From Lytechinus pictus (taxonomy: Eukaryota): 64,000 nucleotides of DNA. This document shows positions 1 to 64,000 of this stretch, one piece after another. The stretch covers positions 35,774,001-35,838,000 of the forward strand of contig NC_087251.1 in assembly GCF_037042905.1 (NCBI RefSeq), given 5' to 3'. Positions within the stretch are counted from its first letter, which is position 1, and each line of letters begins with the position of its first letter. The notes beneath the pieces were generated by a model. That model worked only from the letters and a program-made list of their open reading frames with translations. It did not search any database and had not been told where the DNA came from. The position numbers and the translations under genes were made by a program.

Positions 1-447
1 CCCCCAATTCGGCCAAAGTTCATTGACCCTAAATGACCTTTGACCTTGGTCATGTGACGTGAAACTCATGCAGGATGTTCAGTGATACTTAATTAACCTT
101 ATGTATAAGTTTCATGAACTAGGTCCATATATTTTCTAAGTTATGATGACATTTCAAAAACTTAACCTTAGGTTAAGATTTTGATGTTGATTCCCCCAAC
201 ATGGTCTAAGTTCATTGACCCTAAATGACGTTTGACCTTGGTCATGTGACATGAAACTCAGGCAAAATGTTCAGTAATACTTGATTAACCTTATGGCCAA
301 GTTTAATGAACTAGGTCCATATACTTTCTAAGTTAATTTGTCATTTCAAAAACTTAACCTCAGGTTAAGATTTGGTGTTGACGCCGCCGCCGCCGTCGGA
401 AAAGCGGCGCCTATAGTCTCACTCTGCTATGCAGGTGAGACAAAAAC
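1..447 (-). mobile_element. Helentron-type HINE, partial, head-to-head with the next copy
   Basis: Reverse complement of 455-900, including the subterminal motif TGTCTCACCTGCATAGCAGAGTGAGAC. Confidence 0.7.
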
Positions 448-454
448 TATCCCT

Positions 455-1416
455 TTTTGTCTCACCTGCATAGCAGAGTGAGACTATAGGCGCCGCTTTT
501 CCGACGGCGGCGGCGACGGCGACGGCGGCGTCAACACCAAATCTTAACCTGAGGTTAAGTTTTTGAAATGACAGCGTAACTAGGAAAGTATATGGACCTA
601 GTTCATGAAACTTGGCCATAAGGTTAATCAAGTATTACTGAACATCCTGCCTGAGTTTCATGTCACATGACCAAGGTCAAAGGTCATTTAGGGTCAATGA
701 ACTTAGACCATGTTGGGGGAATCAACATCAAAATCTTAACCTAAGGTTAAGTTTTTGAAATGTCATCATAACTTAGAAAATATATGGACCTAGTTCATGA
801 AACTTATACATAAGGTTAATCAAGTATCACTGAACATCCTGCATGAGTTTCACATCACATGACCAAGGTCAAAGGTCATTTAGGGTCAATGAACTTTGGC
901 CGAATTGGGGGTATCTGTTGAATTACCATCATAACTTTGAAAGTTTATGGATCTGATTCATGAAACTTGGACATAATAGTAATCAAGTATTACTGAACAT
1001 CCTGTGCAAGTTTCAGGTCACATGATCAAGGTCAAAGGTCATTTAGGGTCAATGAACTTTGGCCAAATTGGGGTATTTGTTGAATTACAGCCATAAATTT
1101 GAAAGTGTGTTGGTCTAGTTCATAAAACTTGGACATAATAGTAATCAAGTATCACTGAACATCCTGTGCGAGTTTCAGGTCACATGATCAAGGTCAAAGG
1201 TCATGTAAGGTCAAAGAACTTTGGCCACGTTGGGGGTATTTGTTGAATTGCCATCATATCTCTATAAGTGTATTGGTCTAGTTCATAAAACGTGGAAATA
1301 AGAGTAACCAAGTATCACTGAACATCTTGTGCGAGTTATAGTAGTTTTCAAAATCAGCACTGCTGCTATATTGAATCGCGTGATGCAGGTGAGACGGCCA
1401 GAGGCATTCCACTTGT
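455..1416 (+). mobile_element. Helentron-type HINE (DINE-1-like) with internal ~160-190 bp tandem units
   Basis: 5' TTTTTGTCTCACCTGCAT subTIR with adjacent hairpin, GGC microsatellite, tandem CATGAAACTTGG...GGTCAAAGGTCA units, 3' ATGCAGGTGAGAC subTIR then CACTTGTT end. Confidence 0.75.
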
Positions 1417-2021
1417 TGATAGAATTTGAGGCGAGAATTTTGAGACTTTGAGGCGAGAATAAAAGTAGTTACAATCGTGCTTACAAAAAGTTATAGAATG
1501 TCCTGGTTTTAGGTCTAAATCTCAAAATATTGGCGGATGGCCTGGCCCGGCATTCACCATTTTCTTGCCAGACCGTCGATCCACTCCCTCGAGTTAAGGA
1601 GGTAATTCTCCTTGCTCAAGTCTACCGCTTTTTCATTCATCATTGTTTGCAAGTATGTTATTTTTAGATGGTTACCACAATTTTGTAAAGATGAAATCCA
1701 CGCGCATGCGTACATTTATTCCAAAGACGACACTCATGAATATTCATATTGGGGTCCGGAGCTCCTGTGGGCAAAATAATTTCGAGGCCCGGATCCAGGG
1801 GGTGAATGAGTTCCCATTCCCATCCCCGTAAAAAAAAGGAAACATACCGCCTGATTTTGATAACCGTCCCTGTGACGCATTTTGCTTATGCCAAGTTTTC
1901 TCAAATTTAAGCCCTTTTGGTGTTGCAATTTTTTCTCCTCATGAAAATATAATCATGTTAAATTTGTCCATCAAGTAATGTGAAACTAATCCTCATGCTT
2001 TGCGAATGTGACACTTAAATT

Positions 2022-2470
2022 TGCTCCCCTTCAGATGCAGCTCCATCAGGTATTTGAATTTCCAAAAGAGTGTCAGAGCTTGACTTTGACGGGGTTCGAA
2101 TGTGCCTGAAAATTTCGACAAGCAACACATTTCGTACCCGACAAATTTGACAAGCAAAAAAAAAAGAAACGAATAAAGGTCATCGCTCATGATTTTTATT
2201 GGATGCGCCTGCATACCCCCCCCCCTCCCCTCCCCCATCCACGCTTTGGAGGTTCAGAACGACATAACTGTAATTCAGATAATCACATGCTTCTCATTTA
2301 AAGTCTACTACCCATATCATCATCAACAAAGTGGTTTAATAAAATCGAGCTAGCTTAAACATATAGTGCCAGTTGTGGGAACGATCTAAAATGTGTTAGA
2401 ACAGAATTTATGGCCATCAAAGTATTTATGTTAAATATGTGCCTAACGATTCTGATGCATTGCTGAAAAA
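2022..2470 (+). pseudogene. Diverged duplicate of the SAMD9-like exon-1 3' end and adjacent intron (matches about 10890-11342)
   Basis: CCCCTTCAGATGCAGCTCCATCAG|gtatttgaa... through GTTGTGGGAACGATCTAAAATGTGTT is shared and colinear, with scattered mismatches. Confidence 0.8.
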
Positions 2471-5180
2471 AACCGAGAGAAAAAACAAGCAAGACAGGTT
2501 TCGGACACTTAAGTTTGAGTTATATCTGCATGCCCGTGGCTTAACTCTTGTAATTTTTTAGAACAAAATGCAAAACAAAACAAAAAAAATACATCTTAGA
2601 TTTCTCCTCTTCTTGTTTTTCCCCTTTTTTGTTCAGAGTTATCCAATGAATGTAATCAGATATTGGATTTTTAATTTTTTTGTCCTTGATTCTTTTTTTA
2701 CTAGGGGTGTTTTTATGACTCTGATATTGAAATAAAGACCAATCAAATTTGGCAGAGTAATGTTCATTAAATATTTATTATTTTTGAGGAGCCGTATTCT
2801 GGTGTTTCGTTTTTATTTAGATTGCGTTTTTTTATAAGTATTTGTTTATCAATCTCCATCACTCCCTTCTCTATCTCTCTCTTTCTCTCTTGTACAAGGT
2901 GTCAGTTAATGTGGACATGTAATTATTAGTATTTCTGTTTGTAATCAATTGAATTGTAACCTTTTTTAGTCCTTGTTATATTTCATGTTGCGTCTTGTTC
3001 GTTTTTTTTTTTGCATTTGGAACAAATATGTTATTTAACGAAAAAAAAATCAAATTTTCAATTTTCAGATCTGAAGAAAAAGTTATTATATATCTGATAT
3101 TGAGAAAGTCAATAATGTTCACAAAAGGGGTAAAGGTGTGTGGGGTGTATGGGGCAAGAGCTGAGGGACGTGTACACCTGTTATTACCACGTGATTGCAT
3201 ATATTTATACACATTAGACCAAATGGGCATTGGACCAAGTGGGTATTAGACCAACTTTGTACCAAGAGGGTATTGGACAAACTGTCAATTGGACCGAGTG
3301 CATAGGCGGATCCAGGGGGCCCGAGGGGCCCTATTGGCGGAGCAAAAAAAAGAAAAAAGGGGGAAAGAAAGAAAAAAAAAGGAAAAACAGAGGAGAAAAA
3401 GGAAGGGGAATCATAAGAGGAGGAAGACGAGTGAATAAAATAAGATGAGTGTAAGACTTGGAAAATAATTTTACAAATTTTCGCTCGCGCTTCGCACTTC
3501 GCATTGCCTTTTAGGTGATTTATATATCTTGCTCAATATGGAGCTTAAATATCAAAGTTTGAGGTCAGTATGCAAAACATATTCCAGCTCGGATATTCGA
3601 ACTGTCATTATTTTGTTTGATTTACAAATTGATTTGTGAAAAGTGCTCTGTAAAAATTTATGTGTTATCTTCTGAATATTAACATTTTCTGCTCGCGCTG
3701 CGCGCTCACAAAATTTGATTTGGCAGGTACCTATTATTTTCTTGTATTTCATAAAGTTCTCAAATATCCCTTTTCACGTCAAATTGTCAAAACTTAATAG
3801 CTGGCGCTGCACGCTCGCATTTTGATTGGTGATTCAATATGTATATCATAATATTAATTCTATAACAAACTACTAAAATCCCCATTTCATGACAGTTTAT
3901 CAAAAAGTTCGGCTCTCGATTTGCGTTCGCATTGATTGTTGAAAATATATTAACTCATGCATCTTATTTTATAATTACAAAAGTGCTTTAAATGTCCGGT
4001 TTTCAGGCAATAATAAATTAACAGATTTCGCGCTATCATTAGGCTTTATTAAATTAAGGAATAAGATATTGATTTAATAATCAATTTGTCCCTTTTTTCA
4101 GAATGGAATATCCACAAGTTTAATCTCCCGCTTAGGAAGAGAAATAGGAAGATAGTCATCATTTTCACATGATAAAACAATGTTCTTAGAATGTCCCTGT
4201 CCTATGTCAAATCTCAAAGTAATAATAATGAAACATATCAGATCTTTTTTTAAGTGTGATTCATATCCACCTCACAATTTTCCTACTATGTGCTTGAAAT
4301 ACAGAGCTTAAATTGACCCCTTTTTTCAGATTGAAATATCAAATATTTTAAGCTCGAGCTTCGCGCTCGCTTTATTAATGTTGGAAAATACCAAATTATA
4401 CCCCATTTTTTTCATGATTTACAAAACATGAAAAGAGTGTCCCGTTTTTAGGTTTTGAATCTAAATTTTTTCTTCTCGCGCTTCGAGCTCGCATCAATTA
4501 TTTGGTTATGTACTTATATCGTTCATGATTACAAAAAGTATAGGCCTATAGAACTTTGATTTTTCAGGCCGGAATGTCAAAAAATTTCCAGCTCGCGCGT
4601 CGCGCTCGCAATACTTAATCATTGAAATGTGTATCGTCTTAATGGGTAACTGCAAAACGTCCCTTTTTTGACAAGGCCAGAACGCATTATAAAAATGTCT
4701 GCTCGCGCTTCGCGCTAGCAGTAATTATCTTGTTACATACGCATCTTGTTCAGGTTCACAAACATTGCCCAGAATGTTCAACTAAATTTTCAGGACAAAT
4801 TAAATACATGAAATTTCTAAATTGTTTAGCTCGCACTTCGCGCTCACACTTATAAAATAGGGCTTATGAAATTATTACACATGTATGTTGACTGTTAGGA
4901 CATGGCCGTTTCCCCCCCCCCCCCCAAAAAAAAAAAAAAAAAAAAATTAATGATCACGAAAAAAAGAGAAAAGGAAAGGCATAAGGGTGAAATATAATAT
5001 TATTTTCCAAATATTATGTTAAAATCTATCACGAACTTGGATTTTTGTAATAAAAATGTCAAAATTTTTGCTCGCTTGCTTCGCTTTCTCGTAACTTATC
5101 AATTTTACGCGATACACCATATCGAGCCCCCTCAATATTTTTTGGCTCATTACACCACTGGGACAACCCCTTCAAAGAAA

Positions 5181-8100
5181 TAGTCTAGGTGATTGGTGAA
5201 AAAAATGTTCAGAAAATGGTAAAAGCATGAAAATTGGCACAGAGGTAGAGTAAGTTATTCCAAACACTTTTGGCAGGGGGTGCCAACGTAAATTTGCCAA
5301 ATATAGCAACGGTTGCTAGGTAACATATTTACCTTAGTAACTGAGCTTTATTGGGCTTAAGTAACATTTTCATGAGCGATGTGTTGCATGAATGTTAACC
5401 TAAAGCATGTTCCTTTGTATCACAACAGTTTTGATCCATTTATTCACAGCAACGGCTGCTAAGGGTCCATTTTCCATAGCAACAAATTGTTAATCATTGT
5501 TCAGATGAATATGATGAATATGATTTACTCAGAATAGCTCAGAAATTAAATCTGGCCCATAGATTCCTCATGTGATGAATTTTTCCTTAGGTAGACCTAA
5601 TAAGCACCATAGCAACGGTTGCTAGTTAACATTTTTTCCACAGTAACCAATTCTTATAGGGTATTTTTTTCATGATCATAATTTATATGAACCATATCTT
5701 TTCTATTGAAGCATTAATACATTAATCACAAAAACCCAGGAACAATTATGCCATGTATACACGCCCATGCGAAATACCAGATGATGTAACATGTTTTTTG
5801 TAGCAAGCAATGGTTAAATGTCTTACGGAAAGATTATTGATAGATGCTTAAAAACGTAAAATCTTGCACAAATAAAAATACCTCATGATATGGTTCATAT
5901 TTCCAAAGACGATGTCTATGGGTTCCATATCATTGGTATAGTAATGCTTGCTGCATGTTAAAAAAAACTCACCTTAACACCAATTTTTCTGCCTTTGGAA
6001 ACCATAATTATTATAGATTATCATAAACACATGTAAAAGATCGACCATCGATTTAAATTAGTTGGTGTCTTTCATAGCAAAGGGTACTTTGTTAATGTCT
6101 GTTATAACTATATAATTTAGTTACCCATTTATCATTGAATGATAATATACCTCATGTTTACTTATCTGAGTGATTGACAATGGAGGTAGAATATTGAATG
6201 TGTATCATTGAGAATTAAAAGTCTAGAAACCGTTGACATTCTGGAAATTTGTGGCTACGTATGTATTTACCCTATGAATCTCCTTTAAGACCCTGTATAA
6301 CACCTACAAATTCCCTTGGAAAGAATTCCACAAAACCAACATTTAGCAAGAGAAGAACAGTTACAAGAGCTCACCAGAAGGTCATGGGTGCTTACAAGTT
6401 GAATATCTCTGATCTCTGATTAGAAGAATTGATCAAGTCAACTAAGTTAGAAATTATTTCAAACACCAAATCCCGCCAGAAAGTAATTTTCAAATGAGTG
6501 CTTGGATACCACTTTATCTCTAGCTAACAGTAGTCGTTCTCTTGAAAGCCAACACACACTGTCTTGGTTTATCCCCTCCCTTTCGAAGCCTGCAATGAAG
6601 CTTTCCATACCGTTTCCGGACCTAATGCCATGTGCAGGAGTTGATTTTGACTTGTCAATTCCGTCTCCAGGTGTTTTGACTTGGATCAATCCTGCAGCTC
6701 TGTGATCTATCATGACGTGAAAGAAACTGCTAGAGTTGATTTTGACCAATCAGTTCCGTTTCTAGGCATGTTGGCCAGATCCTGTAGCTATATGATTGAT
6801 CTATCATGACTCGACCCTGTTGTAGGTGTTTTGACCTGGATCAATCCTTCAGCTCCAGGATTTATCATCACGTAAAGATCTCCTAAGAGTTGTTTGGACC
6901 GACCATCAGTGTTGTTTCCATGCTTGTTGGCCTGGATCCTGCTGCTCCGGGATCTATCATGACTTAAAAGCTCTCGCAGAAGTTGATTTTGACCAGTCAG
7001 TTCCGATTGCAGGTGTTTTGGCTGGGATCCTGCAGCTTCATGGATCATTACTTGAAAGATCTTGAAGGATGTACTATATGCGCAGCTGACTTTGTCACCT
7101 ACGTATGTGACGCACTTGTGATATTTGGGGCCCGTTGCAGAAAAATATTGCGCAACTTGATTTTCAACCAATAAAGCACCCGTGTTCGGAACTTGCGTTT
7201 AACGCAACTCTTTCTGCAACAGGCCCCATGTTGTCTGGACGTGATTTATACTCGGTCACAAAAACCCGGCACAGAACAGTAGCATTAAGTTCTGATATGC
7301 TTCTTCCTTCCATATACCTCCAATATGTCTTTGCATGTCCAACTCATTATAATCAATAAAAAAGGAGCAAAATACATACAGACAATGATGCTTGAGCTGT
7401 TTCAGGTCTACTGCACATGCTCTACAGTGCATATACCGGAAATGATTATTGAGACTGTTTCGATCAGGTCTACTGTACATATATATTCAAGTGCGTATGC
7501 ATTACTCGCCATTACTTCCCAAGAAGGTTTGTCATTTAATTGGGAGCGATTAGTTAATGTCAATAAAATTTGAGCTTCCCTTTTCTCTCAAGGTTCGCTG
7601 TTTTTCCGAGTGTTCCATGCTACATCCACTACAATACCCTGTTTCAGTTTCGTAACAAGAGAGATCCTATATGCACATTCAATGACCCAATTATGATTTT
7701 TGTCTGTGTGTTAGCTTTGTCATGTGTGAGTAAAAAGTATGCAAAAATAGTAAAATTATGTATATCGAAATTAGGTTTTCTTACTTAGATAAGATCAGGG
7801 ACGTCTCACGTCCCTGATTAGGCCTACTATGCAGGCATTATAATTATTTGGACTGTCTCTGAACTTTTTAGGGATCTGGTATATTCTTTCACTCCAGAGT
7901 CATAATTTGACAAATTTTCTAACCACTTTCATTCAAACATTATGTCCAGATGTTGTATTACGTAATATTATCTATAGTTGCTATGGAAAATGTGCTGCTT
8001 AGCAACTGTTGCTATACATGGTTGGAATGTTTCTTGGTATGTGATTATAAACTGGGAGCTTCGAAGTCAAAATATAGTTTTTGAAATGTAGATAACACTC

Positions 8101-8282
8101 CAAAAATGGTGGTTGGCAAGGTAAATATGTTACCTAGCAACTGTTGCTATACGAGAAGAGGTCAGGTTGGCACCCCCTGCTAAAAATGTTCAGCACTATT
8201 TTCTCTACCTGTCAGCCAAATTTCATGCTTATACCATAATCTGAACAATTCTTGCTATTTTTTGCACCGATCATCTAGACTA
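5181..8282. mobile_element. Academ-like non-autonomous DNA element
   Basis: TAG...CTA termini (TAGTCTAGGTGATTGGTG / CACCGATCATCTAGACTA), imperfect TIRs of about 160 bp, 3-bp AAA duplication. Confidence 0.65.
6630..7060. repeat. Degenerate tandem repeat inside the Academ-like element
   Basis: Recurring GTTGATTTTGAC..GGTGTTTTGAC.TGGATC..TCCTGCAGCT..GATCTATCATGAC units. Confidence 0.55.
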
Positions 8283-8781
8283 AAATAAAAAAAATCAACT
8301 TTGAGCAGCCAATCGGGGAAAATATGGGTGAAAAAAAAATTGCCCCCCCCCTATTGGCGGAGGCTGGATCCGCCCCTGAAGTGGGTATTGGAGCAAATGA
8401 ATATCGGACCAAACGACATTACATTACGAGAAGTTAACAAAATGTGCCGTCAATGTTCTGCAGTTACCAAAACATGTCATAGATTCGGCACATTTTGGTA
8501 AATTGCCAAAATGTGCAATTTACCAAAATGTGCCGTGACAAAAATTAGTCGTCATTCGCTACAACCACAGTTAAAACGCCTCGCTGATCTCGTATTTTGT
8601 TAAAAGGTGTACCATGGCGGTAGCATTGGTGAACCCTTCTTTTGGCCCGGTCTTTTGGAATTCCCACTTCATACCAGTTCGTACCATATCAATGCGAGAG
8701 TCAACACAAAACCATTCTTTTGTTGTAGGCTTTATTTGCATTTCAATTTGGCTAAAACTATTACAGACGTATACTGTATTA

Positions 8782-9047
8782 CAGAGGCGGATCCAGGATT
8801 TTACAAAGGGGGGGGGGGGCAAATGTTTTAAAGGAAAAATTTGACAAGCAAAAAAAAAAGGTTTTCAACCACAAATTAAGGGTATTTCGTACGAAAGAGT
8901 AATTCGTACCCGAAAAAAGGGTCTTTCATTTCAAAAGAGGTGGCACACCTCTGTTTTCATGGCATTTTTAAATTACAAATTTTTAATTTTGCTTCTCAAA
9001 GGGGGGCACGTGCCCCCTGTGCCCCCCCCCCCCTGGATCAGCGCCTG
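8782..9047. mobile_element. hAT-type MITE
   Basis: CAGAGGCGGATCCAGG ... CTGGATCAGCGCCTG, TSD CTGTATTA/CTGTATTG; an inverted relative lies at 60842-61156. Confidence 0.75.
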
Positions 9048-9978
9048 CTGTATTGCAATCTAAATATTATGTACATTGTAGACCTTTCCAATATTTTATA
9101 TTCATGAGTACGCCTTATACTATCCATTTGCCTCAGGGGCGGATCCAGGATTTTCAAGGGGGGCACATTTTCCCGAGGAAAAAATTGATATTTCGTCTAC
9201 GCAAAAGTTTTGACAAGCAAAAAGAAAAGATTTGCCCTATTATGTGTGAATTTATTCATGTCCGCATGATGCATTCATGTGTTAGAGTGATTGTAAAAAC
9301 TTCGGAAGCATTCTTTAAAGAAGATCACTTGACTTTATCGTTTGTTACATTTGAAGGCCCTATTTAATATTGTTCATATGAAAGAATAAAACACCCTCGA
9401 AGAAAAAAATCATAGTCACGCAGACAAGTTCAAGATATCAGTGCCTGAAGAGTTATTGATTTCTCTGCATGGGACAATATTTGTTACATGCGCGTATTAA
9501 TTAAATGAAATTGGGATGATATTTATGGTCATTTTAACGGCGTTTTTTTTTTCGTTTTTTTTTAGGCTCTAAATATTTTTAGCACTTAATCTCCGGGGCT
9601 GAGAAAAAAGGCGTCGATCGGGGGGGGGTCGCCCCTCCAAATAATTTTTACGACTTTAAAAAAAATGCAATGCAAATATATGTTTTAAAAAGCATTGGAG
9701 AGCACTCTAAAACTTCACATAAGAATAGTGTTAAACATACCATATTGTCAATTTTCAGTGTACTTTGCACTCAAAAGTCTGTATTATGATTTTATCATGA
9801 TGTCCCCCCCCCCCCCCCATCCATCCGAAACATGGATCGCCAACCCTGGCAGTGAACAGGATGAATATTCATTTCAAAATGAATTTCCTGTATTCCGTGA
9901 ACAGTTGTAAAACGTAAAGTTTACTTAATCTAAGAGTGGTTGAAACTGAAAATTAAACATAGGGTCCTACCAAATTAA

Positions 9979-10583
9979 AGGGATGGTCCGGGCTGAACGT
10001 ATTTATATTTAAATAAATAGAGTAAAATTCACAAAGCGCAATTCTGAAAATTTCATCAAAACCGGATAACAAATAACAAAGTTATTGAATTTTAAATTTT
10101 ATCAATATTTTGTGAAAACAGTCATATGCACATCATCATGAATATTTATTAGGTGGGCTGATGGTGTCACATCCCCACTTTCCTTTTTCTTATGTTATTA
10201 CATAAAATCATAATTCTTTCATTTTTGCATACATGTGTAAGTGATGTGTCTCCATTATGATGAAATAAGTTGTAGCAATAAATATCTAATGCACTAATCA
10301 GTTGTCAGTCCAATATTGTTATAGTTCTTGGTAGAAAAAAATTTGAATAAACCTAATTTCATATAATAAAATACAAAAAAACAAGTGGGGATATGATATC
10401 ATCAGCCCACCCAATGAATATTCATGAAGACATGCTTAGAACTGTTTCACCGGAATAATGCAAATCTTGAAAATTCAATAACTTCGTTATTTGTTATCCG
10501 ATTTTGATGAAATTTCAGCATTTTGCTCCGTGAATTTTACTCTATTTATTTAAATGTAAATATTTTCAGCCCGGACCATCCAT
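9979..10583. mobile_element. Kolobok-like MITE (TTAA TSD), about 200 nt upstream of SAMD9-like exon 1
   Basis: TTAA|AGGGATGGTCCGGGCTGAA ... TTCAGCCCGGACCATCCAT|TTAA, with inverted arms of about 200 bp. Confidence 0.8.
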
Positions 10584-10787
10584 TTAAGTGAATTTACGTA
10601 TAAGGAACCTCGATATAAGAAGCAGGGGACAGAATGGGAATGATGGAAAGGATCGGGAGAAAGTTAAAACGGGAACGAATGAGAAAGAAAGAGCGTTGGA
10701 AAGAATAAATAAATGATTTTTTTTCTTAGGTTTTTATACACCCCATTTTCAAGCAACCTCTCTCTCTTTGTTTGTTTTGTTACACAG

Positions 10788-10917
10788 ATGGGAAAGAAAA
10801 AAAATTGGAAGAAGTCGCGACGGGCGTCTGATCCACAGCCTCCATCCAAGGAGACAAGTGTACCTCATTCATCTCATTCTCCTGCTCCTGCGCCCCCTTC
10901 AGATGCAGCTCCATCAG
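10788..10917 (+). CDS. SAMD9-like exon 1 (MGKKKNWKKSRR... basic, then Pro/Ser-rich)
   Basis: Preceded by tctctctttgtttgttttgttacacag, so a 5'UTR exon probably lies upstream. ATG at 10788; donor TCAG|gtattt; 130 nt, phase 1. Confidence 0.6.
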
Positions 10918-13706
10918 GTATTTGAACTTCCGAAAGAGGGTCAGAGCCTGACTTTGACGGGGTATAAATGTGCCTGAAAATTTCGACAAGCAACACATTT
11001 CGTACCCTAACAAATTGACAAGCAAAAAAAAGATAAATGAATAAAGGTCATCGCTCATTATTTTTTTTACGGGGTGCAGCTGCATACCCCCCCCCCCTCC
11101 CCACATCCACGCCTTGAAGGTTCAGAACGACATAAATGTAATTCAGATAATCACATGCCTCTCATTTAAAGTCTGCTTCCCACATCAACATCAAAGTGGT
11201 TTTAATAAAAATGGAAAATCGATCTAGTTCAAACATAGTGTCAGTTGTGGGAACGATCTAAAATGTGTTCGAACAGAATTTAATGCAATCACAGTATTTA
11301 TGAAAAAAGTGCTTAACTATTCTGGTGCAGTGCTGAAAAAAATGACAAAACAAGCACGACATTCTAGACAGGTGTCGGATCTTTTCCCGACATCTGAAAA
11401 CAGAGACTTCTACCGTTACAGTGACGAAAACTACGATGCATTTTAGTCTTATCACCATTTACTTGAACTAGATATATAGCTTGCTGAGAAAGCTGTGTTA
11501 CATTGACATGATTGGGGTCGAACCAAAAGTACGAGGCATCTGTAACCTGGACTATCGTACTTGGATTATTTTTATCACTAATTTTGTCTAATTAACCCAT
11601 CAACTTGTCATGGTTTTATTAACTTTTTTTATCTTGCAGATGAATCTCCCACGATCGTGGCTGATGGGAAGACTTTAATTTTTAGGAAAAATGCCACAAT
11701 CAATCGTGGCGATGTAAACACATTCCATGTTGGAGACGTTTATCATCATGACCATACTCATGAGGAACATGGCGGATCTACAGGATTCGAGGGTGAGATC
11801 GTGTATTTCTTTTCCCTTTGATGGAGATTAGACCTATATCATTAGATATGTGTTTATGGGATCAAGCAGATGTACTAGGCTCTGTAGCTCATATCGATCT
11901 CTCCCTCTCTTTCTCTTTCCCTTATTACTCTTTTCCATCTTTCCCTCTATTTTGTTTTCTCTCATACTCGACAGGGAGGACAATACTTTTTTCAAAATAC
12001 TTTTCTCAGCAAGATCGTGCGCTATGTTTACATAATGTTTACATCTGTGTCCTTGTTTGCATATTGCTGCACTTGCCTTTATAAAATCATGTATATAGTT
12101 TCTCATTTTTCCAGTGAGAGACACAAAATTACGTATTCTTTAAATTCAGATAAGTATCTTGATTATTCACAATCAAGAATCGTTTCTCCTTTTATAGAAA
12201 TGGAAGTGGAAGTAGACATCGAACCTTTACCAGATTCTGCAACAACGGGAGAGGTTGATGCTGATGCTACTCCTGAAGCTGATCCTAGAATCCTGAAGCT
12301 CATGCAGAGAATTTTCGCCAATTGCCACAACGTGGAAAAATGGAAAGAGAACACAGACTTTTGCGCCAAATTAAAGACCCTCTTTGAAGAGCAAGGCGCC
12401 CTTCTCAGTAAGGCTCAGTTTGATTCCGTTCATTTCTTCGTTCGTGTCAATGTTGGGCCCAACAGGGATGCCTTCATTCAAGCCTGTAACGACCGTGACA
12501 GCACCTTCTTCCAAGGCTTGACAAGTCTCCTGGTAACTCCAGAACTCGAAGAAGCTGCTGGAATGAAACTCAGACTGAGATTGGCTGTCAAAGACACACC
12601 AGCAAAAGATGTCGTCTCGGCACCAAAAGGTACCTTAGCTTTATACAAAATAATATATTATTCTCATAAGCCTGTAATTTGGGAAGCCACAGAGCTTTCA
12701 CTCTGAAACAAAATTCGGTGTCAAAGTTTTCGGATGCATCCTTGCGATGTGCATAAATACTATGTTTCAAGAACAATATCATACCTGAAGGCAGCAAAAA
12801 GCATTCTCTGACATTATGATAACGTGATTAATGACTCGTTTTAAACTTTGGGGTATATTTTGTTCGAAGCATCTCCTTTCCAAGGTGAAAGGAAGAATAG
12901 TCCTGCATCACCCCTCCCCTTTACGCTTTAAGACCTCCGCACACCTCACGACTGGTCCACGGTCCGATTTGGGGGGAAATCGCATTTTGCTTATTTTCTT
13001 AAAATATGAATGAATATAATATCTTAATTTGAGGTTTAAATTAACTGTAAGAATACTTATATTAAAAAAAGATGATTGCAAGCCTTTATTTTGGAATAAA
13101 GGCCAAATTAATGTAGAACCGTATCCAATCTTGCGACGTCATTACAACTAGATATCAAATTCTCTTTCTCTAATAAGGATGGTAGCATATTCATTAATTT
13201 CAACATATGCATTAGTACGATGATTTAGAACTTTACAGAGTAAGAGGTTCCATGCCTCAATATTCGCATCAAATTTCACTGCGTTTTACTCCAAAAATCA
13301 GATCACAGACCAATTATAAGGTGTGCGGTGTGGCCTTCACTTATTCATGTGCTGACTGCGATGGACAGCGATCCCTTGGGACAGGGGTATCTCCTCCCCC
13401 CCCCCCCCACCTTGGGAATGTTGCTTATGAGGCGAGACGTATGAATTTTCTTTGGGCCAAAATATGCTACGGTATTGAGGTAAAAGCTGGGGGCGTAACC
13501 ATGGTAACAGACATCGGTTGCATGATGTGAACAGGAATGTTAAGCACACCAAGCCTGAGCGCCTGAACGACCAGATTTCATTTTTTTCCCCCTTCTCTCT
13601 TTTTCATTTCTTGTCCAATTTTCTTCCACTTCCGCTTTCTTTCTTTCGTTTCCTCTTCTCACTTTACTTTTCCCTCACTTTCTTTCTCTCCTCCCCTATG
13701 ATATTC

Positions 13707-13751
<45 letters not shown>

Positions 13752-14412
13752 GGGCGAAAATCTCTCCTTCAAGATAGGGGGACACAATTGAGTTTTCCGT
13801 TTTTATGTTCTACAGNNNNNNNNNNNNNNNNNNNNNNNNNNNNNNNNNNNNNNNNNNNNNNNNNNNNNNNNNNNNNNNNNNNNNNNNNNNNNNNNNNNNN
13901 NNNNNNNNNNNNNNNNNNNNNNNNNNNNNNNNNNNNNNNNNNNNNNNNNNNNNNAGAGAACAATGGTAGGCGTAGCTTAAATCAAGGTTCCCCAGAGCTA
14001 TCTACCCTTTTTGGAAAAATTGGTGATGCCGAAAAAAATGTCTCTGCCGGGAATCGAACCCGGGCCCCCAGCTTTGAACGCCGGTGCCTTAACCACTAGA
14101 CCACAGAGACGGGTTAGTGGATAGGGCGACCCCGATCCAATTGACCGTCAGATAGACAGATTTTCGACACCATACCAATTATAATTTCCTTTGTGGTCTA
14201 GTGGTTAAGGCACCGGCGTTCAAAGCTGGGGGCCCGGGTTCGATTCCCGGCAGAGACATTTTTTCGGCATCACCAATTTTTCCAAAAAGGGTAGATAGCT
14301 CTGGGGAACCTTGATTTAAGCTACGCCTACCATTGTCCTCTTCATCCATTTCTTTCACACAATATTTAAATATAAAAAAAGAGTTGCCAAAGCTGTAGTA
14401 CATGTATAACTT

Positions 14413-14456
<44 letters not shown>

Positions 14457-17400
14457 GCAATGGAGATACACACCTGAAAGTTGACCCTGAGTCAACCGAC
14501 TTGAAGTCAGTTTACTCAGAGTCATGTTCAGGACTTATAATTTTTTTGAGCTCGGAGAGTGTACTACGGGCGGCAATGGAGTGCTTTCACGATGGGAAAC
14601 ACAGTTGGGGGGTGTGATCGCTTATTAGAACAGCCACTACGTACATTCATAGACCTGCTGTGTGTTCTGCGGAGCGAGAGCTGATTTTGTGAAATAGTGT
14701 AGTCTTATTCCAGGAACGAATAAATAACTTTTTAAAAAAGAGTAAAATTTGGAAAAAAAATTTGTAGTTGAATAATATGGTTCCAAGATTAATCACCAAA
14801 ATATTTGTTCATTCAATTCAATTTGGATTACATCCAATTAAGTGTACTGAGGCCTAGATTAGTAGGGTTTCCAGGGCTGCAGTTGGGGGGCAGTTGATAT
14901 TTGAATTAACAATATGATAAAAATGAAAACAAAGGTAGATCGACTTGATTTCGATGTATACATAACATATCATAGATCCTGTCCATGTCTCTTTTTTTTT
15001 TTTGGGGGGGGGGGGGTGTTGCACCCACAAATGTAATAACGCCCACAAATGTAATAACACTTTACCCACAAATGTAATAACACTTTACCCACAAATGTAA
15101 TAATTTCACCCACAAATGTAATAATGCACTTTACCCACAAATGTAATAATTTTTGATCGCCCACAAATGTAATAATGACTTTACCCACAAATGTAATAAA
15201 TTTGAAGGGATTTTTGGCGAATCCGTTCTAAACTAAAATCCTATAGTAATGCGTTCATATTGCACAAAAGTGCAGTCTTTTTTCCAGACCCGGTTAATTG
15301 AACATTATAGTACAAGTCCAAAGTCTTTTTCCAGACCCGGTTGTTTCAAAATTATAATATATGTCCAAAGTCTTTTTTCCAGACCCGGTTAATTAAAAAA
15401 TTATAATGCAAGTCCAAAGTCTTTTTTTCAGACCCGGTCGTTTCAAACATTATAATATAAGTTGGCGACCCCAACTCAAGCTCTGCTTTCCGGGTTTTCG
15501 CCTCCTTCAAAATTGTGTCAAAATATATACTGTATTCGTTACTATGTCAAATATTATTTTGTATCTGTTTGAAGGAAATAAATGTGATTTTCAATTCAAA
15601 ATTCAATTTAAAAAAAAATTCAATTCAAAGTCTTTTTTCCAGACCTGGTTAATAAAACATTATAGTACAATTCCAGAGTCTTTTTTCCAGACCAGGTTGT
15701 TTCAAAAATTTTAATATAAGTCCAAAGTCTTTTTTTTCAGACCCGGTTGTTTCAAATTTTTTTATATAAGTCCAAAGTCTTTTTTTTCAGACCCGGTTGT
15801 TTCAAAATTTTTGATATAAGTCCAAAGTCTTTTTCCAGACCCGGTTATTTCAAAAATTATAATATAAGTACAAACTAAGTTACGTTAATGGTATTGCAGA
15901 AAAAAAATGAGAATCGAGCTTAGTCTTTTCTCAAGACCCAGTTAATTAAAACTGGTGGAATTAATGTCTTTTTTGTTGTTTAACTTATACGGCGTATATT
16001 GTGAATATATGCGCTAAGAGTAAATTGAGAATCAAGCGTAGTCTTTTCTCCAGACCCGGTTACTTAAAACTAAAAACTAAACCCTATAGCAATGTGTTCA
16101 TATAGCACAAAAGTGCAAAGTCTTTTTTCCAGACCCGGATAATTAAACAATTACAATATAAGTCCAAAGTCTTTCCTCCAGACCCGGCTATTAAAAATTG
16201 AATTAAAAAACTTCAAATCTAAGACCAATTTTCCAAAGTTTCACCCAGTAAAAAAAATATGTCTTTACCCCACATCCATTTTTTTTAAATAGTACTACGA
16301 CCCAAACAAAACATTGTAATAATGCATGGGCAAAGCAAACATCCTTTCTCCAGACTTGGTTATTATTTGAAAAAAATAAAATAGTTTTTACAAATATTCT
16401 AAAACGAATACCCAATAATCTAATTACTGTGGAATAACATGAAGACCGATTGTCGAAGATCGACTTTCCTCCAGACACAATTATTTCAAGAATAAAAAAA
16501 ATCAATAAAACCCAACCCTCTAAAACGATTCTTAGAACCAACAATCCTCAAATTAAGACCATCCATGTAGAAAAGCACATGTTTAGAGCGTTGTCTTTAT
16601 TCCAGTCCCAGTAATTTAAAAATGATTTAAACAATCTTAAAAACAAAAGACTTTGTCATATTCTTATTCTTTTGGAATAACACGAGTATTATGCTTAGTC
16701 TTTCAAATATTGAAAAAAAAAATCACAGCTAAGACCAATCTTTAAAATTAAACCCACTTGAAATGCTTGGGCTTAGAGTGTTGTCTTTACCCCTCACCCA
16801 GTTCTCTTTAAAATACAAATTAAGCGAAATATTAATCTTAGAACTTAGACCCCAGCACCTTCCAAACTATAAAACCCTTGTGATAACGCATACTTAATTT
16901 CACCAGACCAGTTTATTGAAAAAAAGACAGAACAAACAAAAAAATAACCCTCTTCCAGCCTAACATCCTGTAATAAATGATGTAATTAAACGTTCATTTT
17001 TCTTCCAGGCAAACAAATTTATAATAAAAAACAACATCAAAATGAGTTGTTGACTGACGTTTTATCCGACACTGGTAGCACTGCTTCTTAGCCAATCAAC
17101 ATCAGGAACAGTTGTCAGATCTGACAACTTGTCGGACATAAATGTTGATGAAATACTCCCCCAATCATCTTATTCATGTTGAACAGGCACAAGAATATGA
17201 TTGAGTCTTTAGTTATGAGGATTTCATTTATCTTATTTTTTAAATTACAAGGTCTGGAATAAAGAAAACTCTCTAAACTTTTATTTCTTGAAAGTTCTTT
17301 TAGTTTGAAGGATAGTTGGGCCTTAGATTCTGTTATTTTTTTTAAATGATTTTGGTTATTTTGAAATATTTGGGTATGGAGGAAAGACTACACCATATTT

Positions 17401-20400
17401 CCATGTTAGTCAATGTTGATAAGATTGCAGGTTCTTTGTTTTGTTGTTGTTGTGTTTTAAATGACTTTTATAACTGGGTCTGGAGGAAAGACTACGCTAT
17501 ATTTCCATGTTTTTCAACATAAAGAGGATCGTGGGTCTTTGTTTGCTTTTTTATTATTACTAATTTATTGTAATTATTCATCATTTCTTATTTGAAAGAT
17601 CTGGGTCTGGAGGAAAGACAACGCTATATTTCCATGTTATTCAACATAAATAGGATCGTGGGTCTTTGTTTGCTTTTTTTATTATTACTAATTTATTATT
17701 ATTATTATTATTTATCTATTTGTTATTTGAAAGATCTGGGTCTGGATGAAAGACTACGCTATATTTCCATGTAATTTAACATCTACAAGAGAGTTGGGGT
17801 CTTTGTTACTTTTCCACCAGTTTTAATTAACTGGGTCTGGAGAAAAGACTAAGCTCGATTCTCATTTCATTCCACTAGAATATCATTATTGTGTCTTAGT
17901 TTGGACTTATAATAATTTTGAAATTACAGGGTCTGGAAAAAAAGACTGACATATATTATAATTTTTTAAACGGCCGGGTCTGGAAAAAAGACTTTGGACG
18001 TATATTATAATTTTTTAAACAACCGGGTCTGGAAAAAAGACTTTGGACGTATATTATAATTTTTGAATTAACCGGGTCTGGAAAAAAGACTTTGGAATTG
18101 CATTATAATTTTTTAATTAACCAGGTCTGGAAAAAAGACTTTGGAATTGCATTATAATTTTTTAATTAACCAGGTCTGGAAAAAAGACTTTGGACATATA
18201 TTATAATTTTTTAAACAACCGGGTCTGGAAAAAAGACTTTGGACTTATATTATAATGTTTGAAACGACCGGGTTTGAAAAAAAATACTTTGGACTTGCAT
18301 TATAATTTTTCAATTAACTGGGTCTGGAAAACAGACTGTGGACGTATATTATAATTTTGAAACAACCGGGTCTGGAAAAAGACTTTGGAATTGTACTATA
18401 ATGTTTCATTGACCGGGTCTGGAAAAAAGACTTTGCACTTTTGTGCTATATAAACGCATTACTATAGGATTTTAGTTTAGAACAGATTCGCCAAAAATCC
18501 CTTCAAATTTATTACATTTGTGGGCGATCAAAAATTATTACATTTGTGGGTAAAGTGCATTATTACATTTGTGGGTGAAATTATTACATTTGTGGGTAAG
18601 GTGTTATTACATTTGTGGGCGTTATTACATTTGTGGGTAAAGTGTTATTACATTTGTGGGCGTTATTACATTTGTGGGCGATTATTACATTTGTGGGTGT
18701 AACAGGGGGGTGCAGTTGATATATTAATATAGCATAATACTCAGTATTATGATTATATTTCTTGATATAATGGACTAAAAGTGATGGAATGTTTTTGTAC
18801 GGTGACTGGAGGTCACTGTCTGTAGTATTCACTTAACTTGATGTTGTTTAATATGCCTCACTTCATGGATTTTCATGTTGAGATAACATTACCTCATCCC
18901 ATACCCTGTCTATGACTTTTTTTTTCCAGCGGGGGGGGGGGGGGGATTGATATGATGATTTTGCATAAAACTGTTAATAAAACAACCTCAGTCGTGTGAT
19001 TATATTCCTTCATGTAACTGACTAAAAGTGATGACATGTTTTTTTATTAGATGACTTGAGGGTTTTGTGGGTAGTATTAACTTTACTTGAAGTTTTGGGT
19101 CACTTTATGGTTTTCATGTGTGTACATTGTCTAGAGAAATTTAATTTATCCCGGCATGTCCGACATCCACGTATCATACCTACTCATACTATTTTTTTCC
19201 CATTTATTCATTTATTTATTTATTTATTTTTATTTTGGGGGGGGGTTGATATTTAAAGACGCACATTTCTCGCCAGTAGTTCTGCAGCATGGAGACTTAA
19301 CGCAGCAATGCCCACGCGATTTCGTGCGAATGGGACTGTGTGTTGTTATGACTCTCTTTGTGGATTTTCAGGACTAGATAACATTACCTTATATCCCTTA
19401 ATATAATCAACTCAAAGAGAATATATATGTTTTAGTTTGCTGACTTGAGGTCAATAATGGTGGTATTCATCTTACCTGAAGTTGTTATGACTCTATTTGT
19501 GGATTTTCAGGAATAGATAACATTACCTTATATCCCTTAATATAATCGACTTAAAGTGATGATATATTTTACTTAGCTGACTTGAGGTCAATAATGGTGG
19601 TATTCATCTTACCTGAAGTTGTTATGACTCTCTTTGTGGATTTTCAGGAATAGATAACATTACGTTCTTCCCATATCCTGTCCATATCTTAATATAATAG
19701 TTTTTTTTTTTTGGGGGGTGGAGCAGTTGGTATCTTACTTTAGCGTGAAACTGACCTAAAATATATAAAGTATCTAAAGTAAGATATCCCTCATTAAAAT
19801 CGACTCAAAGTGATGATATGTTTTAGTTTGCTGACTTGAGGGCAATAATGGTGGTATTCATCTTACCTGAAGTTGTTATGACTCTATTTGTGGATTTTCA
19901 GGAATAGATAACATTACCTTATATCCCTTAATATAATCGACTCAAAGTGATGATATATTTTACTTAGCTGACTTGAGGTCAATAATGGTGGTATTCATCT
20001 TACCTGAAGTTGTTATGACTCTCTTTGTGGATTTTCAGGAATAGATAACATTACGTTCTTCCCATATCCTGTCCATATCTTAATATAATAGTTTTTTTCT
20101 TGTTTTTTTTTTGGGGGGGGGGGAGCAGTTGGTATCTTACTTTAGTGTGAAACTGACCTAAAATATATGAAGTATATAAAGTAATATATCCCTCATTAAA
20201 ATCGACTCAAAGTGATGATATGTTTTAGTTTGCTGACTTAAGGTCAATAATGGTGGTATTCATTTTACCTCAAGTTGTTATGACTCTCTTTGTGGATTTT
20301 TTTAGCGTTGCGGGGTGATATGTATCGAAATCTGACATAGTTACCATATAGATCTAGATCTAGTATTTTAATTATGTTGAAAAAAGTACAATTCAATGTA

Positions 20401-23400
20401 AATAGATCTACCAAGAATTGCCTCATCCGGCCTAGATCTACATTTTCAACTTGACAAATCAAATCAAATCAAATTAATCGAAATTTTCATACATGCGCGC
20501 GCGCGCACACACACACACACACAAACCTTTTGAAGAAAATATGGGGGATGGGCGGGGGGGTGGGGGAACAGCAGCGCGCCCCACAAAGACACAAACCCTA
20601 CCAGAAGTAGGCCTACGCCACTGTCGGTACACTTTATTGGATGTCAAAATTGACGAATCTTGGAAAATAAGCGTCGAACCATAATATCACACCACAGTTT
20701 GAACAACAAAAACAAAACAAAACAATTTTAGAGCATTGTTATAATTATTATTTTACTTATTTATTTATTCCTGGAATAAGACTACACAATTACTCAAAAT
20801 CGGCTCTCGCTCCGCAGAGTACGCAGTAGGTCTATGCACATACGTATAGTGGCTGTTCTAATAAGCGATCACAACCCCACATTAATCGCTCTGCGTGGAA
20901 CATTACAATGACAAATCTAGACTCATTATTTTGTTATTAAGGCATTATAATTAATACAGGAAACGCAAATAGAGATGAATAACCAAGCAATAACTCAAAC
21001 CAGTTGAACAGTTATCAAGAAAACAGACAACATGTTAGAAAAATCAACTGAAAGAAACTGCAATCGTGATATAGCCGTTGCCGCCCGCAGTACACTCTCT
21101 GAGCTCGAAAAAATTATAAGTCCTGAACATGACTCTGAGTAAATTGACTTCAAGTCGGTTGACTCAGGGTCAACTTTCAGGTGTGTATCTCCATTGATGC
21201 TGCATATATATATATATATATATGGAAGGCGGGGTAAGTTGAGCATAGGGGCAAGTTGAGCCACCACCCCCAGGCCAATAATGAATGAGTCGAACATTGT
21301 GGTGGTGTCCTGCATTGATGACCCATTACATGACCCTTAACCCCACCACATTGTTTTCAACTTTGAAACAAAAAGTACTTTTATAGAGGGAAAAATACAA
21401 ATTTCAGCCAAAAAAGTAAAAATGGTGTGATATAGAAAAGTGCTTTTTACCCACGCATGTCTTTAAATATAACAAAGAAATAAGAACAATATTGTTAGTC
21501 CAGGTATGGATTCTCATTCTTGTCATAGTCTTTTACATGATGGATGCATAAGAAATGTGTGGATGTGAAAATATCGCATTACGTTCGGACTGGGGTAATG
21601 TGTGCCAGCTAACATGGGGCAAGTTGTGCCATGGTAATTCTTATGGTAATGTATAATAAAAAAAATAATTAAAAAACCTTAAAAGCCATTGATATGGAGG
21701 CAGAAGAGAGCAAATTCACATGACAGTTCTTTTACTTTTAGAGGATGTTAGCATTTATAGAGAATTAGCAAGTGGAAAGTCTTTAAATAAAACGTTGACA
21801 TGCCGGTTCTTCCCGCATACATTTTGTACATAGTTTTTGTAGCTCAACTTACCCCAGAAGGTAGCACAACTTACCCCACAGATGGGGCAAGTTGAGCCAT
21901 TTGACATTGTTTTTTCAAAGGTCACAATGACTTTCAGTGTGGGGGTAGAAAGTTATATATAGGTGAAAAATATTTCCCAAGAATCAAATTTAAAGGCAAT
22001 GTACTTAATACTACAATATTATTATTCATATCAATTCTAACATGCAAAATGCAAAAAGTGTCGCAACTTACCCCGCCTTCCCCTATATACCCTATTTATA
22101 CATATTTCAAAGAGGGGAGGTATTCCTGACTAAAGATGAAAGGCCTCAATAAATAATGCGAGCGCGAAGCACGAGCCCAAATATGTTGATATTTCCTAAA
22201 TTGTGACCTGGAAATTTAACAGTCTGAACGTTTTTTTGTGATCATGAACTAGATGCGAGCGCGAAGCGCGAGCCGAAAGTTTTTTATTTTCCAACCTAAA
22301 AACTGGACATTCGTAACACTTTTTCAAATTATGAACAGGATAGGAAGTACCTAAAAACTGAACATTCGTAACACTTTTTCAAATCATGAACAGAATAGGA
22401 ATTTAACTAGATAATAGATGCGAGCGCGAGCTGAAAGTTTCTGATTTTCCAACCTAAATACTGGACATTCATAGCACTTTAAAAAGAATATGAACAGTAT
22501 AGGAATCTAATCAATTAATGTGAGCGCGAAGCGCAAGCTGAAAGTTTTTGATATTCCAACCTGAAAACTGGACATTCGTAACACATTTTTCAAATCATGA
22601 ACAGGATAGGAATTTAACTAAATAATAGATGCGAGCGCGAGCTGACTTTTTTCCAACCTAAATACTGGACATTCATAGCACTTTAAAAAGAATATGAACA
22701 AGATAGGAATCTAAACAATTAATGCGAGCGTGAAGCGCGAGCTGAAAGTTTTTTATTTTCCAACCTAACAACTGGACATTCATAGCGCCTTAAAAAGAAT
22801 ATGAACAGGATAGGAATCTAATCAATTAATGCGAGCGCGAAGCGCGAGCTGAAAGTTTTTTATTTTCCATCCTAAATACTAGACATTCTTAGTACTTAAA
22901 ATAAATAATTATGAACAGGAAACAATTAATGAGAGCGCGAAGCAAGAGGTGAAAGTTTTTGATTTTCCAACCTAAACTGTACATTCTTAGTACTTTAAAA
23001 AAATTGTGAACAGGATAGGAATCTAAACAATTAATGCGAAAACTGGATCTTTCAAGCACTTTTAGAATAAAGAACAAGCAGTTTATCTTAATAAACAATG
23101 CGAGCGCAAAGCGCGAGCTAATTTTTTTTTTAAGATTTAAACCTACAAAATTATGAAAAAGATTGATATCTTCCTAAATAAATGTGTGTGTAGGTGCCGT
23201 GGCCGACTGGTCTAAGGCGCCTAGCTATACATGGAAAGTCCGGGGTTCGATCCCCGGCCGCGGCACCTATGCCCGTGAGCAAGGCATTTAATCTACAATG
23301 CTCTTTTATCCTGCTTTCAAATAAATTGAAATGCTATATGCATTATTGGTAGCTAGGTGTGCAAAAATTAAAAAAATAAAAAAATAAATAAATGATTTGA

Positions 23401-24294
23401 TTTTATATATTTCGATCTAAAAAGTGAAAGAAAAAATTTAAGCACGTTTTGAAATAAAGAGATGGCTGTGTGCGAGCGATTTTTTTTTTTTTTATACAAT
23501 GACTTGAAAGTTTTCTCTTTTAATTATTCCCCTCCCCTTCCATCATTTAATTTTTTTCCTCGTCCTATCTTTCTTCTTATTTTTCTCCTCACCTTCCTAT
23601 TTTGCGCCGCCAATAGGAGGCGGGCCGCCGCTTCGCCCCTTTGATCTGATGACCCCTCCCACGTACGGCAGGATTTTTGTGTAAAAATGGAATATAAAAG
23701 TCTCGTTAATAGAGTATTTAAATACAATTAAAAAAAAACATAGTTAAAATTCACTGCGAAAGATTAATCATAACTCATAAAAACTATTATTTTTACTGAG
23801 TACGCGAACAATGAAAATATTAGTATATATATTCCAAGTAATTTTGGAATAAAGGGAAAATGAATTGGTTGAACAAAGGTATGTTTTTACGGGGTATGGA
23901 ACATTCTCGTCTACCATCTATACACTAAATTTACTTATAAGTATCCAGGGGCGATTTTCTTTTTCCGTCATTTTTATTAGTTGTGAAATTGACAATGGGC
24001 ATCGATGCCAATGTCATCAATCTTTGGCTGGCATATAGGGCTAGATGCGAGTTCGAGAATAGTCGGGCCGGTATGCCTTTTCTTGTCCTATCCAAGTTCT
24101 TAACAAAAACTATCTGTTTATATTTATTTCGAAATTCGAGGATACATGTGTATAATTTCGATTTTGACTTATGTATTTTTTCCATAATAAAAGACCACAA
24201 ATAGTAGGGGGGACATTTGATATTATGTCCCCCCCCCCCTTTCCAAAATGGTAGGGGGGACGCGTCCCCCCTGTCCCCCCTGGGATTTCCGCCC

Positions 24295-24331
<37 letters not shown>

Positions 24332-27300
24332 AATTTTATTTATACAGACATTTTTACAACTGTTTAATGAGTTGTTTAATAATGTAGATATGCTACTTTT
24401 TAATTGAACAGTGTGGGATGTTGGCAAAGGCCACTCCCTTTCCGAATCATTATTGTCTCGCCTGCATAGCAGAGCGAGACTAAAGTCGCCTCTTTTCCGA
24501 CGGCAGCGGCTGCGGCGTCATCATTGAAATCTTCAGGTTAAGTTTTTGAAATGTCATCATAACTTAGAAAGTATATAAACCTTTTTCATGAAACTTAGAC
24601 ATAAGAGTAATCATGTATTACTAAACATCATGCCTGAGATTTAGGTCACATGAACAAGGTCAAAGGCCATTTAGGGCCAACGAGCTTAGACCATGTTGGG
24701 AGAATCAAAATCGAAATCTTAACCTAAGATTAAGTTTTTGAAATGTCATCATAACTTAGAAAGGAAAGTATATGAGTCTAGTTCATAAAACTTAGACATA
24801 TGGGCAATCAAGTATTACTAATTATGCTTTCAGGTTATATGACCAAGGTCAAATGTCATTTAGGGTCAATGCATTTTGGCCGTGTTGGGGGCTATTGGTT
24901 GAATTGCAATCATAACTGAAAGATTATGGATCTAGTTCATGAAACTTAAACAAATGAGTAATCAAACATCACGCAACATCCCGTGCGAGTTTCAGGTCAC
25001 ATGACCAATGTCAAAGGTCATATAGAGTAAATTAACTTAAATTATGTTGGGGGAATCAAATCTTTAATAACCAAAGTTATTTTTTATAAAAAAAACTTTG
25101 AAAGTATAATAGATCTAGTTCATGAAACTTGGTAATTAGAGTAACCAGGTATCAGTGAACAACTTGCACGAGTTTCAGGTCACATGACCAAGTTCAAAGG
25201 TTATTTAAGGTCAATGAACTTTGGCCATATTTGGGGGTCTTTTTCGTTGAAAGTTAATGGATATATTCATGAAATGAGGACATAGGGGTAATCAAGTATC
25301 ACTGATCATCTTGTACAAGTCTGAGGTCACATGATCAAGGTCAAATAGCATTTAGGGTCAATGAACATATTTTATTATGGTATGAATTGTGTTTTGTGAA
25401 TAATTATTCTATAGTCGTTTTCAAAGTCAGCACTGCTGCTATATTGAATCGCCTAATGCAGGCGAGATTGCCAGAGGCTTCACTTGTTCACTTGTTATTT
25501 TATATTTATTGTTATATTTTAAATTTATTTCGCAGAATATAAAACAAATCAATTAAACACTTCAGTTCCAGTGACAAAAATAATTGTTACAGTAACACCA
25601 TATTTAGACACTGGATGCACCTGGATGAGCTGCCAGGCATTGGGCAAACTTAACCAAATTACTGTAATCCTCGGACCCGGTTCATACCAGTGAAATATAT
25701 GATCTTTCTTCCTTTTTATTCTCCAGTCCCCATCAAAACCCTCCAAGAGATGAACACAGACGAGGTCAAGAAATGGCTGATTGAGGAATTGCGTATATCT
25801 GTCAGCATAGCTGATAAATTAGCAGAAGCGTGTGTAGATGGGGAGCTTTTGCTACGATATGAAGATCAGCATTTACAAAAGGATTTCCAATTGCCTACTG
25901 GAGTGATGCGAAAGATAATCTATGCTAGAGATTATCATATGAAGAAGCGTGCTCATGCACAACCACACCTCGCACCTGCATCAGAATGTTCCGACAACTT
26001 AAACAAAGACGCCGGAACGACGGGGAATATACATAGATCTCCCTCAGCATCTGGAACACATGAAAGTAAAAGAGATGCGCAGATCACTGAACTTACAGCA
26101 TCAGTGAAGAGGTTAAACACAGAAGATGATGACGTGGGGAAATCAGTGGCGGTAGAAATTTCTCAGCCGGCGCCACTTTCCAAAGAAGAAGAATCAGCAG
26201 GAGAAGCAAAGCTGCGATATCTCCTGACAGGTGATGAGAGTGGATCATTAGACCGTTCTTTCCATCCCGTTCTTGTGGTTAACAAACCTGCATTTGAAGA
26301 ATCTCGAGATGATAAGCTAGAAAGTCTCAAGGAAAGGCTCGACTTTGTTTCTCTGGTGAACTGGAATGCAGTATTTGATTGCAATCCAAAGTCTCGTGAG
26401 GATGGAGTATGTTCAATGGTTGAAGAAAAGCGCGAAATCAAGCTTCTCCTTCCTGAGACATTCAACAAAGAAATTCCACCCGAAGAAGTAGATTTCAACG
26501 ACGTCCCTTCTTGGATATTTTCAAATGGACGAGATGATCTTGAAGAATTACAAAGCCCGAGTCTTGCTTCAGATTGGAATGAAAAATATGGCGCAGGAGT
26601 TGATCGTGCAATAGATTATTTTGCCACGAATGCAATTCCTAAGAAAAGAGCAATCGTTGTTTTTCTTCTTCTTTCGAGAGACAGTGTGCAGGTAATGAGT
26701 GATATCTTCAAGAAATTGCAGTCATCTTTGCAAGGTCAAGGGAATTTCACATTCATTGCAGAAAGTCAAGACCTTTTTGAGATTTGGGCAGATGAAGTCA
26801 AGAAATGGTTACCACGGAATCAACTAGAGCAGCGAAGTTTTATTGGTACTGAATGGAAATATGTTAATAAATTCATTCAGAGGCAATACGAACAATTTGC
26901 CATTTCCCAAGCTGAACTGCCCTTATCAGACGGGAAGGTGTGCAATCTTCCAAACAAGAAGCGCTCTCAATGGCTCAACATAGGTGTTCTTCCGTCAAAT
27001 GAGTGTGAAAACACAGACATGGACGAGGACGGTCCGAAATTCAAGAAATTCGTTTCAAAGCAAGAGTTGACTTTCTACAAAGGAAACGATGTCTCTTGGT
27101 GGAACTTTCACCTAACCGAAGGAAGAGGAAAGAAACAACGATTCAACCAAGTTTTACGACGTGAAGTCAGTAAAACGTTGAACGAGTTAGTAAAGTCGAA
27201 ATGGAAGCCAGCCAATCCGAATGATGGATCTAGCCCCATTGTGACAATAACTATCTTTCATGAACCGGGGTCGGGTGCGAGTACCACCGCAAGACAGGTT

Positions 27301-29826
27301 CTATGGGATTTCCACCATCAACTTCGCTGCGTTATTGTTAAGCGAGCAGTAATGCGAACAGTTGAAGAAATACTTGAAGTCCGCCGATATGGGTATGAGA
27401 GTTCAGAAGAACCTCCACCAGCCCTTGTGTTGCTTGATGACATGGATGATACAGAGGTTGTCGACCTTATTGCACAGCTTGAACGAGCAACTAACAACAA
27501 TGACTGTTTGTCAATTATATTACTTCAATGCAAAAGAACACCCAATTCTGAGCTTTTGGCGAAAGACTCAGTTGTTGTCATGAAGCATGAATTGAATGAT
27601 CAAGAACGAAGATGGTTCGATGACAAATTCAAGGAATATGAAAAGGAGTACAGTATGTGCCCAGAGAAGTTGATTGGGTTCATGGTAATGAAAGAACAGT
27701 GTAACCCAGAATATATTCAAAGAATTGTATCAAACATCTTACGTGAGATGAAGAACAATGCAGATAAGAAATACCACAATGAAGCTCAGCTGCTCAAGTA
27801 CATCGCAGTTATCAATAAGTATCTGGGAGATGTCGGTATGCCTGTGTCCTGTTGTGATGAAATGATGAGTGTAGGAGAGAGAATAAGATGTCAAGGAGGA
27901 TACAGATTGAAGTATGATCCATGGGAAAAACATCTTTCAAATGCGACATGCCTTCTCCTAATCCAAACAGAAGTGCATACAAAATCGGGTCCTACAAATG
28001 TAGTAAAGGTGGTTAACTCTGTCCTTGCAGCTGAGGTTGTCAAGCAACTTGAAGAAGACAATGGCCAAACAATTGGAGAAATTGTCAAGGAGTTCATATA
28101 TGACTCTAAAATCCTTGACTCAAAGGCTTACATAAAGTCGTACATCGAACTCATAATCCGGAGATTACTTGTACAACGGAAGAAGATTGACAATGACTGG
28201 AGAGAAAAAAGTGCATTCTCTCCTTTGGTTGAGCATCTTGTCAAGGAAAATCTAAATCTAGCATTTCAACTTCTTGAAGACACATCTAAAAAATTCAAGA
28301 GTGGATATATTGCTCAGCAGCTGGCACGCTTGTACAAATCGAGAGGAAAGCTTGATGAAGCAGCTCAATCTGCGAGGATGGCTACTGACTTTAAGAGTGA
28401 CAATCCTTTCTATTGGGATACCCGGGGCAGGATCATCATTAGCAAAATGGAGAAGTATAAGGAGCAGCAAAATTACACATCAGTAGACGAGTCTGAAGCC
28501 CCCACATTGATAAATCTCCTGGATGAGGGGATGTGCGTCTTCAAGAGGTGTCAGGACATTTTTGGAGGGGAATACAGTTATTATTCCCCCTATGCTGGCT
28601 ACTGTGGTGAGCTAAAGGTAATCTTCTTGTTTATTCACATAATGGAATTACGTGTATTACCGTTTTGTTCCTCATCCCAAGAATGTGTACGTAAATTGAA
28701 AGTTTACTTCTTGACAGATGAAAACCTTCCGGATCTCAGCGTCTTTTGGAAATACAAACGAGAACATCTTAAGGAGTTACCGAAGAGAGCAGACCTCGTG
28801 CTCGATAAAATCTCAGATCTGATGACATTCAGCAGAGCTAAACCAACAACCAAGCAATACCCTGAAGGCCATCTATGCAAGGTACAGTCCGAGATAGACT
28901 TGTTCAATCAGAAGATGCTTGAGTATTTTACAATTGACATACATCAATCCCCACCAAAGTCTGTTCTAGAAAATTCTTGGAGAAGGGCACAAGTGAAGGC
29001 AATGAAGGCTGATTCTTTCTCTGCCATATTCAAAATGGCACAAGATGGTAAGGAGGATAGCCTAAAGGAAGTTAGAAGCATTCTCAACGCAAATAACGAA
29101 ACAAGTGCCTTTGATCTGAAACTATTGGTCTGCATTTCATTTGCGTTGTCCTCCTTAGGCTGTGAAGATGTTGACTACGATAGAACAGTCAAACTGGTCC
29201 AGAAACTCAATGAAATTGACAAAAGTTTGTATGGTGCCTTCTTTGCTATGATGTTAGCCTGGCCAAGAGATGACCTGACTGCAAGACGTAGTGATGTCGG
29301 GATGTCCCCATGGAATGCAGTTCAGAATCTAATCAAGAAGGGGAAAAGCTTTCTTAGAAAAGAAGAAAAAACACCTCATACTAATCAATCCTTTCAACAT
29401 CATCATTTAAATAAACCTCTCACTTACTTCTTGTTTGCCAAGGGAGAAGGGCTGCAGGCATTCCTCCACATTAACGAGTTCCACGCTTCTCCGTCAACAC
29501 TGGAAGATGAAAGGCATAAGTTCTGGTCGAGAGAAGGAGTAAGCCAGCAATTGGTGCGTCTAGAGGGAACAATTAAAGATAGGGGGAGGATCGTGTACAA
29601 AACCCCTGCAAATGAACACATCTACATTGGACTATCTCGCAGACGGATAAGCCAACCAAGTCAAGAAAGGGTCTCTTTCTACCTTGGCTTCAATTTCCAT
29701 GGACCTGTTGCATTCGACGTTTCCGAAAAACGATCGCACTTCAATCCCAGTTCACGAGAGGAATATCAGCCAGGTGCCGTGTCAGACGTATCCAGGGTAT
29801 CTTGTGGGCAGCATACTTGTCCATGA
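10788..29826 (+). CDS. SAMD9-like: SAMD9/SAMD9L-like STAND NTPase, spliced model: exons 10788-10917, 11640-11792, 12198-12629, 25727-29826 (4815 nt, 1604 aa)
   Basis: All three introns are GT-AG with polypyrimidine tracts and all are phase 1, so the four exons join into one open frame (TCA G|AT, GAG G|AA, AAA G|TC). The last exon is a 4.1 kb ORF, like the single large coding exon of vertebrate SAMD9. Linkage of the three small exons across the 13 kb intron is inferred from phase compatibility. Confidence 0.7.
11640..11792 (+). CDS. SAMD9-like exon 2 (DESPTIVADGKTLIFRKNATINRGDVNTFHVGDVYHHDHTHEEHGGSTGFE), cRHIM-like motif
   Basis: Acceptor ttttttttatcttgcag, donor GAGG|gtgaga; 153 nt, phase 1-1, open frame. 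Not in the ORF track because it is short. Confidence 0.65.
12198..12629 (+). CDS. SAMD9-like exon 3, TRADD-N-like domain
   Basis: Acceptor tttctccttttatag, donor AAAG|gtacct; 432 nt, phase 1-1; the protein-like part of ORF 12017..12706. Confidence 0.7.
13816..13954. other. Assembly gap (139 N)
   Basis: Run of N. Confidence 1.
14039..14110 (-). tRNA. tRNA-like gene, Glu-like body, UCA anticodon, full cloverleaf, followed by T7
   Basis: GTCTCTG TG GTCT AGTGGTTA AGGC A CCGGC GTTCAAA GCTGG GGGC CCGGG TTCGATT CCCGG CAGAGAC A TTTTTTT. All four stems pair and A/B boxes are intact; G32 is atypical. It lies in a repeated element, so it may be SINE- or transposon-borne. Confidence 0.55.
14187..14258 (+). 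pseudogene. Inverted second copy of the tRNA-like gene with a disrupted acceptor stem
   Basis: Identical body and downstream flank, but the 5' strand TCCTTTG pairs poorly with CAGAGAC. Confidence 0.65.
15017..18704. mobile_element. Foldback element with TGT...ACA ends (Ginger-like termini) and modular tandem TIRs
   Basis: TGTTGCACCCACAAATGTAATAA arrays (~20 bp units) and ~59-bp CCAGACCCGG arrays are mirrored at the two ends; inserted in a poly-G run. Confidence 0.75.
18705..20305 (+). repeat. Complex tandem array (~120-370 bp higher-order units)
   Basis: Repeated GACTTGAGGTCAATAATGGTGGTATTCATCTTACCTGAAGTTGTTATGACTCT..GTGGATTTTCAGGAATAGATAACATTAC. Confidence 0.8.
21223..22083. mobile_element. 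TA-flanked MITE (Tc1/mariner-pogo-like)
   Basis: GGAAGGCGGGGTAAGTTG / CAACTTACCCCGCCTTCC TIRs, internal GGGGCAAGTTG repeats, TA flanks. Confidence 0.65.
22150..23125 (+). repeat. ~80-bp tandem array with GCGAGCGCGAAGCGCGAGCTGAAA core
   Basis: About ten imperfect units; the same core occurs inside the hAT-like elements elsewhere in the window. Confidence 0.8.
23193..23365 (+). mobile_element. tRNA-derived SINE (V-SINE-like core)
   Basis: A box TGGCCGACTGG, B box GGTTCGATCCC, core GCCCGTGAGCAAGGCATTTAA; partial copy at 36238-36362. Confidence 0.7.
24453..25488 (+). mobile_element. Diverged copy of the same HINE family, in the SAMD9-like intron
   Basis: TTGTCTCGCCTGCATAGCAGAGCGAGAC ... AATGCAGGCGAGATTGCCAGAGGCTTCACTTGTT. 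Confidence 0.75.
25727..29826 (+). CDS. SAMD9-like: SAMD9-like main exon: SAM, linker, SIR2-like, STAND P-loop NTPase, TPR-like, OB fold
   Basis: SAM: MNTDEVKKWL...VDGELLLRYEDQHLQKDFQLPTGVMRKII. SIR2-like start KLRYLLTG..LD..F.PVLVVNK..LDFV..VNWNAVFDCNPKS, compare SAMD9 KLVKLLTG..LDFLKEIKWFAVLEFDPES. Also FYKGNDVSWWNF; Walker A IFHEPGSGASTTARQVLWDF; Walker B LVLLDD; YIAQQLAR and YWDTRGR in the TPR region; C-terminal VSFYLGFNFHGPVAFDV. Confidence 0.93.
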
Positions 29827-31020
29827 AGCAGAGGAACAAGCAGAAACTCTCATTCGAAAATGTAAGTTGAAAACACCATGTGCAAAGATTAATTAAATAT
29901 ACATGTAAACCTTTTCAACAGGTTATCGGTCAATTATTTTGTTCATATTTTTTCCATCAATGTCGGTGTAAAAAAGAGAAGGTGGTCCGGTAAAGATTTA
30001 AAATTTGGGATGAGGGGTTTATTTTTCAAAATAGAATGTTTAAAAATTAAGTTTATTGACCGATTTCTGATATTTTATTTTTTTAGCAAACTGTATGATA
30101 ATGTTTGCGCCACTCCAGCCATTCCTATCTTGCCTTCATTCACTTTCTCTCTATTTTCCTGCTTATCATTCAATATTATCTATATATATATTTTATTGCC
30201 TTTGTATTACCTTTTTTTATCTTGGTTCTGTAATCCTTATTTGTTTCTTGCTTATTTGTTTCTATGAATTACAGCTTGAAGCAATACGGATGAAATATAA
30301 ACTAGAATCGGATCTCCGGGACATTAAGGCTCAAATTTAGGATGAGATCGAAAGAGAAGACGACGAGGACATTTACCCTCGTAACACGAAAAGATGATGA
30401 GTGTTTTTTCATAGAAATGTGTCTAATTCAATTTATCGTCGGGATGCAGTGAGGTGTGCGATTATTATGACTTAACTGTCACTTGTCACACTAATATAAA
30501 CTTCTAATGCATTGGTTTGAAATATGAAAACAATATTGCTTATGATAGATCCCATATATGGCCCTAACTGCTCACTGGAAAAATGCTAGTATTGAGCGAT
30601 TCCATGCTAGAAAATTAGCAATTTCCACAATATTTTTAACCTGATTTACAACGAGGATCTTCAATTTGTTTCTTGGTAATAATAGAGTACTACTGTATTG
30701 TGAAAAATTGACAACCAACAATAATATGCTGTCCTTATGTGAAATACAGGTCAAAATGATTAATTTCTCAAAGTATAATCTAACAATATTTCTCTAGTGT
30801 AAGATAATTAAGAATTAATCATTTGCATAATATTTGAATGAATTGAGGGTACCCAAATAAAAAAAGACGCAACTTTGGTTTGTGTCCGAAAAATACCATA
30901 CCTTGCGTAAACAATAAGAATTTAAGGACCATGTCATTTTCACCAAATTTAGCAGAAAGTTACTTTTGTATCTGTGCATTATAAAAATGCAAAAAGTAAT
31001 ATAGGTTCATGTGCTTATTT

Positions 31021-31785
31021 GTTTATGCCCCCGCAGACGAAGTCCGAAGGGGGCATTGAGCGTTGCCCCTGCCCGTCCGTCCGTCCCCCACTTGGTTTCC
31101 GCGCAATAACTCAAAAAATATTTAATGGATTTTAAAAAATTGTAGTGTGTAGGTAGATGACACCAAAATACAGGCTAAGTTTGAATTCGGAGTCCGCAGG
31201 TCAAATGTCAAAGGTCACAGCTCATTAAATATGCGAGTTGGTTTCCGCACAATAACTCGAAAAATATTTAATGGATTCAAAAATGTGTGGTGTGTAGGTA
31301 GATGACACCAAAATACAGGCTAAATTTGAATTCGGAGTCCGCAGGTCAAATGTCACAGCTCATGAAATATGCGAGTTGGTTTCTGCGCAATAACTCAAAA
31401 AATATTTAATGGATTTAAAAAAAATTGTGGTGTGTAGGTAGATGACACCAAAATACAGGCTAAGATTTGATTTGGAGTCCGCAGGTCAAAGGTCACAGCT
31501 CATTAAGTATGCGAGTTGGTTTCCGCACAATAACTCGAAAAATATTTAATGGATTAAAAAGAAATTTGGTGTAGGTAGATGACACCAAAATACAGGCTAA
31601 GTTTAAATTCGGAGTCTGCAGGTCAAAGGTCACAGCTCAGTATATATGCGAGATGGTTCAAAGGTCTAAATTTGTTCATTATGCATATTGGTTTCTGCAT
31701 TATATTTAGTTCAATCATATTGAATGAATTTCTGATCGCGTTAAGCGGGGTCATCTGTGTCCTTTGGACACGTCAAATTTTTAGT
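31021..31785 (+). mobile_element. Second HINE family with ~125-bp tandem core
   Basis: TTTATGCCCCCGC...GGGGGCAT hairpin, (GTCC)n microsatellite, about four tandem units (GTAGATGACACCAAAATACAGGCTAA...), 3' GCGGGGTCAT plus hairpin and TAGTTT end. Confidence 0.65.
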
Positions 31786-33630
31786 TTCTACGGGACTTCA
31801 AAGTCGCCATATTTGAATGATATGAAAACAATGTTGCACAATCAAGAGAATTATGCCTCTCTTAGACCTCACGAATCCACCAAATTAAAATCATCTTTAC
31901 TCTGTCGATATCGCATCAAACTTTAAGGATATGTAACTAATTGGGTACCAAAGTAGGAAAATATCTTTTAATTGACACGACTAAATCTATTTGGAGTCAG
32001 CAGCGCCCTCATTTGACAAGAATGGTGCATAAACTTCAAAAAACACATCTCAAAAGGACGTGAATCTTATACTCGAAAATTCAAAAAAGTATAGTTTAAG
32101 CTGCACTTTATTCAAAATCCATGTCCTTTTCATCAAATTCGGCAAAATTGTAGAGCAATGCATTGCAAAGGTGTAGGGAAGTTAAAAATAGGAGGTCCAT
32201 GTGCTTTTTTTTTAATTATCAGTGTCCAAAGTGTTGCGAGTTGGCTTGAAAATCGCCTAAAATGCGCCGAAAACATGCAAAAGTCGAATAATACCGTCTG
32301 AAATGCGAATGGTTCCGTAGTTCTGCTCCCAAACATTTGAAATCCATGTCATTTTCATCATACTCTCTAGATTTGTCGAGGAATATATTCTGAAGACGTT
32401 GAAATATTAAAAATATGGGGTCCATACTCGTTTTTAAACTATCTTCTTCTTCTGAAAATACCGTCCAAAATATCTAGAATACGAATGGTTTCTTAGTTCT
32501 GCTCCCAAACATTCAAAATCCATGTCATTTTCATCTTACTATCTAGATTTGTAGAGGAATATAATTTGAAGACGTTGAAATATTAAAAATATGGGGTCCC
32601 TACTCGTTTTTTAAACTATCCTTGTCTAACCTCTAAAGTGTTGCGAGTTGGCTTGAAACAGCCCAAAATGGGCCTAAAATGTGCAAATGTCTAATACCGT
32701 CTAAAATGTCTAAAATGCGAATTGTTCCGTAGTTCTGCTCCCAAACATTCAAAATCCATGTCATTTTCGTCATACTCCAGATTTGTAGAGGAATATATTT
32801 CAAAGACGTTAAAACATTAAAAATATGGGGTCCATTCGCTCGTTTTTAAACTCTCAGTGTCCAAAGTGTTGTGAGTTGGCTTGAAACAATTTATAATGCG
32901 CTTAGTAAAACGGGCAAAAGTCTAATACCTTCCAAAATGTCTAAAATACGAATGGATCCTTTGTTCTGCTCCCAAACATTCAAAATCCATGTCAATAACT
33001 TATTCTCTCTAGATTTATAGAGGAATATATTCTGAAGACATTAAAGCATTAAAAATATGGGGTCCATGTGCTCGTTTTCAAATTTCATTGCCCAAAGTAT
33101 TGTGAGTTGGCTTGAAACAGCCCAAAAATGCGCCGAAAACAAGCAAAAGTCTGATAACACCGTCTAAAATGAGAATGGTTCCGTAGTCTTGCTCCCAAAC
33201 ATTGAAAATCCATGTCATTTTCATAAAACTTTGCACATAGATACTTCAGCACCTGAATATTCCAAATATGCACAAATAAACATCAGTCCATGTGCTTGAT
33301 TTTTTGCTATACAGCTTCAAATTTCACCCAAATGGATGTTCTTAAGAATTGCGCATTCAAAATAATTTGGCATTTTTAAACCTCACAAGATCACAACAAT
33401 GAGTTTAAAGCTCTATTACTCAGTCAAAATCCATGAAAATTTCATCAACTTTGCAATATAATTAATAATTGTATCCTTAAGATGGATAATCTATTTATAT
33501 TGCTATTAATTGTTTGCTATTTTAAATCTAACAGCACTCTCAGTTTTTAAAAATTGCGCGAAAGATAACAAAAACTCAACAATATGAAATTTCAATAACA
33601 AACTTGAGAAGTACAAGAAATGCTGCACTT

Positions 33631-34961
33631 CAAATGGATCAAACAGTAAACATCCATTCGAATTATTGGCACACCTTTACTTTTGTGCATGCATCAACCT
33701 AATCAAGGGTTATTATAATCCTACCTTTGCCTTTGTCTCTTTCTCGTTTTCAGTCATTAATGAACACTCAGTTATGATGTTTTTATATACATGTACTGTT
33801 AATACACTGTATTAAAATTTTATCTATGTGCCTTTTGCTGTAGCTGCAATTTTCTTTTTTAGCAAATGTTTAAGCAGAGTACATATAATGCAGTTTAGAG
33901 GATTTTTTTTTTTGTTCTATGTTTTTGTATATATGTATAGTTATAGTTATTTTAATATGACTATTACTTGGTAGTTATGATCTATGTTGGGTAGAAACAA
34001 TTTTGTAAAGTAAAGACTGTATACTTACTTTTTAATTTAATAATAATCTTCACAGTGAGTCATTTTCTGTGGATCCTATACCTTTTTAAACAGGCTCAAC
34101 TTTAGCTTACATATTATATATTTAAATATAGATGATGCCCATGGTGTTTGCTAGGAAGTTCGCTGTCTATGAAGAATTGTATATAGGAATGAGTTTGCGT
34201 GTATGTGTGTGTGTATGCTTGTTGTGGAGTGTGGTCTCCCAATGTAGTAGGTTTATTTTGCTTCAAAACTTTGATGTACAGGTTTATCAAGAGTTTCAGT
34301 GTGTGTTTGCTTTTAATGTCATTACGCCTTAACACTTTTAATTGTAGAGGCCTTCAAGATGGTTTTAAGAGGAAAAAAGTATTCAAGTTTTTACGAGAAT
34401 CAAAATATGATATAATTTTTCTTCAGGAAACACACTCAAGTAAAAGTGATGAAATGTTATGGCGCCCCCAATGGGGTGGACAGGCTATGTTTAGTAGCTA
34501 CACAGCAAATAGCAGAGGAGTAGCTATTTTATTTAAGTCTTCTTTGAGAATATCTTTATCATCATCATATTCTGACCCGGAAGGAAGGTTTCTTATCCTT
34601 CATATGAGTGTAAAAGATATGGATCTCATATTGGTCAATGTATATGGTCCAAACAAGGATTTACCAGAGTTTTTTGTTAATATGTTTGCGAAAATAGATG
34701 ATGTAGGTAACTCAAGGATTGTATTGGCAGGTGACTTGAATATCGCAGTAGGTCCCTTGGATTACGAGGGCTCTTGTCCTGTTCACCATAATATTCATGC
34801 TAAAAGTTGTTTTAATATGTATGTCGAGGAATTAAGCCTTGTTGATGTTTGGAGAAGAGACCACAGTCGAGATAAGGTTTTCACACGGCACCAGAAAAGT
34901 CCATTAGTTTCCTCTAGATTGGATTATATTTTTGTGTCCAGTGATTTGTTGACTTGTGTGA
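33631..34961 (+). mobile_element. L1/Tx1-clade LINE fragment: AT-rich spacer plus AP endonuclease domain of ORF2 (ATG 34316)
   Basis: TFNCRGL, DIIFLQETHS, SRGVAIL, DPEGRFL, LVNVYGPN, LAGDLN, LVDVWR, SRLDYIFVS; flanked by the 16-bp direct repeat AAGAAATGCTGCACTT. Confidence 0.9.
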
Positions 34962-36614
34962 AAGAAATGCTGCACTTTATTTAAAACCCATGTCATTTTC
35001 ACCAAACTTTGCAGAGTTGCAGAGGAAGGTATACGTAAGAGGTGCAAACACTAACAAATATGGGTTCATGTGCTTATTTTCAAACTAGCAGCACTTTTAT
35101 TAGAGCAAATGTGTTTTTTAAAACACACACCAAAACGCGCCAAAAGCTTTGTACCTATGTGACGACAAATTTCAAACCATTCTACCATTCATTCAAACTC
35201 GGGGTCATATATTCTTCATATTTTGCAGCACTACAGAGTAAAGTATTTTAAAATTGTAGAGGATTTAAAAAAAAATGGTCCATGGAATAGCTTATTAGCT
35301 TCATAAAATAACACATCGGATTTGCATGCAAATATTATTTTCAGCCTGGAGTACACACCTTTGATAAAACAATGATTGATTGCACCCATGGCCTTTGCAA
35401 CAAAAACGATGAATTCTAGACCCTCGTGTAAAAATTCAAATTTTCTTTGAGGGAACACAACAAATTTTAATCAAGTGTCACTGACTTTGGGTGAAACTAA
35501 CTTCATCCACTTAAAAGTTTTGCATGCACGCTTTAGCGCCGACATGGCCGTAATATCAAAGTGTAGTTGAGTATATGCACATAGTAACTGTGCTATATAA
35601 ATTAACATAATATTAGACAGCATTATACTTATTCAACAAAATTTCCAGGGTTTTTTTAACGTTTTTATGTGTATATATTATCTAAATAATTTTGTATAGT
35701 AAACTGAACACTTTTAATGCATTGCTATAACTTCATGTATATTTGTATCCAATTCGCCCTGTATGAAATCTTTGTTGACTTATATATCGAATTGTCAAAA
35801 ATTGTCAACTTGGTTTTAAACGATTGTTATCGAATTGCGTAAAACTAACTTCATTCACTTTAAAGCTTGTGTATGATATTAATATTCAATCGACGATAGA
35901 CAGCAATATACTATGAAACTTAATGAAAATACAACTTTTTTCAGATATTGAAGAAAAAAAATTATTTCGGCAAAATGTTTACATATATATATTTTGTGGG
36001 TATTTGTGTATTTATGGTGAAAGTTTGATTCACTTTATGAGAATATTTTGTTCGATATTATTGAATTTGTGAAAAGTGTTCGGTAATACGATCCACTACC
36101 GTACGTTTGTTATAAGCTTATAATAGGAAAAGTGGATTAAGTTTGCAGAAGGGAGTAATAAGGTTTTTGGTGGGTCGGCTATTTCGATAATATCTTCCCA
36201 TGATAATAATATTAATTGAATTAATACACCAATGTGGAGGTGCCGTGGTTCGATCCCCGGCTGCGGCACCTTTGCCCGTGAGCTATGCATTGCTCTTTTG
36301 TCCTGCATTCAAATAAATGAAAATGCTATACGTATTCTTGGTAACTATAGGTGTGCACCTGTTTAAAAAAATACATTGTATCGTCTCAATAACAACAGAA
36401 AGTAATACCTTGTCAATGTGAGTCGGAATAAAGAAATTCATAACTATACCCAACTATAAATTCATATGATATGCATTTGTGGGTATATCATGAAGTGCTT
36501 TGCAACCTACAAACCAATTGCATTTGTCACGAAATTACTTTATTTTTTTAGTAAAAACAAAACTATTTCCTTCCAAACATTTCGTTAACTTTTGAGGTAC
36601 ACTCAATCATTTTT

Positions 36615-37489
36615 TTAACGAACCTTCGGAACAACGAACCTTATTTCGTTTTCGGATTAACGAACCTTCGGAACAACGAACCTTATTTCGTTTTCGGATT
36701 AACAAACCTTCGGAACAACGAACCTTATTTCGTTTTCGGATTATCGAACCTTCGGAACAACGAACCTTATTTCGTTTTCGGATTATCGAACCTTCGGAAC
36801 AACGAACCTTATTTCGTTTTCGGATTAACGAACCTTCGGAACAACGAACCTTATTTCGTTTTCGGATTATTGAACCTTCGGAACAACGAACCTTATTCCG
36901 TTTTCGGATTAACGAACCTTCGGAACAACGAACCTTATTTCGTTTTCGGATTATTGAACCTTCGGAACAACGAACCTTATTTCGTTTTCGGATTATCGAA
37001 CCTTCGGAACAACGAACCTTATTTCGTCTTCGGATTAACGAACCTTCGGAACAACGAACCTTATTTCGTTTTCGGATTATTGAACCTTCGGAACAACGAA
37101 TCTTATTTCGTTTTCGGATTAACGAACCTTCGGAACAACGAACCTTATTTCGTTTTCGGATTAACGAACCTTATTTCGTTTTCGGATTAACGAACCTAAT
37201 TTCGTTTTCGGATTAACGAACCTTCGGAAAAACGAACCTTATTTCGTTTTCGGATTAACGAACCTTCGGAACAACGAACCTTATTTCGTTTTCGGATTAA
37301 CGAACCTTCGGAACAACGAACCTTATTTCGTTTTCGGATTAACGAACCTTCGGAATAACGCCACAAATGTTCGAATTAACGAACCCTTTTTCGTTTTCGG
37401 ATTAACGAACATCGAGGTATAGGCAATGTACGTGTTTCGGAATTACGAACCTTCAGAATAAAGAACCTTCGGAATTACGAAGTGTAACC
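36615..37489 (+). repeat. 42-bp minisatellite (AACGAACCTTCGGAACAACGAACCTTATTTCGTTTTCGGATT)n, ending in a TGTAACC terminus
   Basis: About 18 near-identical units. The end motif resembles the TGTAACC end at 48156-48162, so this is probably a transposon subterminal array. Confidence 0.9.
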
Positions 37490-37591
37490 GTTTTTTTATC
37501 GGGGTTTTTTTGCGATCAGTGTTTAATATATTTTCATGTCTGCAGATGTACTGTATAAGCATGACACAAAAGAAAAGACATTTTACAAAAG

Positions 37592-37841
37592 ACAAAAAAT
37601 ATATCGATGATAACAATGTATTGTCATTGTTGTACCAAATAGGTTTGATACGAATCAAAGTATAACTTAGTATCGTAAATAAGTATAAGTCGTAAATTGG
37701 GAGTAAATGTTGAGGAATAGAGAAGCCCTGTCCCAATTTACGACTTATACTTATTTACGATACTAAGTTATACTTTGATTTGTATCAAACCTATTTGGTA
37801 CGACAATGACAAGACATTGTTATCATCGATATATTTTTTGT
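37592..37841. repeat. Near-perfect inverted repeat, arms about 110 bp with a 28-nt spacer
   Basis: AAAAAATATATCGATGATAACAATG...GTCGTAAATTGGGA and TCCCAATTTACGAC...CATTGTTATCATCGATATATTTTTT. Confidence 0.85.
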
Positions 37842-38014
37842 GAACATATATGTATATTTTGTAAACACATATATATTTTTTTGTGAACACATATATTTCA
37901 ATTAATGTACTGCATAACAATTTGTAGTCGTATCTGGTCATTTGCTTGTATATAATGTAACCTTTCGAATTTCACAGACATGGCCATCTTATTTTACCGG
38001 CGTGATGTATTGTG

Positions 38015-38570
38015 ATGTACCGTCATGACCACAAGATTTAGTAGGTTTAAATGATCGAACTATTTCTAAAATTTCATAAATATTGGTGGGATTGAAAAAT
38101 AAGGAATGTTCAGTGTGGTTATCTAAATATTTTATAAAGTCGTTTGCATTAGTTACTATTTTAGATGAAAGGTTAGGGCCAACATTGGTGAAAAAAAGAA
38201 TTGAACGCATTAGCAATTTCGGAAGGATCTTGCGTTTTATGCCCGTTTAGAAGGAAATCAACATTATTAAGATCATGCGTTTTTTTACCTAACATTTCAT
38301 TGACTGTTCCACAATGTTTTGTTATTATCTTTGTTGTTTTCTATTTTGTTAGAAAAGTACAATTTACGAGCTAGACGGATTATTGATGTTAATCTATTTC
38401 GATATTTTTTGTATTTGTTTATATGTTCTTGACTGGGAGATTTAAGCGATATCTTATATAATCGATTACGAGTGAATATTGATTTAATTATACCTTGGGT
38501 GATCCATGGTTGTTTATTCTTCTTTTTACTTGGGTTGATTCTAGTCAGAGGTATATTTTTGTCATTAAAT
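38015..38570 (-). mobile_element. CR1/L2-clade LINE ORF2 fragment (linker between endonuclease and RT), frameshifted
   Basis: KQPWITQGIIKSI..RNRLYK..YKKYRNRLTSIIRLARKLYF..KTLW and FFTNVGPNL..SLFFNPT..EI..IV..KSCGHDG. Confidence 0.85.
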
Positions 38571-39984
38571 TGTGGTCTATCAGCAACGTCCAATCGTCTT
38601 GTCATTTTTTTCGACTATATGTATGTATGTATGTGTGTGTGTGTGAGGGAGGGTGTGTGCATGAGGGTGTTCTTGCGTGTGTGTTTGTATATAAAAAGAA
38701 CAATGGAAAACTCAATTGTGTTCCCCCACCTTTCAGGAGAGATTTCAGCCCATGTCAGCACCCCCACTGAAAAAATCGTTCCCAGGGCCCTGCTGATAAA
38801 ATCTGAAAATAATCTATATAAAACAAATAAAGAGTAAAATTTAACTGTTAAAATCTAACAAAGTTGTTGAATTTTAGATATTTTCGTTTAAAAAAAAAGT
38901 TATTATGCACGCCATCATGAATATACAATGGGTTAGTGGTGCCATCATAACATTTTTCTTACAGTTATGAAACCATTGTCATTCATACTTTCATAAATAA
39001 GTGCATAATATATCAATATATTTCATATAATGAAATACAATAGATTAAATGGGAATTGCTTGCTGATTGCATTATTCATGAACTGTTTCACCAAAAAAAT
39101 GCAAAACTTGACAATTTAATTATTTTGTCATTCCTTGTTTGATGTTGGTTGAATTTCCAGTGTTTTATTTTGTCGAATCTCACTTTATCTTTTCAAATCA
39201 TATAATTTTTTTTCAAAGGTTCAATCATTTGGAATAACCTTCCTTTATATATAAAAGATAGCCCTTCCCTTTCCGTTTTCAAAAGGAGACTAAAATCATA
39301 TTTAATTGACAACTACACTACTTAATTCATTTTCTATATTACAGGCTTTATCGTTACTTAGTTTATGTTACGTATTTAGGTTTTTTAGGTGTTGTATATT
39401 GTAAGTTTTTTTTTGGTATAATTTGTTCTATTGGTGGCAGCACCACTAAGGCTTCTAATCTGTCTCCTCGTTTCATGAATTATGTCCATTTCTTGTATAT
39501 TCCAATATGTTTTGTAAATGTTATTTTTAATGTATGAACGAAATAAATGCATATGAATATGAATAAATGAATTTCCAGCATGGAGTACCCTTTTAAGTTG
39601 ACTATCATGTTTATGGAAAACAGTTCCGTGTGGAACCTAAAACGTTCTAAGAAACCATTTTCAACAGTAAATCTTTTCAAAATGAATGAATCTTTGTTCA
39701 TTTTTCTTCAAATGTTCATCATATTCATTCCATAATATTTATTTCACATTTTTGCACTTAACAACCACTTGTATCACTTGTTCTCTCTTCTACACATTCT
39801 CTCCAATCACTCTATTTAATGACTATTGGCAATTCAATGTATGTTTGCAAGTCTCTAACAATAAAAGAAACAAACGGGAACAGCATTTCAATTAATACAA
39901 CCATTTAATAGGAATAACAGATCAAATAAATATAGCATTCAAATCTATTACAATTATAAGGATTAGTTCATCCTGCTAATACTA

Positions 39985-40380
39985 CAGGAGGATATTTATC
40001 CTAATTTCAAGGCTATGCAAGGATAAATTTATCTTAATTTCAAAGCTACATGAGGATAAATTTATCCTAATTTCAAGGCTACACGAGGATAAATTTATCC
40101 TAATTTCAAAGCTTCACGAGGATAAATTTATCCTAATTTCAAGGCTACACGAGGATAAATTTATCTTAATTTCAAGGATACACGAGGATAAATTTATCTT
40201 AATTTCAAGGCTTCATGAGGATAAATTTATCCTAATTTCAAAGCTACATGAGGATAAATTTATCTTCGTTTCAAAGCTACATGAGGATAAATTTATCTTA
40301 ATTTCAAAGCTTCACGAGGATAAATTTATCCTCATGTAGCTTTGAAATTAGGATAAATTTATCCTCATGAAGCCTTGAAA
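39985..40380. repeat. 33-bp minisatellite GAGGATAAATTTATCCTAATTTCAAAGCTACAT with an orientation switch near 40325
   Basis: About ten direct units followed by two inverted units. Confidence 0.9.
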
Positions 40381-41969
40381 GAAATTCTTAACCTTAAAAG
40401 GATCCAAGTACGTGACAAAGAAAGGTTCTAAAATGTCCAAGTGACATATCCCTATTGTTTTACAAACTTCAGATTCGCTTCCAACAGACCAACATATTGA
40501 GAATGAAATTAATAAGATATAATCATTGTCACAAGACAAGTTGCAAAGGGCCATGGGAACGATTTTAAACAGGGGTGGTGGTTTATATTTGACGATCAAA
40601 ACACACCCCCCCCCCCCCCCCCCAAAAAAAAAAAAAAAAAAAAAAAAAAGAGCGCTGCAAGATTTGGGTCAAGGAAAATTTTGACAAGCAAAAAAAAAGC
40701 GTTTTACTACAAAATGTACATTTTTATCTTACATTTTTGCTATTTAGCATACCTACCAGATGCCGAGGGTGAACACACGCAGCACCCCCTGCCTGTGGAT
40801 AACACACGCAGCACCCACAGGTAATTCCTGGGGTGCTTCAACATCCCCATGCAGCTCCCCCCGCTTCACAGGGCCATGGAGTTGCAGGCTTGCAGCCGCA
40901 TACGCCAAGTCGAATGATTTCAAATATTTTTGTTTTTTCAAGAAAAATTCACCATTAATGACCAAATGAAAAAAAGAAAGGTTATTTGTACAAACTTGTC
41001 CATGAGGTAACTATAGACTGGCTTATTGATTCGGCACCTTCAGCTTCATCTTGTCCGTTCCTCTGTAATTTATGTTCAATGGGTGGTGCTGCTACGTACA
41101 AAATACATATTGATTTCATGTATGACTTTATAGAAAGTAATTAGAATTGTAATCATGGGCGGAAATCTGTCCTCAAAGGTAGAGGGGACCAGAGGCTGGA
41201 AAGTTTGACAAGCCCCCCCCCCCAAAAAAAAAAAAAGTTTATCACCAAAAATGTAAGGTAATTTATTTATTTTTGGTAGGGGGACGCGTCTGCCCATGAT
41301 TTGTAAGTGCAGAAGCTGTAATTTAAGTGAAAATTTAAAAATAACATTATTTTCATCGATTACATACTTGTAATTGTGATGAAGAAAAAAATAATAATTG
41401 AACCCAATCCCGCAGTTTGTTTGCAGCGGGATTCCTAGTTATAAAAAGTGGACCGTTCTAGTTTATGATGCAGGCCCGCATATGTTCAGTTTCATTACTT
41501 CCTAAGGTAGATCCAGCTTTCCCCCCATTGGAGGGAGGCGGAAAATTATCATAATCCACATTTTCCCCGATCGGCCGCTTAAAACTAACTAAAGGCTGAA
41601 TGTTTAGATCTACATCTTAACTTTTAACGAACAAGATAAGGTATCTCATAAAAAACATAGATGAAAAATCCAACCCGAGCCAAAAATTGTAGTATATTAG
41701 ATGACCTAAAAAGGGACCTGTCAAGGACTGTTTTCAGTGGTACATAATGCGAGTGCGAAGCGCGAGCGGAAAATTTTAATATTCTGACCTGAAAAATTGT
41801 AATTCTAAGCATTTTTTGTAACCATGATAAGGATGATAGATGCGAGCTCGAAGCGCGAGGTGAAAATGTTTGATATTCCGACCTAAAACTGGACAGTTTA
41901 AAAGAACAAAGTACACGAGCAGCAATTTACACCTAAAATCGGATCAGGTTCGCCCAAATTACTAGCACA

Positions 41970-42125
41970 TATCTGCGGACTAGTGGTTAAGGCACCTGCG
42001 TTCTAAACTGTGGGCCCGGGTTCGATTCCAAACAGAGAAATTTTTCGGCCTTATCAAATTTTTAGAGAGGGAGATCAGCTCTGGGGGAACTTTGATTTAA
42101 GCTACGCCTACCATATATTGTTCTC
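41970..42125 (+). repeat. Third, degenerate copy of the tRNA-like unit with the same downstream flank
   Basis: CTAGTGGTTAAGGCACCTGCGTTCTAAAC..GGCCCGGGTTCGATTCC..AGCTCTGGGGGAACTTTGATTTAAGCTACGCCTACCA. Confidence 0.7.
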
Positions 42126-43169
42126 TATAGACCTTTTCATTTTGTTTCATAATTTGAATTCATAATTATTATATAGGCCTAAATTAAATGACCCAAGTTT
42201 TCTAATTGATTTCCTCCCCTTGTTTTGTTTCTTTTCTTTACCCTCTCCTTTCCTGTTTCCTAATTCTCTCTTCACGGTAATTTCCTCTTCATTTTTTTCT
42301 TTTGCTGTTGACAAAAGAAGGGGGTCCGCGGCCAGAACCGACCGAGGGACCCCCCCCCCCGTGGCGCATCCAGGAGGGGGATCGACACATCCGGTCCGTC
42401 GTGCCCCCACCTTTTGAGAGTCATTTTGAATGTAAATATGCCGTTAATACTGTATAGACGAGACGTGTGCCCCCCCCCCCCCTCCCTTGAGCCGTCACAG
42501 TGAAATATTTTTAATGGGAATATGTCGTACGTAGGACCTACGAGAGGACTTTTTTTCTTATCAAATTTTCCTAGGGAAATTGTGCCCCCCCCCCCCCCCC
42601 CCCAGTTGGGCCTACTCTGGCCTGCGTGAACAGTGGCGTACCGTGGGTCACGGCATTGGGGGGCACCAGCAAAAATTTTGAGTCACTTAGTGAGCGCGCG
42701 TAGCGCGCTCAGTTGCTAGGTATACTGACCTAATAGAGACATTTTAAGTACAGTTCATTAAAGGGATATGTATGTCACTGATCAAATAATGCGAGCGCGA
42801 AGCGCGAGCTGAAAATTTTTGATATTCAGACCCAAAAAGGGACATTATAAGCAAATTATTGTAATCATGATATCTACCTGTCTCGCTAAAGAAACAATGC
42901 GAACGCGAAGCGCGAGCTGAAATTTTGGGGACATCCCGATAGACCGCGGGTCCGATAGACCGCGGGTCCGATAGACCGCGGGTCCGATAGTCCGCGGGTC
43001 CGATAGACCGCGGGTCCGATAGTCCGCAGTGTGTGTAAAATTATGATCAGATATATCAAATGTCATCGAGAGGTCCAAAGGTCAAATGATACGAGGCCAT
43101 GGGGTTCTATCAGGTGCGGATCCATGGAGGGCCGAGGGGGAACTGCCTCACCCCCTCCACCCCCAGCTC

Positions 43170-43880
43170 AAAAAAAAGAGGGGGGAAGAGGGGAAAAGGG
43201 AGAGAATAAAAAAAGAAAGAGGAAGATGGGAAAAGAAGAGAATAGAAAAGAGAGTAAGAAGGAGAAAGGAAGAGAAGAAAAAGGGGAAAGGAAAGACAAA
43301 GAAAAAAGGGAGAAGAAAAGGGGAAAGAAGAGGGGAAAAAGAGGAGGGAAAAGGAAGAGAAGAAAAGAAAGGAGAAAGGAAAAGGAGGAAAAAGAAGAAA
43401 AAAAAGAGGAACGAAGAGAAGAATATTTAAATAGAGAGGAAGATGGGAAGAAAGATAAGAAAAAAGAGAGAGAGAGGAAGAGGGGAAGAAGAGAAGAAAG
43501 AGAGAGAGGGAGGAAGGGGAGAGAGAGAAGAAAAATATTAAAAGAGAAAAAAGGGAGAAGGAAAGAAAAAGAAAAAGAAAAAGGGAGAATTAAAGGGGAA
43601 AAGAGAAAAAAAGTGGAAGAGGGAAAAGAAGAGAACGGAGTAAGGAAAAGGGGGAAAAGAAGAAGAAAAAAGAGCGAGAGTAAGTGGGAAGAGAGGAAAA
43701 ACGAGAAAAGAGGGAAAGAAAAGACAGCAAAAAGAGAAGAAAAGGGGGAAAGAAAAGATGGGGGAAAGAGAAGAAAGGGGGGAAAAGAAGAGGGGGAAAG
43801 AAAGAGAGAAAGGAAGGAAGGGGAATGAGGATAAAAGAAAGAAAAAAGAAAGAAAAGGAGATGGGAAACGGAAGAGGGAG
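43170..43880 (+). repeat. Polypurine (A/G) low-complexity tract
   Basis: About 700 nt almost free of pyrimidines; explains the K/E/R/G ORF 43031..43828. Confidence 0.9.
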
Positions 43881-44430
43881 ATGTTGACCTGGACGTCGAT
43901 TTGATGGCGCCAAAATGACGTTCGAACTATGGGGCGCCGAATTGATGTTCGATCTAGCGGGGCACCAAATTGATGTTCGAACTAGGGGAGCGCTAATTTG
44001 AATTTTGACCATAATGCGACAAATACATGTTTCAGAGAGGGGAGGGAGGGCAAAGTTATATTTCACATGATGGGGGCGCCAAGTTTATGTTCAACCGAGG
44101 GCGCCAAATTGACCTTGAACTTAGAGGGCTTCATGCAAATTCATTTTCGACCGGGGACGCAACATTGCCTGTTTATAGTAAAATATATGTCCTGTAAAAA
44201 AACTTCAATTAATGCGGCTGAATTAAAATATCCCGTTTTTACGATAACAGAAAAAAAAATATTTTCGAGTTTTAAGTCTGTTTAGCGAGATAGATACCCT
44301 GTTCAGGGTCACAAAAATGGGTTATTGTCAAATTCAGCTCGCGCTACGCGCTCGCAATATTTGATTAATGAGGTATGCATCCTCTGCTTCAATCCCACAT
44401 GTAAGTGTTAGTGTTTTTCAAGTCAACATA

Positions 44431-46344
44431 CATAGGTCGATCCAGGTGGCAAAGATTTTGCCCCCCCCCCCCCCATGGTGGCGCAAAAAGGGGTAAGAAA
44501 CAGAAAAAAGGAAGAGAAAAGGACAAGCAATTAGAATAGGAATTATACCTTAGTCCTTCTTAAGTCAGTATATAAATACAGCTCAATAGGCTGCTATGTA
44601 GTTTAAAATATCGATCTTTCATTATTTTGTTTTATTTACCAATTTATGTTTTAAGTGCTCTGGAAAATGTCCGTTTTATGGTTTGAATCAACATTTGCAA
44701 CATTTTGTGCGCTCGCACTATATGCCAAGTAGGCCTATGTATTGTCTTTTTATATTTCATATAAGATTCTCTAAATATACCTTTTCAGGTGTCTCGATTA
44801 TAAAAAAAGTAATAAAGGCCTATGAGCTAGCGCTGTGCGCTCGCGTTTTGATTGGTGAGTTATGTATACCTATATATTAATTTTATAACAAACTACTTAA
44901 ATCCCCCCATTAAAAGAAAAATCCGGATCGCGATTTGCGCTCGCATTATTTGCTAAAAATATATCAACCAATGAATCCTATTCATGATTACAAAAATACT
45001 TAAAATATCCAGTTTTCAGGCCTCATGCACTGTCAACAAATTTCACACACTCATTAGGCTTAACAGATTAATAAATATGAAATAAAATTTGTATAAATTC
45101 ATTATAACTAAATTGTCCCTTTTTCAGAAATAAATTTTTAGGAAAACAAAGAGAAGATAGTCATCATTCTTATATGATGACAAAATGTCCTTAGGCCTAA
45201 AATGTCTCGATCCTAGGTCAAATAAATAATAAAATATCAGCTCGCGCTTCGCGCTCGCATTATTTATATAGTGCTATCAAATTTCCCTATATACACAGTG
45301 CTGTAAACAGTGCTTAAATTGACCCTTTTCATATCGGAATTTCAAATATTATTTTCAGCTCGGGCTCTGCGCTCGCATTATTGATTTTTATGATGAAAAA
45401 TGAAATGTATTCAGATTGCCAGGATTCTGTCTAACTCTAAAACACGCGCACGCATGTTTTTAGGATACAAAGCTTGATCTTATTCAAAACGTGCTAAAAT
45501 TATCCAGTTTCGAATCAGAATATCAAAAAAATTTTGCTCGCGCTTTGCGCTCGCATTATTATTGTAGGAAGATACCAAAAATTACCCATCCTTTTTCATG
45601 ATTGACAAACATGAATCGAATGTCCCATTGGGGGATTTGAAATCTCATCTTTTTAGGTTGGAATATCAAAAATGTTCAGCTCGCGCTTCGCGCTCGCATT
45701 ATTTAATCGTTGAATGGCTAACTGCAAAACATCCTTAACATGTCCCTTTTCGACCAGGCCAGAACGAATATTTTACATTTCTGCTCGGCTTCGCGCTCGT
45801 GGTAATTATCTAGTTATATACGCTGTTCAGGTTCACAAACATTGCCCAAAATGTTCAATTTTCAGGACAAAATACATGAAATTTCATTTTTAGATTACAT
45901 AGGGCTTAAGAGATTATTACACATTTATGTTGCTTATAAAGTAAAGCTAGGAAATGACTGTTAGGACATGGGTGTTTTGCCCCCCCCCAAAAAAAAAAAA
46001 AGAAGAAGAGAGAATCAAGACTAAGAAAAAATAGAGAGAAAAGGAAAGGGATAAGGATGAAATATAATATTATTTTCCAAATATTATGTCAAAATCTATC
46101 ACAACCTTGTATTTTTGTAATAAAAATGTCAGCATATTTGCTTGCTCGCTTCGCTCACTGGCAACTTCTTATTAATTTTATGCGATACACCATATCGAGC
46201 CCCCTCGAATTTGTTGGCTCATTACGGCACTGGGACATTCCCTTCAAAGAAACCAAAAAAAATCAACTTTGAGCGGCCGATCGGGGAAAATATGGGTGAA
46301 AAAATGGCCCCTCCCCCTAATGGCGGAAGCTGGGTCCGCCCCTG
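44431..46344 (+). mobile_element. hAT-like non-autonomous element with GCTCGCGCTTCGCGCTCGC internal repeats (same family as 3301-8378)
   Basis: Ends CATAGGTCGATCCAGG / CTGGGTCCGCCCCTG; long internal similarity to 3550-5180 plus 8283-8378. TSD not resolved. Confidence 0.6.
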
Positions 46345-47220
46345 ACTTAGGCTTTCAGGATATAATACATGATAAATCTATTTAAAAAAATCAGATCGCG
46401 CTTCGCGTTCTCATTATTTATTTAGGCCTTGTGAGATACCTCAATTTGTTTTTAAAAATGAAATATCAGATTTTCTTTGACGTCTACCCCCCCATTTCAT
46501 TTATTTTTTTTAACTTGGTGCTCTCGCCACCCATCCCCCCCCCCCCCCCGTGCATGATGAGGAGAATTAGTCGATTGCTTCGAGATTGCATTATTCCCAA
46601 GAGGTGATCATTAATATTATTGAAGGGTATTCTAACACAACAGTACAGAAACTACAGCTCCCGTTCACAGAATATTCTAGTAGGGCCTACTCTGGTAAGA
46701 AGTTAAACCAAATTGAACCCCCCCCCCAAAAAAAAAAAAAAAAAAAATCGCTCGTGCTTTGCGCTCCCATTGATATTACATTATATATTAATGGATTTTT
46801 TTTTCAAGAACACATGAAAAAGTGGTCTTTGGTTTTTTTAAAATGTGATTATAAGATAATTCAAAATCCATTTAAGGCACTTTAGTTAGCCTGGCCGGGA
46901 GGGAGTGGGCGCCACTTTTCGAAAAGTACACATATGGGCGCCAAAAATCAGGTCAAATTTGCCCCCCCTCCCTCCCCACGGAATCCTGGATCCGCGCCTG
47001 GGTTCTATAACAATAACCCAATTAGGGCAATCACCCCCTGACAACTACTTCAAGGAAAATATTATCCCCATATTTTTACCGGCGGGGACTGATACCCCCC
47101 CTCCCGGAAATTTACCCTCCAGATAATTACCCCGGATAATTACCCCTAGTATGGAGCCTTGAAAATGCCATTAACGTGACGACATGGCGTGGTACTTTAT
47201 CTTGCCATGTCTTAATTAAT

Positions 47221-47556
47221 CATTGGCGGCGGAAGGCAAACAAATTTAGGGGGGTCCACCTGAAATTTTGGGATGGACACAGGTAAAAAAATTGACAAGC
47301 AAATCAACCAAAATTTATAGGAAGGACCACCAATTTTGAAAAAATGTTGACAAGAAAAAAGGTTATAAACCAAAATTAGGGGGACAAAAATATTTTAGGG
47401 GGGTCCACCTCAATTTAGGGGGGACGTAGAAAACAAATTGACAAGCAAAAAAAAGGTTCTCAACTAAAAATCTAGGGGGGACCGTCCCCCACCTCAAATT
47501 TAGGCGGAAAGGTCCCCCCCCCCCCCCCCCCCCCCCCCCCGCTTCCGCCGCCTAAG
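47221..47556. mobile_element. hAT-type MITE
   Basis: TIR CATTGGCGGCGGAAG / CTTCCGCCGCCTAAG, 8-bp TSD TAATTAAT. Confidence 0.75.
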
Positions 47557-48541
47557 TAATTAATACGCTTATTATTTTGACATAGCGATATATTCTATCT
47601 TGTCAAGTCGATATGTCCACATGGCGAGATACTAGTGTACAAGCCCCGGCGAGAATCCCGATATATCGCTATGTTGACATGTAACTTTTTATAAGTGGAC
47701 TGACTTGGCAGGATAACGTATCGCGCCATTATTTAGTCGACATGGCAAGATAAAGTATCTCGCCATGTCGTCAAGTCGATGGCTCCGTATGGCGTCTAGA
47801 GGGTAAATTTCCGGGGGGGGGGGGTAACAGTCCCTGACGATAAAATATGGGGATAATATTTTCCTTGAAGTAGATGTCAGGGGGCGATTGTCCTTTGGGT
47901 CATCGTTATAGAACCCCAATGGACTCGTATCATTGGCCTTTTGACCTCTTGATGGCATTGGATCTCACTATATCCTGACCATAATTTTACACACACCGCG
48001 GGCTATCGGACCCGCGGTCTATCGGACCCGCGGACTATCGGACCCGCGGTCTATCGGACCCGCGGTCTATCGGACCCGCGGACTATCGGACCCGCGGTCT
48101 ATCGGACCCGCGGGCTATCGGACCCGCGGTCTATCGGACCCGCGGTCTATCGGGCTGTAACCATGTATAGTTTGACCCTATACAGGGATATTTTAAGGAC
48201 TATTTTTTTAAGGAATCCATTAAGAGTATACATATCTCCGAGTCACCATAGTCATCTAATGCGAGTGTCAAGCGCCTGCTGATTTGTTAAAATTACATCT
48301 AAACACACGAAGCACTTTTTGTAGTCGTAATCATGATTATCATACGCATCTCACTAATCAAATATTGCGAGCGCGAGCTGAATATTTAGGAAATTCAGAC
48401 CTGAAGATGGGCATTCTGAGGCTTGTTTGTAGGAATTCACTAAGACCATACGTATTTCACTAACCGAATGATACGAGCGCGAAGCGCGAGCTGATAATTT
48501 TTTATATTCACATATTTAACTTAGAAAAAGGGACATTTTAA

Positions 48542-49092
48542 AGGGATGATCCGGGCTGAAAGTATTTATAGCTTAATAAATAGAGTAGAATTCACTAAGC
48601 TAAATGCCGAAAATTTCATCGAAATCGGATAACAAATAACAAAGTTATTGAATTTTAAAGTTTAGTAATATTTTGTGAAAACAGTCGTCATGAATATTCA
48701 TGAGGTGGGCTGATGATGTCACATCCCCACTTGTTCTTTTGTATTTTGTTATATGAATTTAATTAGGTTTATTCAAATTTTTTCCTCCAAGAACTAGAAA
48801 AATTGTATTGGCAACTGATTTAGTGCATTAGATATTTATTGCTGCATCTTATTTCATTATAAGGGAGACATATTTTTATGTAATAACATAATAAGAAAAC
48901 GGAAAGTGGGGATGTGACATCATCAGCCCACCTAATGAATATTCATGACGACTGTTTTCACAATATTGCTAAACTTTAAACTTCAATAACTTTATTATTT
49001 GTTATCCTATTTTGATGAAATTTTCGGCATTTTGCTCGGTGAATTCTACTCTATGTATTAAGATATAAATATTTTCAGCCCATTCCATTCCT
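48542..49092. mobile_element. Kolobok-like MITE (TTAA TSD)
   Basis: TTAA|AGGGATGATCCGGGCTGAA ... TTCAGCCCATTCCATTCCT|TTAA, long imperfect inverted arms; same family as 9979-10583. Confidence 0.75.
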
Positions 49093-49774
49093 TTAAGGAC
49101 TGATTTTAGAAATTCATGAAGAGCAGGCATCACACCAATCCACTAATTCAATTCAAGAGTTCTTTATTCGCTTTAAAAAGCACATATAAAAAAAAAAAAA
49201 AAAAAAATGTATATATATATATATATATATATATACAATATATTCTACAAATAGGCACATTCACAATATATGTAAAGACAAAAAAAAAAAAAAAAAAAAA
49301 CATCAACAACAAAATACATGTATAACAGGGTAAGATCAGAGTGTGCATAAATACGAGATAATTTCCTCGCACTCCTCTCGGGTTCTACCCCCATTCCACT
49401 GACCATCGGAACCTGATCTGACGCCAATCTGATCCCAATTTTGCAAAAATGTCAGCGCTCCGATGAGTTCCGATGAAAATTCACCCGACATCCACTTTTT
49501 TTGGTCCCTGTTTTCCGTAAAATCCTATAAAGATCCAACATTGATCGGGGTAATCGGATAAAGGACTGGTAGCGGCCCGATGTCTGTCCGCCATTTTCAT
49601 CGGCAGCGTCCGATTGATTCGAATGTGGTCGGATTGTAATTCGAGGGTGGCCTGACACTAATCTGACACTTCCAACACTCTCCCGACATCAACCCGACAT
49701 ATCGGTTGCTGTTCGGAGGGTAATCGGACACTGACCCAATACTGGTCGGATTTTCGCCAAAATCGGCAGTCGAG

Positions 49775-49781
49775 TATAAAA
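49775..49781 (+). promoter_or_regulatory. Candidate TATA box of the Harbinger transposase
   Basis: TATAAAA starting 36 nt upstream of the ATG at 49811. Confidence 0.4.
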
Positions 49782-49810
49782 GCAGGCTGCACCTCCTGAC
49801 AATACTAGAC

Positions 49811-51109
49811 ATGGATCAACTTCTTCGCAACACTGCAGCCCTGGGCTGTGTTTTTATGCTCCAGCAACAAACTATGCAACAAGACGCAATAGTCCTTCAG
49901 GTCCTGAGAAAGAGGCTGAGAAAAAGGCGAAGAAGACCACGTAGTTATTGGGTTCGACCATGGCTGCAAGCTGAGAGAAGGCTGTTATATGGGCACTACA
50001 CCAGACTCTTGAATGAACTAAGAATGGAGGATACAACGGCATTTTTCAATTTCTTGAGAGTTACGCCAGAATTTTTTGATGAACTACTCCAGAGACTCGC
50101 ACCAAGACTCACGAAGGACGATACCAATGCCAGGAGAGCCCTTGAACCTGGTCTCAAGTTAGCCTGTACCATAAGGCACCTTGCAGCTGGCGATCGGTAT
50201 CCGTCACTGTCATACAGTTTCAGGGTTGCTCGAGAAACCATTTGCAAGTTTATCCCCGAAGTCTGTCAAGCCATAGTGGATGAGTATGCTAATGAAGTGA
50301 TCCAGTGTCCCACCACCGAACAAGAATGGCGTGCAATTGCTGAAGAATACGAGAGGCGTTGGAACGTTCCACATGTAATGGGGGCACTTGATGGCAAGCA
50401 CGTGGCACTCAGGAAACCAGAGAACTCCGGCAGTCTCTACCATAATTATAAACATTTCTTCTCATAGTCCTCATGGCACTTGTTGATGCTAACTACCGGT
50501 TCTTGTGGATAGACACCGGTGCTCAAGGACACATGTCTGACGCGCAGATATACAATGCATCTGAGCTCAAAGAGACAGTGGAGAGTGGTCAAATAGGATT
50601 CCCCCACCTGAGCCAATGACCAATGACAACCAGAACATGCCATATTTCATGATCGGGGATGACGCCTTTGCTTTGCGAACCCACATGATGAAGCCCTACT
50701 CGAGAAAGAACCTGAATCGTACAGAGCGGTGTACAACTATCGCATAAGTAGAGCCCGAAGAGTCGTGGAAAATGCCTTCGGAATACTAGCAGCCAGATTC
50801 CAGTGTCTTCTAGGAACACTACAGCAACAACCTGATGTTGTGCGTAACATCATAGAAACATGTGTCTGTCTCCACAACCTGATTGGAATACGGCACCCAG
50901 CCATGCACCATGGTCAGCTGGATACAGAGGATACCGACCAAAACATCATACCAGGAGAATGGAGGAACATGGCTCCCATGCATGAAGTACCAACTCCAAG
51001 AGGACCCTTCCGCGACACAGCAGAGGCCAAAGCACAGCGTGAAACCCTAAGACTGTACTTCAACAATCCTCTTGGAGGAGCAGTTCCTTGGCAGGAGAGG
51101 ATGATTTGA
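49811..51109 (+). pseudogene. Harbinger (HARBI1-like, DDE_Tnp_4) transposase with three -1 frameshifts (near 50464, 50603, 50729)
   Basis: WVRPW; FFNFLRVTPEFFDELL; LAAGD.Y.SL...FRV; GALDGKH, then after shifts SIVLMALVDANYRF, PYFMIGDDAF, KPYS and YNYRISRARRVVENAFGILAARF. The D-D-E triad is present. Confidence 0.9.
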
Positions 51110-52108
51110 GATAACGGAGTATAAACTTTTGTTACCTGAAGTGGACATAGATAAAGATGACAATTACTATGATTAACTATTTTGTTGCCAGCATTTGTTA
51201 GAATACTGCAATGGATGTTGAGCCTTGAAATTACTAATTGTCATAATTATTAAGCAATGTTCATGATTTGTCGTCTGAACGGCGACTAACAATTTTTTTT
51301 TTTATAAAAAAAAAATTCAATCAAAATGCCGTGAGGTTGCATTTGCAAAAAACCTTATTGATTTTAAAAAATCAATCAATAAAAAAACAAAACACATCAG
51401 TTAATGAAAGTGATGTGTTTCTGAGTAACTGAGTTGCCAAAATATTTTGTACTACATTAGAGTTGCATCAAGTATTATTATCAGTTATTGTACTTGGATA
51501 TGATGTGTTTTTGAATTGCCAAAGAAGCTTGTAGCCAAGGCAATGTATCTAAAAAGGGAGTTGCATAGTGTTCAATAAAGTGAACAATGTAAATTTTCTG
51601 AATTGTTATTTCTTGATTCATTCTACGTTCCAAATCTTCAAATTTGAATTTATTAATGGAGTCGAATACAAGTATTCATTTCTTAACCAAAGCATTAAGA
51701 GAGAGAGAGAGAGAGAGATTGATGGGAAATAATGATTTGTTTCACTCAAGAATGACAAATCATACGCAAGATAATTCTAAACATTAATATGCAACCTGTG
51801 CGTACTTTATTCAACAAAAACAATCTTTACAAACATAGCAAAACACAAGTCAATGATAAAAAACTTATAAATGATAAAGGGTCTAACTCCTAAAAACTAA
51901 ATCAATGAAAACAAAGACCGATTTATGTTCGTTTCCTTCTCAGTATTGTTCTCATGTTTAATCCAAAAAAAAATCTACATCGTCTTCCTGGCTCATTCCT
52001 CATTAATGACAAGTCTGATAAACAAAAAAGTCCAAAGCCGGAAAACAAAAACACAATTGCTTTTATTCTTTTCATTTTTTTGCCATCCTTGCTCTGCATT
52101 TGGTGACC

Positions 52109-54072
52109 CTAATCTTCCTGTGAACATTGCTGGGTCTGCTGCTGCTGGGGCGTCTGAGATGAATCATTCAGGCTTGCCAAGAAGCTTGTCATACTAAAGT
52201 CACTTGACTCCCTAGAACTTCTGCCTGCTGAGAGAGAAGGGGCGCTGGCGGAGCGTGGCTGCATGGTGGTGTAGGAGGGCGTTGAATGGTCGTTCATCCC
52301 AGGTATCACGTTCGCCATGTAGGACTGCTTCATGGAGTGCCAAACGCTGGTGGAAACTGGGTTGGTAGGCCAAAGGTGTGGTGGGGGCTGCCATCCATCT
52401 CCGCAGGGGGGTTGACTGACCCCTGAACTTGTACCAGGTCTTGCTATTGGAGGATCCGAGGGAGGTTGCAGTGATGTGTGTCGATGCTGCATGAACAGAG
52501 AGTCTTGGCGTCTGGTGCTGGCTTCATCTTGTATGTCAAGGAGCAAGTTGCTCAGCAGTCTGTTTGCCTTCCTATACAAGTCATCAGGGAGTTGCTGCAG
52601 CACCGAACCGACGTAGTTAGTGAACTGCTCACGGTCTGGATGCTGTGACTGGGGCCTGTCAAGTGTACGCAACACCTGGGCAGAAAGGGCCATCAGCTGC
52701 TCGCTGTTTTGCTGGTTCTTGATAAGATGATCCAGAACATCCGTCTCCTGCTGTCTCGGGGACTTTTGTGGTGCCTTACCCTTGTTGTACCTGCTGCCCC
52801 TGGGGAATGGAGTGCTTTCCTTGCTGGCTCCATCTAAAGACTGCTGATTAGTGGTAGCTTCCTCCTGGTTTTCTGGCTGGGCTGGCTCTACCTGTCTTTC
52901 CACCCCTCGCTCCTGGTCCTCTTCTTCTTCCTCTTCCTCCCGAGGTGCTGGTCCTCTGGCCTCAATACGTTCCTGTAGCTGAAAAGATACAAAGCAAAGA
53001 ATGTTTTGAGATGAGGAAATGTTAAGATATAAATCAAAGTTAATGTAAAATAATTCAAAATAATTTTTAGTTAAATTTTATTCCATTTTTCGTGATATGA
53101 TGTATTTCACATTTTTTGGGGGGTTTTTTGTTGTTGTTAAGTATACTTACACTAACTATGTTCCTCCTTTGCACAACGTACATGTGAGGGGTGAGGAAGT
53201 CAAAAAGCTGCAGCAGGCGCTTGTTGGCATCAGTAAGGACCTCAGCTCCAGATCCACTCTTTTGTGCTTTCTTCTTTAGCCGTCCAAGCTTTGTCCTCAG
53301 ACTCTCGTACCACTGTTGCAGCTCCAACCCCGTCTTGTCCATGGCCTGTCCTTGCTGATCCCACAGACGTGCTCTGGCCTGGGTGTCCCTCCAGAGGTCT
53401 CTTGATTTGTTATACAGGCTATCGTTCTCCTTGAGGAATTCAGCTACCTCCACCATTTCTTCTTCGGAAAGGACGACAGGAGGCCTCGGGGCCTTACGCC
53501 TTCTCTTTGCAGGGGGCTGGGCATTTTCTCCATCAGTGTCCCTGCCTTTTTCTGTCTCATCTTCATCGTCATCTTCATCTGCAGTAGCAGGAGTAGCAGC
53601 TGTGGAGGCAGTGGATGTGGAACCTGCAGTAAAGTTTGTGGCGGTGATGACGGTGGTGATGCTGGTGGTAGCAGCAGTGCTGCCTGGCCTCACGGTGCCT
53701 CATGATTTATAATGGAAAAAACAGCTTTACATGACTTAGGCCTACATAAAACTCCATTCCATCTCAAAAATTCTTCAAATATTTAGATAAGAATTGATTA
53801 CAAATATTTCAAAATTACAATTCAATTCATTATAAAAACATATTGACTTGCTTTCTCACTTTGATATTCCTAACTCAGCTGTACTTACCAATAACACAAG
53901 GAGAGTCGTGTGGCTGAGCAGTGATTGGGGCCTGAATAGGCCTATCCTCCGTCTCTGCATCCTCAGGAGAAGGCACAGAGGATTCTTCTGCCACTTGAGA
54001 TTGTTGTGGAGTGTCGGGAGGTCTCTTCTTAGCCTTCTGTCCTCGAACATTTCTGTTTTTTCTTGGAGCCAT
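52109..54072 (-). CDS. Harbinger accessory Myb/SANT (MADF) DNA-binding protein with BESS-like C-terminal motif; exons 54072-53889, 53698-53151, 52978-52109 (533 aa)
   Basis: GT-AG introns (phase 1, phase 0) join an intact frame. MADF-like FLKENDSLYNKSRDLWRD...RLWDQ...LQQWYESLRTKLGR...SGSG; BESS-like EQFTNYVGSVLQQLPDDLYRKANRLLSNLL. Confidence 0.85.
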
Positions 54073-55984
54073 ATTTAAGATCTTGGTGCTGTGTAGTGTC
54101 CGAGAAAATATGTGAAGTCAGCGTCGGCTGGCCCTCCTTTCATAGTCCGTTGGCCTTCAGATGTCGCCGCTTGCTATGCGATATGTGTCGGATGGCAGTT
54201 TGGTTAATGAGCGATTACCCTCCGATGTCACAACGGATAGCAATCGGACGGTACTAATTATCACGTTAACCGCCGATGAGAATCGAATTGGTGATGGGCG
54301 GCTATCAGGCGCGTCGGGCAGACCGCCGATTGCAATCAGATGAGCGTCAGATGACAGTAAATCATCGGACACTCATCAGATTGCCGTCGGACGTCGGCTA
54401 GACAGGTCCGATAGTTGCACAACACGATTCTGACACACATCGGACTGACTCGACATTCATCCGACGCTGACTCGATTTGCGACCGGAAATGGCGTCCGAT
54501 GGCGAACTAAGCTCTGAGCTTAGTTCCTTCATCGTCCGATTTCGCCTCATCGGATTACGCCCGACACGTCGGACACTGACCTGATAGTCGACAAAATCAA
54601 ATCGGATTCATCGGAGTGTGATACGATACTCTTCGGTGGGTTACCGGAAGAAAAAAACTTTGCTTCCGATGAGTGACCGATGAGCCCAATTCTCTGTGGA
54701 ATGGGGGTATAATCATCCCTCGAGTTGATCAATTCCTTTACTTGTTCAACTATGCGTATTGTCTCATCATTCACTTGGCATTGCACAGCCCACTGCTTTT
54801 GAATTTCATTGTTATCCATGAAGTACTTATCATTCAAGAATCTTATGTTACCTCCCAACACAGAATGAGCTCCATACCTGGCCATTCCTGCTATATGTGC
54901 CACTGTATAATTTTTTGGAATTCATAGCTTTCACAACAAACGTAACGTAAGCACGGACAAGAAATATTTTATATTAAGACCTTAAAATGGGGCAATCACT
55001 TTAAGTAGTTATGAAAAAGAAGCATTATGTCACTACATAAAACAATAATAACTCTAAGTGCGAGGAAATATATTTGGTGTATATTGACTTGAAAACGGGA
55101 GGTTTTACAGCAGGATTATATATCTCGTTAAACAGACGATGCGACCACCAGGAACAATGAAGACATAGCTAGGCCTTGAGCAAATTATGTTTCATAAAGT
55201 TATGAAAAATGTTTTTTATGAAATATAACATAATTATTATTATAATTATAATGAACAATAATTTCTTCTTTCCCGCTATGTTTCTCTAGTTCTCCCTCTT
55301 TTTTTTTTTTTTTTTGGGGGGGGGGGTCAGCCGATTGGGGGGGGACACGTGCCCCCCCCCCCCCCGTAGTTACGCCACTGTGCGTGAAAATAAGACCCGT
55401 CTTAGGAGGGCTTAGGATACGCCAGTGATTTAATGTATGTGTTAATTGCTCATCCATTGGCTAAAAATATTTGACGGGCCTACTTTTTCTCAGTGCTCAG
55501 GCAATCCCAATATGGAGAGGATGAACACGAAAAAGACAAGCGATCGAGAAACTGAAACGTTTCTAAGAACAAGAGATCAGTATTGTTGAACAAGAGATTA
55601 GTATTGGTCAAATCATGATGGCAATATCAAGAAGACTACCCCCCCCCCCCCCCCCCCGTACCACCGACACCCTCCACAAATTTCTTCGAGATTACCAGTA
55701 ACGTTGCTTACCCACTATTTTCCATAGTTTGCAAAGTCCACATGCAAATTCATAGCCTTTTCAAATGCATAAGTAATTACTGGGAGTATTTTAAAGACAC
55801 CTGAATTTTTAAAACAGGGGTAATATCAAAGATTTTACTCAAATATGTTTAATAAATTCATAATAATAATCAATGGTAATAATGATTATGGATAAAATGC
55901 AATTTATTGGGACTTTAATTGTCTTAATTTTAATTTTTTTTAAGACAGTCCTTAACTAAAGAATAGTCGGATCGTACGATATTT

Positions 55985-56046
55985 GTTATGCGTCTGCTAC
56001 TGCTGGTCGCTGTGACCGAAAAGTCTAACAAAGTTACAGAGCAGAG
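55985..56046 (+). other. Probable non-coding first exon of GNPAT (5' boundary approximate)
   Basis: Donor GAG|gtgaga at 56047 with a GC-rich segment further into the intron; tandem acceptor gatag/tag at 58718-58723 just before the GNPAT ATG. Confidence 0.4.
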
Positions 56047-57247
56047 GTGAGATATTCGACTTTTGTGGGGTTTTTTTCATGTAAAAAATGGAATAAGATA
56101 CAAGTTATGGCCCAAGTTATCAGTTCGCAATCCAATATACATTATTATCCAAGTGATATTATTAATATTCAACAACATTGTGTATACCGGTGGCGGTACC
56201 ATACGTACCGGTATTCGTGCAGCGCAGCTGTAGCTGCAGTGCTTTTGCTGCGGACTGGTTCGGAGCCGCTAGCTGGCCTTGGCCTGGGCCCTGTATCGGC
56301 CGGGCTTGGAGTTGGAGTTGGGCGCGGCCGCTGCAACCCTCTGGCTCTTTATAGGCCTAGTGTAAATCATAATTCATGATTTAATGCAGGTCGCAAGGTA
56401 GTTGGTTTCAAAAGAGGTGGTTGTATGGCAGTGTATCCTATTGCCGGACACCTTTATTTCAGTGCTTTAAAAATGACAACTAGAGCCTTTTTAGACTAGG
56501 TCCCTAGAGGAAATACAATCAAGAAAAATTTGCACTTGCTATTAAAAATATTATGAAAATTATGAATATGGTAAAATTAATTTATATTTACCAACCATTT
56601 TCTTTGCATCGCACTTGCCGCATACCCCTCCACGAAAAACAGTTATTTTCGTGCGTGACAAATTACATCATGATTCTGGACGCGCGCCGGACGGGTAAAG
56701 ATATTCTTGATTATAATGATGTAAGAACAAATTTGTGTGATTTTTTCTTCTTGTATCATATCATGAGTAAATTCTAAGTTTTTATTTGCTGTTTTTATAT
56801 CGATTCTGAGCAGATGTTGGTAATAAATTCGGGTTTGATAAATTATTTTATTTTTTCTTGTTAGCTGCATGTTTCATGGAACTTTCCAATATTATGCTCG
56901 TTCGTATCGTGACGCTCATCAAGTTCTATCGATGCGCTGCTGATCGTTGACGGCTCTATACTCACGTGACTTTACAACTATGTCTGGACTGAAGTAACAC
57001 TAACTCGGTAGATCTATCGTGGAGTGTGCTGAATATAAGATTGGCAGGAGGCACCCAAGGGTTCATTACATGCCGCAGCGCACAGAAAAATCAAGCCATT
57101 GAAGTCATGTGTTGTGGACACCAGAAGTGGGATCCGCAGCACGCGCGATCCACTAGTTAGAAATCCACTGCCAAACGCGATTCATGGTGCGAGGTTAGTA
57201 TACTAATACTATAGTATACTAACCTCGCAATATGTGTGAGTGGGCAG

Positions 57248-57816
57248 GAGGAGGCTCCTCAGTACAACAGTACAAGAGAGTAACTAAAAATCATTTACTA
57301 ACGTATGCTTACTCTCAACGGAGCCAGGGATTCCATCCCATTCATCTGCGTGTACCGCCAAAAAACCTGAAACTTTCGCCCCCGAGATTTCTACTTTCCT
57401 TCTAAAAGATCTAAAAATAGCCCTAAATCATGTAAATGGGATACAACTTCATTTCTATGCTATCATTTTATCAATTTTATTTTTTGATGCGTCCGTAACG
57501 TTGGCGAAGAACAATGAGAAACAAGATGGTGGCGTAAACATCGGGCAAGTCTCCCCTGTTTTTTCATAATATTTTTCTCATTTTTTTAATGAATTCTTAT
57601 TTTAAAATGACATCGATGGCATAGAAATGTCGGAAATTAAGTTGTATTCCATTTACATGATTTAGGGCTAGATCTTTTAAAAGGAAAGTGGAAATCTCGG
57701 GGGCGAAAGTTGCAGGTTTTTTGGCGGTACACGCAGATAAACGGGATGGAATCCCTGGCTCCGTTGAGAGTAAGCATTCATTAGTAAATGATTTTTACTC
57801 TCTTGGAGCCTCCTGG
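57248..57816. mobile_element. Palindromic MITE-like element in the putative GNPAT intron 1
   Basis: Inverted arms of about 200 bp (AAAAATCATTTACTAA..CTTACTCTCAACGGAGCCAGGGATTCCATCCC..) around a short centre. Confidence 0.75.
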
Positions 57817-58743
57817 CTAGTTGGCAATGCCACTGACACTGTTTAGCTAGGTGATCTAGCCAGAATCTAACGTTAGTCTAGACTACTAAGATTAGATTGA
57901 TAAATCCGCTGTTTTAGAGTAGGCCTGGTTAAACATTTTCATATTTTTTTCAGTCCTCCTTCACAGACGGAAGACTCTCATAGGACTCGTAATGATGGTA
58001 GTTCGCTTGACACTTAACTAGATCTACACTCTTCAGCGTCTATGCTGTTGAAAATGGTGTGCTACCTCACCCTCTTCGGTTTCTCTTTAAATCTCACTTT
58101 CGATGGGAGAAATTAAGCACGAGAATAAAAATTGACATTTTAAGAATACAAAATATGACAAAATGCCTATCAAATCAGTGAAAAAGGAAAATGGGGCGAT
58201 CACCATGCCAGTTGTTGTTGTCCAGCCTGCCAGGCAATTAACTAAAACAATTTTGTGTTTCAAATGGCCGAATAACATGAAAATGGGCCACTGCTTTCCA
58301 TGTCTAAAGCTTAGATTTAGCACAATTTTTTTGTGGTTCAAATTAAAACTTTTTTTTGGTCTGCAAAGAAAAATAAGAATTTGATTATCATTTTGTTAAA
58401 AAGTGTGAAATTATTATAACCATAATTCTATAATCTGGCGGGCAATGGTTTTCAAGACCTTGTTTACATTACTCGACCTAGACTAGAGTCTAGTTAATTT
58501 TTTTTTTTTTTGACATGTGATTGATTCAATTAAAAGCCAGGCATTGAGGATAGTACGTGAATGATTTTTTACTCTCCAAATCCTCCCTGGCTGCCTACCC
58601 ACCCCCCCCCCCCCAACATCCATTGAATTTTGTATCTTAAAAGGCAGGAAGACATTTCCTATCTTTATATCATTCTGTTTGGATTTATTTTATTCCATAC
58701 AATTCCTTTCTTGTTGATAGTAGGAAAAAACTTGAACAAAATA

Positions 58744-61700
58744 ATGGCAGGGATACGAGACAAATATGAGGACATTCTGGACCCCCGACGGAAAGGATCA
58801 TCCATCCGGTTCGCATTGCAGACATTGCAAAATCTACCAGAATACAAGCATATGCGCCGACAGACCCCCAAAGAAGTAAAAGAAGAGGTCCTAAAGTCTC
58901 AGAGATTAAGGCATGTTATTGAACAGGTTAGTAGAAAATAAAAAGAATAAACATACAGTTGTGCTCAAAAGTTAGTGAACTCTACCACAAAATGCACTCC
59001 TTCATGCTGAGTGTTGAATGTAGACAGCAACATTGTTCGGCGAGCCCAGAGAAACACACCTTATGAAATGTAATGTTTTTATCACCTGACTTCACAATTG
59101 AGTATCTAAAACATGGCAGAACTAGGACACTTAAGATTTGTTCACATTCTGGTGGGATTCACTAGCTTTTGAGCACCACTGTATACTGGGGTAAAAAGAA
59201 TATATCAGAGAAGCAGAACAAAGGATATTTTTCTTTTGTGAGGGCCTATTACAATATAAAGTTAAGTGTGGATTTAAGATATTAAGTAGACCTCCTTAAG
59301 TCAAATAAACCTTTTTCACTTTTTAGACCAGATTGTGGAGACTGAAGAACATGTATTAATGTTCACATTTAGGTATTTATGGTACCAATAAATTCCCCAT
59401 ATATCTTGATATCACCCCCTTGGAGAAAATTACCGACAAAAACTTTTCATGAAATGCTCCCCAGTGACATTTAGTTTCCCCATTTTATTTCTTTTAATTC
59501 TATTGATTTTCATTCATCTCAGCTTGTATCAGAGAAAGGATTAGAGGAAGAACATATGAGTGTCTTGAGCACCTCACAAGGTGGATATGTGCGCAATATG
59601 AATACCCCATGTTATAATTATAATAGTCATCATAGGTTTATTCTATTCTGTCTACTCTCATTTAATTTAATTCAATTCATTTATTTTCCACAATTCAATT
59701 CAATAAAAGAATGCATAAAAATTGCACAAAATCAATAAAAACATTGCAGGAAACATTAAATGGGCATACATTATACAGTGCGTCCCACAAAAAAAAACAC
59801 CAAGATTTACATGAAGTGATGGCTTCATTCACTCATGCGTGAATGACAAATCTTCTATGTTGTACAAGATGAAAGAAGAGATCCTAAGATTTACAGCGAT
59901 AGGTCGTGTGTCTAATATTTTGTGAGTAAGTTGTGATAAATCATCGGTAAATCTTGGTTTCGTTTTTTGGTGGGACGCACTGTATGTACAATATGGATTG
60001 TAGGAGGACCATAGGAGTGCCTTGATCACCTAACAACGTGGAAATGTGCCCGATATGAATGTCCTTTATAACTTTATTATCGTAGTGTACTTCTTCTTCT
60101 CTTGACTCTCATCTCAGCTTGTATCAGAGAAAGGTTTAGAGGAGGATGTAATCTACAAGGAAGCAGATGCCATCCTAGAGGAGATGGGTCACAACCTCAA
60201 CATGACAACGCTGCGTTCCTTAGCAACCATTTTTGCCAAAATCTTTTGTAAACTCTTCAGGCACGTTTACGTCAACCAAAGTGGAATTCAAAAGGTAAGT
60301 TGAATAACTCTACAGAATACTCTTCAGGGCCCGTCTTACAAAGAGTTGAGATTGATCCGATTAACTACAAATATAGATGGCCAGCAACGTCAGCTTCTAA
60401 AATGCAAATTTTTTCAAAATATTTTCTCTTGAAGATTCAGTGTCATTCTCTTTGTTTTCTAAGGAGATTGTTCAAATTTACTGCAGATAAAATTATGGTG
60501 TGGATGGATTTCTATACAGTTGAGATTGATTGGGTCAATCGTAACTCTTTGTAAAACGGACCCAGTTGTAACAGTAGAGCATGTAAATTGCACTTGGTCT
60601 AATCCACTTTGTCTTTTTTCCATTTTGTCTCGTTCCACGTCTAATCCTATTCCGTCCACAACCAATTCATCTTATAGCCATTCGGTCTAATAGCCATTCC
60701 GTTTACTTTTTTTTCTAATTTAATTTATGCTTTACCCTTTGTATCTCTGTATCTAATATCCCTTGGGTTAACACTGCTTAGTCTGTTTGATTAGATGAAA
60801 TGTTCATGAATCAAATTTTGATTCGAAAAAAAATATGATTACAGGCGCGGATCCAGGGGGGGGGGCACGTCCCCCCCCCCCCCCCCCTTTGAGAAGCAAA
60901 ATTAAAATTTGTAATGTAAAAATGCCATTAAAACAGAGGTGTACCACCTCTTTTGAAATTTTTTCGGGTACAAAATATCTTTAATTTGTGGTTGAAAACC
61001 ACAAAAAAAATTTTTTTTTTGGCTTTTCAAATTTTTTTCGGATACGAAATATTATTAATTTGTGGTTGAAAACCTTTTTTTGGGGGGCTTGTCAAAATTT
61101 TCCTCCGAAAAATTTGCCCCCCCCCCCCCTTTTGGAAAATCATGGATCCTCCTCTGAATGATTAGTAGACAAAAGTTAGACCATCTACTGATCTAGGCAT
61201 TAGAATATAAAAAATCAGTATTTTACCAAGTGTAGACCAAATGGGTTTAGCCTATGTGGTATCTGAAAAGTAGACCAACTGCTTGTGTTCTAGAGAGCAT
61301 GGTATCTGATTTAAAACCAGAATGTATTTTACTTCATTATTTTTGCCATACATTAGTCTATTAGAAATTCATGGGGGTTTTTTCATTCGATATTTATATA
61401 ATAACCCACTTTTCAACTCATTAATATTTGTAGGTTGATAATTTTTTAATTTGATTATATGGGTTTGCTATTTATTTTGGTGAATTAAAAAGTACTATAA
61501 GACTTGTGAATCTGTCTTGATATTATCTAAAATGAATGACATTTCAGTAATCATGTTTATCATTGGTGTTGGTCGACATTTGATTTCAATGTTAGTTGAT
61601 TATCGCCAGCAAAATATTGTCAGTAACACAATATATTGTAGAGTCCAACAATTCAATATATACGTTCATTATGAGCTGCAATTCGGTGGAAGCAGGGAAG

Positions 61701-63077
61701 GGGGAAATGAAAGTAAGTTTTTCTTCAGTGTTTGTCCATGTAAAACGGGCATTTAGGTACCAATTTGAGAAGTTCTGCGTTGGCTTTAAGCAATGTAGAG
61801 CAGCATTTTTGGTCAATATATAGTTTTAAACTTTTCATAATAAAAAATATATGAACATAATCATAAAAACATTATCCAATACTCAATTATTTTTTTTATA
61901 TTGCATAATTTTGATAATCAAACTATTGCCCAGCATTATTTATCATTTCATATTATTTTCTTTTAGATGAGAGCAAAGATGAAGGATACTCCGGTTGTGC
62001 TTCTGCCAACCCATCGTAGCTATCTGGATTTTCTTCTGATGTCTTACATCCTCTTCCACTTTCATCTTCCTCTTCCTTATATTGCTGCCGGAGCAGGTAT
62101 GGAGCACACTCTTTCATGCACTATACTGGATTACCGGTGTGTTGGCTCAGTTGGTAGAACGTCCGTCTCACAACCGGGAGGTCGGGGTTCAAACCCCGGC
62201 CGCGTCAGACCAAAAGACGTTAAAAGATGGGAGTTGCTGCTACCCTGTTTGGCGTTCAACAATTAAAGCCTCGTCGATCTGGCGCTGCACAGCGGCTGCC
62301 GGGCCCATGTCTATTTCGAACAATAAAATATGGATTTTCATCATGTGCACGACAAATATTAAGGTCTTCCAGTCTTCAGCTCTATTTCACCCCAATACAG
62401 GGTGTAATTAGACTTGCACAAGGATAAATTAGTATCAATATTTGGAGTCTATGTGGTCCAGCAGAGGCGCATCAAATTCTTACAACAAATAGACATCTCA
62501 TGATTATTGACTGACGATCTTGCATTAGGGGGCTTAAAATAAATGCCTGAACCCCTTCCTCAGAAAAATTGATAATATATAAGTGTTAATTTCTGTCCTC
62601 TTTTATTTTAAATTGCTGTTATATCCTTGGGGTACTATTGGTATATAAAAGCTATTTCATAAAAGTAACAACCACAAACAATTTTTTTTCATCATCCATG
62701 GATTTCTTGTAACATATTGCACACCTTAATGCAATATTGACCTTTGTCAAATTGTATTTTTTTTATCATAAGATTTGATAAGTTGCTCATCATCCAGTAA
62801 CAAAGCTTTATTGCTAAGAGCAGATAATTTTCAAGTAACTTTTTTATTTCGTGCTGTACTTCATTTGAACCAGATTTCATGCATATGAACTTTGTCGGTG
62901 AGATCTTGAGGAAGTGTGGTGCATTCTACATCCGACGATCGTTCGGCTCGGACCGTCTCTACTGGGCGATCTTCACCGAATATGTCCAGATAAACCTCAG
63001 CAACAGCGAAGGTCCTCTGGAATTCTTCATCGAAGGAACCAGAAGCCGCACAGGAAAGTTTTTATCGCCCAAACTAG
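58744..63077 (+). CDS. GNPAT: Dihydroxyacetone-phosphate acyltransferase (GNPAT), 5' coding exons 58744-58926, 60118-60294, 61967-62096, 62874-63077; gene continues past the window
   Basis: Spliced frame gives YEDILDPRR...VLKSQRLRHVIEQ|LVSEKG...ILEEMGHNL...VNQSGIQK|MRAKMKDTPVVLLPTHRSYLDFLLMSY (HxxxxD acyltransferase motif)...AAGA|DFMHMNFVGEILRKCGAFYIRRSFG...LEFFIEGTRSRTGK. GT-AG junctions, phases 0, 0, 1, 1. Confidence 0.93.
58956..59181. mobile_element. Tc1-like MITE
   Basis: TA|CAGTTGTGCTCAAAAGTTAGTGAA ... TTCACTAGCTTTTGAGCACCACTG|TA. Confidence 0.8.
59776..59982. mobile_element. Tc1/mariner-like MITE
   Basis: TA|CAGTGCGTCCCAC ... GTGGGACGCACTG|TA. Confidence 0.8.
60328..60562. mobile_element. 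PIF/Harbinger-like MITE
   Basis: CAG|GGCCCGTCTTACAAAGAGTT ... AACTCTTTGTAAAACGGACC|CAG (3-bp CAG TSD). Confidence 0.7.
60842..61156. mobile_element. hAT-type MITE
   Basis: CAGGCGCGGATCCAGG ... GGATCCTCCTCTG, TSD TATGATTA/AATGATTA. Confidence 0.75.
62134..62290 (+). mobile_element. tRNA-derived SINE (Meta-domain-like core)
   Basis: A box TGGCTCAGTTGGTAGA, B box GGTTCAAACCCC, then GTCAGACCAAAAGACGTTAAAAGATGGGAGTTGCTGCTACCCTGTTTGGCGTTCA. Confidence 0.7.
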
Positions 63078-64000
63078 GTGAGGTATGTTTGGTGTAGTGG
63101 TTGATGAGGTTGTTGTATCTGGCTACAAAAAGGTACACACCTGCCAAGTGATCCTGTCTAATAGGAATGTTTCTATTTTGGGGAAAACAAAATTGGCTTT
63201 TTAGCCTCTACATTCCTCCTATTTCTGTGATTTTTTTCTGCTGTATTCAATAGGAAATTTAAGAATGATCCTATTTCTGGGAATTCTAAGTAATGTGTGT
63301 CTTGCATCTCAGGGTTGGTAGGTATGAAAGTATGAATGATTCCTTGGAATGCAAACAGGACTGATGGCTGGTTCCTTTGGAAGGACCGAAGAATGACAAT
63401 TGATGCCTTCCCCCCCCCCCCCCTCCCCCAACCCCAAAAAATGTTTGTTTGGAAACTTTGATGTAATGGAGGACAAAATTAGGATTGGTCTGTCAGCTTT
63501 ATTTTAGATATAATAAAAATGCCCCTAGATCTGTTTTTTTCATGTGTGTGCTGCAGGGACTCTTTACATATTATATAAAACTCAAACTTATATGCACAAT
63601 AAACATTATACATATCTGCTCATGATATTAATACTGTTCTTCTCTGCCGTTAGCCAGGGTTTTTTTTTACTCTTATGTTAAAGAAAAATGATGAAAAGAT
63701 GGATAAATAAGCAGCAGTTGGCACTTATTTAAAATGGCAAAATTAATTAAATGCATAGTTTGAAAAGGGGTCAATAATGAATGCACACTTTTGCCAGATG
63801 GCACTAAAGTCATTAAAAATACTGCATTAATGAAGCAACTGTTTATGTACATTAATTAACATATACATTGACTAATGAATTAAATAGTGGTATCATTTTA
63901 ATGCTGTATCCTTAGTAACAATCGTCAATCTAGCATGCTGTCAAAAAAATTACAGAAGCTTTATCAGTAAACGCACCAAATTAAGCATAATCTAGGCATA

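Follow-up and report, generated by a model that had tools for sequence, protein, structure and literature searches.

The stretch of Lytechinus pictus DNA analysed here (the window; 64,000 nucleotides, contig NC_087251.1, positions 35,774,001 to 35,838,000) carries three small exons and, beyond a long intron, a large exon coding for a SAMD9-like protein. The NCBI annotation splits this locus into a 268-aa protein (P0041, LOC129265793) and a 1375-aa SAMD9-like protein (P0001). An earlier note on the same DNA had read it as a single immune-sensor gene that has lost the AlbA_2 nuclease and gained signalling modules at its N-terminus. Is this one gene or two, and what output could such a protein have? 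The explanation that we favour as a whole, with a probability of roughly 0.7, is one expressed SAMD9-family gene without AlbA_2, with an adaptor-type N-terminus and an output by induced proximity. All the parts of the locus described below lie on the forward (+) strand.

SAMD9 core and absence of AlbA_2

The main exon (exon 4, 25727-29826, 4100 nt, with the stop codon at 29824-29826) encodes a SAM domain, a linker and the SAMD9 core. In a phmmer search of PDB sequences, human SAMD9 was matched with an E-value of 2.3e-82 over ~1180 residues (query 165-1344, chain 231-1431). The homology starts at 26182, the counterpart of residue 231 in the human chain of ~1434 aa, just past AlbA_2; the core, from SIR2-like to OB, extends from this position as far as 29721. 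The Walker A motif HEPGSGASTT (27259-27288) aligns with human HHPGCGGTT and the Walker B motif LVLLDDMDD (27424-27450) with human LLLVDDFEE, and the database matches carry the name SAMD9-like. Judged by its sequence, the gene belongs to the SAMD9 family, with a core of SIR2-like, STAND P-loop NTPase, TPR and OB regions; the claim that the STAND-TPR-OB part had been kept thus holds.

The SAM domain (~25735-25950) was recognised by the SAM part of an HMM made from the N-termini of 24 vertebrate SAMD9/9L proteins (i-E 7e-6 to 7e-8 in the window gene and its echinoderm homologues). The SAM domain of SARM1 in the PDB also matched the N-terminus of the main exon (E 0.02), and the Pfam SAM models alone gave no match to the gene or to the exon pieces. 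A low-complexity linker of ~80 aa (~25951-26181) joins SAM to the SIR2-like region.

The same HMM was run against the six-frame translation of the window. Only its positions 10-100 (SAM) and 384-453 (the part after AlbA) found a match, and nothing further was detected in the whole window, including the 13 kb intron in front of the main exon. Pfam AlbA_2 (PF04326) did not match the gene either. The sole AlbA_2 match in the genome is on chromosome C1 and does not adjoin any SAMD9 core; for this reason it was rejected as the missing domain. The passage from SAM through a short linker directly into the SIR2-like region, as the earlier note had described it, was therefore upheld. The HMM behaved in the same way with all the echinoderm SAMD9-like proteins tested, and AlbA_2 was lacking in 12 of the 12, so its loss is common to them and not special to this gene.

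In human SAMD9L, AlbA is the main effector and the Sir2-like domain a scaffold (bioRxiv 10.64898/2026.02.01.703102). Echinoderm sensors of this family do without the AlbA_2 tRNase, which defines how the vertebrate proteins work, and must therefore have another output. In a single gene, the SIR2-like domain might itself be the real effector, e.g. an NADase as in bacterial Avs5 and ThsA, and the N-terminal modules might only regulate localisation or autoinhibition. This would fit with the retention of a SIR2-like region that aligns with human SAMD9, with the conservation of the echinoderm members even though all of them are without AlbA_2, and with prokaryotic SIR2-STAND systems, in which SIR2 is the effector (bioRxiv 10.64898/2026.02.01.703102). 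However, the Sir2-like domain of SAMD9/9L has no known enzymatic activity according to the same source, and modules of the TRADD-N, SAM and Death types commonly serve as signalling adaptors; we consider a SIR2 effector unlikely and prefer an output through the N-terminal modules.

Gene model and transcripts

Exon 1 (10788-10917) begins with a conserved ATG directly 3' of an acceptor, the structure cag/ATGGG being common to the paralogue and to Strongylocentrotus purpuratus, and its start is also the first position of the RNA contig pieces. It encodes a polybasic leader, MGKKKNWKKSRR, and a stretch rich in Pro and Ser. We considered the polybasic N-terminus as a myristoylation site and rejected it: the PROSITE pattern disallows a K after G2, which is what is found here. 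Exon 2 (11640-11792) carries the RHIM-like motif, with its GT..AG joints present in two RNA-seq runs. Exon 3 (12198-12629, terminal bases ...GCACCAAAAG) encodes a putative TRADD-N-superfamily domain with its core at ~12275-12598. Intron 3 (12630-25726, 13,097 nt) follows and contains an assembly gap at 13816-13954, 1.2 kb downstream of the donor of exon 3; since neither an exon nor a reading frame crosses this gap, its continuity has no effect on the gene model. The four exons, each flanked by AG and GT, splice in frame into a 1604-aa product with a single terminal stop. The 268-aa NCBI model, which begins MVVGKMGKKK, has an additional 5' coding exon at 8106-8120 (ATG GTG GTT GGC AAG followed by GT, coding for MVVGK). 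This exon is doubtful because no piece matching it was found in the assembled RNA contigs.

The joints 10917>11640 and 11792>12198 were found exactly in contigs X1 (5915 nt) and X15 (4931 nt), which come from separate studies and in which the spliced transcript was assembled at depths of 38 and 19. In both contigs the match to the genome ends exactly at 12629, and a further 4962 and 4165 nt follow that do not lie on 12630-12900. In the X1 and X15 runs the share of words from 25640-26240 was 0.87, where ~0.85 would be expected if the transcripts start at the acceptor 25727, and words upstream of 25727 were absent in 8 of the 8 runs in which this region was represented by more than a minor share of its words. 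In the two raw RNA-seq runs examined (X19 and X20), no reads fell on the exons, so they gave neither read-level joints nor information on the strand. The two upstream junctions are thus read in RNA, and the third, 12629>25727, was inferred: the contigs are long enough, the word shares agree, the reading frame is kept across the joint, and three homologous gene models show the same fusion.

These homologous models are the NCBI models of the paralogue (P0002), of Diadema setosum (P0006) and of S. purpuratus (P0042), in all of which the exon-3 domain stands directly before SAM. In D. setosum the conserved order covers the exon-3 domain and the main body only, as read from this protein model. The paralogue, 138 kb away, and S. 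purpuratus share both exon order and splice phases with the window gene, and the order of the ORFs was the same on a contig from an ENA assembly.

The split annotation would mean that a 268-aa RHIM-like/TRADD-N adaptor, ending by read-through at the 12629 donor, is followed by a separate 1375-aa SAMD9-like gene starting from the ATG at 25699. Both parts do exist as separate NCBI models, S. purpuratus has a stand-alone protein with the same module (P0043), and a 169-nt unspliced contig covering 12627-12795 is evidence that the read-through form exists. The depth of this contig is, however, 2.2 against 38 for the spliced form, which marks it as minor unspliced RNA, and the spliced contigs extend 4.2-5.0 kb beyond exon 3. 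Together with the absence of words upstream of 25727 and with the fusion of the exon-3 domain to SAM, at matching splice phases, in the homologous models, this makes two genes a distinctly improbable arrangement. We conclude that 10788-29826 is, as the earlier note had it, one L. pictus gene, that this gene is real, expressed and mis-annotated, and that the annotation of this sea-urchin immune gene should be corrected from two NCBI genes to one. A similar split affects the S. purpuratus orthologue.

When the two paralogues were compared, the 5' exons and introns 1-2 were 89-98% identical (dN/dS 0.5-1.0), and intron 3 measured 13 kb in the window gene versus 5.7 kb in the paralogue. Comparison with the tails of P0002-P0006 by tblastn and three-frame translation showed that the C-terminal coiled-coil tail (29726-30411), present in the relatives, has decayed in the window copy by frameshifts and an in-frame stop; the ORF now ends within this region, which is otherwise probably 3' UTR. 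That the whole copy is a decaying duplicate on its way to a pseudogene, with 5' exons kept intact only by gene conversion from the paralogue, would agree with this tail, with the near-identity of the 5' part and with the grown intron, but is very unlikely in view of the intact 1378-codon ORF, a main-exon dN/dS of 0.27 at a dS of 0.63 versus the paralogue, and the spliced transcript in two studies.

The TRADD-N-like domain of exon 3

An AF2 model of exon 3 had a pLDDT of 74. In a fold search of the ESM Atlas the top row was a TRADD-like_N cluster (TM 0.57/0.65, rmsd 2.9, 107 residues), and TRADD itself was found with a TM of 0.53. Matches among AFDB clusters were invertebrate Death/DED/CARD/HEPN proteins (E 4e-5 to 1e-2), and TRADD entries made up 5 of the top 30 in Swiss-Prot. 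In the PDB the TRADD-N structure 1f2h reached a Z of 5.7, tied with other alpha/beta plaits, and the Foldseek matches were weak, with the TRADD-N entry 1f3v in seventh place (E 0.057). By hhalign, 62 columns of the exon-3 alignment (A1) were matched to a PF20694-positive L. pictus ORF (probability 73.5%, E 3e-5), the two having the pattern DAF..G.L...L....T..L in common. Language-model features gave exon 3 a score of 0.93 to TRADD-like_N clusters.

Searches with Pfam TRADD_N (PF09034) and TRADD-like_N (PF20694) by hmmscan came back empty for exon 3 and its homologues except for a 13-bit partial match in P0045; scanned over the genome, PF20694 matched three other loci and not exon 3. The exon-3 family profile returned only a spurious synthetic protein from the PDB sequences. 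Only 6-7 relatives of the domain, none of them annotated, turned up when it was searched for by HMMER and by word index. The dN/dS of exon 3 versus S. purpuratus is 0.36. Of the earlier expectations from Pfam, the lack of AlbA_2 was borne out and matches to the TRADD-like_N and SAM profiles were not obtained.

S. purpuratus also has a 290-aa protein (P0043) with the same RHIM-like and TRADD-N-like exons, the latter domain being 57% identical, followed by a C-terminal Death domain, which Pfam recognises at E 0.013 and which reaches a TM of 0.6-0.8 to clusters of such domains. The tie of TRADD-N to the Death-like superfamily is thus seen in P0043; the window gene has SAM instead. On the strength of the modelled fold, the hhalign match and this paralogous protein, exon 3 is assigned to the TRADD-N superfamily, as the earlier note had proposed, in a subfamily that the Pfam models miss. 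In L. pictus we did not find the counterpart of the TRADD-like Death adaptor, only its Death exon (56% identity), which lies on C8 with no TRADD-N-like exon within 9.4 kb upstream. Here nature offers a clean case of a matching sensor and adaptor built by exon shuffling, the RHIM-like and TRADD-N-like exons being joined in one protein to a SAMD9 core and in the other to a Death domain.

The RHIM-like motif of exon 2

Exon 2 encodes KTLIF (11669-11683), the tandem motif TINRGDVN-TFHVGDVY (11696-11743; four-sequence alignment A2) and a His cluster, HHDHTH (11744-11761). The tandem T-x-[NH]-x-G-D-V motif has been conserved, and a separate exon encodes it. Its x-[HN]-V-G-[DN] pattern resembles the I/V-Q-I/V-G core of the RIPK1 and RIPK3 RHIMs. 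None of the four exon-2 peptides matched Pfam RHIM (PF12721) at E up to 10, and a genome scan with this model gave four sub-threshold matches elsewhere and none at exon 2. In a loose definition, a RHIM has ~25 mostly hydrophobic, beta-prone residues with a V/I-x-x-G core (PMC9387487). Cores of this type are INRG and FHVG here, LNVG and VHVG in S. purpuratus and LHVG in P0043, chance matches to so loose a definition being common; the first repeat of the paralogue reads INIS. A conserved motif on its own exon was thus confirmed, and the label cRHIM given to it is not established, the likeness being one of sequence to the loose [IV]xxG definition.

A bolder reading takes the tandem T-x-[HN]-V-G-D motif for a genuine amyloid nucleator of the RHIM type. 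Camarodont sea urchins would then have a STAND sensor of the SAMD9 type paired with a Death adaptor that is a TRADD/RIPK1 hybrid, the two sharing the RHIM-like and TRADD-N exons and signalling by templated polymerisation. We regard this as speculative and rather unlikely; if true, deuterostomes other than vertebrates would have an amyloid signalosome, and the SAMD9 family an output that does not depend on a nuclease.

Proposed mechanism

In the favoured single-gene reading, the predicted order of the protein is a polybasic leader, a tandem beta-strand motif with a His cluster, TRADD-N, SAM, a disordered linker, SIR2-like, STAND NTPase, TPR and OB. By analogy with other STAND sensors, binding of a ligand by the core would lead to nucleotide-dependent oligomerisation. 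Without a nuclease, the protein would act by induced proximity: its N-terminal modules (SAM, TRADD-N and RHIM-like) would be brought together and would recruit partners with matching modules. Candidate partners are TRAF-type proteins and, as a TRADD-type adaptor, the S. purpuratus Death-domain protein P0043, and the signal might then feed Death-domain, caspase or NF-kB-type pathways. The switch of output to amyloid or adaptor-mediated signalling is put forward as an inference only, and it offers a concrete candidate pathway for echinoderm cell-autonomous immunity.

Comparison with known systems

Vertebrate SAMD9/SAMD9L have the same N-terminal SAM followed by the SIR2-like, STAND P-loop NTPase, TPR and OB core, at an identity of ~25%. 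The window gene differs from them in the ~80-aa linker that replaces the AlbA_2 tRNase and in ~240 extra N-terminal residues from the three small exons. Loss of AlbA_2 in some members and swapped N-terminal adaptors of the DEATH superfamily were described for the SAMD9 family by Mekhedov, Makarova and Koonin (2017; PMC5445408), and the invertebrate members in that work likewise combine a conserved core with exchanged homotypic adaptors. The adaptors listed there are, however, CARD, Death, Pyrin and FIIND, with no mention of TRADD-N or a RHIM-like motif, and SAM is stated to be limited to vertebrates, whereas the echinoderm proteins here carry it.

Kaur, Iyer, Burroughs and Aravind (2021; PMC8195603) reported lineage-specific expansions of TRADD-N proteins in echinoderms and other marine invertebrates, with the domain joined to many immune modules and often next to Death-like domains, and proposed exon- or retro-element-mediated shuffling for such proteins. 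The window gene is like these in combining TRADD-N with immune modules, and the neighbouring Death-like domain is seen in P0043. The fusion partners found in the text of that paper do not include a core of the SAMD9 type, and PF20694 and PF09034 miss the present subfamily. In the literature that we searched, SAMD9 and TRADD-N occurred together in only one paper, an unrelated one. The claim of novelty therefore stands for the combination of a SAMD9 core lacking AlbA_2 with TRADD-N and a RHIM-like motif, which was not found in that literature; it does not stand for the single features, all of which have precedents, AlbA_2 loss, adaptor swaps and TRADD-N expansions being already published (PMC5445408, PMC8195603).

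Compared with vertebrate TRADD and RIPK1, P0043 shows the TRADD layout, TRADD-N and then Death, whereas the window gene has SAM and the SAMD9 core in place of the Death domain and is therefore not a TRADD orthologue. To our knowledge, vertebrate TRADD has no RHIM. Relative to the RHIM core of RIPK1 and RIPK3, the Q is replaced in exon 2 by H or N, and amyloid formation is putative. With this gene, the SAMD9 core joins the known fusion partners of TRADD-N.

SAMD9 core and absence of AlbA_2

We compared the long open reading frame at 25690-29826 (1378 codons) with human SAMD9 structures and obtained a match with an E-value of 2.3e-82, in which ORF residues 165-1344 are aligned with residues 231-1431 of the SAMD9 chain of about 1434 aa. 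The alignment starts right past the AlbA_2 tRNase domain and extends to the OB fold, and the Walker A (HEPGSGASTT, 27259-27288) and Walker B (LVLLDDMDD, 27424-27450) motifs are aligned to those of human SAMD9. No AlbA_2 domain was found in the ORF by Pfam. In addition, an N-terminal HMM built from 24 vertebrate SAMD9/9L sequences matched the ORF at HMM positions 10-100 (SAM) and 384-453 (post-AlbA), two matches separated by only some 54 residues, and none of the other six-frame ORFs in the window matched it better than E 0.3. The same split pattern was seen in all 12 echinoderm SAMD9-like proteins retrieved, from urchins and sea stars; the absence of AlbA_2 is therefore a clade trait. The absence described in the earlier note stands, although it is not peculiar to this gene, and members of the family without AlbA_2 had been reported before (Mekhedov et al. 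2017, PMC5445408). The single PF04326 match in the L. pictus genome, on contig C1, was rejected as the missing domain because no SAMD9 core adjoins it.

In SAMD9/9L the AlbA domain is the effector and the Sir2-like domain a scaffold (bioRxiv 10.64898/2026.02.01.703102). With AlbA_2 absent, the SIR2-like domain might itself be the effector, which, given its scaffold role there, we regard as unlikely.

A genome search with the NTPase region of the gene gave four SAMD9-like loci. Two, on C7 (where the window occupies 35774001-35838000), carry the TRADD-N module; the others form a head-to-head pair at C4:27595214-27636421, 38-39% identical and of a 2050-2066-aa type, with no Pfam domain in the N-terminal ~550 aa.

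Gene model and transcripts

The exons at 10788-10917 (leader), 11640-11792 (RHIM-like), 12198-12629 (TRADD-N-like) and 25727-29826 (main exon) have AG/GT boundaries and compatible phases (1-1-1). Their product is 1604 aa with one stop, the terminal one, which bears out the four-exon, in-frame splicing proposed earlier. An acceptor immediately precedes the ATG at 10788, and both the paralogue and S. purpuratus share this ATG.

Two genes are annotated at this locus by NCBI. The first model, P0041 ('uncharacterized protein LOC129265793', 268 aa), starts with MVVGK, encoded by a 5' exon at 8106-8120, continues through exons 1-3, spliced just as the earlier note proposed, and ends in 25 residues of read-through past the 12629 donor. 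In the second, P0001 (1375 aa), a SAMD9-like protein begins at the ATG at 25699. Logan contigs from two runs, each of a different study, were placed on 7900-12900. Each run yielded a single long contig: record 5 of X1 (5915 nt, depth 38) and record 12 of X15 (4931 nt, depth 19). The pieces of these two contigs were exactly 10788-10914/7, 11637/40-11791/2 and 12197/8-12629, with zero mismatches and GT..AG joints, so the predicted junctions 10917-11640 and 11792-12198 were seen in both runs. No piece lay at 8106-8120, and the MVVGK exon is thus unsupported by these contigs. Past 12629 the contigs run on for 4962 nt (X1) and 4165 nt (X15), compared with 4100 nt for exon 4, and none of this matched 12630-12900. 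The unspliced form followed by the 268-aa model was found as a separate contig at 12627-12795 (169 nt, depth 2.2) and is minor. Additionally, eight L. pictus runs contained 0.87 of the words sampled from 25640-26240, where ~0.85 is expected if nothing upstream of the acceptor at 25727 is present in transcripts and 1.00 if the region is read through; the exon 3 word share was 0.85-1.00 in the same or sister runs. No reads on the exons were present in the raw RNA-seq data of X19 and X20. We strongly infer that 12629 is joined to 25727, and we consider it quite unlikely that these are two separate genes as annotated, the minor unspliced form being what the shorter model follows. A corrected annotation of the locus is one yield of this analysis.

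Intron 3 is 13,097 nt long and contains the sole N run of the window, the assembly gap at 13816-13954, 1.2 kb past the exon 3 donor. Because no exon or frame claim crosses the gap, its length and continuity are irrelevant to the gene model; a hidden exon is the only thing it could conceal. The ORF at 13518-14099, which spans the gap, was discarded as an artefact of N translation.

Immediately upstream of exon 1, at 8234-10738 and above all at 9904-10738, lies an expressed repeat or transposon family: the summed depth of transcript contigs reached about 20,000 there, and the contigs contained numerous variant letters, rearranged joints and loose ends. An ORF at 34199-34984 (+), 4 kb downstream of the gene, has an Exo_endo_phos domain (E 5e-17) and probably represents a fragmentary LINE-type retrotransposon endonuclease; TRADD-N fusions have been tied to retroelements (Kaur et al. 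2021, PMC8195603). Further along, an ORF at 53067-53693 (-) has a weak MADF/Myb-SANT-like DNA-binding match at the Pfam cut-off (E 2e-4), and strong GC and AT skew was noticed at 42-44 kb.

N-terminal modules

Sequence searches with the exon 3 domain found few relatives, all echinoderm, and neither the domain nor its relatives were recognised by the Pfam TRADD models. An AlphaFold model (8-sequence alignment, pLDDT 74) gave an alpha/beta plait. The top row of an ESM Atlas fold search was a TRADD-like_N cluster (TM 0.57/0.65, rmsd 2.9 over 107 residues), with TRADD itself at TM 0.53. AFDB clusters matched at E 4e-5 to 1e-2 (probability 1.0) and comprise marine-invertebrate proteins named Death, DED, CARD or HEPN domain-containing; the top 30 in Swiss-Prot included five TRADD orthologues. 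TRADD-N in the PDB was level with other plaits (Z 5.7, or Foldseek E 0.057). Language-model features gave 0.93 to TRADD-like_N clusters, and hhalign against a PF20694-positive L. pictus ORF gave a probability of 73.5% (E 3e-5), with the common pattern DAF..G.L...L....T..L. The dN/dS of exon 3 against S. purpuratus was 0.36.

In an alignment of four sequences, exon 2 has invariant positions S2, V6, D8, K10, T11, L12, T19, V25 and T27. Its core is a tandem repeat, TINRGDVN-TFHVGDVY in the window gene and TLNVGDVD-TVHVGDIH in S. purpuratus, followed by His-rich residues; in the first repeat of the paralogue G is replaced by S. Exon 2 is thus a conserved, exon-delimited, beta-prone motif that moves with the TRADD-N exon. 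It satisfies the loose definition of a RHIM (about 25 residues, core V/I-x-x-G, G alone invariant; PMC9387487), but so would many unrelated sequences, and peptide and genome scans with Pfam RHIM gave no exon 2 match at E up to 10. Of the cRHIM-like peptide noted earlier, the conserved motif on its own exon is therefore retained, and the RHIM-like identity is kept as a hypothesis from sequence.

The same two exons occur in P0043, a 290-aa S. purpuratus protein (L008:6001-10204; identical second genomic copy at L009) built of a short 5' exon, a RHIM-like exon with a single copy of the repeat (TLHVGNVD), a TRADD-N-like exon 57% identical to the window domain, and a Death-domain exon (Pfam E 0.013; structural TM 0.6-0.8 to FADD, TNFR1 and NACHT-Death clusters). 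This is the layout of TRADD, and the use of the same two middle exons by P0043 and the SAMD9-like gene is an example of exon shuffling. On the basis of the fold searches, hhalign and this layout, we place the exon 3 domain in the TRADD-N superfamily, among the type that Kaur et al. 2021 described, as the earlier note had supposed, though the Pfam TRADD models fail on it. For an L. pictus counterpart of P0043 we found only the Death exon (C8:13583390); the 9.4 kb upstream of it contain no TRADD-N-like exon.

Paralogue and other species

At C7:35646-35659 kb, 138 kb upstream, is a paralogue with an identical order of parts: leader, RHIM-like and TRADD-N-like exons, a 5.7-kb intron, the main exon, and then a tail exon. 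Its NCBI model, P0002, joins the TRADD-N-like exon to SAM. Similarly, in S. purpuratus the corresponding exons lie inside 8 kb with identical splice phases, and the model P0042 joins the exon 3-type domain to SAM; Diadema setosum P0006 (1602 aa) has this domain, then SAM, then the core, and a contig from an ENA assembly has the ORF order of the window gene. The orthologous S. purpuratus locus, L002:5001-11068, has an uninterrupted ORF at 6314-10501 but is annotated as 249-aa and 1312-aa models, probably through a split like that in L. pictus.

We compared window 10788-26180 with C7:35646500-35654500 and found the 5' third of the L. pictus paralogues homogenised: exons 1-3 are nearly identical and introns 1-2 are 91-98% identical, while the ends of intron 3 are dissimilar. 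The dS was 0.06-0.17 in the 5' part, including the first 150 main-exon codons, versus 0.4-1.9 in the remaining main exon, a pattern suggestive of gene conversion or of a recent, partial duplication involving the 5' module. The C-terminal coiled-coil tail (~110 aa in the paralogue, S. purpuratus and Diadema proteins) is recognisable at 29726-30411, in pieces in three frames and with an in-frame stop within the piece AQI*DEIE; broken by frameshifts and this stop, it leaves the window copy about 110 aa short, ending on out-of-frame tail. That this copy is a decaying duplicate, as a broken tail might indicate, is very unlikely with a main-exon dN/dS of 0.27 against the paralogue.

Proposed function and comparison with known systems

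Exon structure, expression and the domain identities other than RHIM were established here, and the mechanism beyond them is inferred. As in STAND proteins and SAMD9/9L, the TPR/OB/NTPase core would be expected to sense a ligand and oligomerise. Without the nuclease, SAM, TRADD-N and the RHIM-like motif could plausibly provide the output by clustering, and the clustered N-terminal modules may recruit partners, for example a TRADD-type Death adaptor or TRAFs. The analysis also offers a testable sensor-adaptor pair.

Kaur et al. 2021 (PMC8195603) found TRADD-N expanded in echinoderms and fused to many immune domains; SAMD9 is unmentioned there, and our literature search found SAMD9 and TRADD-N named together in just one paper, on an unrelated matter. 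The gene is not categorically new: it combines two known themes, the swapping of N-terminal adaptors in the SAMD9 family (Mekhedov et al. 2017, PMC5445408) and the TRADD-N fusions of marine invertebrates.

Follow-up and report, generated by a model that had tools for sequence, protein, structure and literature searches.

Exon 2 of a SAMD9-like gene in Lytechinus pictus encodes a short motif that we interpret, tentatively and at a little under an even chance, as a portable, intrinsically disordered homotypic beta-motif of the Imd/cRHIM type, with a proposed assembly mechanism. The gene lies within a window of 64,000 nucleotides (NC_087251.1, positions 35,774,001 to 35,838,000), to which all coordinates without a prefix refer. 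The exon itself is genuine: it is transcribed, and its splicing keeps the frame. It spans 11640..11792 on the + strand (153 nt, 51 codons, phase 1-1), as documented by RNA joints, translation, a paralogue copy and an orthologue in Strongylocentrotus purpuratus, and it is flanked by ttgcag at the acceptor and by a donor in which the exon's final G precedes gtgaga. Its product is (D)ESPTIVADGKTLIFRKNATINRGDVNTFHVGDVYHHDHTHEEHGGSTGFE(E). Two Logan contigs, X1 (5915 nt) and X15 (5621 nt), from runs belonging to different studies, join 10788-10917, 11640-11792 and 12198-12629 across GT..AG introns, with a depth of ~38 and ~33, and the NCBI model XP_063957562.1 (P0022) has the same three exons. The 27-residue peptide of the original prediction, NATINRGDVNTFHVGDVYHHDHTHEEH, is the exact translation of 11690-11770 (+), and the RNA joints place it, as predicted, on a separate exon.

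Within this exon, alignment of L. pictus and S. purpuratus DNA delimits a conserved block, TINRGDVNTFHVGDVYHH (11696..11749, +), which contains two tetrad-like units, INRG and FHVG, each followed by Asp-Val. The core tetrad FHVG (11723..11734, +) corresponds to VHVG in S. purpuratus and to VHIG in the receptor tails described below. The His cluster HHDHTHEEH, which had been noted beside the motif, does lie there (11744..11770, +), with only its first two positions conserved outside Lytechinus. Overall, the proposed motif would consist of a core [V/F]-H-[V/I]-G-D, an aliphatic-x-aliphatic strand upstream at -8/-6, and H-[H/N] after it. It lies N-terminally in a SAMD9-like sensor of STAND type, where a small adaptor-like domain of alpha/beta fold and then a SAM domain come after it.

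Coding exon 1 (10788..10917, +; ending in phase 1, RNA joint 10917 to 11640) encodes a polybasic start, MGKKKNWKKSRR, conserved in S. purpuratus (L006:6685-6738), and then a Pro/Ser-rich stretch. The RNA contigs carry 238 nt more 5' of 10788 and the NCBI model begins MVVGK-MGKKK, so that a further 5' exon upstream of 10788 is likely and the Gly of MGKKK is probably not N-terminal; N-myristoylation of MGKKK was dropped for this reason. Exon 3 (12198..12629, +; phase 1-1, RNA joint 11792 to 12198) encodes a ferredoxin-like alpha/beta domain, modeled by AF2 with a pLDDT of 75-87 over residues 99-235. A TRADD-N-like label had been proposed for it, and the TRADD-N structure 1f3v_A was found by Foldseek at E 0.019 (rank 9). 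Numerous unrelated folds of ferredoxin-like type tie with 1f2h_A (Z 5.7, 108 residues aligned, rank 6), an IS200-type transposase is the best structural match (Z 7.4), and no Pfam domain, TRADD-N (PF09034) included, matched exon 3. Exon 4 (25727..29826, +) encodes the SAM domain and a SAMD9-like core with the P-loop FHEPGSGAST; its C-terminal tail has frameshifts relative to the paralogue. The NCBI model of the paralogue joins exon 3 to the counterpart of exon 4, and we infer that the 4962 nt of RNA contig 3' of 12629 are exon 4, which they fit. The four exons combined give an open frame of 1604 codons. Exon 4 homologues are annotated as SAMD9-like, L. pictus P0002 being 70% identical, and echinoderm and vertebrate SAMD9-like proteins match at E 0 to 1e-51. 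With these homologues and the P-loop GSGAST, the gene encodes a SAMD9-like P-loop/STAND-type protein, in agreement with the STAND host that had been assumed; the Pfam match to nSTAND_NTPase5 is weak (E 0.088). A further search for orthologues of the N-terminal exons retrieved only S. purpuratus P0032, which begins at exon 3.

Absence of the motif from homologous exons had been named as grounds for abandoning the prediction; the core is kept in both the tandem paralogue and the S. purpuratus orthologue, and takes the form [DE]V x T [VF] H [VI] G D [VI] across the three. The paralogue retains DVNTFHVGDV and has HHDHTHVEH as its His cluster, but it is a young copy (90% identity, introns included) and gives little independent support for conservation. 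The orthologous exon 2 of S. purpuratus (L006:7666-7833; LNVGDVDTVHVGDIHHH) leaves H-V-G-D invariant and doubles the tetrad-like unit as LNVGDV / VHVGDI. Between the two species only 11695-11750 can be aligned within exon 2 at the DNA level, with 84% identity over 56 nt, above the 72% of exon 3. Across the whole of exon 2, dN/dS is 0.7-0.95, which indicates very little constraint on most of its length. The conserved block is 18-26 residues long; aliphatic and polar positions alternate in it and Gly/Asp/Asn make turns, and the Gly of the tetrad is invariant across all six urchin sequences. The motif region has a pLDDT below 50 in the AF2 monomer, a low-confidence model that proves little but would suit a motif lacking order before it assembles. 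In Diadema setosum the exon-3 domain is present, and no exon-2 homologue was found in the 10 kb upstream.

Searching for partners with the same motif, as the original prediction had suggested, revealed similar motifs in a receptor tail of both species and in a Death-domain protein of S. purpuratus. The third match of a genome profile search lay in the exon for a 427-aa tail; other exons of this gene are Cys-rich or transmembrane, and Pfam found no domain in the receptor. The motif of the cytoplasmic receptor tail, VETVHIGDVHNKR, is invariant at 13/13 positions and is the longest invariant run between the two species, although the S. purpuratus receptor orthologues (P0030, P0031) are only 41-45% identical overall; several further conserved islands occur in the same tail. 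Its core is VHIG, followed by HNK (HNKR), and after the core the carriers have only H-[HN]-[HK] in common. A profile built from the SAMD9-like exons alone matched the receptor tails at E 0.0025-0.012 (Z=30000, proteome-sized) and 16-18 bits, compared with at most 9.4 bits in 5000 shuffles of the receptor tail; in the six-frame genome search, the receptor match reached only E=0.23. By these sequence comparisons, with a conserved core and a profile match in the receptor tail, the motif exceeds chance expectation. The receptor motif and exon 2 have no DNA similarity, and common descent is therefore unproven. Complex prediction for P0022:46-104 against receptor tail 315-375 gave 0.00, which counts neither for nor against binding.

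The S. purpuratus Death-domain protein XP_030829569.1 (P0024) has 272 aa, with the motif followed by a C-terminal Death domain (PF00531, 31 bits). At the DNA level its motif exon and SAMD9-like exon 2 agree at 79% identity, the similarity extends ~135 nt into the intron, and VHVGDIH is intact in the copy and followed by HNH. In S. purpuratus, then, the motif exon and part of its intron were copied onto a Death-domain gene. Exon 2 is modular in that it is phase 1 at both ends, which would also permit its skipping. As far as tested, this carrier is a lineage-specific exon capture and no Imd orthologue; in the L. pictus Death-domain orthologue (C1), the motif exon was not found by tblastn or regular expression in 21 kb upstream. 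A profile search of 1.84 billion representatives returned P0022 itself and P0024 as its only real matches. In genomic DNA, the pattern T-x-H-V-G-D-[VI] occurred 12 times, compared with 5 times for a reversed control, and the ten matches beyond the two known loci were rejected as stop-broken frames, repeats or a reverse-transcriptase ORF.

The occurrence of a similar motif in the SAMD9-like exon, the receptor tail and the Death-domain protein suggests a putative shared polymerising signalling tag. Oligomerisation of the NTPase core would bring several motif copies together, and these could then join as strands of one beta-sheet running between molecules, which might amount to an amyloid-like polymer. 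Such a polymer might recruit other proteins with a similar motif: in both urchins the Cys-rich (perhaps TNFR-like) receptor, and in S. purpuratus also the Death-domain adaptor, which gained its motif by exon duplication. That these components form an urchin cRHIM-type amyloid-like network, linking a TNFR-like receptor, SAMD9-family STAND sensors and, in Strongylocentrotus, a newly assembled Imd-like Death-domain adaptor via an Imd-like x-H-x-G-D motif, is a bolder proposal that we consider unlikely as a whole.

Several other explanations of exon 2 were weighed. It might be a conserved linear motif or beta-strand that docks on the folded domain of a third protein, or an autoinhibitory strand that docks in cis on the exon-3 or SAM domain, so that receptor, sensor and Death-domain protein would share a binder with no mutual binding and no polymer. 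A short conserved island in fast-evolving, low-confidence sequence is typical of linear motifs, the additional islands in the receptor tail fit such a role, and no RHIM profile matched. Yet docking motifs are usually shorter than this block of 18-26 residues, with its aliphatic/polar alternation and its turns at Gly/Asp/Asn; a tetrad-like unit is repeated in it (LNVGDV / VHVGDI), and the core equals the aggregation-driving cores of arthropod IMD; we rate docking as somewhat unlikely. A fast-evolving linker with no specific function, in which the cRHIM and receptor-tail likeness would be the chance resemblance of short beta-prone peptides, seems improbable to us. The dN/dS of the exon, the E of 0.23 in the six-frame search, the very loose definition of cRHIM, with only the Gly invariant, and the fact that the profile, by adding up weak matches, also caught bacterial repeats of cadherin-like and PD40 type that are unrelated all speak for it. 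They have to be set against the core being the sole DNA-alignable part of the exon between species, with an identity above that of exon 3, the invariance of 13/13 receptor positions against a background of 41-45%, the proteome-scale E-values and the shuffles, and the preservation of VHVGDIH in the exon copy of the Death-domain gene.

The adjacent His cluster had been proposed to give pH or metal control, an idea that proved weak since the extended run of His is confined to Lytechinus. As an explanation in its own right, a metal (Zn/Ni/Cu) or pH-sensing site formed by the His/Asp-rich segment (H-V-G-D-x-x-H-H plus HHDHTHEEH), with no role in assembly, is very unlikely: both L. pictus copies do have 6 His in 9 residues, and every carrier conserves the tetrad His, the Asp behind the Gly and the next His, but S. 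purpuratus has HHH and then an acidic stretch, the receptors have HNKR, metal binding leaves the conserved aliphatic positions unexplained, and no metal-binding family matched. We give hardly any credence to exon 2 being the relic of a single PD40/TolB-type beta-propeller blade. Pfam reported a PD40 match at E 0.056 and 13.9 bits, under the cutoff of 20.9; the bacterial protein P0026 aligns at profile positions 2-39, sharing ADG[RK]..F, AT, GD.NTF and D[IV][FY].HD, and AF2 places a hairpin at IVAD-GK-TLIF. This score, however, is the sum over five near-identical repeats, a lone blade cannot fold by itself, the gene offers no propeller context, and the HVG core, specific to the urchins, is inserted with respect to the PD40 repeat; the likeness is best read as a common beta-hairpin propensity. 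P0026, a PD40-repeat protein, and P0028, another repeat protein, had been rejected as many weak repeat matches summed, as had the bacterial cadherin-like repeat proteins P0021, P0023, P0025, P0027 and P0029 (TINVSDVNE).

If the reading of exon 2 as a homotypic beta-motif is confirmed, an Imd-type core in an urchin sensor, a receptor and a Death-domain protein would bear on the age and portability of the motif. RHIM signalling is a feature of vertebrates and their viruses, and cRHIM signalling of insects and crustaceans. No carrier of either motif was found reported for echinoderms in the searchable literature, and according to that literature several other invertebrate phyla lack Imd and PGRPs with a RHIM (PMC9835746). 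The network, if true, would be the first in a non-chordate deuterostome, standing between arthropod cRHIMs and vertebrate RHIMs, and the first sign of signalling by the SAMD9 family through prion-like templating. The exon copy of S. purpuratus would likewise offer a rare DNA-level view of the wiring of a motif onto a new adaptor, and invertebrate SAMD9-like proteins, whose human relatives SAMD9 and SAMD9L are important antiviral and disease genes, would gain a testable output mechanism.

Among known systems, the arthropod IMD pathway has cRHIM carriers in Drosophila (Imd, PGRP-LC/LE and Pirk), Aedes (IMD and PGRP-LE) and shrimp (IMD and SRB2). The motif is defined as VxxG, with Gly as the sole invariant residue (PMC9387487; PMC13506858), or as a core tetrad VxxG or IxxG with an invariant Gly at the fourth position (PMC9387487, PMC10268257). 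The Drosophila core given in the original prediction agrees with the literature: DmIMD has LHFG, and shrimp IMD has VHIG, the deletion of which abolishes aggregates (PMC10268257), while Aedes IMD and PGRP-LE also have VHIG (PMC9531809). The urchin cores fall within this range, with VHVG in the SAMD9-like and Death-domain proteins of S. purpuratus, VHIG in the receptors and FHVG in L. pictus. In every one, His occupies position 2 and Gly position 4; the VHIG of the receptors matches the IMD core of shrimp and Aedes exactly, and VHVG and FHVG are comparable to LHFG, with position 1 being Leu in DmIMD and Phe in L. pictus. As in arthropods, a membrane receptor tail, a cytosolic sensor and a small Death-domain protein carry the motif within disordered sequence, and P0024, with its motif followed by a Death domain, has the layout of Imd. 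The urchin carriers, a receptor tail, a STAND-type sensor and, in S. purpuratus only, a Death-domain protein, might act in one pathway. They differ from the arthropod systems in their deuterostome host and in being a SAMD9-like sensor and a Cys-rich receptor instead of PGRP or SRB2; the comparison with Imd is one of the tetrad alone, and an urchin amyloid is hypothetical.

Mammalian RHIMs (RIPK1, RIPK3, ZBP1 and TRIF) share the core (V/I)-Q-(V/I/L/C)-G. Positions 1, 3 and 4 of this tetrad agree with S. purpuratus and the receptors, but all urchin sequences have His in place of Gln at position 2, and no kinase is attached in the urchin protein. The Pfam RHIM model, a check proposed with the original prediction, gave no match to the exon peptide at E<=1, and the motif profile A2 retrieved no solved RHIM chain at E<=10 among all PDB chains. 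A RHIM is a segment of 18-22 residues whose upstream aliphatic strand contributes to an 'aliphatic tetrad' interface. In RIPK3, this tetrad, V450, I452, V458 and V460, is followed by G461 and D462 (bioRxiv 10.64898/2026.02.19.706818), a spacing equal to the L-x-V...V-H-V-G-D of S. purpuratus. In both, Gly (+3) and Asp (+4) come after aliphatics at -8, -6, 0 and +2. At -8, -6, 0 and +2, the residues are L, V, V, V in S. purpuratus; L, I, V, V in the Death-domain copy; I, I, F, V in the L. pictus paralogue; I, R, F, V in the window copy; and L/M, T, V, I in the receptors. Aligned in register, 3-5/12 residues are identical to NIYNCSGVQVGD. The looser RIPK3 resemblance that had been claimed holds for the core and the Gly-Asp, and is not significant further out: the RIPK3 12-mer outscores all but 0.02% of 41108 background windows, but its flank is only in the top 7% of windows with the same core type (n=83). 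The aliphatic pattern fits in most urchin copies, the flank score being not significant, and the RIPK1 12-mer yielded nothing beyond the core.

In fungi and bacteria, NLR-associated amyloid signalling motifs (HET-s, PP, sigma; BASS) are short N-terminal motifs on a STAND NTPase that occur also on a separate effector or adaptor. By analogy, the urchin system may follow the same logic, in which oligomerisation of the sensor could template a partner. It differs in its sequence pattern, in the position of the motif ahead of an adaptor-like domain and a SAM domain, and in partner genes that are unlinked, on other chromosomes, and not adjacent. With human SAMD9/SAMD9L the urchin protein shares a homologous SAM domain and P-loop/STAND-like core (vertebrate SAMD9L, E 1e-76 to 1e-51). 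The vertebrate models retrieved have no such motif at the N-terminus, and the urchin gene differs from its human relatives by three added 5' coding exons, polybasic, motif and alpha/beta, before the SAM domain.

The window's closest annotated proteins come from Lytechinus pictus and are encoded on the 49.7-Mb contig that contains it, and translation of 11690-11770 (+) returned exactly the residues in which the original prediction had placed a cryptic RHIM (cRHIM)-like motif. The peptide belongs to exon 2 of a SAMD9-like gene. This exon (11640-11792, +) is 153 nt long, comprises 51 codons, begins and ends in phase 1, has a ttgcag acceptor and a G/gtgaga donor, and carries the core FHVG at 11723-11734. 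RNA evidence places the donor between 11792 and 11793; in two assembled contigs, each from a run of a separate study, 10788-10917, 11640-11792, and 12198-12629 are joined across GT..AG introns. One contig is 5915 nt long at a depth of about 38, the other 5621 nt at about 33, and they extend 238 nt 5' and 4962 nt 3' beyond this three-exon stretch. In samples of about 6% of the reads from two raw RNA runs, none covered these exons; expression is therefore sample-dependent.

The NCBI model of the gene, XP_063957562.1, includes these three exons too, after which it reads through into the intron. Over 12630-12795, a contig of depth 2.2, as against 38 for the spliced transcript, extends exon 3 into the intron and agrees with that read-through 3' end; it probably reflects intron retention and not a distinct short protein. 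The model of the tandem paralogue (P0002) splices exon 3 straight to a large SAMD9-like exon. In the window, exon 3 (end 12629, phase 1) likewise continues in frame into 25727-29826, the four exons giving 1604 stop-free codons, and from its length the additional 4962 nt in the contigs would be this last exon. The 13-kb intron between exons 3 and 4 includes 139 N (13816-13954; assembly gap or masked). Dispersed repeat-element copies flank the 5' exons at 9924-10667 and 13024-13147, where summed contig depth reached thousands and variants and joints were numerous on both strands. Elsewhere in the window, open frames resemble, by eye only, a Harbinger/PIF-type transposase (49724-51106, +; …RARRVVENAFGIL…) and a non-LTR retrotransposon endonuclease (34193-34981, +), and a tandem repeat of about 42 nt (36555-37213) leaves several frames open (…NLRNNEPYFVFGL… repeated).

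The product of the large exon has a SAM domain and a P-loop core; homologues annotated as "sterile alpha motif domain-containing protein 9-like" are found in urchins, a sea star, a crinoid, an acorn worm, and vertebrates. Upstream lie three small exons, with every join in phase 1. The first is polybasic and Pro-rich, the second carries the motif, and the third encodes an alpha/beta domain of roughly 135 residues. This last domain was modeled as a ferredoxin-like fold (AF2 pLDDT 75-87), and its similarity to TRADD-N (1f3v_A, E 0.019; 1f2h_A, Z 5.7 over 108 aligned residues) was equaled by unrelated folds. The motif region itself is modeled with pLDDT <50 and only a small hairpin, at IVAD-GK-TLIF. 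Over 29580-29870 the C-terminal tail is frameshifted relative to the paralogue, whose tail (YPGYL..., ...KKRRNRQKL...) is found after ...FDVSEK in the two other frames; the window copy, though transcribed, therefore stops early, at 29826.

Conservation of the core, which the original prediction had left to be sought in homologous exons, was found in both the L. pictus paralogue and Strongylocentrotus purpuratus. The paralogue, 138 kb away, retains DVNTFHVGDV(F)HHDHTH; it carries little independent weight because it is 90% identical to the window copy over 2.3 kb, introns included. All three small exons are present at the S. purpuratus locus, where exon 2 (L006:7666-7833, phase 1-1) encodes ...SKTLTVRHVYTLNVGDVDTVHVGDIHHH and, after it, an acidic stretch. 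Between the species, exon 2 shares 44% amino acid identity overall, with T, N, DV, T, HVGD, and HH invariant. The introns did not align; exon 3 DNA was 72% identical, and exon 2 DNA was alignable solely over the 56 core-encoding nucleotides (11695-11750; 84%). Over the whole exon dN/dS was high, at 0.9 for the paralogue pair and 0.7 for the two species, and constraint is therefore limited to the core. In Diadema setosum the exon-3 domain was present, but the 10 kb upstream of the gene yielded no exon-2 homologue.

Among 1.84 billion representative proteins searched with a profile of the three exon peptides, two matches were accepted as true, namely the product encoded in the window and S. purpuratus XP_030829569.1 (272 aa). 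The second is a motif-bearing protein of the kind that the original prediction suggested looking for. The remaining matches (bacterial cadherin-like, PD40-repeat, and other repeat proteins) were rejected as sums of many weak repeat matches. The S. purpuratus protein reads ...LHIGKVENVHVGDIHNH... and then a Death domain (PF00531, 31 bits), the same layout as in Imd. Its motif exon, the first coding exon of the gene, is 79% identical in DNA to SAMD9-like exon 2 of that species, the likeness running about 135 nt into the downstream intron (L047:10001-10252 and L006:7664-7970). Because introns cannot be aligned between the two urchins and the L. pictus Death-domain orthologue is without the exon, the copy would most simply be a duplication from the SAMD9-like gene within the Strongylocentrotus lineage, although gene conversion could also account for it. 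Phase was unchanged on capture, and we regard this as an apparent, visible case of exon shuffling.

Profile search of the L. pictus genome found exactly one further locus, ...NVNIQITLATKDVETVHIGDVHNKRD (G000:C5:7598484-7599764, -). The motif there lies in a 427-codon exon, 3' of a transmembrane exon and several Cys-rich exons, and therefore in the cytoplasmic tail of a type I receptor. The tails of two S. purpuratus orthologues (P0030 and P0031) are 41-45% identical to it, and VETVHIGDVHNKR, identical at 13/13 positions, is the longest invariant run. The genome-wide six-frame search gave this locus an E of only 0.23; a profile of the SAMD9-like exons alone scored the receptor tails at 16-18 bits (E 0.0025-0.012, 30,000-protein database), against a maximum of 9.4 bits in 5000 tail shuffles. 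Receptor motif and exon 2 share no DNA similarity, and their relation is either old or convergent. Pfam search of the receptor returned no domain, and its language-model look-alikes were small TNFR-superfamily receptors (score 0.82), which is a lead only. Further islands conserved between species in the disordered tail are GKVVTE..SGTVHPH, RRSSL, NGRNG, PTDSSS, AIPDD, and KLLDP.

We tentatively read exon 2, at a little under even chances, as encoding a cRHIM-type beta-motif, homotypic and portable, at the N terminus of a STAND-type sensor. Oligomerization of the NTPase would concentrate the motif locally, and concentrated motifs could seed a beta-sheet between molecules, possibly an amyloid-like polymer, which would engage proteins with similar motifs: the receptor tail in both species and the Death-domain adaptor in S. 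purpuratus. The support is anatomical throughout: the exon is real and modular in phase, its core is conserved and agrees with validated cRHIM cores of arthropods, a Death-domain gene captured the exon, and the receptor carries a conserved copy; binding, polymerization, and an immune role are what we infer from it. The same conserved core might instead dock onto a folded partner common to the carriers, which we consider rather unlikely. Less probable still is a linker resembling cRHIM by chance. A metal or pH site, raised originally for the His cluster, appears improbable; the long His run is Lytechinus-specific, and only two post-core positions (H-H or H-N) are shared. Descent from a PD40 blade is the least credible account, the weak PD40 likeness being taken mainly as beta-hairpin propensity.

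The papers searched describe no RHIM or cRHIM carrier in echinoderms and no link of either motif to SAMD9-family proteins. The motif type is already known; what is new is that a deuterostome invertebrate has it on a SAMD9-like sensor and a Cys-rich receptor, and that its transfer onto a Death-domain gene can be traced. For comparison we used motif sequences given in published papers. RHIMs span 18-22 residues around (V/I)-Q-(V/I/L/C)-G (PMC13506858; bioRxiv 10.64898/2026.02.19.706818). Neither the Pfam RHIM model against the exon peptide nor the motif profile against solved RHIM chains gave a match, and the urchin motif, judged by sequence, fails canonical RHIM membership. Nucleation by human RIPK3 is driven by V450, I452, V458, and V460, then G461 and D462 (bioRxiv 10.64898/2026.02.19.706818), and S. 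purpuratus L-N-V-G-D-V-D-T-V-H-V-G-D matches the four aliphatic positions and the Gly-Asp. Beyond the core and Gly-Asp, the looser RIPK3 resemblance originally proposed is not significant: the aggregation-competent RIPK3 12-mer NIYNCSGVQVGD shares 3-5/12 residues in register with urchin 12-mers and ranks among the highest 0.02% of 41,108 background windows, but with core type fixed its flank is only within the highest 7% of 83. The RIPK1 12-mer showed no likeness beyond the core. In cRHIMs the core is VxxG or IxxG, with Gly alone invariant (PMC9387487; PMC10268257), a loose definition that covers the urchin motif. Published cores are LHFG in DmIMD and VHIG in shrimp IMD, where its deletion removes SDD-AGE aggregates (PMC10268257), and VHIG in Aedes IMD and PGRP-LE (PMC9531809). 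The urchin cores, VHIG in the receptors, VHVG in S. purpuratus, and FHVG in L. pictus, bear out the predicted Imd likeness, sharing the form of arthropod Imd with His at position 2.
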